From IMG/VR virus record IMGVR_UViG_3300046474_000370, positions 1 through 64,000 of that record: 64,000 nucleotides of DNA; one strand, 5' to 3'. The position numbers and the translations under genes are program-made. The notes under the pieces were generated by a model. That model saw nothing but the letters and a program-made list of their open reading frames with translations, was not told where the DNA came from and did not search any database. Source of the stretch: a virus. Below, piece after piece: positions 1 to 64,000 of the stretch; position 1 is the stretch's first letter; each line of letters begins with the position of its first letter.

Positions 1-69
1 GGGGGGGCCCCCCCCCCGCCGCCCCATCCCACTTTGCCCCGCCTGTCATTGCCCTGGAGCGCCTAATCC

Positions 70-2844
70 ATGTCCAAAATCGACGATCTCGCCAACCTGC
101 CGGGCCAGCCCGCCCCCGACAACAGCCCGCGTGCCGCCCGTGGCCCGGCGCTGCCGCCGCTGCGCAGCGGGGTCGAACCGCCGGTGCTGACCGATACCGT
201 GGGCGCGCGCGGGACCGCCTATGTCGATCCGCAGCCAGGACTGCCGCGCGCCGCCACCGCCGTCGGGCGCGGCAGTCCGGCACTGCCGCCGCTCGGTGGC
301 GGGGTGGAACCGCCGGTGCTGACCGACCCGCTGCAGCCGGGCGGGACGCAGTTCGTGGAGCCGCCGACCGGCGGTGCGATCGCCAGCGGCGCGCGCACGA
401 GCACCGGCGCGCCCGCGCGGTCTGGATTCCCGCTGCCGGCCACGCCGCCGGACCGTGGTGCGGCGCTGGGCGAGGCGGTTGCCGCGCGCGGCGGCAACCT
501 GCCGCCGGTGCCCGAGGGTGGCGCCCTGCGTGCGCAGATGGGGGTGCTGACGCCGAATAACACGGCGCCGGTGGCCGACACCGTGCGCGCCGGGGCGCCG
601 TCACCGATTGCGCAGGCGGCGCTGGGCGAGCTGCCGGCCGCGCCGAGCACCCCGAACATGAACGTCAAGTCGGTCGGCTCGCCGCCGGTGCCGCCAGCGG
701 CCCCGAATGCGCAGCCGAATCCGAACGTGGCCAGCGGCCGCACCGGCGGCGCGCAGCGCACCGGCGTGCTGTCGACGCAGGCCGAGGAATTCTTGAACAG
801 CGGCGCGGCCAGCAAGATCCCCGACCAGGTCGGCAACCCGAAGCTGAACCCGGTGCCGCCGCAAGGGGTCGCCGGCGCCGATGCGGGCGCGCGTCAGGCC
901 GGGCGCGGCGCGCCGGTGCCGAACATGCCCAAGGCGGTCGAGCCGGTGGCCAGCCCGACGACGGGCACGCCGGCGGCCGGGACCGGGGCGAATGCCACCA
1001 GCGCCGGCGCCAGCGCTGCCAGCAGCGGCGGCCGCTACGGCCGCATCGCCGAGGCCGCCAGCAAGTCGGTGCGCGCGGCGCTGCCGGAAACGCTGGGCGG
1101 CACGCCGCTGGCCAGCGGCAGCAAGCTGTTGAACGGCGTGGGCAGCGCCGCGCGCTGGGTCGGCCCGGCGCTCGAGGCGGGCCAGGTGGCTGGGGTGGCG
1201 CTGGACAAGAAAAGCAGCAAGGCCGATGTGGCCGAGCAGGTCGCGGTGGGCACCGGGCGCGGAGCGTCGGCGCTGGCCGGCGCCGGTCTCGGCGGCGCCG
1301 CCGGGGCCGCCCTCGGCCCGGTCGGCGGTGTGCTGGGCGCGGTGGCCGGGGGCGCGGCCGGGTATTGGGGCGGCGACGAGGCCATCAGGAAAATCCGGTC
1401 GGTCTTCGGGCTGGATGAACGCACCCCGTATGAACGGATGCAGGAACGCCAGGCGGCGCCGCAAAAGCCGGGGAAACCGGCGGCCGGCATCGCGCAGGCA
1501 GCGGGCGCGGCGGCATCAGCGCCACCGGGCGCGAGCGTGCCGACCGTGCCGACCAGCGCCGCGGGCGCCACGCCGGCCGGCGCGACCAACTACGATGCGC
1601 TGGCCGCCCGCTACGCCAGCCTGGAGCAGGAACAGCGGGCCAGCCCGATCGCGTTCACCGCGATGGGCGGCGTCGGCGGGCATGAAATCCACTACAAGAA
1701 CGGCGATGTGGTGCGGCTCGCGAACGGGGCGCCGCTGCCGGACGATGCGGCGCGCTTTTATGCCGTGTCCGACGAAATGAATGTGCTGCGCAGCGGCCGC
1801 ATGCCGGGGCAGGCCGCTGCGCCGCAGCAGGCGCCGCAGATGCAGCCGACGCACAGCGCGCAGGCGGCCCCGGCGACAGCGCAGCCGGGCGACTTCGTGC
1901 GCGCATACGGTGGCGCGGCGCAGCGGGTCGGGCAGGCGCTCGGGGTTGACCCGAACGTGGTGCTGGGCCAGTGGGGGCTCGAAACCGGCTGGGGCAAGTC
2001 GATCATCCCCGGCACCAACAACCTCGGCAATATCAAGGACTTCTCCGGGGCGGGCGTGGCGGCCACCGACAACCAGACCGGCAGCGTGGATAAATACATG
2101 CAGTTCGCCAGCCCGGACGCGTTCGCCGACCATTATGCCGACTTGATCCGGCGCAAGTTCCCCGGCGCGGTCGGGGCCGGGGCCGATGCCGCCAAGTTCG
2201 GGGCCGGGCTGAAAGCCGGCGGCTATGCACAGGACCCGCAGTATGCGGCCAAGATCCAGGCCGCGTTCAAACTCGCGGCCGGGCAGGCGGGCGGCCAGCA
2301 GCAGGGCGGCGCCGCGCCGGCCGCGTCGGCGGGCACGGCTCCAGACTTCATGCGCGCCAAGCCGGTCCACGTCATCGAGGGCGTCAACGACTTCATGGAA
2401 ATGCCGGCGGCGGGCGGTGGGTTCGCCAAGGTGCCGATGTCGATCTACCAAGCGGGCGCGGCGCAGGGCAACGCCGCCGGGGCGCTGCAGGACTATCTGA
2501 GCAACCAAAACGCCGGCATCGCCAACCGGCAAAATCCGGCCAAGGCCGAACTGGACAAGACGATCGCCAATGCCGCGATCGCGGCGCAGTCCCATGTCCA
2601 GGCGGCGCAGGTCGGCAAGAGCCGCTACCTGGTCGCCGGCGGCGGGACCGACCCGGCCACCGGCCTGAGCATGCCGCAAGCCGTGTTCGACACCGTGCAG
2701 GGCCGGCCTGCCGACATGGCGCCGAAGACCTGGCCGATGCCGCCGGACACCGCGATCGAGGAGCTGCGCAAGGCGCCGCAGACTGCGCCGGCGTTCGACG
2801 CCACCTTCGGCCCCGGTGCCGCGCAAAAAGCAATGGGAAGGTAA
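70..2844 (+). CDS. Internal virion/ejection protein with GH73 (FlgJ-like) glucosaminidase domain
   Basis: P/A/G-rich N-terminus and a Gly-rich hydrophobic segment. Motifs VLGQWGLETGWG..NNLGNIK and GGYAQDPQYAAKI (~1890-2260). GGAG RBS upstream. Confidence 0.8.
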   Translation: MSKIDDLANLPGQPAPDNSPRAARGPALPPLRSGVEPPVLTDTVGARGTAYVDPQPGLPRAATAVGRGSPALPPLGGGVEPPVLTDPLQPGGTQFVEPPTGGAIASGARTSTGAPARSGFPLPATPPDRGAALGEAVAARGGNLPPVPEGGALRAQMGVLTPNNTAPVADTVRAGAPSPIAQAALGELPAAPSTPNMNVKSVGSPPVPPAAPNAQPNPNVASGRTGGAQRTGVLSTQAEEFLNSGAASKIPDQVGNPKLNPVPPQGVAGADAGARQAGRGAPVPNMPKAVEPVASPTTGTPAAGTGANATSAGASAASSGGRYGRIAEAASKSVRAALPETLGGTPLASGSKLLNGVGSAARWVGPALEAGQVAGVALDKKSSKADVAEQVAVGTGRGASALAGAGLGGAAGAALGPVGGVLGAVAGGAAGYWGGDEAIRKIRSVFGLDERTPYERMQERQAAPQKPGKPAAGIAQAAGAAASAPPGASVPTVPTSAAGATPAGATNYDALAARYASLEQEQRASPIAFTAMGGVGGHEIHYKNGDVVRLANGAPLPDDAARFYAVSDEMNVLRSGRMPGQAAAPQQAPQMQPTHSAQAAPATAQPGDFVRAYGGAAQRVGQALGVDPNVVLGQWGLETGWGKSIIPGTNNLGNIKDFSGAGVAATDNQTGSVDKYMQFASPDAFADHYADLIRRKFPGAVGAGADAAKFGAGLKAGGYAQDPQYAAKIQAAFKLAAGQAGGQQQGGAAPAASAGTAPDFMRAKPVHVIEGVNDFMEMPAAGGGFAKVPMSIYQAGAAQGNAAGALQDYLSNQNAGIANRQNPAKAELDKTIANAAIAAQSHVQAAQVGKSRYLVAGGGTDPATGLSMPQAVFDTVQGRPADMAPKTWPMPPDTAIEELRKAPQTAPAFDATFGPGAAQKAMGR

Positions 2845-2847
2845 GCA

Positions 2848-5800
2848 ATGGCCACCAACGACGACCAAACCAGCAACCCGTACGCCAAGTACCTCGAACA
2901 ACCGGCGGCGGCGCCGGCCGTGCCGGACCCGGCGGCGCCCAATCCGTACGCCAAGTACGTCGACCCGGCGTACCGGGCGCCGCCGCGCAATTCGGCGATC
3001 GGGACCATCCGCGACCTGGCGCTGGACGCGGTCGGGGGCGCGCTGGACATCGGCAAGCAGGGCTACGGCCTGGCCAACCTGGCCACCGGCGGCACCCTCG
3101 ACCCGGCTTCGCGCGCGCTGACCGGCGCGGCCGGGCGCGGCGTGAGCGCGGTGGGCAACTTGGTGACCGGGCAGCAGCTGGACGGGCCGACCGATGAACA
3201 GGCGCCGAGCATCGCGCAGGGCATGCAGCGGCTCGACGAGGGACTGGCCGGGGCGCAGACGCCGTTCCGCCAGCAGGTGCAGCAACAGCGCGCGCAGGCG
3301 ATCGCGCAGGCTGACGGCCCGCTGGACGAGGCCAAGGCGGCGCTCAGCGAGAGCCTGGGCAGCCCGACCATGCTGGCCGGCGACATCGTGCGCAGCGGGG
3401 CCTCGATGTTGGCGCCGGCGGTCGGCGCCGAGGCGGTGACCGCGCGCTTCGGGCCGCAGGTGTTCGAGCGCGCCGCGCAGCAGGCGCTGGCCGGCGGGGC
3501 GACCCGTGAAGCGGCGGCGGCGGCGGGGCAGGCGGCGGTCGGGCGCCTGGGCGAGCGCGCGGTGATCGGCATCACCGGGGTCGGCCAGGTGGCCGGCGGC
3601 GACGACGTCGACACCATCAACAAGGTGCTCGACACCAGCGGCCAGGCGCTGGCGGCCAACCCGGAGTACCAGCAGCTGATTGCGTCCGGCCTGAGCGATG
3701 TGGCCGCGCGCGACGAGCTGGCGCGCCAGGCGGGGCTGGTCAATGCGGCGGTGGCGGCGCCGATCTCGATGGCGGCCTCGAAGCTGACCGGGGCCGGGCG
3801 CCAGCTGGCCGAGGTGGCCACCGGCCACTATGCCGGCAAGGGCGTGCTCGACCTGCTGAAAGGCGGCGCCAGGGAAGCCGCGCAGGAAGTGCTGGAGTCG
3901 GGCGGCGAACGGCTCGGCGCCAACCTCGGCGAGCAGCAGTACGGCGACCAGTCGACCCCGACCTGGAAGGGGGTGGCGGGCGACGCGACGCTGGGCGGGC
4001 TGGCCGGCTTCTTCATGGGGGCGGGCGAGCACGTTGCCGGCGGCGAGCATGGGACCCAGCACGCGGTGCCGGCGCAGGGCCAGCAGAACGCGCCCGCCAC
4101 GACACCGGCCGCGGCGCCGGTGGTGCCGCCGGGCGCCGGGCCGAATACGCGCGCGGCCGCGGCCGGGCTCGCGGCCGGCAGCGGGGCCCAGCTGTTCCCG
4201 TTCAACACTGCCGAGGCCGCGCAGAAGCGCGCCAACGCGCAAACCAATACGACCGGCGTGGCGCACGAGGTGGTCGATCACCCGAGCGTGGCCGGCAGCT
4301 TCGCCGTGATGCCGGTGGCACCGGAGGCGGAGGCTGCCGCCGGCAAGCAGCAGCCGGCTGCGACGGCCGCGCCAAGCGTCGCGCCCCACGACGACCTGGC
4401 CGACCTGTTCGGCGCCCCGGTGGCGGCCGCGCCGGTCACGCCGGTGGATGTGGCCGCGCACGCGGCGGCCAGCTCGCCGCAGAACGAGCTGGCGCCGCCG
4501 TCCAAGGGCCAGATCGAGGCCAACAACGCCCCGCTGGGGCACGCGAAGGTGGGCGGGCTGTCGGTCTCGTTCGAGAACCCGGCCGGCTCGGTGCGCCAGG
4601 ACAAGCTGAACGACCCGCCGCAGTGGGAAACCACGCTGCAGGACCACTACGGCTACTTCAAGGGGGTGGCCGCGCGCGCGCCGGACAAGGAGCATGTCGA
4701 TGTGTTCGTCAAGCCGGGCACGCCGAAGGATTACAGCGGGCCGGCGTTCGTGGTCGACCAGAACGACGAGGACGGCAATTTCGACGAGCCGAAGGTGATT
4801 CTGGGCGCCGCTTCGCTCGACGACGCGCGCGCGACCTACCTGCGCAACTACGATGCCGGGTTCGAGAACCGGATTCGTGGCATCACGCAGCTGTCGATGC
4901 CCGAGCTGAAGGCGCGCCTGAAGGACCCGAACGGGTTCATGCAGCCGCAGCCGGCATCCATCCCGCAAAGTCCCGCCGTTCCCGCAAACGGGATCGCGCG
5001 GGAAAGCGGCCAGCCGGTGGCCGCCGACGGCCAAGGGGCGCCGACGTTCACCACGGCCAAGGGCACGACCTACACGGTCAACCCGGACGGCGGCACCGTC
5101 AGCGGCAAGGCCGCCGGGCCGTCGCAGCGCACGTTCTACCTGACCCCGGAGGACATGCAGAAGCTGGCCACGCCGTTGGCGGGCAAGGGCGGCGCGCGCC
5201 TCGGGCTGAACTTCGGCGGGGCGAACGACGACACGATCCAGCTGCGCCAGACCAAGGGCGCGGACGCCGGCAAGATGGTGCGCGACACGCTGGTGCGGCC
5301 GGCGAAGGCGCCGGCGGTCGGGCTGCACCCGCTGGAAGTGTGGCGCGATGGCACGTTTGACATTGGCGACCAGATCACCCAAATGGGCGGTGCGGCGGTG
5401 CAGCAGGCGCCGGCCGCCACCGGGGCAAGCCAGCAGGAGGCCGCGCCGCAGGTGCCGCCAGCCGAGGCCCCGGCAGGCAGCGCAGCGCTGAGCCAGCCGG
5501 AGGATGATCAGTTCGACTTGTTCGGCGAGCAGGGCGCGGGGCAATCCGCAGGCACTGTCACGCCCGTAGCGGACGCGGAAGCGCCGGCCAAGGCGGGCAA
5601 GCCGCGCCTGGCCGAGAACGCCGATGACTTGTACCGCGCGATCAAGGAAAAGACCGCGGAGGGCGTGTACGTGCCTGGGCACGGCATCCTGAATCCGGTG
5701 GTGCGCGTGCTTGGGCTGCCCGATATGCGGGTGTCGAATCAGGGTGTCGAGGCGATCGAACATGGCGGCATGGGCGTGCGCGCTGCCACCAAGGCCGAGA

Positions 5801-8800
5801 TCGACGATCTGCACGAGGCGCTGGAATACGACCAGGCGCAGGTGCTGGCAATGAGCAAGTGGGGCGGCAACCGCAGCGATACGCGGTCGCAGCCTGTGAT
5901 GGAATTGCACAGCCCGTCCGGCAACGCCTTCCAGCAACGCACGAATACGGCGCTGCCGCTTGACCAGGCCGACACCGGCTTGTCGCTCAATGATAAGGCG
6001 CAGCAGGCGCGCGACCAGGCAGGCCCCGCCACGCCCGCAGAAAGCGTCCGTTATGGCCTCAAGAACATGACCAGCGAGCGGAACGGGGCGCGCATCCGTG
6101 ATGCGAAAAAGTGGGGGTTCACCGACGACACGGTCCCGCTCTACTACACCATTTCCGATACGTGGGCGGTGGATGTGTCGTTCCCGAACTCCGAGATTGC
6201 GTTCAGTCATGGCCGTACCGGCAAGACCGGCAGCGACCTCGACGGCGCCGCTGACGCGTTCTATGTGAACGTCGCGCAGGCCCCGAATGGCAAGTGGGCG
6301 TCCGGTTTCAATTATGGCCCCGGCTACTGGAAGGCGCCGTTCAGCAGCAAGCAGTACGACACGCGCGAGCAAGCGATCGAGGGGGCCACGGCGGGCCTGA
6401 AACAATGGGTCAGGAATCTGGACGGCGTGGCCGACCTGGTGGACAAGGTGGCGGCCGAGGCGCAACAGCAGCGCACGGGCGAGCCCGCGCAGCCGGGCAA
6501 GGCGCCGCTGCCAAACGCCACCGCGCCCGAGCATGTCCAGACCGGCGTGGATGACCGTGAGCTGGACGAGATCGTGGCCGAGTTCAAAAACGCTCAGGCC
6601 GACATGATGCAGGGCGAGCACCCGGTCACGAACGTGTTCCAGCCGCCCAAGAAGGGCGAGATTTACCGGCTCGAGAAGAAGGCCGGCGTGCGGACGGAAA
6701 ACAAGAACGGCAAGAAGGTCTACCACCGCGACGCCGGCTGGATGACGGTCGAGGAAGCCAAGGCGCAGATCGCGGAGTGGAAGGCGCACGCACAGGCGCA
6801 GGGCGAGGACGAGGACAGCCGTAGCGCGAACAGCCGGCGCATCGTGCTGTCGCTGTTCGACCTCACCGGCAAGTGGTCGCAGCCGTGGGAGGACGCCGGC
6901 TATCAGGTGTACCGCTTCGACATCCAAGACAGCGACACGTACGAAGACCCGGAAACCGGCGAGGAAAAGCTGGTTGGCGACGTCAACAACATGAGCGTCG
7001 AGTTCTTCAGCGACCTGTTCGGGGACTTCGACGGCAACGATGTCTACGCGGTGCTGGCCGCCTGCCCCTGCACCGACTTTGCCGGGTCGGGCGCCAAGCA
7101 CTTCGCCGCCAAGGACGCCGACGGCCGCACGGTCGCCAGCGTCAAGCTGGTGCATCAGACGCTGGCCCTGATCGAATACTACAAGCCGCAGATTTGGGCG
7201 CTTGAGAACCCGGTCGGGCGCATCGAGGAGCTGGGCGGGCTGCCGCCGTGGCGGCTGGCGTTCGATCCGTACCAGCTGGGCGACCCGTACACCAAGAAAA
7301 CCCTGCTGTGGGGCCGTTTCAACGGCGACCTGCCGATCGCGCCGGTGTTCCCGAGCGAAGGCACGAAGATGCACGCGAAGTACGGCGGCAAGAGCCAGGC
7401 CACCAAGAACGCCCGCAGCGCGACGCCGGAGGGCTTTTCCTACAGCTTCTTCATGGCGAACAACGCGGTCGACCATCCGGTGATGGCGATCGCGAACAAA
7501 TATGACCGCCTGGACAACCAACTGATCAAGAAAGCGGTCGAGGCCGGCATCGGCGAGGACCAGATCAACGACGCGGTCGAGGACCATTACTACATGGACC
7601 AGGACGACGACGCGGCCAACGCGGCGATCCGGGAGCTGCTTGCGGAGCACGGCGCTACCGTCTCCGCCGCAGAGCCGCAGTCGGAGACCGACACCGACCG
7701 GGCTGCGGCCCTGTTGCAGTCGCTGGCGCACCAGGCCAGCCGCGGCGAACCGGCCACCAGTGCGGCCCAAGTTGGTTTGCGGGTGGCGCTCCAAAGGGAC
7801 AGCTGGGCTGAAGGCAAGACGGTCATCCAGGGCGGCGAGGTCTGGAACAAGGGCAACCTGCGCGCCACGATCGCGCCGGGCCGCGACGGCGGCATGCCGA
7901 CGATCACGATCAAGCAGCGCAAGCTGACCGCGAAGGAGCAGGCCGCCGAGGAGCAACGCCAGCGCACCGAAGCAGATCGGCAAAAGCACCGCGCCGAGGC
8001 GCGCGCGTACTGGAAGGTCGGCATGGCGGCCGCGCTGCCGGGGTTTGCCGATGTCGAGGGCAGCGACCAGAAATACACGATGGATCTGCCCGGCGTGATC
8101 GAGTCGATCGACGGCGATACCGCCGATGTGCGCATCTACGCTGCACCGGAATACGGTTACACGCAGGAAGACTACCCGCTGCACGGAAAACTGGCGCGCA
8201 AGGTGCCGCTTACCGAGCTGAGCAAGTACGGGCACGGGCTGGAGCGGCTGCAGAAGATCGTTGACGAGGGCAAGCTGGCCACCGGCGATGCCGAAGTGGC
8301 CGCGAGCGTGCGTGCGCGCACCGCCAAGGTCAAGTACCCGAACCGCAACTTCGACCTGTTCTGGCAAACCCACCCGACCGCGCTGGAAGACGCGCGCGAT
8401 CACAAGTGGTGGGCCGAGGTCGCCTTTTTGAACATGCGGCGCGGCGACACGTTCACGGCCGGCGACAAGACCTACACGGTCGAGGCGATCAAGAAGATCA
8501 AGGACGGTGAGCACACCCGCAAGGGCATGACGCTCAGGGATGATGCTGGCGGCGAGCATACGTTCTGGCCGATGGCGACGGAATGGCATAGGCTCGTGCC
8601 GCAGCTGGCCGCCCAGCTCAAGGCCGAGGACGAGCTGCCGGACACGGCCCAGCGGCCGCTGCTCGACATCCTCAAGCGGGACCCGGCCGCCCATGTGGAC
8701 GAGCAGGGCCGCGTCTACCTGCGTGACACGGCGCCAGGGGAGGAACAGCCGCAGCCTGGCCTGAAGAAGATGCAGAAGGCCAAGGAGACCAAGGGCGCCA

Positions 8801-11800
8801 AGCCCGGCCTGAAACAGATGCAGGAGGCGAAAGCGGCCAAGGACGCGCCCGCACCCACGGTGCCGCAGGCGGCAGCACCGGCCAGCCTGTTCGCCGACAA
8901 CAAGATTTTCACGCAAGATGCGGTGGACAAGGCGCGCGCGCTGCTCAAGGCCAAGCTGGGCCAGCTCAATTCGGGGATCGACCCCGAAATGCTGCAGGCC
9001 GGTATCACGATCGCCGGTGCCTACATCGAGGCCGGGGTGCGCAGTTTCGCCAAGTTCGCGAAGGCGATGGTGTCCGACCTGGGCGAAGGCGTGCGGCCGT
9101 ACCTGCGCAGCTTCTTCGAGGGCGCGCGCCATTATCCGGGGCTCGATACCAAGGGCATGACCAAGCCGGACGACATCGACGCCGCCGGCCAGCTGGGCAT
9201 CGACGAGGGCGACACGGTCGAGTATATCGGCGGCAAGACGCACAACCTTGCGCGCGGCGACCGGCGCGAAGTGGCGTGGGTGAACCCGCACCAGATCGGC
9301 TTTGCCGATGGCGGCAGCGCAAGCTATGACAGCGTGCGGCGCGGCGATTGGAAGAAGGTCGAGGTGGCGCACGAGCTGGTGCTGCCGCAGCCGCCGACGG
9401 TGGACGAGCGCAAGAACGCGCAGGTGCTGGCCGACCTGGCCGCGAATGCCGGCAACCCGGTCGACATCGACGGCCGCTTCGCGCCGGGCGTGTACGGCAC
9501 CCCGGAGCAGCCGCTGCGCTTCGTGTCGGGGATGTCGCGGCCGGCCGACTTCACGCGCCTGTTCGGCAATGGCAAGAACGTCGGCATTTCGGTGCAGGAG
9601 CTGTCGAAGGTGGCGGTGCCGCTCGTCGCGAAGCAGTTGGCGGAGGCGCAGGGCGCCTATCTGTTCGTCGATTCCGGCGCGTTCTCGACCCACATGAGCA
9701 ATGTGCGCGAGGCCGAGGCCGCCGCAAACGACCAGCGCGACGCCGCCGCGCCGCGCAAACTCGATTTCGATGCGCTGATGGCGCGCTACGAGGACCTGTC
9801 GCGCGCGGTGAGCAAGGCGAGCGACGGCATGGCGATGGGGCGCATGTTCCTGGTGATGCCCGACATCGTGGGCGACCAGGCCGGCTCGCTGGCCCTGGTC
9901 AAGCAGTACGCCGACGAGATCAACGGCTACGGGCTGCAGGCGATCATCCCCTTGCAGGGCGGGGAGCTGACGCTGACCGAAGCGTACCAGCAGATGATGC
10001 GCAATCTGGGCATGCAGCCGGACGACCATGCGCCGATCATCGGCATCCCGACCCAGGAGCTGGCGGTCTCGAACGAGGAACTGACCGACCTGCTGCGCCA
10101 GTACGGCGATTCGATCAATGGCGTGCATATCCTCGGCGCCGCTTCCGACGCGCGCCTGCAGCCGCGGCTGGCCGCGATCGAGGCCTCCGGCTACGACGGC
10201 AACGTGTCGGCCGACGCCAACCGCATCCGTGCGCTGATTACGGAGGAGCGCCCGCGCAAGCAGGCGTTCAAGCACCTCAACCAGTCGAACATGGCCGATG
10301 GCAGCCCGCAGCCGCGCGTGGTGCGCGACGACCAGCGCCCGGAACCGGGTAAACCGCTCAGTGAGTTGCAAAAGCGCAAACGCAGCGCCGAGACGGTCGA
10401 GCCGAGCGAAAAGACGCCGCAGAAGTATGGTCCGAGCGGCCGTGCGGCCCTGGCCAAGATGGCGCAGCGGGCCAATCTGTCCACCGACCCGGCGCATGAC
10501 AGCGACTCGGCCGACCTGGTCCGCTTCTTCGAGAAATACTATGAAGCTGGCCGGGATGGCAGGCAAATGCCGAAGGCCGACCTCCACCCGGATGACGCAC
10601 GTACCGCTTACGCGGCTGGCCAGAAAGATGCCGCCGCGCCGGCCAAGCCGAAAAAGGGCTTCGGCGGCGCCACGTTGCGCCAGGACTTCGGCGTCGAGCA
10701 TATCGACGGCTACGCCGAGACGGCCGAGTTCCCGCGCGAAAACCTGCACTACGACACGCCGACCGGCGGGGTCAAGGAAGCGTTCATTAAGAACGCGCGC
10801 GCCTACCTGAAGGATGTGACCGGCATGCTGCTCGATCACGGCTTCACCAACGCCACCGGGCGCGACGGCAAGGCGCTCAAGCCGGTGCGCGTCAACGAGG
10901 CCGGCCCGGCGGTATCGGGCGAGGTGTCGCTGACGATGTACCACGAGGGCGCCGAACGCGGGATTTACATCGACATCAGCGGCACCGTGGGCGGCATGAT
11001 GATCCCGGCCACGCGCTCGGGGGTGGCGGTGATGATGCGGGTGACCAAGAAGGACGACCCGTATAGCGGTGGCCAGAATATCTTTGCCGATACCAAACTG
11101 ACGGCGGCCGAGCTGGCCGACAAGGTGCGCGCTGCGGTGTTCGCCGCCAGTCCGAACCGGGATAAACTGGACGCAAGCGCTGCGCCGAACGACGACAAAG
11201 CGAAGGATGACAATGGTACTGGACCTGCAATTTCTGACCTGGCTGCGCCGGGAGTCAGCCGCACTGGCGCAGGAGTGGCCGCCGGGGGGCAAGCTGGAAC
11301 GCGACCTGCTGGCCCATTGGGCGCGCCACCGGCCGCAGATGCTGGCGCAGCTGGAAGCGGTGAAGGCGGCCGCCCCGCTGGCGCACATCCTGATCGACCG
11401 CATGATGAAGGCGACAACGGCCAACCTGCAAGCGGGGATGGCGCCGACGGACGCAACGGAACAAGCGGAACGGGACTGGTTGATGCTGGAACCGGAGTCG
11501 GAGGACCCGCCGTCGGGCCCGCCCGTGCCAATTACCACATTGGCGACCCCGAACAGCTGATCGGCGGCACGCCGAAGGTCCGGTTCGCCAACAACCGGCG
11601 CGCGATCGAGGCGTACCGCTCGATCACCGAGGAGGGCCGGGCGCCGGTCAAGGCCGACCTGGACGCGATGGCGGCCTACATCGGCTGGGGCTCGTTCGGC
11701 CAGGAGCTGTTCCAGGGTAATTGGAACACCCCGCGCCCGAAAGCCGGCTGGGAGCAGGAGGACGCGTGGCTGCGCGGCCACCTCGGCCAGCAGGAATGGG

Positions 11801-14800
11801 AGAGCGCGCAGCGCTCGATCACCAACGCCCACTACACGGACCCGATCACGGTCACGACCATGTGGAACATGGTGCGCGCGCTCGGCTTTACCGGCGGCCG
11901 CGTGCTCGAGCCGGCAATGGGCATCGGTAACTTCTTCGCCATGATGCCGCTCGACCTGGCCGAGAAAAGCCAGCTGACCGGCATCGAGATGGACGCGCTG
12001 AGCGGCGGCATGGCCAAGGAGCTGTACCCGAACGCGAACATCCAGATCAAGCCGTACCAGGACAGCAAGACCGCGGACGGCTTCTATGACCTGGTGATCG
12101 GCAACTGGCCGTTCGATAAGGATGGCCCGAGCGACCGCCGGTACATGAAGCTGAACCCGTCGCTGCACGACTTCTTCTTCCTCAAGGCGCTCGACCAGAC
12201 CCGCGCCGGCGGGCTGGTGGTGGGCATCACCAGTGCCGGCACGATGGACAAGAAGGGCCGTGCCACGCGCATGGAACTGGCCAAGAAGGGCGAGCTGGTG
12301 GCTGCGTTCCGGCTGCCGTCGGGCGCGTTCGAGAAGTACGCCGGCACGGCCGTGGTGACCGACATTATCGTGCTGCGCAAGCGCGAGACGCCCGGCAGCG
12401 GCCTCGAGCCGTGGGTCGAGCTGGGCGAGACCAAGGTCCCGGCTGGCGAGAAGATCGAGGTCAACAGCTATTACCTGCAGCACCCGGACCATGTCCTGGG
12501 CACGCTGAATTTCGGGCATGGCAGCACCTATGGCCGCCCGGCGATGATCGTCGAGCGCCCGGCCGACCTGATGGAACGGCTGGCGCAGCTGCCGGGCAAG
12601 ATGCCGGCCGAGACCTACCAGCCGCCGGCCAGCCGCAAGCAGGTCAGCTACCTGAGCAACAACACCGACGACCGCGAGGGCAGCGTGACGCTGGCCAAGG
12701 GCAAGCTGTACGTGGTGCGCGGGGAACGCCTGGTGCCGCTGGCCGACGAGGTCAAGTACGAGCTGAAGGACAAGGCCAAGACCGCGCAGCGCGAGGCCCA
12801 GCTGCGCCAGCTGATCGCGATGCGCACGGCATACGGCGCGCTGGTGGTGGCCGAGCGCGCGGCCGACCCCAAGACCGAGGCGCTGCGCAAGGATTTGCTG
12901 GGCAAGTACCAGGCCTTTACCAAGGCCTACGGCACGCTGGAGGAGTCGGACGGGCTGCGCATCCTGCGCGGCGTGAAGGACCCGTACTACTTCGCCCTGG
13001 CCTCGCTGGAGATCAACGGCAAGCCGGCGCGCATTCTGCGCGAGGCGACGCTGCGCGGGCGCAAGAAGATGGCCAACCCGAGCGTGCGCGAGGCGTTCGT
13101 GATGGCGCGCAACGAGAGCATGGACGTGAACCTGGCCACCATCGCCAAGCTGAGCGGCAAGAGCGAGGCGGCGGTCGCGGCGGAACTGGAGCAGGCCGAC
13201 GCGATCTTCAAGACCCCGGCCGGCAATTACGAGGTGGCCGATATTTACCTGTCGGGCAATGTGCGGCGCAAGCTGCGCGAGGCCCAGGATGCGCAGGCCA
13301 ACGCGCCGGCCGGCCAGGCGACTCCCGATTTCGCGCGCAACATCGCGGCGCTGGAACGGGTGCTGCCGAAGACGGTTCCGTACTTCAAGATCGAGGCCAA
13401 GCTGGGCGCGCCGTGGGTCAAGGCCGAGCATTACCACGACTATGTCGCCCGCCTGCTGGGCCTGACGCGCGACGCGGACAAGGCCGGCGTCGATGTGGCG
13501 ATGGTCAATGGCTCGTGGAAGGTCAAGTTCACCGACAAGTCGCTGAACAACCGGCCGGAAGCGGTGGCGCAGTGGGGCACCGGCTACCGGGGGGCGTCGC
13601 TGGACAAGATGCTGACGGCGGCGATGAACAACCGCAGCATCACGATCAAGACCCCGGACGCGGACGGCAACCTGCAAGTGGACGAGGCGGCCACCAAGGA
13701 GGTCAGCGAAAAGCTGGTCAAGCTGCGCGAGGAATTCGGCAACTGGATCTGGAAGGATGTCGAGCGCCGGGTCTGGCTGGAGCAGAACTACAACGAAGTG
13801 ATGAACGCGATCGCGACCCCGCGCTTCGACGGTTCGTTCCTGGAGTTCAACGGCATGACCCTGCGCCGCGGCGAGGACCCGTTCTCGCTGCGCCAGCACC
13901 AGGTCAATGCGGTGTGGCAGGGGCTGGTCAACGGGCGCGGCCTCTACGCGCACGAGGTCGGCACCGGCAAGACCTACACGATGGCGGGCCTGGCGGTCGA
14001 GTCGCGCCGCTACGGGCTGGCCAAGAAGCCGCTGATCTTCGCCCACAACGCCAACAGCGCGACCGTGGCCAAGGAGTTCAACGACATGTACCCGGCGGCA
14101 CGGGTGCTGTACCTGGACAACCTGACGCCCGAGGACATCGACGTGCGCATGCGCCAGATCGCCAACGACGATTGGGACGCGGTGATCGTGCCGCACTCGC
14201 TGATCGGGCGCTTCGCGCTGACCGAAAAGACGCTGATGGAGATCGCCGCCGAGGACATCGCGGCGATGGAGCAGGAGGCGCTGGACGCGGCCAGCGACGA
14301 CGGCGCAACGCTGACGATGGCCATGATGAACGACGAGGATGCGATGAAGAAGGTGCGCAGCGCGACCGCCAAGGAGCTGGTCAAGGCGCGCAACAAGATC
14401 ATCAAGAGCATCAAGGACATGGCGCTGCGCTCGTCGAAAGAGAGTGCGGTGTCGTTCGAGGACCTCGGGATCGACATGGTGATCGTCGACGAGGCGCACG
14501 AGTTCAAGAAGCCGCCGGTCGCCACCAAGATGAAGATGCGCGGCCTGAACACCGGCACCTCGAACATGTCGATCGCGCTGCGCTTCTTGACCGACTACGT
14601 CAAGCGCGAGAACAACGGGCGCGGGGTCCACCTGTTCACCGGCACCCCGATCACCAATACCCTGACCGAGCTGTACAACATGATGCGCTACGTCATGGAT
14701 GACGTGATGAAGCGCGACGGCATCAAGGATTGGGACAGCTGGTTCAACACCTTCGCCGATTCCAACACCGACGTCGAGCTGACCGCGGCCGGCGAGTACG

Positions 14801-17800
14801 AGGCGGTCACGCGGCTGGCCAGCTTCGTCAATACGGCCGAGCTGCGCCGGATCGCCGGCGAGTTCATGGACATCGTGTTTGCCGACGACATGCCGGAGTT
14901 CGCGCCACGCCCGACGTCGACCGGCAAGACCATGAGCGACACGCTGAGCGACGCCGAGCGCGACGAGCTGATCAACGGGCGCAGCGAGCAGCCGGTGGGC
15001 CGGCCGTACAAGAAGATCGTGGTCGATACCGCCCCGCTGGGCAACGAGCAAAGCAGAATGCTGGACCACTTCAAGGCGCTGGCCAGGCAGTTCAAGCAGG
15101 CCACCAAGAAGGAGCGCCGCGAAATGATGCTCAGCGGCCACCCGGCCAGCCCGCTGCTGGTCGAGACCGGGGCCGCGAACGCCGGCATGGACCCGCGCCT
15201 GGTGGACATGGATGCCGCCGACGAGCCGAACAGCAAGGTCAACCGGCTGGTGCGCAACGTCGCCGCGCTGTACCAGCGCGACGCGCGGGCGACCCAGGTG
15301 GTGTTTCTGGAGCGCGGGTTTGTCGATGAGGCGACCCGCACCAAGACCAACCCGGACGGCACCAAGACCGTGACCAAGGTCAAGAAATTCAACCTGGTCA
15401 AGGACATGGTCGAGAAGCTGGTCGCGGCCGGCGTCAAGCCGGGCGAGATCGCCGTGGTGGACGGTTCGACCAGCAAGGAAAAGCGCAAGCAGATCGCCGA
15501 CCTGATGAACAAGTCGAAGATCCGGGTCGTGATCGGCAACACCAAGACGCTCGGGGTTGGCGTGAACATGCAGGAAAACCTGCGCGCGATGCACCACATG
15601 GACGCGCCCTGGATGCCGGGCGAGCTGGAGCAGCGCAACGGGCGCGGCTGGCGCCAGGGCAACAAGTGGAACACCGTGCTCGAGTACCGCTACATCACCG
15701 AGCGGCTGGACGGACGGCGCTGGCAGGTGCTGGCGGTCAAGGACCGTTTCATCAAGCTGTTCCTGAAGGCCGACGAGAACACCCGCATCATCGACGGTGA
15801 TGCGGTCGACCTGGAGGAGGGCGAGGGCGGCGGTGACCTGGCGGCCACGCTGTCGGAGGCGGCAGGCGACCCGCGCGTGCTGGTGCGCGAAAAGCTCAAG
15901 GCCGATATCGAGAAGCTGGAGAACCGCGAACGCCAGCACACCTATGCGCTGAGCGATGCGGCCGACATGGCGCGGAAGCTGGCGACGGAGACCGAGCGGC
16001 TGGCACAGCAACTGCCGCTGGTGCAGGCCGACGCGGCGCAGTTCGAGGCGGCACGCGCGACCTTCAGCATGACCATTGGCGGCCAGCAGTACACCGAGCG
16101 TCCCGCCGCCGACGCGGCGATCGCCGCGGTCGAGGCCCAGCTGAACGGCGATAAGGTGACGCAGCGCCAGATCGGCAGCATCCACGGCTTCACGCTGACG
16201 CTGCAGCGCTCCCTCGTCGGCTACTACGTGAAACTGCGCGGCAAGCAGACGTTCGAGGCCGGGGTGGCCAGCGTGGCGTCGATCGAGGCGGCGCTGCGCA
16301 AGCTGGCCAAGACGGCCGCCGAGACCCAGCAGAAGATCGCGGACAACAAGGCCAGCTACGTGCGCATGGTCGAGATGCAGAAGGAGCCGTTCGGGCAGGC
16401 CGCGCTGCTGGAGAAGAAGCGCAAGATGCTGGCCGACCTGATCGCCGATCTGGCGCGCAACCCGGAGCCGGCACCGGGCTGGCTGCGCCACGGGGCGCCG
16501 GCCAATACCGCGATCTACGTCGGCGGCGAGCAGCGCGTGGTGGAAGGGCACAAGGCGAACAAGGACGGCTATTTCCTGGTCACCGAGGCCGGCGATGTGC
16601 CGTACCTCGACGCCACCGACGCCAGTGGCATGCCGTTGTTTGAGCCGGTCAACGGCGAGGAGCGCGGGCTGACGCTGAGCGCCCCGCCGAACATCCTGGA
16701 TGTACGCCGCCAGCGGCGCGCCGAGGACCGGGAGCGCAGGGGAACGGACCCCGACCCGGATGTGGCCAAGCTGTCGCGCGGCAGCGCGGGCCGGGGCATG
16801 GCGCACGGTGTCGTGCGGCAGCTGGCCGACGCCATCGCCAGCCGCTGGCACGAGGCGCCGCCGGTGACGGTGGTGCAGCGCGTGGCCGATCTGCCGTTCG
16901 CGGCGCCGGCCGATACCCGTGGCGCCTACGCGCAGGGCCGCGTGTGGCTGGTGGGCGACAACCTGCACACGCCCGACGAGGTGCAGTTCGTGATGGCGCA
17001 CGAGGTGCTGGGGCACCGCGGGCTGGCCGCGATCCTGGACAAGCAGGCGCTGACCCAGGAGCTGAACCGGCTGCGCCTGATCAACCCGGAACTGGCCAAG
17101 GCGGCGCGTGCGCAGGCGACCAAGTACGGCTACGACCTGACGCTGGCGACCGAGGAGGCGCTGGCCGACATGGCCGGCGAGGGCAAGGCCATCAACGGCT
17201 GGCAGAAGTTCGTCAACCTGGTGCAGCGGGCGCTGCGCGCGGTCGGGCTGGACCGGGCGGCGGACTGGATCGAGGGCAGGACGGCGGCCGAGACCATGAG
17301 CTTGCTGCGCCGGGCCCGCGAGGCGATCGAGGGCGGCCAGCAGCCGCACCTGTTCGGGCAGGCGCAGGCGGCCGCGTTCTCGGATGGCGCACCGAGCCGC
17401 TGGTATTCGGCGCTGGCGCGCAAGGTCGAGGCGCTGCCGATGAAGGCGGCACCGGCGGCGCAGTGGGTCGGCACGCTCAACGGGCTGGCCAAGCAGGGCG
17501 TCAGCACGGAGGAAATCGAATGGTCGGGCGTGACCGACTGGCTGCGCATGCAGGATGGCAAGGTCAGCAAGGCGCAGCTGCTCGATTACCTGGCGCAGAA
17601 CGGGGTGCGGGTCGAGGAAGTGATGCACGCGGAGCCGGACGACACGGCCGACCGCGAGACCTTCGTCGACGGCGAGGTGGAGCAGGACCGCGCCGCGCAC
17701 CAGCGCGAGGTCGACGAGATGATTGCCGACCAGTTGGGCGATGCGGCCGGCGGCCATTACGTGGCCGAGACCGAGGACGAGGACGGCAACACGGTGTGGG

Positions 17801-20800
17801 CGCTGCGGCAGGACGCATCCGACGAGGACCTGGAGCTGTTCGACGACGAGGGCAAGGCGCAGGCGGCGGCCGACCTGGCCAACGAGCGCCATGACGCCGA
17901 GCGCGAGACGGACCTGCGCAACAACGCCACCGCGTTCGACGAGGACGCCGCGCGCCACCGGGCCGAGCGCGAGTGGGACCAGCACCACGCGTCGGACGAC
18001 ACCCGCAGCTACCAGCAATACACGCTGCCGGGTGGCGAGCATTACACCGAGCTGTTGCTGACGCTGCCGCAGCGCGAGCCGTCATTCGCGCTGGACGACT
18101 ACATCGGCGAGTTGAGCGACAAATACGGCTGGGTGATCGACGGCGTGCTGCACACGCCCGGATGGAGCGAGGCCGACCTGACGCAGGAGGAGCTGGCCAA
18201 GCTGCGCAGGTTGCAGCAAGATGACCTCGAGGAGCGGGCGCAGCGGGCCAACGCTACCTATCAATCGCCCCATTGGAGAGCGACGCGTAACGTGCTGGCC
18301 CATATCCGCGTCAACGAGCGGCGCGACGTTGACGGCAAGCGCGTGCTATTTGTCGAGGAATTGCAGAGTGATTGGGCGGCCGACAGCCGCCGCCATGAGG
18401 TGGCAATGCGGAAGCTGCGCACCGCCGTGATGGAGGCGGCCACGGCGCGCGGCGCCGACCTGGCAGCGGTGGCGCAGGCATTCGATTTCATCAGCGAGGA
18501 GCCGTTGGAAACGACGGAGCGCCCGACGACCTGGGCCTGGGAGTTGCTGCGCACGGCCACTGGCGACACCGTCGACCTGAACGCGATCCACGCCATCCGC
18601 GACGACCTGCCGAAGCCGGCCGCAGCGCCGTTCACCGGCCAGACCGGGGCCTGGGTCGCACTGGCGATCAAGCGGGTCATCGCGTACGCCGCCGAGAATG
18701 GGTTTGACACGGTGGCGTTCGTCAACGGCACGCAAAGCACCGAGCGCTTTTCGCTGCGGCAGCGTGTCGAGGCGATCCGCTATGTGCGGAAGGATGGCGG
18801 CAAGTATGACGTGTGGGCGGCCGACGAGAGCGGCGCGGCGTTGAACCGCACGGTCGACCAGCAGGGGCTGACGCCAACCGAAGTCGAGAAGTTCGTCGGG
18901 GTCGAACTGGCCGCCAAGATTTTCAAGGGCGAGGGGGTCGAGCAGGACGGTGACATGGTGCTGTCCGGCCTCGACCTGGAGCTGGGCGGCGAGGGCATGA
19001 AGGCCTTCTACGACCAGATCGTGCCGAAAGTCGCGAATGACGTGCTGAGGAAGCTGGGCGGCGGCAAGATCGGCTCTGTCTTCTTGCCGGATATTTATCG
19101 CGAGCCCGAAATGACCGGGCTCGACGCGGACGGCGAGGGGGTTTTCGACGATGGCCACAGCGGCGAGCAGCCCGGCTTCGACATCACCCCCGAGCTGCGC
19201 GCCACCGCGCTGGCCGGCCTGCCGCTGTTCGCGCGTGACGCCAATTGGGGCCGCTCGGTGCGCGACCCGAACTACCGCCAGGTGGTCAAGCGCACCCCCG
19301 AGCTGCAGGCCGCGGCCCAGCAGCTGAAGGACGGCAAGCTGAGCAAGGCCGAGTACGCGCGCCTGGTCGAACAGTACAAGCCGGCCAGCGAGTATGCGTT
19401 CGTGCCGCCGCCGGCGGGCGAGCAGGACATGCGCGAAGCGCTCAGCTCGGACAAGGTGGCGCGCATCGGGGCGCCGCTGGCCACGCTCGAGGCCGGGCAC
19501 CCGGTCGGGCTGCGGCTGGATATCCCGGCCTACGCCAACCACGGCGTGTGGGTGGTCGCGGTCCACGAGCAGCTGGCCAGTTTCGCGGCCGGCAAGTCGA
19601 TCGGCTATGACAGCATGGCGGCCGTCACCAACGCGACCTTCGGGGTGGTGCAGCGCGCGGCGCTGGATATCGCGGCCGGCAAGGCGAAATCGACCATCGC
19701 CGTGATCAAGGGCAGCTGGCGCCCGATCTCGCGCGAGAAGGCGATCGAGGCGGCGCAGCGCGCGCTGGCCCTGCCCGAGTGGCGCCAGGTCGGCATGCAC
19801 CCGGAGCGCCATGCGTATTTCTTCGACCGCGGCACCATGCGGCCGGTGGTGGCGGCCGATGCGGTGATCCAGGTGGGGCCGCTGGTGCTGGCGCGGAATG
19901 TCAAGTACGGCAGCATGGATGATGTGCTGTTTTCGCGCGGAGATACCGCGTCGGTGGACCATGTCGCGGCCGGCATCACCCGCCGTCAGTTCCTCGCCGC
20001 CGCCGCGCTGGCGGCCACCGTCGGCAGGGCGCGCGCTTCCGCCGCGCTTGGCAAAGCCCAGGCCCTGCCGGGCGACATCCTCACCCAGCCGTTGCCGGCG
20101 TCGGTCGCGCAAACCTTGCGCGGCACGGGGAGCGGCATGGCCAATCCTGACGGTGCTCAGGCGGTCGACGCCGCGCTGGGGCAGATCGCCGGCCACGGCC
20201 CTGTCGAGCTGCGCGCGCTGGCGGCGCAGATCCGTTCGCTGACCCCGGCCACGGATACGATGCTGACGGTGGACGACAGCACGGCTGCCGACGCACACGG
20301 GGAGGTGGCGCTGGACGGGCCGGTCGCGCACTTGAAACTGTACACCGCTGGCGGGCGCACCGGGTTGACCTACGAAACGTTCCTGCATGAGGCGCTGCAC
20401 CTGGCGGTGGCGGCGCGCTACCAGACCATCGCGGCCGCCACGCAACGCGGCGGCAGTGACGCACTCCAGATGCCAGCGCCGGCGGCGGCCGCCGCGATGG
20501 CGCAGCTCACCGACCTGTGGCAGGAGTTTGGGCGCGCGGTCAAGTCGCGCCCTGCGCCGACGGACAAGGCCACCAGGGTCTCGGTGGTCGAAGCCGTCTT
20601 GCATCAGGACGAGTTTTTCGTGCGCGCGCTGACCGACCACCGGCTGCAAGCGTACATGGCAGGCATGGAGTATGAAGGCAAGAGCCTGCTGCAACGGTTC
20701 AAGGATTGGGTTGCCGGCTTGTTCGTGAAGGATGGCGTGCGACCGTCGTGGCTGGACGCGGCGCTGCTGGCGTCGGGTGAACTGGCCGGGGCGATGCCCG

Positions 20801-23800
20801 ACGACCGGGCCGACTTCGCCCGCTTTAACGCGCTCCACGAGCTGCCGGCAAACCTGACCTCAACCCAGCAATCGGCAGTGGACGCCGTGCTGTTCTCGCG
20901 CGCCGACGTCACCGACACGCCGGCGTTCAGGGGATGGTTCGGCAACAGCAAGATGATCGACGGCGACGGGCGGCCGCAGGTCATGTACCACATCACGACC
21001 GGCGACTTTTCGCAATTCACGCCGGGTGGCGCCGATGCCAACCTGTCCGGGCCGGCCATCTGGCTGACTCCGGACAAGGGAAACCAGAATGCCGCGCACA
21101 ATGTCGGCGGGTTTTACGGCAAGTTCCGCGATGGCGCCAACGTGATGCCGCTGTACGTGAAGATGGAGCGCCCACTCTACATTACCGACCAGCACGAGTA
21201 CCAGGAGGCCAACAAGCAGTTCAATCTGACCGGCGGGTTCCCGCGCGCGCTGACGCAGGGCGAAGTCGAGGCGATCCGGGCGCGTGGCTATGACGGCATC
21301 TACTTCGCCTCGTACAACTCCGCCGAAGGCTATGACCTGGCTACCGGGCGCAACGTCGAGGTGATTGTGTTCGACGGCGGCCAGCTCAAGTCGGCCACCG
21401 GCAATTGGGGCACGTTCGACCCCGACGACCCCGACATCCGGTTCTCGCGCGTGGGCGACAGCATCAACGCCACCTGGGAGTCGCTGCGCTCGGCCGCGAC
21501 GCTGGGCAAGATCACCGCCAACCTCAACGAGGTGCGCCAGAACCACAAGGATTTCAACCACTTCAACTGGTACGACAAGTCGTTCTCGACGCAGTACAAC
21601 AAGGCGCGCAAGGATGCCGATTTCGCGCGCGTGTTCGACGCCGCCCAGCAGCAGTCGGACGACACCGCGCGCTATGCGATCGAGGGCGAGGTGCTGGCGC
21701 CGGATGTGCTGGTGCGCCTCGAGGGCTTCGGCGCGATCGTGAAGGCGCTGCGCAAGGGCGGCAAGCGCCACACGGCCGACATGAATGCGATCGCCAAGCC
21801 GCTGTTCGCCAACATCGAGGGGGTGCAGGGGGTGGGGCAGCGGGTGTATTCGAGCCGCGAGCTGGAGCGCGATTTCGGGCTCAACCCGCAGCAGATCGAC
21901 ATGTACCGCCAGGTGCGCGCTTCGGTCGATACCTCGATCGTGCGGCTGGCGCAGACGGCCGTGATGGCGGTCGGGCAGGCGCAGGGGATCGCGGTGGCGC
22001 ACATGAAGGACATGTCGCTGGAGGATACCGCCGCGCTGGTTAAGGAGGCGCTGTGGGACCGCGAGCGCGAAAAGCATTTCGCCGATGTGGTCATGGCCGA
22101 AGCGGAGGGCAAAGCGCCGCCGCGCTACTTCGAGCCGGACATGACGCACCTGGACAATATCGACGGCATCGCCGAGACTGCGACCTTCTTGCAGGAGTCC
22201 GGCTACATGCCGGCGATGCGTTTCGGCGAGTTCGCGATCACGGTGCGCGACCCGCGCAAGGCGCCGGGGCAGGATGTGGTCGCGTTCGAGACTTACGACG
22301 ACGAGATCCCGGCGCACCGCGCGGCGGCCCGCCTGGCCAGGCAGCATCCGGGGATGACGGTGACGCGCTCGCGCATGAACGACGAGCAGTACCGGATGTT
22401 CAAGGGGGTGTCGCCGGAGACGGTGATGCTGTTCGGGCGCTTCATGGGGCTGGACAAGGAGCAGGCCTACCACGACTACATCGCGCTGGCGTTGTCGGCG
22501 AAGGCGGCCCGCAAGCACGAGCTGGCGCGGGCCGGCGTGCCGGGCTTCTCGCGCGACCTGGTGCGGGTGATGGCGGCGTTCCTGCTGTCGAACGCGCGCC
22601 AGTCGGCGATCAACGTCAACGGCCAGAACCTGAGTGCGGCGCTGGCCGCGCCGGCGTTGCAGAAGAAGGGCGACGTCCAGAAGGAGGCGCAGCGGCTGGT
22701 CGATTACGTGGCCAACCCGAACGAGGAGGCGCGCCGGCTGCGTGGCTTCATGTTCATGTACTACATCGGCGGTTCGGTGGCGTCGGCGCTGGTCAACCTG
22801 ACCCAGCCGGTGCTGCAGACGCTGCCGTGGCTGACCGAATTCGTCGGCGCGCGCGCCGCTTCGGTGGCGCTGGCGGCGGCGCGCATGGCGGCCACCGGCA
22901 ACGTGGCGCCGCACCTTCGCCACGCGCTCAGCCGCGCCGATGCCGACGGCCTGACCCAGCCGAAGGAAATCCACATGATGATGGGCGACGCCACCGGCTC
23001 GGTGCTCAGTTCGCACCTGACCTTGCGCGCGCTGACCCAGGCGTGGGGCGGCTTCTTCGGCAAGGCCGAGCAGTTCAACCGGCGCCTGACCTTCCTGGCC
23101 GCCTACCAGGCCGCGCTCGACATGGGCAAGGAGGCGGTGCGCGCCAAGGGCTTCGAGGACGCCTACGACTTCGCCAAGCGGGCGCTGGCCGAGACCCAGG
23201 GCCTGTACTCGAAGGTGAACCGGCCGAACTTCGGGCGTGGTCCGATCGGCTCGGTGCTGATGACGTTCCGCCAGTTCTCGATCACGTATCTGGAAATGCT
23301 GATGCGCATGCCGTGGCAGCAGCGGCTGGTCGCGCTGGCGTTGCTGACGCTGGGCGCCGGGGTCGAGGGCTGGCCGTTCGCCGAGAACCTGGAGGATGTG
23401 ATCGACACGCTCGGCCAGTCGCTCGGCTACAACACCAACAGCAAGAAGGAGCTGCGCAACTTGGTGGGTCCGTGGCTGATGCACGGGTTGAGCGGCATGA
23501 CCGGCGCCGAGCTGTCGGGGCGCATTGGCCTCGGACGCATGTTTCCGGGCACCCAGCAGCTCAAGCTGTCGGACGCGCGGCGCGACACCAACGACCTGGG
23601 CGGCCCGTTCGGCTCGCTGATGCAGGCGGCGCACGATGCGGCGATGGCGGCGCAGGCCGGCAACCTGGCCGGGCCCAGCGGGGCGGCGGCCAAGCTGCTG
23701 CCGACCGCGCTCAAGAACATGGCCGCCGGAGTGCAGATGGGCTTTACCGGCCACTACCATGACAGCACCGGCCGGGCCACCACCGCGACCACGTTCTACG

Positions 23801-24147
23801 ATGCGGCGCTGAAGTTCTTCGGGTTCCAGCCGACGGCGGTGGCGCGCGAGAGCGAGGTGGTGGGCGACATCAACCAGGACCGCTCGATGATGGGCGCGAT
23901 CCATGCGCAGCTGGTGCAGCGCTGGGCGCACGCGATCGCCGAGCACGACCCGGAGCGGGTGGCGGCGACGGTGGCGCGCTGGCAGCAGTGGAACCGGGAC
24001 AACCCCGGTTACCGCATCACCATCACGCCGGCGCAGCTGCGCGCCAGGGTGTCGGAGCTGCTGGTCGACCGCAAGGTGCGCACGCTGAAGTCGACCCCGC
24101 CGACGATGCGGGCCGAGGCGGTCGCCGCGCTGCACGGGCTGGACTGA
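2848..24147 (+). CDS. Giant DarB-like polyvalent virion protein (7099 aa)
   Basis: iPPase-like (~4500-4930); C5-MTase-like LFDLTG/PCTDF/ENP (~6835-7465); TGT-like (~9510-10230); N6-MTase HYT/EPAMGIG/GNWPF (~11560-12550); SNF2 helicase VGTGKT/DEAH/TGTP/QRNGR (~13880-15700); zincins HEVLGH and HEALH; ART WFGNSK..YHIT (~20900-21440); PAMRFG C-terminal region. Confidence 0.9.
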   Translation: MATNDDQTSNPYAKYLEQPAAAPAVPDPAAPNPYAKYVDPAYRAPPRNSAIGTIRDLALDAVGGALDIGKQGYGLANLATGGTLDPASRALTGAAGRGVSAVGNLVTGQQLDGPTDEQAPSIAQGMQRLDEGLAGAQTPFRQQVQQQRAQAIAQADGPLDEAKAALSESLGSPTMLAGDIVRSGASMLAPAVGAEAVTARFGPQVFERAAQQALAGGATREAAAAAGQAAVGRLGERAVIGITGVGQVAGGDDVDTINKVLDTSGQALAANPEYQQLIASGLSDVAARDELARQAGLVNAAVAAPISMAASKLTGAGRQLAEVATGHYAGKGVLDLLKGGAREAAQEVLESGGERLGANLGEQQYGDQSTPTWKGVAGDATLGGLAGFFMGAGEHVAGGEHGTQHAVPAQGQQNAPATTPAAAPVVPPGAGPNTRAAAAGLAAGSGAQLFPFNTAEAAQKRANAQTNTTGVAHEVVDHPSVAGSFAVMPVAPEAEAAAGKQQPAATAAPSVAPHDDLADLFGAPVAAAPVTPVDVAAHAAASSPQNELAPPSKGQIEANNAPLGHAKVGGLSVSFENPAGSVRQDKLNDPPQWETTLQDHYGYFKGVAARAPDKEHVDVFVKPGTPKDYSGPAFVVDQNDEDGNFDEPKVILGAASLDDARATYLRNYDAGFENRIRGITQLSMPELKARLKDPNGFMQPQPASIPQSPAVPANGIARESGQPVAADGQGAPTFTTAKGTTYTVNPDGGTVSGKAAGPSQRTFYLTPEDMQKLATPLAGKGGARLGLNFGGANDDTIQLRQTKGADAGKMVRDTLVRPAKAPAVGLHPLEVWRDGTFDIGDQITQMGGAAVQQAPAATGASQQEAAPQVPPAEAPAGSAALSQPEDDQFDLFGEQGAGQSAGTVTPVADAEAPAKAGKPRLAENADDLYRAIKEKTAEGVYVPGHGILNPVVRVLGLPDMRVSNQGVEAIEHGGMGVRAATKAEIDDLHEALEYDQAQVLAMSKWGGNRSDTRSQPVMELHSPSGNAFQQRTNTALPLDQADTGLSLNDKAQQARDQAGPATPAESVRYGLKNMTSERNGARIRDAKKWGFTDDTVPLYYTISDTWAVDVSFPNSEIAFSHGRTGKTGSDLDGAADAFYVNVAQAPNGKWASGFNYGPGYWKAPFSSKQYDTREQAIEGATAGLKQWVRNLDGVADLVDKVAAEAQQQRTGEPAQPGKAPLPNATAPEHVQTGVDDRELDEIVAEFKNAQADMMQGEHPVTNVFQPPKKGEIYRLEKKAGVRTENKNGKKVYHRDAGWMTVEEAKAQIAEWKAHAQAQGEDEDSRSANSRRIVLSLFDLTGKWSQPWEDAGYQVYRFDIQDSDTYEDPETGEEKLVGDVNNMSVEFFSDLFGDFDGNDVYAVLAACPCTDFAGSGAKHFAAKDADGRTVASVKLVHQTLALIEYYKPQIWALENPVGRIEELGGLPPWRLAFDPYQLGDPYTKKTLLWGRFNGDLPIAPVFPSEGTKMHAKYGGKSQATKNARSATPEGFSYSFFMANNAVDHPVMAIANKYDRLDNQLIKKAVEAGIGEDQINDAVEDHYYMDQDDDAANAAIRELLAEHGATVSAAEPQSETDTDRAAALLQSLAHQASRGEPATSAAQVGLRVALQRDSWAEGKTVIQGGEVWNKGNLRATIAPGRDGGMPTITIKQRKLTAKEQAAEEQRQRTEADRQKHRAEARAYWKVGMAAALPGFADVEGSDQKYTMDLPGVIESIDGDTADVRIYAAPEYGYTQEDYPLHGKLARKVPLTELSKYGHGLERLQKIVDEGKLATGDAEVAASVRARTAKVKYPNRNFDLFWQTHPTALEDARDHKWWAEVAFLNMRRGDTFTAGDKTYTVEAIKKIKDGEHTRKGMTLRDDAGGEHTFWPMATEWHRLVPQLAAQLKAEDELPDTAQRPLLDILKRDPAAHVDEQGRVYLRDTAPGEEQPQPGLKKMQKAKETKGAKPGLKQMQEAKAAKDAPAPTVPQAAAPASLFADNKIFTQDAVDKARALLKAKLGQLNSGIDPEMLQAGITIAGAYIEAGVRSFAKFAKAMVSDLGEGVRPYLRSFFEGARHYPGLDTKGMTKPDDIDAAGQLGIDEGDTVEYIGGKTHNLARGDRREVAWVNPHQIGFADGGSASYDSVRRGDWKKVEVAHELVLPQPPTVDERKNAQVLADLAANAGNPVDIDGRFAPGVYGTPEQPLRFVSGMSRPADFTRLFGNGKNVGISVQELSKVAVPLVAKQLAEAQGAYLFVDSGAFSTHMSNVREAEAAANDQRDAAAPRKLDFDALMARYEDLSRAVSKASDGMAMGRMFLVMPDIVGDQAGSLALVKQYADEINGYGLQAIIPLQGGELTLTEAYQQMMRNLGMQPDDHAPIIGIPTQELAVSNEELTDLLRQYGDSINGVHILGAASDARLQPRLAAIEASGYDGNVSADANRIRALITEERPRKQAFKHLNQSNMADGSPQPRVVRDDQRPEPGKPLSELQKRKRSAETVEPSEKTPQKYGPSGRAALAKMAQRANLSTDPAHDSDSADLVRFFEKYYEAGRDGRQMPKADLHPDDARTAYAAGQKDAAAPAKPKKGFGGATLRQDFGVEHIDGYAETAEFPRENLHYDTPTGGVKEAFIKNARAYLKDVTGMLLDHGFTNATGRDGKALKPVRVNEAGPAVSGEVSLTMYHEGAERGIYIDISGTVGGMMIPATRSGVAVMMRVTKKDDPYSGGQNIFADTKLTAAELADKVRAAVFAASPNRDKLDASAAPNDDKAKDDNGTGPAISDLAAPGVSRTGAGVAAGGQAGTRPAGPLGAPPAADAGAAGSGEGGRPAGAHPDRPHDEGDNGQPASGDGADGRNGTSGTGLVDAGTGVGGPAVGPARANYHIGDPEQLIGGTPKVRFANNRRAIEAYRSITEEGRAPVKADLDAMAAYIGWGSFGQELFQGNWNTPRPKAGWEQEDAWLRGHLGQQEWESAQRSITNAHYTDPITVTTMWNMVRALGFTGGRVLEPAMGIGNFFAMMPLDLAEKSQLTGIEMDALSGGMAKELYPNANIQIKPYQDSKTADGFYDLVIGNWPFDKDGPSDRRYMKLNPSLHDFFFLKALDQTRAGGLVVGITSAGTMDKKGRATRMELAKKGELVAAFRLPSGAFEKYAGTAVVTDIIVLRKRETPGSGLEPWVELGETKVPAGEKIEVNSYYLQHPDHVLGTLNFGHGSTYGRPAMIVERPADLMERLAQLPGKMPAETYQPPASRKQVSYLSNNTDDREGSVTLAKGKLYVVRGERLVPLADEVKYELKDKAKTAQREAQLRQLIAMRTAYGALVVAERAADPKTEALRKDLLGKYQAFTKAYGTLEESDGLRILRGVKDPYYFALASLEINGKPARILREATLRGRKKMANPSVREAFVMARNESMDVNLATIAKLSGKSEAAVAAELEQADAIFKTPAGNYEVADIYLSGNVRRKLREAQDAQANAPAGQATPDFARNIAALERVLPKTVPYFKIEAKLGAPWVKAEHYHDYVARLLGLTRDADKAGVDVAMVNGSWKVKFTDKSLNNRPEAVAQWGTGYRGASLDKMLTAAMNNRSITIKTPDADGNLQVDEAATKEVSEKLVKLREEFGNWIWKDVERRVWLEQNYNEVMNAIATPRFDGSFLEFNGMTLRRGEDPFSLRQHQVNAVWQGLVNGRGLYAHEVGTGKTYTMAGLAVESRRYGLAKKPLIFAHNANSATVAKEFNDMYPAARVLYLDNLTPEDIDVRMRQIANDDWDAVIVPHSLIGRFALTEKTLMEIAAEDIAAMEQEALDAASDDGATLTMAMMNDEDAMKKVRSATAKELVKARNKIIKSIKDMALRSSKESAVSFEDLGIDMVIVDEAHEFKKPPVATKMKMRGLNTGTSNMSIALRFLTDYVKRENNGRGVHLFTGTPITNTLTELYNMMRYVMDDVMKRDGIKDWDSWFNTFADSNTDVELTAAGEYEAVTRLASFVNTAELRRIAGEFMDIVFADDMPEFAPRPTSTGKTMSDTLSDAERDELINGRSEQPVGRPYKKIVVDTAPLGNEQSRMLDHFKALARQFKQATKKERREMMLSGHPASPLLVETGAANAGMDPRLVDMDAADEPNSKVNRLVRNVAALYQRDARATQVVFLERGFVDEATRTKTNPDGTKTVTKVKKFNLVKDMVEKLVAAGVKPGEIAVVDGSTSKEKRKQIADLMNKSKIRVVIGNTKTLGVGVNMQENLRAMHHMDAPWMPGELEQRNGRGWRQGNKWNTVLEYRYITERLDGRRWQVLAVKDRFIKLFLKADENTRIIDGDAVDLEEGEGGGDLAATLSEAAGDPRVLVREKLKADIEKLENRERQHTYALSDAADMARKLATETERLAQQLPLVQADAAQFEAARATFSMTIGGQQYTERPAADAAIAAVEAQLNGDKVTQRQIGSIHGFTLTLQRSLVGYYVKLRGKQTFEAGVASVASIEAALRKLAKTAAETQQKIADNKASYVRMVEMQKEPFGQAALLEKKRKMLADLIADLARNPEPAPGWLRHGAPANTAIYVGGEQRVVEGHKANKDGYFLVTEAGDVPYLDATDASGMPLFEPVNGEERGLTLSAPPNILDVRRQRRAEDRERRGTDPDPDVAKLSRGSAGRGMAHGVVRQLADAIASRWHEAPPVTVVQRVADLPFAAPADTRGAYAQGRVWLVGDNLHTPDEVQFVMAHEVLGHRGLAAILDKQALTQELNRLRLINPELAKAARAQATKYGYDLTLATEEALADMAGEGKAINGWQKFVNLVQRALRAVGLDRAADWIEGRTAAETMSLLRRAREAIEGGQQPHLFGQAQAAAFSDGAPSRWYSALARKVEALPMKAAPAAQWVGTLNGLAKQGVSTEEIEWSGVTDWLRMQDGKVSKAQLLDYLAQNGVRVEEVMHAEPDDTADRETFVDGEVEQDRAAHQREVDEMIADQLGDAAGGHYVAETEDEDGNTVWALRQDASDEDLELFDDEGKAQAAADLANERHDAERETDLRNNATAFDEDAARHRAEREWDQHHASDDTRSYQQYTLPGGEHYTELLLTLPQREPSFALDDYIGELSDKYGWVIDGVLHTPGWSEADLTQEELAKLRRLQQDDLEERAQRANATYQSPHWRATRNVLAHIRVNERRDVDGKRVLFVEELQSDWAADSRRHEVAMRKLRTAVMEAATARGADLAAVAQAFDFISEEPLETTERPTTWAWELLRTATGDTVDLNAIHAIRDDLPKPAAAPFTGQTGAWVALAIKRVIAYAAENGFDTVAFVNGTQSTERFSLRQRVEAIRYVRKDGGKYDVWAADESGAALNRTVDQQGLTPTEVEKFVGVELAAKIFKGEGVEQDGDMVLSGLDLELGGEGMKAFYDQIVPKVANDVLRKLGGGKIGSVFLPDIYREPEMTGLDADGEGVFDDGHSGEQPGFDITPELRATALAGLPLFARDANWGRSVRDPNYRQVVKRTPELQAAAQQLKDGKLSKAEYARLVEQYKPASEYAFVPPPAGEQDMREALSSDKVARIGAPLATLEAGHPVGLRLDIPAYANHGVWVVAVHEQLASFAAGKSIGYDSMAAVTNATFGVVQRAALDIAAGKAKSTIAVIKGSWRPISREKAIEAAQRALALPEWRQVGMHPERHAYFFDRGTMRPVVAADAVIQVGPLVLARNVKYGSMDDVLFSRGDTASVDHVAAGITRRQFLAAAALAATVGRARASAALGKAQALPGDILTQPLPASVAQTLRGTGSGMANPDGAQAVDAALGQIAGHGPVELRALAAQIRSLTPATDTMLTVDDSTAADAHGEVALDGPVAHLKLYTAGGRTGLTYETFLHEALHLAVAARYQTIAAATQRGGSDALQMPAPAAAAAMAQLTDLWQEFGRAVKSRPAPTDKATRVSVVEAVLHQDEFFVRALTDHRLQAYMAGMEYEGKSLLQRFKDWVAGLFVKDGVRPSWLDAALLASGELAGAMPDDRADFARFNALHELPANLTSTQQSAVDAVLFSRADVTDTPAFRGWFGNSKMIDGDGRPQVMYHITTGDFSQFTPGGADANLSGPAIWLTPDKGNQNAAHNVGGFYGKFRDGANVMPLYVKMERPLYITDQHEYQEANKQFNLTGGFPRALTQGEVEAIRARGYDGIYFASYNSAEGYDLATGRNVEVIVFDGGQLKSATGNWGTFDPDDPDIRFSRVGDSINATWESLRSAATLGKITANLNEVRQNHKDFNHFNWYDKSFSTQYNKARKDADFARVFDAAQQQSDDTARYAIEGEVLAPDVLVRLEGFGAIVKALRKGGKRHTADMNAIAKPLFANIEGVQGVGQRVYSSRELERDFGLNPQQIDMYRQVRASVDTSIVRLAQTAVMAVGQAQGIAVAHMKDMSLEDTAALVKEALWDREREKHFADVVMAEAEGKAPPRYFEPDMTHLDNIDGIAETATFLQESGYMPAMRFGEFAITVRDPRKAPGQDVVAFETYDDEIPAHRAAARLARQHPGMTVTRSRMNDEQYRMFKGVSPETVMLFGRFMGLDKEQAYHDYIALALSAKAARKHELARAGVPGFSRDLVRVMAAFLLSNARQSAINVNGQNLSAALAAPALQKKGDVQKEAQRLVDYVANPNEEARRLRGFMFMYYIGGSVASALVNLTQPVLQTLPWLTEFVGARAASVALAAARMAATGNVAPHLRHALSRADADGLTQPKEIHMMMGDATGSVLSSHLTLRALTQAWGGFFGKAEQFNRRLTFLAAYQAALDMGKEAVRAKGFEDAYDFAKRALAETQGLYSKVNRPNFGRGPIGSVLMTFRQFSITYLEMLMRMPWQQRLVALALLTLGAGVEGWPFAENLEDVIDTLGQSLGYNTNSKKELRNLVGPWLMHGLSGMTGAELSGRIGLGRMFPGTQQLKLSDARRDTNDLGGPFGSLMQAAHDAAMAAQAGNLAGPSGAAAKLLPTALKNMAAGVQMGFTGHYHDSTGRATTATTFYDAALKFFGFQPTAVARESEVVGDINQDRSMMGAIHAQLVQRWAHAIAEHDPERVAATVARWQQWNRDNPGYRITITPAQLRARVSELLVDRKVRTLKSTPPTMRAEAVAALHGLD
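11213..11560 (+). CDS. Nested overprinted gene (+1 frame) inside the giant gene; possibly TnpV-like helical protein
   Basis: AAGGA at 11203-11207, 5 nt before ATG 11213 (alternative ATG 11207). GC-rich third positions switch to this frame while the host frame reads as a G/A/P linker. Confidence 0.7.
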   Translation: MVLDLQFLTWLRRESAALAQEWPPGGKLERDLLAHWARHRPQMLAQLEAVKAAAPLAHILIDRMMKATTANLQAGMAPTDATEQAERDWLMLEPESEDPPSGPPVPITTLATPNS

Positions 24148-24201
24148 CCCCTTCCGCCGGCCGCCTGGCCGGCTCTTATATCCGCAACGAGGGGTTCCCC
24201 A

Positions 24202-24648
24202 ATGACCGAACCGATCAGCACGACGTCGGCCGGCGGGATCGCGCTGGTCAAGCTGTTTGGCGGCACCGCGATCGCGGCCTCGGCCGCCGTCACGCTCGGC
24301 TTCCTGTTCCTGTGGCCGAAGTCGCTCAAGGAAGCGGTGTTGCGCATCGTCTGCACGCTGATCTGCTCGACCTTTTTCGGGCCGTTCTGCGTGATCGCCG
24401 TGCATTCGTGGTGGCCGTCGCTGTTCGCCTCGGCCACCACGGTGGTGGCGGCCGCCGGCGCGCCGCCGTTGCTGGGGTTGTTGTTTGTGGCGGCGCCGGT
24501 CCTGGTGCTGGCCGGCTTGCCGGCATGGTGGGTGGTCGGGGCCACCGTGCGCTGGTTCGAGAAGCGCCGCGAGCAGGACCTCGGCCAGCTGGTGGCGGAG
24601 GCGCGCGCGGTGCTGTACCCGACTAAATCGACTGGAGGCAAACCATGA
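24202..24648 (+). CDS. Putative holin (multi-TM)
   Basis: Three to four hydrophobic segments, basic C-terminus, GAGGGG RBS, first gene of the lysis region. Confidence 0.65.
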   Translation: MTEPISTTSAGGIALVKLFGGTAIAASAAVTLGFLFLWPKSLKEAVLRIVCTLICSTFFGPFCVIAVHSWWPSLFASATTVVAAAGAPPLLGLLFVAAPVLVLAGLPAWWVVGATVRWFEKRREQDLGQLVAEARAVLYPTKSTGGKP

Positions 24649-25124
24649 TGCTGACGCTGTTGGGCATGCTGGGCGGGGGGCTGATGCGGCTGCTGCCCGA
24701 GATTATGGGGTTCTTCAACCGCAAGCAGGATAACGCGCACGAGCTGGCCATGCTGGACCGGCAGGCCCAGCTCGAGAGCACGCGCGCGGCCGCGCACCTG
24801 GACGAGGTGCAGGTGGGGGGCGACTATGCGGCGCTGCTGGCCACCATCGACGCGCAGAAGGAGGCCGCCAAGGGGCAGATGCAGCTGACCAATATCCGCT
24901 TCGTCGATGCGCTCAACTTCCTGGTGCGGCCGGTGGTCACCTATTTCATGGTGCTGCTGTACGCGCTGGCCAAGGCGGCGATGTTCGCGATCGCGATGCG
25001 CTCGGGACTGGCCGGCTGGGACGCGATCCTCAAGGTCTACGACCAGGAGGACCGCGCGATCCTGTCCGGGATCATCGCGTTCTGGTTCATGTCGCGCACG
25101 CTCGAGAAGCGCGAAAAGCGCTAG
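24645..25124 (+). CDS. Holin-like 3TM membrane protein
   Basis: N-terminal TM, coiled region, VRPVVTY and FWFMSR motifs resembling GTA-holin-3TM-like phage proteins. GGAGG RBS. Confidence 0.55.
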   Translation: MMLTLLGMLGGGLMRLLPEIMGFFNRKQDNAHELAMLDRQAQLESTRAAAHLDEVQVGGDYAALLATIDAQKEAAKGQMQLTNIRFVDALNFLVRPVVTYFMVLLYALAKAAMFAIAMRSGLAGWDAILKVYDQEDRAILSGIIAFWFMSRTLEKREKR

Positions 25125-25402
25125 TGGCCACAACCGGGGCCGCAGGTGTGCGGGGTGGCGCCGGCGGCCCGCATGAATTCCTCGTAGCCGTCGAGCATGG
25201 TGCGCAGGTAGGCGCATAGCTCCGCCTGGGTCGGGTAGAAACGGTACAGGTTGTCCATCAGCTCCGCGCGCGGGGGCGCTGCCGTGATCCGGTGCCGGGT
25301 GTTGGCGCGCTCCAGCATGTCCGCGAAGTCATCATGGGTGACGGCCCCGGCACGGATGCGGTCTGCCAGTTCGACAAATGGTGGTGGGGCTTGGGTGGTC
25401 AC
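25121..25402 (-). CDS. Hypothetical protein, tandem paralogue 3
   Basis: IRAGAVTH...YPTQAELCAYLR; coupled overlap with neighbour. Confidence 0.7.
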   Translation of the reverse strand: MTTQAPPPFVELADRIRAGAVTHDDFADMLERANTRHRITAAPPRAELMDNLYRFYPTQAELCAYLRTMLDGYEEFMRAAGATPHTCGPGCGH

Positions 25403-25689
25403 GATCGCGCCCCTTCGGCCATCCGCAGCAGCGCCACGCCGGCCGCGCCGCGCAACCAGTGTGCCAGCGCCGCCTGGTCCTGGTACGTGGCGCGTAACCT
25501 GGCCAGCGTCGCCGCGTAGCCGGCGCTGCGCGCCTGTGCGACCACTTCAGTAAAGTATGCCGCCAGCTGTTCGTGCGTCACGGTGCCGGCGTCGATCGCG
25601 GCGGCCAGGGCGTGAACCCGTTGGTCGTCGCTGACGACGGCCGCTGTGGGCGCGAGCGGTTTGGGGGATGGTGCAGCGTGGTCGGTCAT
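25399..25689 (-). CDS. Hypothetical protein, tandem paralogue 2
   Basis: IDAGTVTH...YQDQAALAHWLR; GGAG RBS. Confidence 0.7.
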   Translation of the reverse strand: MTDHAAPSPKPLAPTAAVVSDDQRVHALAAAIDAGTVTHEQLAAYFTEVVAQARSAGYAATLARLRATYQDQAALAHWLRGAAGVALLRMAEGARS

Positions 25690-26012
25690 GGGGTCTCCGG
25701 TGATTGTATGGGTGGTGGGACTGCCGCCTTGGTGATGATCCGGGCCACGATGCCGGCCAGCAGATAGCGGCCGGTGGCGCCACGCAGGTAGGCGGCGAGG
25801 TGGCCTTGGGTCGGGAAATTCGCATGCAGTACCGCCAGCGTGCTCGTGCGCGTGCCATCCCCGCCGCCGGGCACCGATTCGGCGACCAGGGTGGCCATCG
25901 TCGCGTGGGTGATGGCGCCGGTCGCGATCCGCTTCAGGATGCGCGCCACGCGCGGCTCCAGCGTCGCAGTGAACTGCGGGTCGATCTGGAAATGTTCGTC
26001 GACCCGGATCAT
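25686..26012 (-). CDS. Hypothetical protein, tandem paralogue 1
   Basis: IATGAITH...FPTQGHLAAYLR; ATGA overlaps. Confidence 0.7.
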   Translation of the reverse strand: MIRVDEHFQIDPQFTATLEPRVARILKRIATGAITHATMATLVAESVPGGGDGTRTSTLAVLHANFPTQGHLAAYLRGATGRYLLAGIVARIITKAAVPPPIQSPETP

Positions 26013-26335
26013 TGACGGCGCACGGGGATGAACCCGGCACGGTCGTCATTGCCGTCGTCAACGAACTTGATGAGTTCGGGCGGCGCCGCCAGGACCCGGC
26101 TGAATTCGATGATCATTCGGCGTTCGGCGTCCTTGGCAGCGAGCGCCGGGTTGCGGCGACACGCCATGCCGACCACGGCGCGCATCGTGATTGCGGCCGC
26201 ACTGACCATCTCGGTCCATTCCAGTTCGGGGTGGTTGGTGCGGGCATCGAGCATGACCTGCATGAGTTCGGCGAACAGCGCGCCGACCGCCTCCGCGATG
26301 GCCGGGGTCATCACCCTTTCTTCTGGTTGCTGCAT
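26009..26335 (-). CDS. Hypothetical protein
   Basis: GAAAGG RBS; first gene of the antisense operon. Confidence 0.65.
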   Translation of the reverse strand: MQQPEERVMTPAIAEAVGALFAELMQVMLDARTNHPELEWTEMVSAAAITMRAVVGMACRRNPALAAKDAERRMIIEFSRVLAAPPELIKFVDDGNDDRAGFIPVRRQ

Positions 26336-26390
26336 GGCATTGCCTTTCTCTAAGTGCCTGCCATTGTAACGCCCCCACAAAAGGCCTGCC

Positions 26391-26921
26391 ATGACCGATC
26401 AGTTGCTCGAGCGGATCGCCGCGCTCGTCATGTCGTTTGAAGGGTGCATCTTGCGGGCCTATCCCGATCCCGGCTCGGCGCTGTACAAGGCGCTGTCCGC
26501 GCGCGGGCTGGTGCGCGCCTACATGGCCGGGAACGCCGCCATTCCGGCCGAGCTGCGCGCGCTGCCGGGCACGCCGTGGACGATCGGCTGGGGCGAGACG
26601 GCCGGCGTGCACGAGGGCGATGTCTGGACCCGCGAGCAGGCCGACGCGCGGCTGCGCGTGCGCCTGGCGCAGTTCCTGGCCGGGGTGTACAAGCGCTGCC
26701 CGCAGCTGTACCTCGAGGCCGACGCGCGGGTGGCCGCCGTGGTCTCGCTGGCCTACAACATCGGGCTGGGCGCATTTGGCGCGTCGACCGTGTGCCGCGC
26801 CACCCGGCGCTGCGAGTACCAGCGCGCGGCCGACGCGTTCCTGCTGTGGGATAAGGCGGGCGGCCGCCCGATCCTGCGGCGGCGCCGCGAGGCCGAGCGG
26901 GCCTGCTACCTGCTTCAGTGA
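26391..26921 (+). CDS. Endolysin, GH24 phage lysozyme
   Basis: FEG...AYPD...WTIGWGET, SLAYNIG and RRREAE motifs. Confidence 0.9.
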   Translation: MTDQLLERIAALVMSFEGCILRAYPDPGSALYKALSARGLVRAYMAGNAAIPAELRALPGTPWTIGWGETAGVHEGDVWTREQADARLRVRLAQFLAGVYKRCPQLYLEADARVAAVVSLAYNIGLGAFGASTVCRATRRCEYQRAADAFLLWDKAGGRPILRRRREAERACYLLQ

Positions 26922-27157
26922 GGCTGCTTGGTAAACGTGGCGATGTCCTCGCGCGCGGTGAGGCGCGCCAGCTTGACCGTGCGGCCTGACTCGTCGGCCG
27001 CCTGTTGCGCCATCGCCTGCAGGGCCGGTAACCCGGCCTGGTCGATGCTCAGCAGCGGCGCGACCACGTCCCCGACCGTGGTCGCGACCAGCCCTTCGCC
27101 GCCTGGTTCTTCCGCGAACAGCACATACACTTCGGTCACCCGCGTCGCGTCACCCAT
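26915..27157 (-). CDS. Hypothetical protein
   Basis: MGDATRVTEVYVLFAEE...; coupled to the upstream lipoprotein gene. Confidence 0.55.
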   Translation of the reverse strand: MGDATRVTEVYVLFAEEPGGEGLVATTVGDVVAPLLSIDQAGLPALQAMAQQAADESGRTVKLARLTAREDIATFTKQPH

Positions 27158-27510
27158 CAGGCCAGGACCTTGTAGCCGCGCCCGGCCAGGCACGTCTTGA
27201 CGATTTGCACCTGACTGGTGGCGCCATGCGCGGCACCAATTCCCACCCCCTCGGCCGCGCCGATCCTGGCTCCATAGCCAGCCGCGCCACGCCCGCCAAT
27301 CGCTGCCCCCAGCAGCGCCCCCATCAGCGCCCCGGCCCCAGCGCCGGCGGCCGCCTGGCCACCAACGTCGACCTGCTGCGCGTACTGCTGGCATTCCCTC
27401 AGATCGACCTGGTATACGTTCAGATCAACTCCCTTGGTATCGACCACCGGCTGGTAACTGGCGCACGCAGTCAGGCTGACCGCCACGGCCAGGCATAGCA
27501 TCTTCTTCAT
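27157..27510 (-). CDS. Glycine-zipper lipoprotein
   Basis: Lipobox LTAC, GxxxG zipper, C-terminal CLAGRGY. Confidence 0.8.
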   Translation of the reverse strand: MKKMLCLAVAVSLTACASYQPVVDTKGVDLNVYQVDLRECQQYAQQVDVGGQAAAGAGAGALMGALLGAAIGGRGAAGYGARIGAAEGVGIGAAHGATSQVQIVKTCLAGRGYKVLA

Positions 27511-27704
27511 TGTTATGTGCTCTCTCTTTTCAGTGCCGGGGAAAGGCCCGCCCCGGCCTCGGGCTATTTTTTCTTTGCCTGCATTGTCGTTAATTGCGTC
27601 AAATAATCCGAGGTGCTTTTTGGCGATTTATATATTGATTAACAACAAGTGCTATCGTATCATCCTAATTCCAATGGTTGGTATTTTTTAATGGGGACGA
27701 TACG

Positions 27705-27998
27705 ATGCGATCAGTTGCGGAAATCCAGAAAGACATAGAAGCATTGCAGCAGGAGTTAAAAGCAGCACAGGAACTCGAACAGCATGCGGCGCGTGCGGAG
27801 ATTCACCGAATCATGGAGCGTGTCGGTTTAACCCCTGAGCAATTGCTCGGCTTGCTTGAGAAGCCAGCAAAGAGCAAAAAGGGCCCGTTACCGGCCCGCT
27901 ATCGCCACCAGGGCAATGAGTGGAGCGGCATGGGCCGGATGCCAGGCTGGGCCAAGGAGCTGGGGGACCAGCTTGAACAATTCCGCGTGGCGGGTTGA
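27705..27998 (+). CDS. hns: H-NS family nucleoid protein
   Basis: N-terminal coiled coil plus PARYR..WSGMGRMPGW DNA-binding motif; AT-rich upstream region. Confidence 0.85.
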   Translation: MRSVAEIQKDIEALQQELKAAQELEQHAARAEIHRIMERVGLTPEQLLGLLEKPAKSKKGPLPARYRHQGNEWSGMGRMPGWAKELGDQLEQFRVAG

Positions 27999-28002
27999 GA
28001 CG

Positions 28003-28055
28003 AATTGCACAGCGAACTGTGCAATTACGCGGCTTGCACAGTTTGCTGTGCAAGC
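28003..28055. repeat. Pair of palindromes TTGCACAG-N4-CTGTGCAA
   Basis: Units at 28003-28026 and 28032-28055, each with 10-bp arms, between convergent genes. Confidence 0.85.
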
Positions 28056-28063
28056 TAGTGGCG

Positions 28064-28747
28064 TCAGGCTCCGATCGTTTTCCTTGTCTTGTTTTCCCAA
28101 ACCGCGATGAATTCCGGCGAGCCGTTGACCGCGCGTGAATAAAGCCAGTCGGGCTCGATCTTGATGTGTGCATGGCGCCAGATCGACTTATTCTTATGGA
28201 CATGCGTGTTGCCGATGAATATATAGGTGTCGCACGCCTTGATCAGTGCTTCCTCATCCACTCCGAACATATTGCCGCCAGCTTGCGGGCGGTTTTCGTC
28301 GAACAGATGGGTGACCCAGCAGGCTAGGACGACTTGCGGGCGGTAGTGGGCGATCGCCGCGGCCGCGTCCAGCTGCTCGACATTCGGACCATAGATGACC
28401 GGCGGCTGGCCGGTGGCCGCATAGATTTGCCCAATCAGTGGGTCACTCTGCATCTTGTTATCGGTCGCCGGGATGCCAAGCGCGGCCGCCAAGGCGCCGT
28501 TGCCGGCGCCGATCTCGATCGCGCTGCGGCCGTCGATCACGGCACATAACCAGTCGACCAGTTCGGCAGTCGGAAAGCTGTAGATGCCGTTGCGATGGCC
28601 GAGCAGCGCGCGTTCCGCCACGCTGGTCGTGTAATAGAAGCTGGCCGGCATGATGCGCGGGCGGCCAGGCGCTTCCAGTGCGTCGGGGCCGAGGTCGCGT
28701 ATCTGGTTGATGTCGCTGATGAGGTGCACATCCTGGGGGAGGCTCAT
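28064..28747 (-). CDS. Putative SAM-dependent methyltransferase-like protein
   Basis: AIEIGAGNG motif I. Confidence 0.55.
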   Translation of the reverse strand: MSLPQDVHLISDINQIRDLGPDALEAPGRPRIMPASFYYTTSVAERALLGHRNGIYSFPTAELVDWLCAVIDGRSAIEIGAGNGALAAALGIPATDNKMQSDPLIGQIYAATGQPPVIYGPNVEQLDAAAAIAHYRPQVVLACWVTHLFDENRPQAGGNMFGVDEEALIKACDTYIFIGNTHVHKNKSIWRHAHIKIEPDWLYSRAVNGSPEFIAVWENKTRKTIGA

Positions 28748-28762
28748 TGTCTTTCCTTGGGG

Positions 28763-28963
28763 TCAGTTGGGGTCTTGATTGCCATGCTGGTCGCGGGGCT
28801 TGGCCTGGTTCCAGCGCGCGATCCACAGAACAAAGAAGGCGGAGAATACGGCCGACATCCACTGGCTCCTGGCCAGCGAGTCGATCAGTGCCCATGCGTT
28901 GCCGATGCCGCACAGGTGCTGGACCGCGAGCCCGATCCGCCGGTGTAGTTCATGCCCGATCAT
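28763..28963 (-). CDS. Small membrane protein
   Basis: Hydrophobic segments; lies within the leftward operon. Confidence 0.45.
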   Translation of the reverse strand: MIGHELHRRIGLAVQHLCGIGNAWALIDSLARSQWMSAVFSAFFVLWIARWNQAKPRDQHGNQDPN

Positions 28964-29606
28964 CGTTCGGTGGGAAGAAGGCGCGGATGTCGGCCATCTG
29001 CACGGCAGCCGGGTCGCCATGCGCGAGCCAGTACAGCATGCTGAAACGGTCGGTGTTCATGGTCGGCGTGCGGATCTCCTCGGGCATGATCCGGCACAGC
29101 AGGTTGTCGCGGTCGAGGCTGTAGTGGATGCGGCAGGCGAACGGGCGGCTGTCGTAGACGCTGCATTGGCCGTCCTTGAGCAGCGGGCACGGCTTGCCCT
29201 CGTAGCGCCTTTGTTCAGCCTTGACCGCTTCCACGGTGGTGGCGGCCTCGAAGGCCTCGGGCGGCGGCGTGGCCAACGGGCGACCGCTGGCCCTGGCGAT
29301 GAGCTCGGCTTCCTGCTGAGAGATCATGGTCGCCATGTGGCAGCAGTGCGCGCAGCCGGCGCGGCATGGGGTGTGGCCCTTGGCGGCTTCGGCCAGGATC
29401 GTGCCGATCTGGCGCAGCCAGACGAAGCGCCCCTCGATCCTGGGCTCGTCCTGCAAGGCCAGCGCGGCCTGGTTGACGCCGAGCGCGCGCAGCTTTTTGT
29501 GGATCGCGTCGAGGCGGCGCTCGGCGCCCTGGAACAGCTCGGGGTCCTGCTGGCGCCGGCGGACCGCTGCCATGTGTTCGTCGTCCGGCAGCATTTTTAT
29601 GCACAC
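28950..29606 (-). CDS. YkgJ family (CxxCxxCC) cysteine-cluster protein
   Basis: CRAGCAHCC, CPLL...CSVY..RP.ACR motifs; exact start uncertain. Confidence 0.85.
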   Translation of the reverse strand: MCIKMLPDDEHMAAVRRRQQDPELFQGAERRLDAIHKKLRALGVNQAALALQDEPRIEGRFVWLRQIGTILAEAAKGHTPCRAGCAHCCHMATMISQQEAELIARASGRPLATPPPEAFEAATTVEAVKAEQRRYEGKPCPLLKDGQCSVYDSRPFACRIHYSLDRDNLLCRIMPEEIRTPTMNTDRFSMLYWLAHGDPAAVQMADIRAFFPPNDDRA

Positions 29607-29995
29607 TCCGCGGTGATTGGTTGGGACAGGCGCGCCACGGATGCGACCGCGGCGCGCACCTGCGCCACCATGTCACGGTGGCCGGCTTCGGCTTCCTCGT
29701 AGGTCGCGTAGCGGCGCATCGACCAGTCGGCCATTGCAGCGCCGGCGAACACCATCGTCTCGAACAGGATCGGGGGCCCGATCCTGCTGAAATTGTGGTC
29801 GATGCCGAGGAATACGGTCGACACGCGGTGGCCGGCCACCCGCGTCGAGGCGACCCAGCGCTGCTTCTCGAACGCGATTGCCCATTTGATCAGACTGCCA
29901 GCTCGCAGTATCTTGCGCCCGTCGAGGACGTAATAAAGCCGGGACCCGACCGATCGTGGCCGCCGTAGCTGGCGTTGGCGGTGACTGTTTGCCAT
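29597..29995 (-). CDS. Phage hypothetical protein
   Basis: VSTVFLGIDH...LFETMVF; AAGG-like RBS. Confidence 0.65.
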   Translation of the reverse strand: MANSHRQRQLRRPRSVGSRLYYVLDGRKILRAGSLIKWAIAFEKQRWVASTRVAGHRVSTVFLGIDHNFSRIGPPILFETMVFAGAAMADWSMRRYATYEEAEAGHRDMVAQVRAAVASVARLSQPITAECA

Positions 29996-30008
29996 TTGTT
30001 TATCTTTG

Positions 30009-30338
30009 TTATGGTTGGACTTCGACGACGTCGGACAGGCCGAAACGGTAGGCCACGAAGCGGGTGGCCGCCGCGAGCACCTCCTGGTCATGGTAGCGCA
30101 TCCATAATTCGACACGGCGCGGGTCGGCGCGGTCGAACATCACGCGCCAGTCGTTCGACGGGTCGATGACGTAGACGTACTCGTTCGCCCCGCGCGACGG
30201 GTGGGAGGGGGCGTACGGGATGTTGGCGGCAGGCGGACCGGCGGCGAAGATGCCGGCGGCGAAGGTTGCGAAATGGCGGCGCCTGGCGTCGTCGGTGAAC
30301 GCGAACGCCGGGCGTACCTGAATTTGCAGTTGCTTCAC
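30009..30338 (-). CDS. Hypothetical protein
   Basis: GGAG RBS, GTG start, operon context. Confidence 0.6.
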   Translation of the reverse strand: MKQLQIQVRPAFAFTDDARRRHFATFAAGIFAAGPPAANIPYAPSHPSRGANEYVYVIDPSNDWRVMFDRADPRRVELWMRYHDQEVLAAATRFVAYRFGLSDVVEVQP

Positions 30339-30361
30339 GGTTGATGTCTCCGTTTTCTCTC

Positions 30362-30649
30362 TTAGTCTTCCTGTGCCACGCGCACGCGCTCAACCCGTTC
30401 GCGCACGACCACTTCCAGCCCGAGCATCCGTAAGGCCATGAACAGCCGCTCGACCCGCACCTGGTGCGGGTCGCGTTCCATCGCGCTGATCGTCTCCTGG
30501 GACACGCCGAGGTTCAGGGCCATGTCCTTTTGCGTCAGCGCGCGGCGCGCGCGTTCGCGCTTGAGCATGCCGGTGACGTCGTGCGACCAGCGCCGCAAGT
30601 CGGCGCTGGCGCCCGGTTCGGCGGCGGACCTACTCCACTTGACCACCAT
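30362..30649 (-). CDS. XRE-family HTH regulator (HipB-like)
   Basis: LTQKDMALNLGVSQETISAMER. Confidence 0.8.
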   Translation of the reverse strand: MVVKWSRSAAEPGASADLRRWSHDVTGMLKRERARRALTQKDMALNLGVSQETISAMERDPHQVRVERLFMALRMLGLEVVVRERVERVRVAQED

Positions 30650-30902
30650 CGTTGGCCTCCTTGGCTCCCGCCAGCCCCAGCTGTTCACGCCACGCCAGCG
30701 TGTCGCGCCTGGTGCCACAGACGACGGTCGCGCCCAGCGCCTGGCAGAGCAGGGCGTCGACCACCCATTCCTCCTCGTGCCCAAGCTGCAGGCGGCTTTC
30801 GTCGGCCAGTCCCCACACCCCCAGCAGCGCCGCCAGATCCTGCAACGGCACTGGCCCGGTCATAACGTAGCAACCGTTACGGTGTTCGACCGTATAGCTC
30901 AT
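30630..30902 (-). CDS. Hypothetical protein
   Basis: ATGA coupling with the upstream gene. Confidence 0.55.
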   Translation of the reverse strand: MSYTVEHRNGCYVMTGPVPLQDLAALLGVWGLADESRLQLGHEEEWVVDALLCQALGATVVCGTRRDTLAWREQLGLAGAKEANDGGQVE

Positions 30903-32398
30903 GCGCTGACCGCGAACTGACCGCGCGCCTGGCTTTGGTAATGGACGTCGGAACGCAGCCATACCTCGATCTGATGCTTGATCGCGGTGACGCCGCCGGT
31001 CACCCTGGTATAGCGCGGCGACGCGGTGCCACGGTTCTTGTTGAAATGCTTGTGCAGCGCGCCGTCGGTCGGGTGGCTCATGAATCCGACCATGCCGATT
31101 ACGCGGTCGCACGATTGCAGTTTTTCGGCCACGTCGCCTTTGCTGTAGGCGGAGTCAATGAACAGGAAATTCACGTTGGGGAACGCGGCGCGCAGGATTT
31201 GTTGTTGGGACGGCAGCGGGCCGACGACGCCGACCAACGGCTTCTTGGGCTGCTCGATCTGCTTGGGCCGGGCGGCCTGCGCGGGCATGTACAGGGCCGG
31301 CTTGGCGCTGGCCGGGCGCGGCGGGGCGAGGAACGGGTAGTCGCGTGCCGGCGGCGGGCTGGCCGCCGGCGCTGGCGTATCTGCCGGCGGCGGGACCAGA
31401 AGCGCCCGCAGCTGCGCCACCAGCTCGGGCAGCAATCGGGGCAGCAGCGTGGTGGCCAGCTCGTGCATCATCAGCTGGGCCAAGGGCTTGCAGGCCGCTT
31501 CCCATTCGTTGACGGTAACGCGTCGTTCCGGGGGCAGCTCGGGCTGGGGGCCCGGCGCGGCGGCCGGCGTCGCGGCCAGCGGTGGCGGCACCAGGCCAGC
31601 GGCGACCAGTTCGCGCAGCTGCTGGAACGGCGCGAGCAGATACTTGCGGTTGTGCTTCATGTCGTGCAGGCCGCGGCGCCGTCGTTCGGGCGGCAGCACG
31701 AGCTGCGCCTGCTTCATATCGTTGGCGTTGATCCGCGCCAGTCCCTGGTCGTGCTGCAGGTCCGGGTCAAGGCGTAGCAGTTCGGACGCCACTTTCAGCC
31801 ATTCCTGCTTGGTCCAGTACACTTTGGCGGTTGAACGCGCTACCACCGGAGCGGGGGCGGCCGGTGGTGCCTGCGCCGCCGGCGGCTCGTGCATGGCGGG
31901 CTCGGGATCGCGCACGTTGCGGCCGTTGTAGGCCGCTATCAGGCGCTCGCGTACGCCGGTCAGCGCGTTGAAATGGCGCTGACGGCCAGTCGGCAGCGTC
32001 GACGCCGCGGCGTTGATATGCGCAAGTTTAAGCCGGTCCATCCGACCGTTGAAATACGACTCGTCCGGGTACAGCTGTTGCAGCGTCTGGGCGACCGTGC
32101 GCCACTCCTCGGTGTCCCAGCGCACATGGCTGTCGGTGGTAGAACCGGCCTTCTCGCCGCGCAGCCGCGCAAACGCGGCCAGCAGCCCGATCTTCATGGG
32201 GGCCATGTTGACCACCGTGCGGTAGCGTTCCGGCGGGAGTGCCGCCCTGGCGCTATCGAGCATTTCACGCAGCGAGAGGTTGATCGCCTCGACGGTGCGC
32301 GCCTCGCCGAAAGCGCACTGCGGAAAGCGGTCGATAATCGCGCGCGCAATCAGCTCGAATTCCTCGGGGCTCCAGAAAATGCGCGGGCGGGGGCTCAT
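30899..32398 (-). CDS. Protein with three internal repeats and a C-terminal DUF2325-like domain
   Basis: W-x-x-x-E-[WF]...LP..R.R repeats; C-terminal VGVVG...DRVIGMVGFMSH; GGAG RBS. Confidence 0.65.
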   Translation of the reverse strand: MSPRPRIFWSPEEFELIARAIIDRFPQCAFGEARTVEAINLSLREMLDSARAALPPERYRTVVNMAPMKIGLLAAFARLRGEKAGSTTDSHVRWDTEEWRTVAQTLQQLYPDESYFNGRMDRLKLAHINAAASTLPTGRQRHFNALTGVRERLIAAYNGRNVRDPEPAMHEPPAAQAPPAAPAPVVARSTAKVYWTKQEWLKVASELLRLDPDLQHDQGLARINANDMKQAQLVLPPERRRRGLHDMKHNRKYLLAPFQQLRELVAAGLVPPPLAATPAAAPGPQPELPPERRVTVNEWEAACKPLAQLMMHELATTLLPRLLPELVAQLRALLVPPPADTPAPAASPPPARDYPFLAPPRPASAKPALYMPAQAARPKQIEQPKKPLVGVVGPLPSQQQILRAAFPNVNFLFIDSAYSKGDVAEKLQSCDRVIGMVGFMSHPTDGALHKHFNKNRGTASPRYTRVTGGVTAIKHQIEVWLRSDVHYQSQARGQFAVSA

Positions 32399-32886
32399 CG
32401 CGCCACTCCTGTATCGTGCGTCATTACTGCTGCGGCCGTGCTACCGTGCGGCGGGGCGTTTTTGGCCTCCGCCATTTGGTCGATCATCCTCTAGCTCCTG
32501 CACTTGGTTGTAACTAACCGTGAATCAAGCAACGATAAATTCCGCCGGGAAAGTTGCGTATGTTGCCGGCAAATGTATTCATTTGTCGCCAACCACCGGC
32601 GGACTGTTCAATAACCAGTCGTTACAATGCCGGAAGTCTTGTGAAAGGTCAATACGGTGTTGCATTCCCGTTCGTCACTTCCTTTTTCGGACTGTGGGTT
32701 GGATGTGCTATCAATGCCGTGCTGCGTAGCAAGGATGATTCCGTTTCATGTTTCACGCACCAGATTTCACAATGACCGCGCAATGTCGTTCGTCATTGCG
32801 GAAAAGGGTGACGCATTGAATCTGACATGGACCCTTCGCAGAAGCGGCACCCAATTGCGCGGTCACCATGCAATTCAGTGCGCCAT

Positions 32887-33489
32887 CTATGAATCGGAGC
32901 CGGCGCTCGTTCCCTCATCCTTTTCCCCCTCGCTCCTGGGTGGGGTCTCCATCTCGATCACATCGGTATTGAGATCCCCCATGAACGACATTTCCGGCAC
33001 TGGATTGAGCTTCGCGGCCTCGTCGATCAGTTGCTCGACCGATGCGTCCTGCTCGCGTTCATGGACCTTGATCGAGGCGTTGAACGTGGCGTAGCGGCCG
33101 CCACGCTTACCCTGCCAGGCCACTTGGGAATTAATGATGTAGACGTTGGTGTTGCCGCTTTTGAGGACCTGAATGAAGTTGCACTTCTTGAGCACCGTCA
33201 CCGCGTTCTGGATCGTGCGGACCGTGACGCCCAGCTCCTCGGCCAGCGTCTGTGCCGACACCACGACCCCGCTTGAGCCGCGTTTGATGTGGGCGACCAT
33301 GTAATGCAAGAGCGGCAACGCGGTCGCGTTCCGCATGCCCACTTTCCACATGTGGTCATGGACGGCCTTGTCCGACTGGACCCAGCCCTGTTTGTGGTTG
33401 CCAGGCTGGTCGCCGGGGAGGGTTACTGCCAGATCCTTCTTGGGGCGGGGCGGATCGTCGTCATCCACGAGCAAAGAGTGTTGTGTCAT
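32887..33489 (-). CDS. rep: Plasmid replication initiator, pBBR1 Rep/RepL-like wHTH
   Basis: GWVQ..K.H, LLHYMVA, VVVSAQTL...VRTIQ.AV, VYIINSQVAW match the pBBR1 Rep pattern as recalled. Confidence 0.8.
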   Translation of the reverse strand: MTQHSLLVDDDDPPRPKKDLAVTLPGDQPGNHKQGWVQSDKAVHDHMWKVGMRNATALPLLHYMVAHIKRGSSGVVVSAQTLAEELGVTVRTIQNAVTVLKKCNFIQVLKSGNTNVYIINSQVAWQGKRGGRYATFNASIKVHEREQDASVEQLIDEAAKLNPVPEMSFMGDLNTDVIEMETPPRSEGEKDEGTSAGSDS

Positions 33490-33499
33490 TGTGTCACAA

Positions 33500-34160
33500 A
33501 GGAAAGTTACTGCAAGAGCGAACATTATTGCCGAGCTTGCGAATTGCGTCAACGCAAAACCAGAAGTTCTTGCGTAGATGGCGAAACCACCGCCGAGCTG
33601 GCGGGAGCGTTGTCCTTCGGACAACCCAAGTGATGGCCTGTCGGCCATAAGGGAAGGGACCATGAAGTGATGGGCTAGCGCCCATAGGGGGAGAAAAACC
33701 GGGATGCGCCGCGGGCCGGCGGCAGACCTTCGGCGGGATACGCCCTCCCGGCCAGGGCCGGGACCGTTACCACGGCGGGGGCTACCGCCTCACCCCTGCG
33801 GGGCTTCGGGCACCTGCCTCCGGTTATCGACGGGCGAAACCCCGCCCCCTCACGGGATGCGGCGCCCGTCTCGGCGCAGGCAGCGGGAGGGCCGCAAAAC
33901 CCAGCCAACCAGGCCAGCGGTCATTGCAAGGAATGCAAGAATCTAATAATCCGGCTTCGCTCGAAACCGGGCGTGCCGGTTTTGCGCAGCAAAATCGGTA
34001 CGCAAGCAAGCGAAGCGCGCTAGTGGGTGATCAGACGTAAACAATATAATAGGGCAATTATCTGTGGATAAGCGAGATAAGCCATTGATTTTGTTGATTT
34101 TTCCGGCAAGTGTAATTACGCACCAGATTTCGTAATACCACGCAATTTGACGACGTATAG
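33500..34160. promoter_or_regulatory. Putative plasmid oriV region
   Basis: Non-coding with GC hairpins (CACCCCTGCGGGG ~33792), CAAGCGAAGCGCGC (~34007), an AT-rich block with DnaA-box-like TGTGGATAA (~34063) and TTACGCACCAGATTTCGTAA (34117-34136). Confidence 0.6.
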
Positions 34161-34164
34161 ACCC

Positions 34165-34767
34165 CTATTTTTCCTTGCCAGCCGGCGCCAGTTGCCGCAG
34201 CCAATCCGGGCAGTGCTGTTGCCAGTCAGGGCAGTGCTGCGCCATCAGGTTTTGGACATGCAGGTACAGGCCGTCCCGGACGAGCCGTTGGTTTGACTGC
34301 CGTGGCAAGTTGTTACACAACCAGTTCATCATCGCCCACAGTTCCGGCTCGAGGATCAGCAGGTGCCGCTTGTCTTTGGGCGGGATGTCATTCGCCCACG
34401 GCGCCGGCATCAGCTCGGTCGGCTGGGCGTCCTGCTGTGCGGCCTGTTTGGTTGCCGGGGCCGGACCGCTATCAGCGGGTGGTTGCACGCTGGCCGCGGG
34501 TGGCTCCTCCGTGGCCGGCCCGGCGGCCACGGCCGGCTTGACGACCGGGGTGTCAATGTTGCGCCGCCCGGCAGGCAGCGCGCCTGGGGCGTCGGGCGGG
34601 GCCGGCAACGGGTCCAGTTCACGGCGCCCGGCATGAGGCGTTTCGGGGGCATCGAGTTTGCCGTAATCGGGATCGGATAACCTGGCGTAGGCTTCCAGCT
34701 GCTGCTGGTTGAGCGGCCGTTGACGCGGGTTGGCCGGCTCGAAGGGGGGAAGTTGGCTGCTGCTCAT
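34165..34767 (-). CDS. Putative ParA partner (centromere-binding, type Ib-like)
   Basis: Coupled downstream of parA; disordered N-terminus and small folded C-terminus. Confidence 0.55.
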   Translation of the reverse strand: MSSSQLPPFEPANPRQRPLNQQQLEAYARLSDPDYGKLDAPETPHAGRRELDPLPAPPDAPGALPAGRRNIDTPVVKPAVAAGPATEEPPAASVQPPADSGPAPATKQAAQQDAQPTELMPAPWANDIPPKDKRHLLILEPELWAMMNWLCNNLPRQSNQRLVRDGLYLHVQNLMAQHCPDWQQHCPDWLRQLAPAGKEK

Positions 34768-35432
34768 GTGCGGCGTTCCTCAGTCCAGAGTTCCTGGAAG
34801 ATGGCGCGTGTCTCAACGGTTGCGAATGGGTCTGGTGATGGTAGCTCGTGAACAGCCAGGCCGTAGTCGGCGCAGTCCCAGAACTTGATCCGGTTCGGGG
34901 CTACGTTCTGTAGGATTGTGAAGTTGGGGCAGTATTCGGCCACGAACTGGCGCAAACGCTCCTCGCGTTTCAGGTAGTTGCGGTTGGCCGATGCAAAGTT
35001 GATGAGCAGGTAGGCTTTGAGTTTTTCGTTGATGAGCTGGGCATCGGCGACGATCTGCTCAACCAGTGTCATGGTGGCGGCGTCGAACTTGGCGGGCCGG
35101 CATGGCGTGATGAGCAGGTCGGCCACTGTCACCGACAGGCGCATTTCGAGCGAGTTCTGACCGGGGCAATCGACCAGAATGTGCTTGTAGCGGGTTTGTA
35201 GCTGGCGCAGCTGGCGCGCGATGTCTTTCCCGGCCAGCACCACGCAGTTGAGGGGCGCGGCGCGCCCGCGCTTGTTGCGCACCGCGACGAAATCTTGCAA
35301 TGACCCTTGGGCGTCGGTGTCGACCAGCAGCAGTTCGTCGCCCACTTCCTCTTGCAGCAACACTGCGTGGTTCAGGCAGGTGGTGGTTTTGCCGGTTCCT
35401 CCCTTTTCCCCGGCGTAGACGGCGATTGTCAT
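34764..35432 (-). CDS. parA: ParA family partition ATPase
   Basis: Deviant Walker A KGGTGKTT, VDTDAQGS, LVDCPG; no N-terminal HTH. Confidence 0.92.
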   Translation of the reverse strand: MTIAVYAGEKGGTGKTTTCLNHAVLLQEEVGDELLLVDTDAQGSLQDFVAVRNKRGRAAPLNCVVLAGKDIARQLRQLQTRYKHILVDCPGQNSLEMRLSVTVADLLITPCRPAKFDAATMTLVEQIVADAQLINEKLKAYLLINFASANRNYLKREERLRQFVAEYCPNFTILQNVAPNRIKFWDCADYGLAVHELPSPDPFATVETRAIFQELWTEERRT

Positions 35433-35668
35433 TGGCAGGTTTTCCTTTTCAAAGCCGCAAGATCCGCCAGCAGCATGCGCTGCACCACGCACGCCTGGCG
35501 CGGCGGCAGGGTGGCGATCAGGGTGCGCAGGTTGGTCAGCGCGTCGGGGCGCGCCAGCATCGCCTGGCGCTCCCCGCGCACGAGGGCCAGCATGCGGAGC
35601 AGGGGGCGCGTGCGGGGTTGATATTCTTGGCTGGCGTAGCGCCGGCGGCGTCGTTGTTGCATGTTCAC
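35429..35668 (-). CDS. Small basic hypothetical protein
   Basis: GGAG RBS; ATGA overlap with parA. Confidence 0.5.
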   Translation of the reverse strand: MNMQQRRRRRYASQEYQPRTRPLLRMLALVRGERQAMLARPDALTNLRTLIATLPPRQACVVQRMLLADLAALKRKTCQ

Positions 35669-35910
35669 GGTGTTACTCCATCTGAATCAATCGGCCAAGC
35701 ATTGTAACTGGCTGGCCACAATCCCAAGTTGTGCAATATAGCACACTTGGGTTTATTTCAGAATTGTGTGTTTCTGTACGGAAGAAATTAGTGTAATTCA
35801 GTTCTCTACAGTTCCATTTAGTTGGAAACAGTTCCAGATAAATTAGAACTGTACTATATAGAATGTTGCACGCCGGGCAAGTGGTTGGGGGCAGATAATG
35901 TTCTGTAACT

Positions 35911-35980
35911 TTCTATAGTTCTATATAGTTTTATATAGTTTTTTATAGTTCTGTATAGTTCTATATAGTTTTATATAGTT
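35911..35980. repeat. 7 x 10-bp tandem repeat (nnnTATAGTT), probable centromere
   Basis: Read directly. Four more degenerate AGTT units at 10-bp spacing at 35800-35833. Confidence 0.85.
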
Positions 35981-36196
35981 TGATTCACTAGCATTCGGTG
36001 CTGTGTGATACAGCGTTATTCAATTCAGCATAACTTCGTTTTGAAAACTACATAGTAGATATGCTTTGGTTGAGTGCGCTCAAACGTTGGCGGGAGACGG
36101 GCACCACAATGGGAACAGCTCTCCAACAGCTGGAGGGTTGGCCAGGCAAAAGGCGTCTGGCCTTTCCAACTCGTTATGTGCGAAGGATCATGAACC

Positions 36197-36442
36197 ATGA
36201 AAGTGTTGAAAACTGAAGATGCAGCCCAGGTAAGCGGCGGTGCCGGTTCCCCATTAACTCAGACCGTGTTGCCGGTTGGGCAGCTGTCCGCGCCCCTCCA
36301 CTTGCTGGAGCACACCATGCCGCCGGTGTTCACCATGCCCATGCCCCACTGGCCAGCGGGGACGCCGGGCGTCAACGGCATGCGCAACCCGGTGGTTGAA
36401 TCATGCCCGGTGGCGCCGGCCGCAGCCCAGGACCTGAGCTAA
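36197..36442 (+). CDS. Double-glycine leader peptide precursor 1
   Basis: 15-aa leader MKVLKTEDAAQVSGG; Pro-rich core; AAGGA RBS. Confidence 0.75.
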   Translation: MKVLKTEDAAQVSGGAGSPLTQTVLPVGQLSAPLHLLEHTMPPVFTMPMPHWPAGTPGVNGMRNPVVESCPVAPAAAQDLS

Positions 36443-36500
36443 ATCCACGAAATCAGTTCTGCCCGCCCGCCGCTGAGCGGGCAGGACTGTCCAAGTCACC

Positions 36501-46093: not shown

Positions 46094-47230
46094 CTACGAT
46101 GGGTCGGGCGCGCCCACCCGTGGCGCCAGTTCGGCGGCACTGAAGCCGGCGCGCAGCAGCAGGCGGCGGCCGTTGGCGATCGCGCCGGCGCTGTCGCCGC
46201 TGCTGCCGGTCAGGCAGCGGTAGGCCATGAGCAGCGCAAGCGCGAGCGCGCGATCGAAGGCGGCCGCCGCCGGGGCCTCGTCCGGGGCCGGGGCCGCGGT
46301 CAGCACTTCGTCCGGGGCCAGGTCGGCCCAAGCCGGCGCCGGCGCGGGCGGCAGCGCCCCGAACTGGTGCTGGTAGCGGGTCAGCTCGGCCAGTTGGGTC
46401 TCGACCCGTTCGGCGGCGGCCAGCGCGGCGGCCAGCGCGCGCAGGGTGTCGGCCTTGGCCTGCGCGGCCAGTTCGGCGTATTCGGCAAAGCCGGCCGCGT
46501 CGGTCGCCTCGACCTCGGCCACCAGCGCGCGCAGCGCCGCCGGCGGCAGGCCGAACGCCTGCACGGTGACGGCGCGGATCGCCTCGATGCGCTGGCGCAG
46601 CGCGGCCACCCGTGCCAATTCGATCTGGACCAGCTTCTCCTGCTCGGCCGCCTGGCGCTCCTGTTCGGCCCTGATGGCACTGGCGAAGCGTTGTTCGCAG
46701 CCGCTGATGGCCTCGACCAGTGTGTTCTTGGTGGTGTCGATCAGCTTGCCGATCTTGTAGAACGGTTCCTTGTAGCGCTTGTGGGTGCGCTCGGTGGCCA
46801 GCCGGTGGCGGCGGAAGGTCTCTTGCTCGCGCTCGGCGATGGCGAGGCCGTCGGGGGTGGTCAGGTCAACCACCTGGGCCTGCTTGCGCAGGGGTTCCGG
46901 CAGCGCGGCCAGTTCGGCGGCATCGAACACGATCAGTTCGGCCTGCTGCTGGTCGCGGCCGAAGTCGGCCCGGTGCTGCGCGAAGACCTCGGCGACGTAG
47001 ACCGCGGGGTCGATGTTCGGGACCGGGTCATGCACCGGGTCCTCGTCCAGCTCGAACGGGCGTTCGCCCACGGGCGGCGGCAGCACCAGGTCGACCGAGA
47101 TCGGCGGCGCCGGCGCGTCGTCGGTGGCCTTGTCTTTCTTGGCGGCGCTCTTGCGCGCGCGCTTGGCCGGTTCGGCGGGGATGGCGGCCTCGGCTGGGGC
47201 GGCCTCGGGTCCGGGGGCAGGGCTGGTCAT
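46094..47230 (-). CDS. Coiled-coil phage protein
   Basis: AAGGAG RBS; helical, in the recombination operon. Confidence 0.65.
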
Positions 47231-47898
47231 GCTGCGGCTCCTTGGTGGTAGGCGGCCATGCCGCGCTCGTTGATCTGGCGTACTTCGACCTCGACCGTGG
47301 CCAGCAGCCGTTCGCTGGCTTCGCGCATCTGCTCGATGTAGGCGGCGTCGCGCCAGATGCGCTTGACGAACAGGCGCAGGTGCGGGGGCATGCGCGGGTC
47401 GAACGAGATGAAGTCCCACCAGAGGCAGTCGTTGACCCACATGTTGGTCTGGACCTGCGCCATGTGCTCGGCCGGCATGGTTTGCTTGCGCCAGGTGTAC
47501 AGGTGGTTGGTCGGGTTGTACGGGCACTTGACCTCGATCCCGCCCTTGCCGCTGGCGTCGCTCGCCAGGCCGTCGGGCGAGCTGCCGATCCAGCGGATGG
47601 TCGGGTGCTTGACGAAGCCGGCCGGGGTGACCAGCAGCCCGGTTTCCATGCCGTACTCTTCGCGGGCGACCGGCTCCCATTCCTTGCCCCACGCCAGCGG
47701 CGCGGCGTTAATCTCGGGCATCGGTTCGCCGGTCAGGCGCTCGACCACCAGTTCCAGCCCGTAGCTGGCGGCGGTCTGGCCGCCGGTGAGCACGTCGACC
47801 ATGCGGCTGCCGGTGATGTGGCCGGCGCGCTCGCGGCGCCAGGCTTCGCTGCCTTGCGGGGCGCTGGCCGGCTCCGGGATGACGAGCGGGATGTCCAT
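47227..47898 (-). CDS. YqaJ/lambda-exonuclease family nuclease
   Basis: QGSEAW..R.G.ITGS, SPDG, EVKCP, QVQ. Confidence 0.92.
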   Translation of the reverse strand: MDIPLVIPEPASAPQGSEAWRRERAGHITGSRMVDVLTGGQTAASYGLELVVERLTGEPMPEINAAPLAWGKEWEPVAREEYGMETGLLVTPAGFVKHPTIRWIGSSPDGLASDASGKGGIEVKCPYNPTNHLYTWRKQTMPAEHMAQVQTNMWVNDCLWWDFISFDPRMPPHLRLFVKRIWRDAAYIEQMREASERLLATVEVEVRQINERGMAAYHQGAAA

Positions 47899-48890
47899 CA
47901 GGTCCTCCGGCTGTGCGGCGCGGGCGCCTGGTCGGCGGCGCTGGCCAGGCCGCGCAGGCGCTGGTGTTCGTCGACCCCGACCAGGCGGCGCTCGTCCTTG
48001 CTCAGGCGGCCCCATGCGGCGGCGTACTTGTCGGTGCCCTGTTTGCTGGCGATCAGTTCCAGGCTCTTGACGAGGGTGGCGCGCGCGTCCTGCGCTGCGG
48101 CACCCGGTTCCGGCTGGGCGGCGCTGTAGCTGATGGCGGTGAGCCGGGGCGCGGCCGGGGTGATGTCGTGCTCAGCACCTTCGTTCTCGTCCAGCAACGC
48201 GACGGCGGTGGCCAGGCGTTCGGTCGGCGGCACGCTCTTGAGGCCGCGCTTGCCGGTGGACTTCTTGATCATTTCCTCGTACCAGGCATTCCACGGCAGG
48301 CTCGGGTTGTTCGGGTTCTTGGCCTTGCTCAGTGCGAAGTTGCGGATTTTGGCGATGTCGTCGCCGGTCAGCACTTCGATCATTGCCACCCTGCTCGGGA
48401 GCATGATGACCGAGTAGCAGGCGACGATCGGGCCGCGCGCCTCCTCGCTCAACTTGATGTCGAATTTGTGGCTGGGCAGCGCGAACGGACCGTTGTACTC
48501 CCATGCGTCGAGGGCGCGCACGGTGACCGACTTGGCGCCGAGGATCGCGCCGCTGTCGACGGCAATTTTGATCAGGCCGCGGGCGCTGATGTCGAGGCAG
48601 CACTGGCCGTCGCGCGGCAACAGGTAGGCCAGCTTCATCGCCGGGTTCAGGGTCAGGCCGACGGCGGCGACGTTGCGGATCGCCTTGCGGATCGAGTCGA
48701 GCGGGCACCTTTGCAGGCCGTCGGCGGCGAGGATGATGTCGCGCGCGTAGCGCGATTCGGTCACGAACTTGACCAGGTTGTCGTTCGCTTCGGCCAGCGG
48801 CGTGAATTCGGGCTCGATGTCGTTGATGATCAGTTCCCACTTCTCGGCCGGGCTGAGCGGCGCGGACTGGTTCGGCGGTAGGGTCGTCAT
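47898..48890 (-). CDS. recT: RecT family single-strand annealing protein
   Basis: GLTLNPA..LAYLLPR, PW..WYEEM.KK. Confidence 0.88.
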   Translation of the reverse strand: MTTLPPNQSAPLSPAEKWELIINDIEPEFTPLAEANDNLVKFVTESRYARDIILAADGLQRCPLDSIRKAIRNVAAVGLTLNPAMKLAYLLPRDGQCCLDISARGLIKIAVDSGAILGAKSVTVRALDAWEYNGPFALPSHKFDIKLSEEARGPIVACYSVIMLPSRVAMIEVLTGDDIAKIRNFALSKAKNPNNPSLPWNAWYEEMIKKSTGKRGLKSVPPTERLATAVALLDENEGAEHDITPAAPRLTAISYSAAQPEPGAAAQDARATLVKSLELIASKQGTDKYAAAWGRLSKDERRLVGVDEHQRLRGLASAADQAPAPHSRRT

Positions 48891-48972
48891 GTTGGTTCCG
48901 ATGAGGTTAGCGTAGAGGAGATTTCACCCCACTTGAGGCCGGCCGGGGTCGCGCTAGGTCAGACGGGCGGCG

Positions 48973-49386
48973 TTATCGGCCGCGATCGAGCAGGCGTTCC
49001 TCGCGCGCCAGCTCGGCGGCGTCGATGCGGGCGGTGTCGGCCGCGTCGGCGATCGCCACCAGCAGCTGTTCCTCGAGGTCGAGCAGGTGCTGGGCGGACA
49101 GCAGGGGGGTGAGGTCGGTGCCGGCGGCCACCGCCAGTGCCTGGCCGGCGCCGTTCCACAGCAGCGGGGTGCGGGCGGTGATGCGGTGGATGTCCAGCTC
49201 GTCGGGATCGGCCGGGTAGCCGGGGTCGCCGTTGCGCAGGGTGTGGACCGCCGGGGCTCCGCGCAGGTAGGTGAAGTCGATGTCGACGTCGAGCGTGGCG
49301 CGGCCCAGCGACAGCGCGCCGTCGGCGTCGCTGCAGGGCATGGCCAGCGTGGCCAGGGTCGCGGTCGGTATGGTCAGGCGCATCAC
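48973..49386 (-). CDS. Hypothetical protein, first gene of the PL-like operon
   Basis: GGGGAG RBS. Confidence 0.6.
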   Translation of the reverse strand: MMRLTIPTATLATLAMPCSDADGALSLGRATLDVDIDFTYLRGAPAVHTLRNGDPGYPADPDELDIHRITARTPLLWNGAGQALAVAAGTDLTPLLSAQHLLDLEEQLLVAIADAADTARIDAAELAREERLLDRGR

Positions 49387-49437
49387 ACTCTCTCCCCTTT
49401 TGACAACGGATTAAGTGTACGCAATAAAAATGCGTGA

Positions 49438-49454
49438 CGCAACAAAAAGTTGCG
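49438..49454. promoter_or_regulatory. OL-like 17-bp operator
   Basis: CGCAAC-AAAAA-GTTGCG with perfect inverted arms. Confidence 0.7.
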
Positions 49455-49495
49455 AAACCTGCTTGCGTGAGTGCTGAAATATTAACGCGGGGTCC

Positions 49496-49523
49496 AAAAA
49501 AAACCGGCGCGCGGCCGGTTTTT
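49496..49523. terminator. Terminator downstream of cI (bidirectional form)
   Basis: A-run, CCGGC..GCCGG stem, T-run. Confidence 0.7.
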
Positions 49524-49540
49524 CCAGGGCAATGCGGGGC

Positions 49541-50206
49541 TCAGGCGGTGAGCACCCCGGTGAACGCGACGACGCGCCCGATGATGTGCAGTTGGTCGAC
49601 GGGGGCCACTTCCTCCGGGAAATTAGGATTGTCGGCACGCATGATGATCTGGCCGTCGAAGCGCCGGAACAGGCGCCGCAGGCGCACCCCGCCGGGCCCG
49701 TCGAGCGCGTACGGCTGGCCCGACATGATCTCGTTGCGGCGCAGGTCGACCAGGCATTGTTCGCCCAGCTGCATGGCGTCGTCCCTGGCCAACACCACGA
49801 CGCACTGGAGCGGGTCGAAGCCGTGCTTGGCCATCCAATCCCGGCGATAAGCATAGCTGTCCTGCTCATCGTCATTGATGGCGGGGATTTCGTGATGGCG
49901 TTTCACGCGCGGGCTCTCCTGCTGGAATGGACTGTGATAGGGCGGGATGAACACGTATTTACTGTTCACATCATCGCCATTCACGGTATCACTATTTCCT
50001 GTAAGAAGCCACGTCGCGGTGGTTTTTAATGCTCGGGCTACTAAAGGCAACCGGCCACGCTTGGGCGCGCTCCCACCGTCGGCGTCTTCCGTTTCCCATT
50101 TCCCAACTGTCTGGTACGTGACCCCGCCGCTCATCTCCCCGAGTTGCTCGCGGCTCAGCCCTAGTTCCAGGCGGCGTTCCCTGATTCGGCTATGGATAGT
50201 ATTCAT
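49541..50206 (-). CDS. cI: CI-like repressor (XRE HTH + degenerate S24 domain)
   Basis: RIRERRLELGLSREQLG..VTYQTVGKWE; C-terminal ADNP..IIGRVV; divergent from cro. Confidence 0.88.
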   Translation of the reverse strand: MNTIHSRIRERRLELGLSREQLGEMSGGVTYQTVGKWETEDADGGSAPKRGRLPLVARALKTTATWLLTGNSDTVNGDDVNSKYVFIPPYHSPFQQESPRVKRHHEIPAINDDEQDSYAYRRDWMAKHGFDPLQCVVVLARDDAMQLGEQCLVDLRRNEIMSGQPYALDGPGGVRLRRLFRRFDGQIIMRADNPNFPEEVAPVDQLHIIGRVVAFTGVLTA

Positions 50207-50221
50207 GGGCGCCCACTGTAC

Positions 50222-50283
50222 TACAACTATAAATTGTGTCACGCAAAAATAAGTTGCGTGCGCAACTAATTGTTGTGTACTAT
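50222..50283. promoter_or_regulatory. OR-like region: three 17-bp operators with divergent promoters
   Basis: TACAACTATAAATTGTG 50222-38, CGCAAAAATAAGTTGCG 50242-58, CGCAACTAATTGTTGTG 50261-77. TTGCGT-18-TACTAT promoter for cro. Confidence 0.7.
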
Positions 50284-50289
50284 TTTCCC

Positions 50290-50556
50290 ATGAACAAACC
50301 TATCCCCCTTCCCCAGCTGCGCCGCGAGCGTGCCACCCTGCTGCGTGCGATCGCGTGCTGCGGCGGCATTGCCGCGCTGGCGGCCGCGATCGAGCCGGAC
50401 CTGTCGTACCAGGCGGTGCAGGGCTGGCTGGAGCGCCGCGTGCCGCTCGACCGCTGCCCGGCGATCGAGCGGGTCACGCGCGGCATGGTCCAGTGCGAGG
50501 AACTGCGCGAGGACTACCGCGACCTGAACGACCGCCCGTACCGGAGGGTGGCATGA
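50290..50556 (+). CDS. cro: Cro/YdaS-like regulator
   Basis: SYQAVQGW...VP..RCPAIER.T.G.V.CEELR.D. Confidence 0.85.
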   Translation: MNKPIPLPQLRRERATLLRAIACCGGIAALAAAIEPDLSYQAVQGWLERRVPLDRCPAIERVTRGMVQCEELREDYRDLNDRPYRRVA

Positions 50557-50972
50557 AACGCGGCGCGCCGCTGGTGCGGCGCACCCCGCTCCAGGCCAAG
50601 GCCCCGATCAAGCGCGGCTCGACGAGCGGGCGGCGCCGCAAGAAGGCGGCCAGCGCGGCCGAGAAGGCCTACATGGGGCGGGTCGCCGCGGTGGGCTGCC
50701 TGGTCTGCTCCAGCTGCTTCCAGCGCTATGGCGTGGCGGCCGAGGTGCATCACCTGAAGGCCGGCGGCGGCAGCAAGCGCGCCAGCCATTGGGACACCAT
50801 GCCGCTGTGCCCGGAGCATCACCGGGGCAACACCGGCATCCACATGCTGGGTCAGGAGGGGTTCCACGCGATGTACGGCGTCTATGAGCTGGAACTGCTG
50901 CACTGGTTCCAGCGCCTGATGCGCACCGACGAGGCGCGCCGGCTGGCCACGGAGGATGACGATGGCCGGTGA
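50553..50972 (+). CDS. Ref/DUF968-like HNH nuclease
   Basis: CLVC, EVHH, PLCPEHH. Confidence 0.75.
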   Translation: MKRGAPLVRRTPLQAKAPIKRGSTSGRRRKKAASAAEKAYMGRVAAVGCLVCSSCFQRYGVAAEVHHLKAGGGSKRASHWDTMPLCPEHHRGNTGIHMLGQEGFHAMYGVYELELLHWFQRLMRTDEARRLATEDDDGR

Positions 50973-51672
50973 GTGGATCAAGTTCGCGATCGACACGCCG
51001 GAGAAGCCCGAGGTGTTCGCGATCACCACGGCGATGGGCTGGGACGACCCCGACCTCGCGGTCGGCAAGCTGCTGCGGGTGTGGCGCTGGTTCGACCAGC
51101 AGACCCTCGACGGTAACGCCGGCAGCGTTAACCTGGCGTTACTCGACCGCATCGCCGGGGCGCCCGGCTTCGCGGCGGCGATGTGCGCGGTGGGCTGGCT
51201 GGCGCAGCGCGACGGCGGGGTGAACCTGCCGAACTTCGCCCGGCATAACGGCAAGACCGCGAAAACGCGCGCGCTGACGGCCAGCCGGGTGGCCAGCCAC
51301 AAGAGTAACGCGCTGGCTAACGCGGCTGCTAACGCGAGCGCTAACGCTGGCAGCGTTAGCAGTGCGTTACCTAGAGAAGAGAAGAAAAGAAAAGAGAAAG
51401 ACGGGTTTGACGCGCGTGCCGCGCTGGCCGCGCTCGGGGTGCCGGACAAGGTCGTGCGCGACTGGCTGACGCTGCGCAAGGATAAACGCCAGCCGCTGAC
51501 CGAGATCGCGCTCGACGCGGTGGTGCGGGAGGCGGCCAAGGCCCGGATGACGGTCGAGGCGGCGCTGACGTTCTGCTGCGTCCGGGGATGGGCCGGGTTC
51601 AACGCCAGCTGGTACGAGCGCGAATGCGAGCGCGACCCCGGCGTGGCGCCGGCGCTCAAGGATTGGGAATGA
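50962..51672 (+). CDS. Phage replication initiator (O/DnaT-like)
   Basis: MAGEWIK..PEKPEV, NFARHNG, internal iterons; upstream of the helicase. Confidence 0.75.
   Translation: MAGEWIKFAIDTPEKPEVFAITTAMGWDDPDLAVGKLLRVWRWFDQQTLDGNAGSVNLALLDRIAGAPGFAAAMCAVGWLAQRDGGVNLPNFARHNGKTAKTRALTASRVASHKSNALANAAANASANAGSVSSALPREEKKRKEKDGFDARAALAALGVPDKVVRDWLTLRKDKRQPLTEIALDAVVREAAKARMTVEAALTFCCVRGWAGFNASWYERECERDPGVAPALKDWE
51305..51400. repeat. Iteron-like phage origin inside the initiator gene
   Basis: Four TAACGC at 12-bp spacing, two inverted GCGTTA copies, then a purine/A-rich tract. Confidence 0.65.
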
Positions 51673-52070
51673 AGCTGGCCGAGCACGCCGAGGCGATCGT
51701 GCGCGCGCGCCTGCGCGGGCTGCGCCCGGCCGACATGGTGATCGTGTCGCTGGTCGGGCCGCTGGCGGTGAGCAATCCGGTGGTGCTGGCGCGCCCCGGC
51801 CTGGCCTACGACTGGCGCTGGACGCGCGCGCTGGACCTGTGCCTGTACATGCGCGACGGCCAGGACTGGCCGGGCCTGCTCAAGGACATCGCGCTGCAAC
51901 GCCCGGCGTACCTGAGCCTGTGGTGCGCGAACGCCGGCTGGGGCGCCAAGGTGTACTTGATCCCGACCGCCGACGATGTGGCGCGCCCGGTGCGGCTGTG
52001 GCAGTACGAGCTGGACTTTTTGCCGTGGATGGACTTCGAGAACGAGGGGTTCAAAAAATGCAGCTGGTGA
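51669..52070 (+). CDS. Hypothetical protein
   Basis: ATGA coupling. Confidence 0.65.
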   Translation: MKLAEHAEAIVRARLRGLRPADMVIVSLVGPLAVSNPVVLARPGLAYDWRWTRALDLCLYMRDGQDWPGLLKDIALQRPAYLSLWCANAGWGAKVYLIPTADDVARPVRLWQYELDFLPWMDFENEGFKKCSW

Positions 52071-53026
52071 GCGACACGATCGACTTCGCGGCGTACATGG
52101 AGGAGCCCGAGGGGCACAAGATCCGCCCGGCGTCGGACTGGCTGCACGACACGGTGGCCACGTTCTACCCGCCGCACGACGCGGCGGTGTTGCCGGGGCC
52201 ATTGTGGCGCAAGGCGCACGAGAAGATCAAGTTCCGCCCCGGCGAGGTGTCGCTGTGGGCCGGCGTGAACGGCCACGGCAAGAGCATGTTGCTGTCGCAG
52301 GTGGTGCTTGACCTGTGCTACCAGGCCGAGCGCGTGATGGTGGCGTCGTTCGAGATGAAGCCGGGGCGCCAGATGCACCGGATGAGCCGGCAGGCGGCCG
52401 GGCTGCGCCTGCCGTCGCATGAATTCCTGGAGGTGTTCCACCAGTGGACCGATGAACGGCTGTGGATGTACGACCACGTCGGCGCGGTCGAGTGGCGCAA
52501 GGTGATCGCCGTGATGCGCTACGCGGTGGTGCAGTTCGGGGTGACGCAGTTCGTGATCGACAGCCTGATGAAGTGCGTGAAAGGCGAGGACGACTACAAC
52601 GCGCAGAAGGATTTCGTCAACGAGCTGTGCGCGTTCGCGCAGGCGCATGGCGTGCATGTGCATCTGGTGCATCACGTCAGGAAGGGCGAGAGCGAGGGGA
52701 AGGCGCCGGGGAAGATGGACATCAAGGGCGCCGGCGCCATCACCGACCAGGTGGACAACGTGTTCATCGTGTGGCGCAACAAGCTGGCCGAGCAGGACAG
52801 GAGCGGCGAGCCGACCTGCGTGCTGGCGTGCGAGAAGCAGCGCAACGGCGAGTACGAGGGCAAGCTCGGGCTCTGGTTCGACCTCGACTCGCAGCAGTAT
52901 CTGGAAGCGCGCGACGAGCAGGCGGCGCGCTACGGCATTGCCGGCGACGGCGGCATCAAGGGCTACGCGCTGCCGGTGCGCGTGGCGCATCCAGCATCAA
53001 CCAACCACCCAAGGGGGACCGCATGA
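52058..53026 (+). CDS. DnaB/SF4-like replicative helicase
   Basis: GVNGHGKS, VIDSL, DIKGAGAI, EKQRNG. Confidence 0.88.
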   Translation: MQLVSDTIDFAAYMEEPEGHKIRPASDWLHDTVATFYPPHDAAVLPGPLWRKAHEKIKFRPGEVSLWAGVNGHGKSMLLSQVVLDLCYQAERVMVASFEMKPGRQMHRMSRQAAGLRLPSHEFLEVFHQWTDERLWMYDHVGAVEWRKVIAVMRYAVVQFGVTQFVIDSLMKCVKGEDDYNAQKDFVNELCAFAQAHGVHVHLVHHVRKGESEGKAPGKMDIKGAGAITDQVDNVFIVWRNKLAEQDRSGEPTCVLACEKQRNGEYEGKLGLWFDLDSQQYLEARDEQAARYGIAGDGGIKGYALPVRVAHPASTNHPRGTA

Positions 53027-53634
53027 AAACCGAAATCATCGCCATCACCGACAGTTCCGGCTCGATGGACACGATCAAAAGCGCCGTGATCGGCGGCTTT
53101 AACAGCTTCGTGCAGGAGCAGCGCCAGGTGGCGGGCGAGGCGCGCATGACGCATGTGACCTTCAACGAGGAGCACAAGCTGCTGTACCAGGCGATCGCGC
53201 TGGCGCAGGTGCCGCTGCTGGACGCGGACAGCTACCAGACCAGCGGCTGCACTGCGCTGTTCGATACGCTGGGCGACACGCTGGAGACGCAGGGCAAGCG
53301 CATCGCCGAGGAAGGTTGGGCCGATCAGGTGATCGTCGAGATCATCACGGACGGGCTCGAGAACGCCAGCCGGCGCTACAAGCGCGAGCAGATCCGCAGC
53401 ATGATCGAGCACGCGCAGCGGCACGGCTGGCATTTCGTGTTCCTGGCGGCGAATCAGGACGCCTTCGCGGCGGCGGCCTCGTACGGGATTTCGGCCGCCA
53501 CCACGGCCAACTTCACCGCCTCGGCGGCCGGCGCGACCCAGGCGTACGGCACGATCGGGGCGATGACGCGCGCATTGCGCAGCGCGCCGGGCGACGAGCA
53601 GGCGCTGGCGGCTGCCGTGTTGGGGGGGCTGTGA
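53023..53634 (+). CDS. vWA-domain protein
   Basis: MIDAS DSSGSM, TALFD, ITDGLENAS. Confidence 0.88.
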   Translation: MKTEIIAITDSSGSMDTIKSAVIGGFNSFVQEQRQVAGEARMTHVTFNEEHKLLYQAIALAQVPLLDADSYQTSGCTALFDTLGDTLETQGKRIAEEGWADQVIVEIITDGLENASRRYKREQIRSMIEHAQRHGWHFVFLAANQDAFAAAASYGISAATTANFTASAAGATQAYGTIGAMTRALRSAPGDEQALAAAVLGGL

Positions 53635-53635
53635 T

Positions 53636-53902
53636 ATGGCCTGGCTGCGCGCGATCTTTAGTTTGACGAGCCCGAACCGGCAGCGGCGTGAGCGCCACCA
53701 ACGCATGGAGTTGGTGCGCCAGCGGCTCGAACAGGGGCAGCGCTTCGCGCGAGTGCGCGCTGCGCGGGTGCGGGCCGCGAACCGGCCGCTGTGGCTGGCC
53801 GTGGCGGGGCCGGCGGCGCCGCAGGGCTGCATGCCGACGTCGGTGGCCGGCGCCTGCGGCTGGGTGTGCGGCGGCGCCGGCGGCGGCCGGGGGGCCGAGT
53901 GA
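53636..53902 (+). CDS. Hypothetical protein
   Basis: Operon context. Confidence 0.45.
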   Translation: MAWLRAIFSLTSPNRQRRERHQRMELVRQRLEQGQRFARVRAARVRAANRPLWLAVAGPAAPQGCMPTSVAGACGWVCGGAGGGRGAE

Positions 53903-54207
53903 GGCGCCACGCCAAGGTGGATGCGAACCAGGGCTTGATCGTGGCCGCCTTGCGCGCGCTCGGCTGCTTCGTGCAGTCGCTCGCGATGGTCGGGCACGGC
54001 GTGCCTGACCTGCTGTGCGGATGCCGGGGACGCTGGTTCGTGCTGGAGATTAAGGACGGCGCCAAACCGCGCTCGGCGCAGGCGCTCACGCCGGATGAAG
54101 CGAAGTGGCACGAGGCCGCGGCGCGCTGCGCGCCGGTGCATGTGGTGGCGACGGTCGAGCAGGCGCTGGCCGCGGTAGCAGGACAACAGGAGAACCAACA
54201 TGCATGA
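53899..54207 (+). CDS. VRR-NUC/PD-(D/E)xK nuclease (resolvase-like)
   Basis: KVDANQ, GVPDL, LEIKDG, LTPDE. Confidence 0.8.
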   Translation: MRRHAKVDANQGLIVAALRALGCFVQSLAMVGHGVPDLLCGCRGRWFVLEIKDGAKPRSAQALTPDEAKWHEAAARCAPVHVVATVEQALAAVAGQQENQHA

Positions 54208-54406
54208 CACATTGACCCAAGAGCAGCAGGCCGCCTATGCCCGCTATTACCTGATCCTGCGCGATGCGGCGACGGAAGCCGACAACCGGGTGGCCGCCGT
54301 GTTCGATGCGCAGGTCGAGGCGCTGGAACGGCAGGGCGAGGTGGACCAGAGCCCGGCCGCGTTCGACCAGCTGATGGCGGCGGTGGCCGGCGTGCTGGGC
54401 TACTGA
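54200..54406 (+). CDS. Hypothetical protein
   Basis: AGGAG RBS. Confidence 0.6.
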   Translation: MHDTLTQEQQAAYARYYLILRDAATEADNRVAAVFDAQVEALERQGEVDQSPAAFDQLMAAVAGVLGY

Positions 54407-54407
54407 C

Positions 54408-54905
54408 ATGGGCCTGGTGCAGCGATATGCCCATGCGGCCGGCTCGGGCAACCTGAAAAACGACGCGCTGCACCACGCTCCCGATGTGCTGGCGGCGGTG
54501 GCGCTGTCGTCGGACTATGGCGGAATGCTGTTCCGGGCGAAGTACCAGAACGACTTGGCGGCCTATCAGCGCCTACTGCACCACTGGACCTGGATCGTGT
54601 CGTGCAAAGCCTTGCGGCGCAGCTGGCCGGAACACATCCCGATCAACAAGGTCGCGTTGATCTCGTTGAACCGCTGGATCAGCAACGTGTGCCCGGCCTG
54701 CACCGGGCGCCGGCTGGAGACCATCTTTAACACCCCGCACCTGTCGGACAAGGCCTGCCGGTTGTGCGACGGCAGCGGCGAGGCGCCGCTGCGCGTCGAC
54801 GAGCGCTGGCGCGACTATGTGCTGGACATGATCGAGGAGCTGACCGCCGACGAGTACAAGGCGGCGGCGCGCGCGGCCAAGAAGCTGGGGAGGGACGCGG
54901 GATGA
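54408..54905 (+). CDS. Q-like late antiterminator (zinc finger)
   Basis: CPACTG...CRLCDGSG; position; downstream pR'/tR'-like unit. Confidence 0.65.
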   Translation: MGLVQRYAHAAGSGNLKNDALHHAPDVLAAVALSSDYGGMLFRAKYQNDLAAYQRLLHHWTWIVSCKALRRSWPEHIPINKVALISLNRWISNVCPACTGRRLETIFNTPHLSDKACRLCDGSGEAPLRVDERWRDYVLDMIEELTADEYKAAARAAKKLGRDAG

Positions 54906-55417
54906 TGAGCCGGCGCCGCTTCGATGCGATCTACGACGGCCTGAATGGCGCCGCCCAAAAGGTGTATGCGGCAGTGCCGATCGCCGAGCGCTGGACCATC
55001 ACGCAGGTGATGGGCGAGCTGCAGCGGCGTGGCCTGAGCCACGAGTACCGGACGGTGCAGGGCTGCTTGGTGCTGCTGACCGATCATGGGCTGGTGCGCG
55101 AGCCCACCAAGGGGCGGTACTGCCGCGAGGCGGTGCGCGAACTGTCGATTGTCGAACCCGATCAACCTATCAAGGAACCACCAATGCCCACTCCCGCCGC
55201 CTCGCCCGCCGCCGTGGTCCCGAGCGGCGCCGCCGCCACCCCGGTTGACAAGCTGGGGGCGCTGGCCGCCCGCGTAACGCAGATGGCCGGAATGCTCAAG
55301 GAACTGGCCGGCGAAATCAGCGACGCCGCGATCGAGGTGCAGGCGCAGATCGAGACGACCGACGAGGGCATGACCAAGCTGAAGCAGCTGCAGGCGCTGC
55401 TCAAGAGCCTGGGCTGA
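54902..55417 (+). CDS. wHTH + coiled-coil hypothetical protein
   Basis: ATGA coupling; HTH-like N-terminus. Confidence 0.65.
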   Translation: MMSRRRFDAIYDGLNGAAQKVYAAVPIAERWTITQVMGELQRRGLSHEYRTVQGCLVLLTDHGLVREPTKGRYCREAVRELSIVEPDQPIKEPPMPTPAASPAAVVPSGAAATPVDKLGALAARVTQMAGMLKELAGEISDAAIEVQAQIETTDEGMTKLKQLQALLKSLG

Positions 55418-55532
55418 GCCAAACGCCCCCCCACGGACTGACCAACCCAGTGGAAGGAGATGGCGCGCCAGTCAGGCGTGTTGGGGAAGGCGCTCGCCGC
55501 CTTGCCGGTGGGCGCCGACCGTTAAATATTTC

Positions 55533-55561
55533 TTGCCACGCGTAATTACGTCGGCTATATT
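55533..55561 (+). promoter_or_regulatory. Sigma70 promoter (pR'-like)
   Basis: TTGCCA-17 bp-TATATT. Confidence 0.7.
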
Positions 55562-55703
55562 GTTGGGACTGCATGGTCCATTCAGTTGTTGTGGAAGGTA
55601 CGGGCTGTTTCGACCTGCATAATCCGGCGTAGCACCCCAGGAAACGTGCTGGGTACGTGCGCCCGGATTCTGGCTCACCGCGCAGATAGCGCGGGAGCCC
55701 GCC

Positions 55704-55734
55704 AAGCCACCCATCGCGGTGGCTTTTTGTTTTT
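55704..55734 (+). terminator. tR'-like terminator
   Basis: AAGCCACC-N6-GGTGGCTT followed by T runs. Confidence 0.75.
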
Positions 55735-55758
55735 CCGATCCCATCAGAAGGGGCCGCC

Positions 55759-64000: not shown

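What the first reader, a model, noticed from the sequence alone, without database searches (positions are those of the whole stretch)
9510..10230. tRNA-guanine transglycosylase (TGT/DpdA)-like domain embedded in a virion-type DarB polyprotein
Seen: ordered motifs LFVDSGAFS, VMPDIVGD, IIPLQGG, VHILGA and VSADA. Known: TGT-fold enzymes including phage DpdA have DSG(A/G)F, a substrate-binding Asp, an HxLG loop and a late nucleophilic Asp, and DpdA swaps guanine for 7-deazaguanines in DNA. No queC/D/E or folE genes are in this window. Inference: a co-injected base-exchange enzyme that modifies incoming DNA using host precursors, or acts on tRNA. It would sit beside two methyltransferases in the same chain. 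I do not know of a characterised example of this fusion.
Basis: partly seen in the sequence, partly recalled or inferred. Interest (0 to 1): 0.82.

Follow-up and report, generated by a model that had tools for sequence, protein, structure and literature searches.

The report
DpdA-like base-swapping domain in phage giant protein
A 7,099-residue multi-enzyme virion protein of an uncultured 101-kb phage contains a small, uncatalogued relative of the enzymes that swap guanine in DNA for 7-deazaguanine. It probably helps shield incoming DNA from host restriction, but no activity has been tested.

Summary
All five motifs lie in frame at 9661-10218 inside one ORF (2848-24147, 7,099 aa). They belong to a sharply bounded ~245-aa module (aa 2222-2467). 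That module recurs in 488 protein clusters: giant polyvalent proteins of phages and plasmids, and stand-alone 240-400-aa proteins.

No Pfam, NCBIfam or PADLOC model covers the module, and validated phage DpdAs also hit no Pfam family. There is no Zn site. No preQ0-synthesis genes occur in the whole phage or around 58 related viral loci.

Partner domains point to DNA: C5 and N6 methylases, Mom, and a YaaA/DpdC-related DUF6884. An unexplained recurrent fusion to a pyrophosphatase domain leaves room for different chemistry.

This scan noted the same module type in at least four other genomes; those are unchecked AI notes. Verdict: a new DpdA-like subfamily deployed in a new way, function untested.

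The parts
2848..24147 (+). 7,099-aa polyvalent protein ORF that carries the domain
   Evidence: ORF list and translation. Pfam finds InPase, SNF2/Helicase_C and ART-PolyVal in this frame. The 5,508-aa antisense ORF 1516-18042 has no support and is an artefact of about 68% GC.
9511..10248 (+). DpdA-like minimal TIM-barrel domain (aa about 2222-2467)
   Evidence: Homology borders. AF2 pLDDT 94.9 with eight beta/alpha units. hhalign to phage DpdA gives 96.2-96.7%, E 5.5e-10 to 2.2e-9.
9670..9672 (+). D2275 in FVDSGAF, at the end of strand 3; candidate general acid/base (DpdA D95, 9g D72)
   Evidence: 134/134 conserved. Aligned to DSGAF of phage DpdA. Role taken from PMC10164549.
9862..9864 (+). 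D2339 in PDxVGDQ, after strand 4; candidate base-recognising Asp (DpdA D130, 9g D114)
   Evidence: 134/134 conserved. Aligned to LDxIGD.
9955..9957 (+). Q2370 in PLQGG, after strand 5; it sits where phage DpdA has its PxxHxG His. I recall bacterial TGT having a Gln at the corresponding base-binding spot (not tested here).
   Evidence: Q in 120, H in 6, P in 8 of 134. Aligned region.
10126..10137 (+). HILG (H2427...G2430), strand 7; equals the conserved His196 motif HGFG of 9g DpdA and VHLLG of bacterial DpdA
   Evidence: H and G are 134/134 conserved. Alignments. His196 is noted in PMC6884629.
10213..10215 (+). D2456 in SADAN, at the end of strand 8; candidate nucleophile (DpdA D256, 9g D215)
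   Evidence: 132/134 conserved. Aligned to ySvDSS. The phage DpdA profile aligns that motif to TSIDST of 7ui4.
4507..4920 (+). InPase (polyvalent-type inorganic pyrophosphatase) domain in the same chain
   Evidence: PF18823, E 1.6e-33.
6847..7209 (+). C5 cytosine DNA methylase-like stretch
   Evidence: PF00145, E 5.9e-4, below the cut-off. Shared with 16 of 149 relatives.
11500..15700 (+). DarB-like adenine methylase plus SNF2 helicase module
   Evidence: tblastn to annotated DarB-like antirestriction proteins, 99% coverage, E down to 0. SNF2-rel_dom and Helicase_C hits.
20959..21417 (+). ART-PolyVal ADP-ribosyltransferase domain
   Evidence: PF18760, E 4.8e-18.
70..2844 (+). Upstream 924-aa protein with a glucosaminidase domain; it links the structural operon to the giant gene
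   Evidence: PF01832, E 6.9e-18. Structural genes lie on the same strand at genome 85-101 kb.

Best explanation
Residues about 2222-2467 of the giant protein are a stripped-down member of the tRNA-guanine transglycosylase / DpdA superfamily. They form a bare (beta/alpha)8 barrel without the Zn subdomain and belong to a new subfamily closest to phage DpdA1.

The likely mechanism is the DpdA double displacement. D2456 attacks C1' of a flipped-out deoxyguanosine and expels guanine. D2275 acts as general acid/base. D2339 and Q2370 read the Watson-Crick edge. A free 7-deazaguanine then resolves the covalent intermediate. The most likely base is preQ0 or preQ1 from the host's queuosine pathway, since the phage encodes no synthesis genes.

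The domain sits in a DarB-type polyvalent protein encoded at the end of the virion structural operon. It is therefore probably packaged and delivered with the DNA, alongside methylases, and marks the element's DNA against restriction.

Shown here: homology, fold, conservation of the catalytic positions, and genomic and domain context. Inferred: the substrate (DNA), the incoming base, packaging and ejection, and timing.
For: Sequence homology:
- Profile-profile homology to phage DpdA: hhalign 96.2% local and 96.7% global, P 2.2e-9 and 5.5e-10.
- An independent run with the tool's own alignments gave 96.3%, E 1.8e-9, 142 columns from DSGAF to S.DAN/SvDSS.
- Reversed and 15 column-shuffled controls scored 18 or less, against 70.5 for the real comparison.
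- HMM-to-sequence hits run both ways. A direct tblastn hit links 9g DpdA to family member L070.

Structure:
- AF2 barrel with pLDDT 94.9. The conserved residues sit at the C-terminal ends of strands 3, 4, 5, 7 and 8.
- Catalytic positions are invariant in 134 segments.

Context pointing to DNA:
- Fusions with N6 methylases, Mom and C5 methylase.
- Five architectures have an adjacent DUF6884. DUF6884 is related to YaaA/PF03883 (PMC11701544), and PF03883 is the family of DpdC (PMC12839542).
- A plasmid copy lies near the relaxase gene.

Precedent:
- 9g DpdA alone inserts dPreQ0 into plasmid DNA using E. coli's own preQ0. Also, 76 of 182 viruses encode DpdA without synthesis genes (PMC6884629).

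Virion context.
Against: - No family model recognises the domain: Pfam TGT and DpdA, NCBIfam DpdA, and PADLOC all give nothing.
- There are no cysteines, so no Zn site.
- No FolE, QueD, QueE or QueC was found in the 101-kb genome or within 10 kb of 58 related viral loci. That search used tblastn with 9g proteins only, so sensitivity is limited.
- No ParB/DpdB-like ATPase partner was detected by Pfam in the chain. Bacterial DpdA needs DpdB plus ATP (PMC10164549).
- The barrel lies within 100 residues of an InPase domain in 10 proteins, in both orders, including two-domain proteins. Simple base exchange neither makes nor uses pyrophosphate.
- Packaging and ejection are inferred from gene order only.
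Confidence: 0.5

Rival explanations
1. The domain is a nucleic-acid glycosylase or base-exchange enzyme with a different chemistry or base. It may excise guanine or a modified base, or it may use or produce a nucleotide or pyrophosphate-linked intermediate together with the often-adjacent InPase domain.
For: InPase lies within 100 aa of the barrel in 10 of 25 InPase-bearing relatives, in both orders. The two-domain proteins P0025, P0073 and P0077 contain nothing else that Pfam recognises. There is no genomic link to 7-deazaguanine synthesis. The strand-6 loop (GIPS) and the DANR motif differ from DpdA's GG and DSSSW. DUF6884 members bind abasic lesions (PMC11701544).
Against: The full Asp/Asp/(Gln or His)/Asp set of guanine-type transglycosylases is kept. 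InPase is a common domain of phage polyvalent proteins in any case (PMC5512222). No TGT-fold enzyme using pyrophosphate is known to me.
Confidence: 0.2
2. The domain is an RNA-directed transglycosylase. It alters or damages host tRNA (position 34 or another guanine) to reprogramme or shut off host translation.
Against: The sequence is closest to DNA-acting phage DpdA, not to TGT: PF01702 gives no hit. It lacks the Zn subdomain and the insertions that hold the anticodon arm (PMC10164549). Its fusion partners are DNA-modifying domains.
Confidence: 0.1
3. The domain is a Cap10- or TIM-B-like enzyme acting on a protein or a soluble nucleobase or nucleotide. It might add or remove a deazaguanine on a host immune protein as a counter-defence.
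Against: The family profile against P4 beta protein gives no signal (0.5%), while phage DpdA1 single sequences give 83-93%. The domain does not match PF14350. Its partners are DNA enzymes.
Confidence: 0.07
4. The domain is an unrelated TIM-barrel enzyme (for example aldolase- or epimerase-like) whose motifs resemble TGT motifs by convergence.
For: Foldseek's top hit is a D-psicose epimerase. Class II aldolases tie with TGTs in Z. No curated model hits the domain.
Against: hhalign P is about 1e-9 with clean controls. Five motifs are collinear with DpdA on the same strands. Sequence identity to TGT-type hits is 13-14%, against 8-10% for the aldolases.
Confidence: 0.05

Closest known systems
Phage DpdA, DpdA1 type (Enterobacteria phage 9g gp03, Pseudomonas phage Iggy DpdA)
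   Same: TIM barrel of about 250-310 aa without a conserved Cys cluster. Collinear motifs DSGAFS, (L/P)DxxGD, P..(H/Q).G, HxxG and S.D(S/A). hhalign 96%, E about 2e-9. Like validated DpdA1 proteins, it hits no Pfam family.
   Different: About 20% identity. DANRxR replaces DSSSW, GIPS replaces GG in the strand-6 loop, and Gln replaces His after strand 5. It is embedded in giant polyvalent proteins or carried on plasmids rather than being a replication-module gene. It is never next to FolE/QueCDE or ParB in the loci examined.
Bacterial DpdA of the Dpd restriction-modification system (Salmonella Montevideo, PDB 7UI4)
   Different: It lacks insertions Ins1, Ins2 and Ins8 and the CxCx2Cx22H zinc site. 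No DpdB-like ATPase was detected. NF041059 and PF23859 do not match.
tRNA-guanine transglycosylases (bacterial TGT, archaeosine TGT 1IQ8)
   Different: No PF01702 match, no Zn subdomain, no tRNA-binding insertions or C-terminal domains.
Polyvalent proteins with a DarB methylase-helicase dyad (phage P1 DarB; Iyer et al. 2017, PMC5512222)
   Same: The carrier protein has InPase, DarB-like methylase plus SNF2 helicase, and ART-PolyVal, and it lies in a late/virion operon.
   Different: That survey lists no TGT/DpdA-type domain. None of the Pfam LPD models matches this module.
TIM-B (PF14350, phage P4 beta protein)
   Same: Recently placed in the same deazaguanine-transglycosylase barrel superfamily (bioRxiv 10.64898/2026.10.19.760177). 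Flagged as a look-alike by the language-model search.
   Different: No detectable profile similarity (0.5%). TIM-B is an antitoxin-like regulator in defence operons, not a polyvalent-protein module.

Membership tests
TGT/DpdA superfamily (deazaguanine transglycosylase TIM barrels) | (beta/alpha)8 barrel most similar to TGT/DpdA structures | tested here: inconclusive
TGT/DpdA superfamily (deazaguanine transglycosylase TIM barrels) | Statistically supported sequence-profile homology to members | tested here: met
   hhalign to 13 phage DpdAs gives 96.2-96.7%, E 5.5e-10 to 2.2e-9. Controls score 18 or less.
TGT/DpdA superfamily (deazaguanine transglycosylase TIM barrels) | Three invariant active-site Asp (general acid/base after strand 3, base-binding after strand 4, nucleophile after strand 8) | tested here: met
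   D2275 and D2339 are 134/134 conserved; D2456 is 132/134. They align to D72, D114 and D215 of 9g DpdA. Spatial superposition could not be computed.
TGT / bacterial DpdA | Structural Zn site (CxCx2C...H) and Ins8 subdomain | tested here: not met
   The domain has no Cys, and the median is 0 Cys in 134 segments. The model ends with two short helices after strand 8. The phage DpdAs aligned here also lack a conserved Cys cluster.
TGT (PF01702), DpdA (PF23859, NF041059), DpdA4/DUF6610 (PF20314) | Match to the curated family model above its cut-off | tested here: not met
   No hit at E up to 10. One of 45 relatives hits DUF6610 at E 0.0026. Validated 9g and Iggy DpdA also match no Pfam family, so this says little about the phage clade.
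Phage DpdA | Conserved His196 motif (HGFG) | tested here: met
   H2427 and G2430 are 134/134 conserved and align to H196/G199. The feature is named in PMC6884629.
Phage DpdA | Genomic linkage to preQ0/G+ synthesis genes or a ParB-like partner | tested here: not met
   None in the 101-kb genome or within 10 kb of 58 viral loci. This is not required: 76 of 182 viruses carry DpdA alone (PMC6884629).
Phage DpdA | Guanine / 7-deazaguanine exchange in DNA | not testable with these tools
   Needs an LC-MS/MS or radiochemical exchange assay.
Polyvalent proteins (Iyer et al. 2017) | Many effector domains in one chain, encoded with virion or transfer genes | tested here: met
   InPase, C5-MTase-like, DpdA-like, DarB MTase-SNF2 and ART-PolyVal in one 7,099-aa ORF. 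Head and connector genes lie upstream on the same strand.
TIM-B (PF14350) | Profile similarity to P4 beta protein | tested here: not met
   hhalign 0.5%, P 0.12. P4 beta itself hits PF14350 at 4e-56; the domain does not.

The most novel reading that the evidence does not exclude
A delivered DNA-rewriting enzyme. It would be a minimal DpdA-like barrel, carried into the cell inside a phage's ejected polyvalent protein, or expressed from the early-entering region of plasmids. It would replace guanines of the incoming DNA with a host-supplied 7-deazaguanine on arrival. Where DUF6884 is attached, that domain would convert the base further, as DpdC does. The result would mimic or pre-empt host marks, including Dpd-type self marks.

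The recurrent pyrophosphatase partner could mean a donor or energy coupling not seen in any known transglycosylase.
Probability: 0.35. Interest if true: 0.8.

Novelty: new variant of a known kind. Interest (0 to 1): 0.62.

Why it matters
All characterised DNA 7-deazaguanine insertases are stand-alone genes that act after replication in the producing cell, or that belong to a bacterial restriction-modification system.

A widespread DpdA-like module would add base exchange to the known at-entry anti-restriction tools (DarB-type methylation, ADP-ribosylation). The family spans 488 clusters at 50% identity and was found in 0 of 400 other sampled Pseudomonadota genomes. It sits in virion polyvalent proteins and on conjugative or mega-plasmids.

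It also gives a compact, Zn-free, roughly 245-residue transglycosylase scaffold. It defines a family that current databases leave unannotated. The InPase and DUF6884 pairings give concrete biochemical hypotheses. Stand-alone copies on Pseudomonas and Cupriavidus plasmids make the idea testable in culture.

Tried and rejected
- Pfam, NCBIfam and PADLOC scans of the domain and of 45 relatives gave no family. PHROGs gave only phrog_15826 (unknown function, E 2.6e-4) and a 25-residue touch on phrog_887 (E 0.3).
- PDB sequence searches with the single sequence and with the family profile gave nothing meaningful.
- Foldseek against PDB and BFVD: TGT and DpdA entries were interleaved with epimerases. 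One true homologue appeared in an uncultured phage.
- tblastn of the domain against 50,697 GenBank phages gave no match.
- A phylogenetic-profile test against the queuosine pathway was not feasible. The genome-contig scan found only 5 loci, of which 4 of 5 genomes have QueC. Only the centre genome among 401 Pseudomonadota had the family.
- The weak QueC hit in the phage turned out to be a PAPS-reductase-family protein.
- TIM-B/P4 beta kinship was rejected.
- The DUF6884-like domain is absent from this particular polyprotein.
- Only one HExxH motif is present (aa 5847). I did not establish a processing peptidase.
- No complex prediction was run, because no binding claim is made.
Full report
**Observation**

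The window holds one 7,099-aa ORF on the + strand (2848-24147). LFVDSGAFS is at 9661-9687, VMPDIVGD at 9853-9876, IIPLQGG at 9943-9963, VHILGA at 10123-10140 and VSADA at 10204-10218. A 5,508-aa antisense ORF over the same DNA reflects the roughly 68% GC content. All Pfam hits lie in the + frame.

**A discrete, widespread module**

An exhaustive HMMER search of 1.84 billion cluster representatives with aa 2213-2482 found 488 clusters at E <= 1e-3 and 166 at E <= 1e-10. Matches always covered query residues about 10-255.

Among the 149 best hits:
- 42 are 3,000 aa or longer.
- 57 are shorter than 450 aa and stand alone, with a median of 87 extra C-terminal residues.

BLAST of the whole polyprotein against these hits shows sharp borders at aa about 2200-2480. 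The rest of the chain is shared only sporadically: InPase in 25, C5-MTase-like in 16, ART in 13, DarB MTase in 9.

Occurrence by collection:
- 58 IMG/VR viral contigs.
- 43 plasmids, mainly Pseudomonas megaplasmids and Cupriavidus plasmids.
- None of 50,697 GenBank phage records.
- Only the centre genome among 401 sampled Pseudomonadota genomes.

It is therefore essentially a module of mobile elements.

**Conservation**

In 134 aligned segments D2275, D2339, P2401, H2427 and G2430 are invariant. D2456 is kept in 132 of 134. Q2370 is Q in 120, H in 6 and P in 8. The domain has no cysteine.

**Fold**

AlphaFold2 with a 45-sequence alignment gives pLDDT 94.9 and pTM 0.91, with eight strand-helix units. 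The conserved residues sit at the C-terminal ends of strands 3, 4, 5, 6, 7 and 8, the catalytic face of a TIM barrel.

Structure search is only suggestive. Foldseek lists Z. mobilis TGT entries (E about 3e-5, TM about 0.47) interleaved with sugar epimerases. The exhaustive VIA-align search gives:

Fold alone does not identify the family.

**Sequence homology to DpdA**

No curated model matches the domain: Pfam including PF01702 and PF23859, NCBIfam including NF041059, and PADLOC. This is weak evidence, because the experimentally validated 9g and Iggy DpdAs also match no Pfam family. 9g DpdA hits NF041059 only at E 0.014.

I assembled 13 phage DpdAs (9g, Iggy, BcepGomr, RHph_X3_2, Cracklewink, Sonali, Rosebush, Finch, phiSM and four 9g relatives). 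I compared profiles in several ways:
- hhalign of the 134-segment family alignment against them: 96.2% local (P 2.2e-9, score 70.5) and 96.7% global (P 5.5e-10).
- The tool's own run on separately built alignments: 96.3%, E 1.8e-9, over 142 columns from DSGAF to S.DAN/SvDSS.
- The reversed DpdA alignment and 15 column-shuffled versions: score 18 or less.
- Single DpdA1 sequences against the family profile: 83-93%. P4 beta protein (TIM-B, PF14350): 0.5%.
- HMM-to-sequence searches are weakly positive in both directions.

The aligned pairs are:

| This domain | 9g DpdA |
|---|---|
| D2275 | D72 (DSGAF) |
| D2339 | D114 (LDxIGD) |
| P..Q.G | P..H.G |
| H2427/G2430 | H196/G199 |
| D2456 | D215 |

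The phage DpdA profile in turn aligns its HGFG...SvDSS stretch with VHLLGIA...TSIDST of the DpdA crystal structure. In bacterial DpdA, D95 is the general acid/base, D130 and H181 read the base, and D256 is the nucleophile. Alanine substitution of D95 or D256 abolishes guanine exchange (PMC10164549). The occasional His at the Q2370 position matches the His that phage DpdA carries in the aligned motif.

**Differences from known members**

- The Zn site and the large Ins8 subdomain of bacterial DpdA and TGT are absent. The phage DpdAs I aligned also lack a conserved Cys cluster.
- DANRxR replaces DSSSW. GIPS replaces the GG loop. phiSM DpdA3 has a similar GISPAND.
- Identity to DpdA1 is about 20%.

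This is a separate clade beside the five named subfamilies: bDpdA and DpdA1-4 (PMC10516641).

**Genomic context**

The window is bases 1-64000 of a 101,110-bp IMG/VR virus record that CheckV rates as complete.

Genome positions 85-101 kb encode, on the + strand, a major head protein, a head-closure protein and several virion structural proteins. The first window gene is a 924-aa protein with a glucosaminidase domain, and the giant gene follows. The chain also carries InPase, a DarB-like methylase-SNF2 module and ART-PolyVal. These match the phage-type polyvalent proteins of Iyer et al. 2017. That paper lists no TGT/DpdA domain. Packaging and ejection are inferred from this context only.

**Where would the base come from?**

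The whole phage has no TGT, FolE or QueD. The only QueC-like hit is a PAPS-reductase-family ORF next to an N6/N4 methylase at about 82 kb. tblastn with the 9g FolE, QueD, QueE and Gat-QueC proteins found nothing within 10 kb of 58 related viral loci or in three plasmid loci. That search has limited sensitivity.

This does not refute a DpdA role. 9g DpdA expressed alone in E. coli inserts dPreQ0 using the host pool. The largest group of DpdA-encoding viruses (76 of 182) has no synthesis genes (PMC6884629).

**Partner domains**

Twenty mid-sized relatives were scanned with Pfam:
- Five have InPase as the only other recognised domain.
- Two have N6 methylase (Eco57I type).
- One has Mom plus ART.

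Five proteins carry a DUF6884-like domain next to the barrel, with its CxxxK and (L/I)SAxxG motifs. One of them, P0004, has a barrel 72% identical to this one. DUF6884 is distantly related to YaaA/PF03883 and is predicted to flip bases in DNA (PMC11701544). PF03883 is the family of DpdC, which converts dPreQ0 to dADG in DNA (PMC12839542; PMC10164549). A barrel-plus-DUF6884 fusion therefore parallels DpdA plus DpdC. In Cupriavidus plasmid pRK1-3 that fusion lies about 3.5 kb from the relaxase gene, next to a SprT-like gene. These partners point to DNA as the substrate.

**An unexplained point**

InPase lies within 100 residues of the barrel in 10 of 25 InPase-bearing relatives, in both orders. 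Base exchange neither consumes nor releases pyrophosphate. This pairing keeps a different chemistry in play.

**Verdict**

I put about 90% on the domain being a genuine member of the deazaguanine-transglycosylase barrel superfamily, closest to phage DpdA. Its carrier is a virion-operon polyvalent protein. I put about 50% on the full statement: a delivered or phage-borne DNA guanine/7-deazaguanine exchanger using host precursors. The rivals are listed separately.

I found no description of this module in the searched literature.

Earlier notes of this scan report the same kind of module in at least four other genomes, with the same reading. They are unchecked AI notes and are not independent evidence. 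This report adds the controls, the strand-by-strand residue mapping, the InPase and DUF6884 pairings, the plasmid distribution and the rarity in cellular genomes.

Noticed in passing
relatives P0025, P0073, P0077, P0075, P0070, P0076, P0064, P0018, P0061 (protein ids); window 4507-4920 for this phage's own InPase: The DpdA-like barrel and the polyvalent-type pyrophosphatase domain (PF18823) are direct neighbours (gap under 100 aa) in 10 proteins, in both orders. These include proteins made of just these two domains. No known transglycosylase chemistry explains this.
   Followed up: partly
P0094, P0092, P0004, P0039, P0109; L002:5785-7533: A DUF6884-like domain (CxxxK, LSAxxG; distant relative of YaaA/DpdC) sits next to the barrel in five architectures, including a phage polyprotein whose barrel is 72% identical to this one. 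This polyprotein lacks it.
   Followed up: partly
genome 82283-83248 (L013:1486-2451), outside the window: A PAPS-reductase-family (PP-loop) protein lies directly after an N6/N4 DNA methylase gene (L013:9-1226). A PAPS-reductase-family gene also lies 3 kb from the stand-alone barrel on a Pseudomonas megaplasmid (L003:9788-11998).
   Followed up: no
window 70-2844 (+): A 924-aa protein with a glucosaminidase domain (PF01832) lies immediately upstream of the giant gene. It is probably a virion-associated cell-wall hydrolase.
   Followed up: no
window 1516-18042 (-): A 5,508-aa open frame runs antisense to the giant gene. It has no domain support and is most likely a by-product of high GC content.
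   Followed up: partly
L004:3007-3960, L005:292-1230 and other phage DpdA loci: Experimentally validated phage DpdAs (9g, Iggy) and DpdA2/DpdA3 examples match no Pfam family at E <= 1, including PF01702 and PF23859. Database silence is therefore uninformative for this superfamily.
   Followed up: yes
L008-L012: In actinophages and Cellulophaga phage phiSM, the DpdA gene is flanked by a ParB-like gene and often by QueC. No such partner is seen next to the polyvalent-protein barrel.
   Followed up: no
window 20386-20400: This is the only HExxH motif in the 7,099-aa chain (aa 5847, FLHEALHLAV). It may be the processing metallopeptidase expected in polyvalent proteins, but this was not verified.
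   Followed up: no

Follow-up and report, generated by a model that had tools for sequence, protein, structure and literature searches.

Same-strand embedded genes are a known feature of phage genomes, including Rz1 inside Rz of lambda and genes B, K and E of phiX174 (reviewed in PMC8227390); in such cases a complete gene with its own start typically lies wholly inside another gene on the same strand in the +1 frame, and relatives keep both frames. Polyvalent proteins of phages and conjugative elements (Iyer et al. 2017, PMC5512222) are built from modules joined by linkers, and a text search of that paper found no mention of frameshifts, overlapping genes or TnpV, its two uses of "nested" describing a hairpin structure. 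DarB of phage P1, a methyltransferase-helicase antirestriction protein packaged in the virion, contains a module homologous to one found in the gene described here. TnpV (Pfam PF14198), first named in Tn4451/Tn4453-type mobilisable transposons, is a small helical protein of about 100 residues with no established function.

Here, we describe a small gene of about 115 codons that lies one base out of frame inside the linker of a 7099-codon DarB-like phage gene, show that related phages keep both readings, and examine its initiation signals, selection and linkage to the neighboring methyltransferase module. We found no published description of this arrangement in the literature we searched.

A second reading frame within a DarB-like polyvalent gene

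We analyzed a window of 64,000 nucleotides, positions 1 to 64,000 of the 101-kb IMG/VR virus record IMGVR_UViG_3300046474_000370 (67% GC). The window holds a giant ORF at 2848–24147 (+) in which Pfam identifies InPase, SNF2-rel_dom, Helicase_C, ResIII and ART-PolyVal domains and which PHROGs assigns to PHROG 10089, "DarB-like antirestriction"; tblastn likewise yielded hits to annotated DarB-like genes. The architecture is that of a polyvalent virion-type protein in the sense of PMC5512222.

An earlier note had proposed a hidden dual-coding region at 11203–11560, and we found its coordinates and content to be as described. A +1-frame ORF is open at 11207–11560 (+) for 117 codons, and a second ATG at 11213, which follows an AAGGA (11203–11207) with 5-nt spacing, would give 115 codons plus TGA (11213–11560). 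At either ATG, a single T-to-C change would remove the start while staying silent in the giant frame (AAT to AAC at 11214, and GAT to GAC at 11208). Over 11203–11523 the giant frame instead reads a G/A/P/D-rich low-complexity stretch with 51% A/T-ending codons, against 9% in the rest of the gene. That stretch ends in ANYHIGDPEQLIGGTPKVRFA, the start of the methyltransferase module.

Across 11203–11560 the GC3 of the giant frame falls from about 0.92 (0.91 for the whole gene) to 0.45–0.53, or about 0.47, while the +1 frame has GC1/2/3 of 0.71/0.50/0.84, close to the whole-gene values of 0.68/0.46/0.91. Scanning the entire 21.3-kb ORF, we found 11068–11607 to be the only stretch where the frame with the highest GC3 clearly is not the giant frame; 5308–5577 was also flagged, but as a tie at 0.83. 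Openness of the +1 frame alone is not significant at this GC content, as other alternative-frame ORFs of 170–760 aa occur in the same gene. It is the phase switch, together with conservation in relatives, that makes the observation more than chance.

The small protein belongs to a family of small proteins. Neither Pfam nor PHROGs gave a family for it, but six metagenomic proteins of about 115 residues are 57–80% identical with 52 invariant columns, and a profile search of 1.84 billion representatives yielded 201 clusters at E<=1e-3. Using that alignment, AlphaFold2 predicts a five-helix bundle (helices 7–21, 29–41, 43–51, 55–75 and 80–91) with a mean pLDDT of 90.2 and pTM of 0.75, and an acidic tail at lower confidence; the protein is acidic, with a pI of 5.1. 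The predicted fold has no informative structural match: Foldseek against PDB and BFVD returned nothing below E 1e-3 (the best BFVD row was Q8W6J4_2, E 0.048, TMq 0.55), and a wide VIA-align search gave a best Z of 5.6 (2apl, PG0816), which is uninformative for a helical bundle. Searches of solved structures with the family profile (A2) and a second profile (A5) found nothing, and the ten longest family members carry no extra Pfam domain.

Conservation of the nested arrangement

To determine whether the arrangement is conserved, we collected 27 loci with a family member from viral contigs, bacterial genomes and one GenBank phage, spanning phages and prophages with GC of 0.50–0.69 and small-protein identity down to about 30%. 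In 25 of the 27 the small ORF lies wholly inside an ORF of 1400–7100 codons, always in that ORF's +1 frame. We then recoded each small protein synonymously with the host gene's codon usage and found that the giant frame came out stop-free with a median probability of 0.025 per locus, and in several loci of 0 to 1 in 3000. The summed log10 is −48, although the loci are phylogenetically related and this figure overstates the significance.

The two exceptions are informative. In a Skermanella contig the domain is the in-frame N-terminus of a longer protein, and in Rhodoblastus a solitary copy sits between trmD-like and DsbA-like genes, with a second copy elsewhere in that genome. A tblastn search of a plasmid collection gave no match, and in 400 sampled genomes of the class of the Delftia host only the centre genome had a match.

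Selection on the two frames

We next asked which frame is under protein-level selection. In eight close pairs the small frame has dN/dS of 0.17–0.39, whereas the giant frame on the same bases has 1.0–2.1 and the flanking methyltransferase module 0.06–0.20. For the window and its closest relative (locus L002) the whole-ORF signal is weak, at 0.66 against 0.85, but over the structured core of that pair (codons 1–95) it is 0.51 against 1.49. The last 20 codons show no synonymous change in the small frame because they overlap the conserved methyltransferase start. Small-frame synonymous divergence is somewhat lower than in the flanks, which fits an added need to avoid stops in the giant frame. The giant frame is therefore kept open but is otherwise free to vary, as expected of a linker, while the small frame encodes the constrained protein and carries the genome's codon signature, so that it is probably the older frame. 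The direction of overprinting is thus probably the reverse of that given in the earlier note, which took the small gene to be the overprinted one.

Initiation signals at the nested start

All 27 loci have an ATG at the aligned N-terminus, and 21 of 27 have a Shine-Dalgarno-like GGAG, GAGG or AGGA at −16 to −5, against 9% of 1627 control +1-frame ATGs; the AAGGA of the window is also present in L002. The 60 nt around the ATG fold far more weakly than control windows from the same genes, falling within the weakest 10% in 19 of 25 loci. In the window, this lower-GC region (11183–11242, +) has an MFE of −4.4 kcal/mol against a mean of −20.0 for controls, and no control window is as weak. No sigma-70-like promoter lies upstream of the nested ORF. 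A stop in the small frame lies 1–12 codons before the ATG in nine loci, only one codon before it in three of them, and no slippery X XXY YYZ heptamer is conserved near the 3' end, one occurring in 2 of 27 loci. These results favor independent internal initiation and argue against frameshifting into or out of the giant frame.

Linkage to the methyltransferase module

In all 25 nested loci the small ORF ends 5–30 residues before, or just inside, the first motif (N[YF]HI..P...GG...RF) of an N6-adenine methyltransferase module, while the modules upstream differ between loci. In the window, this module begins at 11530 (11530–13884, +; NYHIGDPEQLIGGTPKVRFA...), and the last 10 codons of the small ORF overlap the motif.

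We sampled eight cultured phages whose DarB-like genes match the methyltransferase module (VvAW1, Atu_ph08, POI1126, BcepIL02, Pavtok, SopranoGao, Cimandef and 8P), and all carry a +1-frame ORF of 90–130 codons with an ATG and an SD-like motif. In seven of them the ORF ends 108 nt before to 12 nt past the start of the methyltransferase match, and in Atu_ph08 it lies about 570 nt upstream. Each record annotates only the giant CDS there, as does that of vB_PaeM_USP_25. In contrast, P1 darB begins directly with the methyltransferase module, about 90 codons before the residue aligned to position 101 of the query; it follows its own promoter and has no N-terminal linker, leaving no room for a nested ORF. 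The nested gene is therefore not a property of DarB proper.

A possible remote relationship to TnpV

The earlier note had suggested a likeness to TnpV, which has some basis, but only as possible remote kinship through intermediates. Pfam TnpV does not hit this protein or six close relatives even at E<=10, nor any of the six frames of the phage record. However, the two families share the pattern W..HRP.M...L...G.L ... G(M/L).P..A...A, and the family HMM scores the nested ORFs of Atu_ph08, Pavtok, POI1126, SopranoGao and VvAW1 at 16–27 bits and two Verrucomicrobiota proteins, L041 and L040, at 21.8 and 12.4 bits. On Pfam TnpV, in turn, L040 scores 29.4 bits (over the gathering cut-off of 27 bits), L041 25.4, Pavtok 21.9 and SopranoGao 17.7. 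An hhalign comparison of A2 with four TnpV-hit proteins aligned 56 columns with a probability of only 51% (50.7%; E 1.6e-4), and the Atlas returned only unnamed clusters plus one weak lead, a cluster with TnpV on 11% of members (score 0.81).

Interestingly, the L040 and L041 ORFs are themselves nested, in the +1 frame, in the G/A/P-rich first 100 or so codons of a methyltransferase gene that starts 52–67 nt upstream of them, which could represent an intermediate stage of the overprinting. By contrast, the two classical TnpV genes that we examined (L037 and L038) stand alone, with no methyltransferase gene within about 1.5 kb. We therefore treat the small protein, tentatively, as a remote relative in a TnpV-like superfamily and not as a Pfam TnpV member.

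Discussion

Taken together, these data support with high confidence a model in which bases 11213–11560 are a genuine protein-coding gene lying entirely inside the giant DarB-like gene, as the earlier note had inferred in proposing a dual-coding region that gene callers miss. In this model, ribosomes translating the giant gene read these bases as a disordered G/A/P-rich linker between an upstream module and the methyltransferase-helicase module, while others start at the internal AAGGA-ATG in an unstructured patch of mRNA and make a separate acidic protein, predicted to have five helices and a disordered acidic tail. Translation itself is inferred, without proteomic or ribosome-profiling data, and for the window's closest pair the selection signal is only moderate. 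Compared with Rz1 or the embedded genes of phiX174, the host gene here is a 21-kb polyvalent virion-protein gene, the overlapped part of the host is only a disordered linker, the nested gene appears to be the older frame, and it is tied to one module rather than to a whole gene.

Among alternative explanations, we consider it unlikely that the small frame is a relic of an ancestral gene that was swallowed when neighboring genes fused into the giant ORF and is no longer expressed, at least in this phage. The codon signature of the small frame, by which it looks like the older one, and the weak whole-ORF dN/dS against L002 would fit this view, but the frame, the ATG, the SD-like motif and the unstructured start are kept across 25 loci down to about 30% identity, the dN/dS is 0.17–0.39 in other pairs and 0.51 in the core of this one, and a dead frame would accumulate stops. 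Less likely still is that the helical domain is made as part of the giant protein by programmed frameshifting, with a +1 shift bringing ribosomes in from upstream or a −1 shift taking them out into the methyltransferase module. The ORF abuts that module in every locus, and in one locus (L012) the domain is fused in frame to a longer protein, but the upstream stops in nine loci and the lack of a conserved slippery site near the 3' end speak against recoding, and the conserved initiation signals would not be needed. No giant in-frame form was found in two searches for longer proteins, although this is weak evidence.

It is similarly improbable that an upstream gene, the small gene and a methyltransferase-helicase gene are separate, with the giant frame open across the small gene by chance. 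At 67% GC the chance of a stop-free giant frame in this window alone is about 0.5, but in lower-GC relatives it is 0.0–0.04 per locus, yet 25 of 27 are open. Moreover, no stop codon ends the upstream part, and no start codon lies in the giant frame near the methyltransferase start, arguing also against re-initiation of a separate methyltransferase protein at the stop of the small ORF. Finally, although long alternative-frame ORFs are common in this gene, a chance ORF is contradicted by the codon phase switch, the 201 homologous clusters, the confidently predicted fold and purifying selection.

The function of the small protein is unknown. Because it always sits at the 5' edge of the methyltransferase module, whatever module lies upstream, we tentatively infer that it is a trans-acting partner of that module, possibly a chaperone, an inhibitor in the producing cell, or a packaging or ejection adaptor. 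The earlier note had proposed a chaperone, inhibitor or regulator, but only the tight genetic linkage is shown. The occasional in-frame fusion to a polyvalent protein and the acidic tail fit such a role, whereas a complex prediction of the small protein with the 785-residue methyltransferase module, each with an alignment, gave no verdict (scores 0.00, 0.54 and 0.00) and is evidence neither for nor against binding. The main alternative is an unrelated anti-defence or takeover protein that merely occupies a tolerant linker. On the partner view, the gene is kept inside the linker so that partner and module are inherited and expressed together when modules are shuffled. Encoding it there would then be a general way for polyvalent proteins to carry a partner that cannot be separated from its module by recombination, a possibility that would make linker-embedded accessory genes a hidden layer of coding in giant phage and conjugative-element genes.

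Well-supported, long, same-strand overlapping genes are rare in bacteria and phages. This one is conserved across many phage lineages, including cultured phages of Pseudomonas, Klebsiella, Erwinia, Burkholderia, Ralstonia, Vibrio, Ochrobactrum and Agrobacterium, yet every GenBank record we inspected annotates only the giant gene, showing that annotation pipelines systematically miss a whole protein family. The arrangement gives a clean natural case for studying how two frames co-evolve, one a folded protein and the other a disordered linker, and points to an unknown accessory factor of the injected DarB-like antirestriction proteins.

Nested ORFs and copies of the small gene in other loci

The nested +1 ORFs of Burkholderia phage BcepIL02 (L050:1190-1513), Ralstonia phage Cimandef (L053:1142-1465) and Pseudomonas phage 8P (L054:1142-1414) occupy the same position and frame, yet show no detectable similarity to the family profile or to Pfam TnpV. 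They may be more diverged relatives or independent occupants of the linker. In the Rhodoblastus acidophilus DSM 142 locus (L014:4914-5291), we observed a solitary copy of the small gene between a trmD-like and a DsbA-like gene, with no methyltransferase-helicase nearby, and the same genome has a second copy at G005:C61:152413-152775. At a contig end of Skermanella aerolata (L012:4914-5508), the small-protein domain is the in-frame N-terminus of a longer protein, which continues into an 'FLKSWYLGVR' module that other loci carry upstream of the nested ORF, although the contig ends before more can be seen. In two Verrucomicrobiota genomes (L040:1725-1792, minus strand, and L041:1449-1500), the methyltransferase ORFs begin with ...QLDLFD and ...QLDFLG, just before the nested TnpV-like ORF.

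Further features of the giant gene and its surroundings

A 5508-codon ORF (window 1516-18042, minus strand) runs antisense to the giant gene. It lies in the register where the first base of each antisense codon pairs with the sense third base (GC3 0.91), so stops are rare, and it is most likely a shadow frame rather than a gene. On the plus strand, a 924-codon ORF (window 70-2844) ends 4 nt before the ATG of the giant gene. Residues 596-822 of this ORF match a PHROG annotated as endolysin, and it may be another virion-associated lytic or polyvalent protein.

Within the giant gene, we identified a second DNA methyltransferase-like module upstream of the nested ORF, at window positions about 6820-7500 (giant residues about 1325-1550), supported by a match to PHROG 757 at E 5.6e-42 and only weakly by Pfam C-5 DNA_methylase. 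The giant protein therefore carries two methyltransferase modules. Notably, the 7099-residue protein (window 2848-24147) has only 2 cysteines, and the roughly 3000-codon stretches that we read of the giant ORFs in two further loci, L013 and L031, have none. Cysteine avoidance may relate to packaging or ejection.
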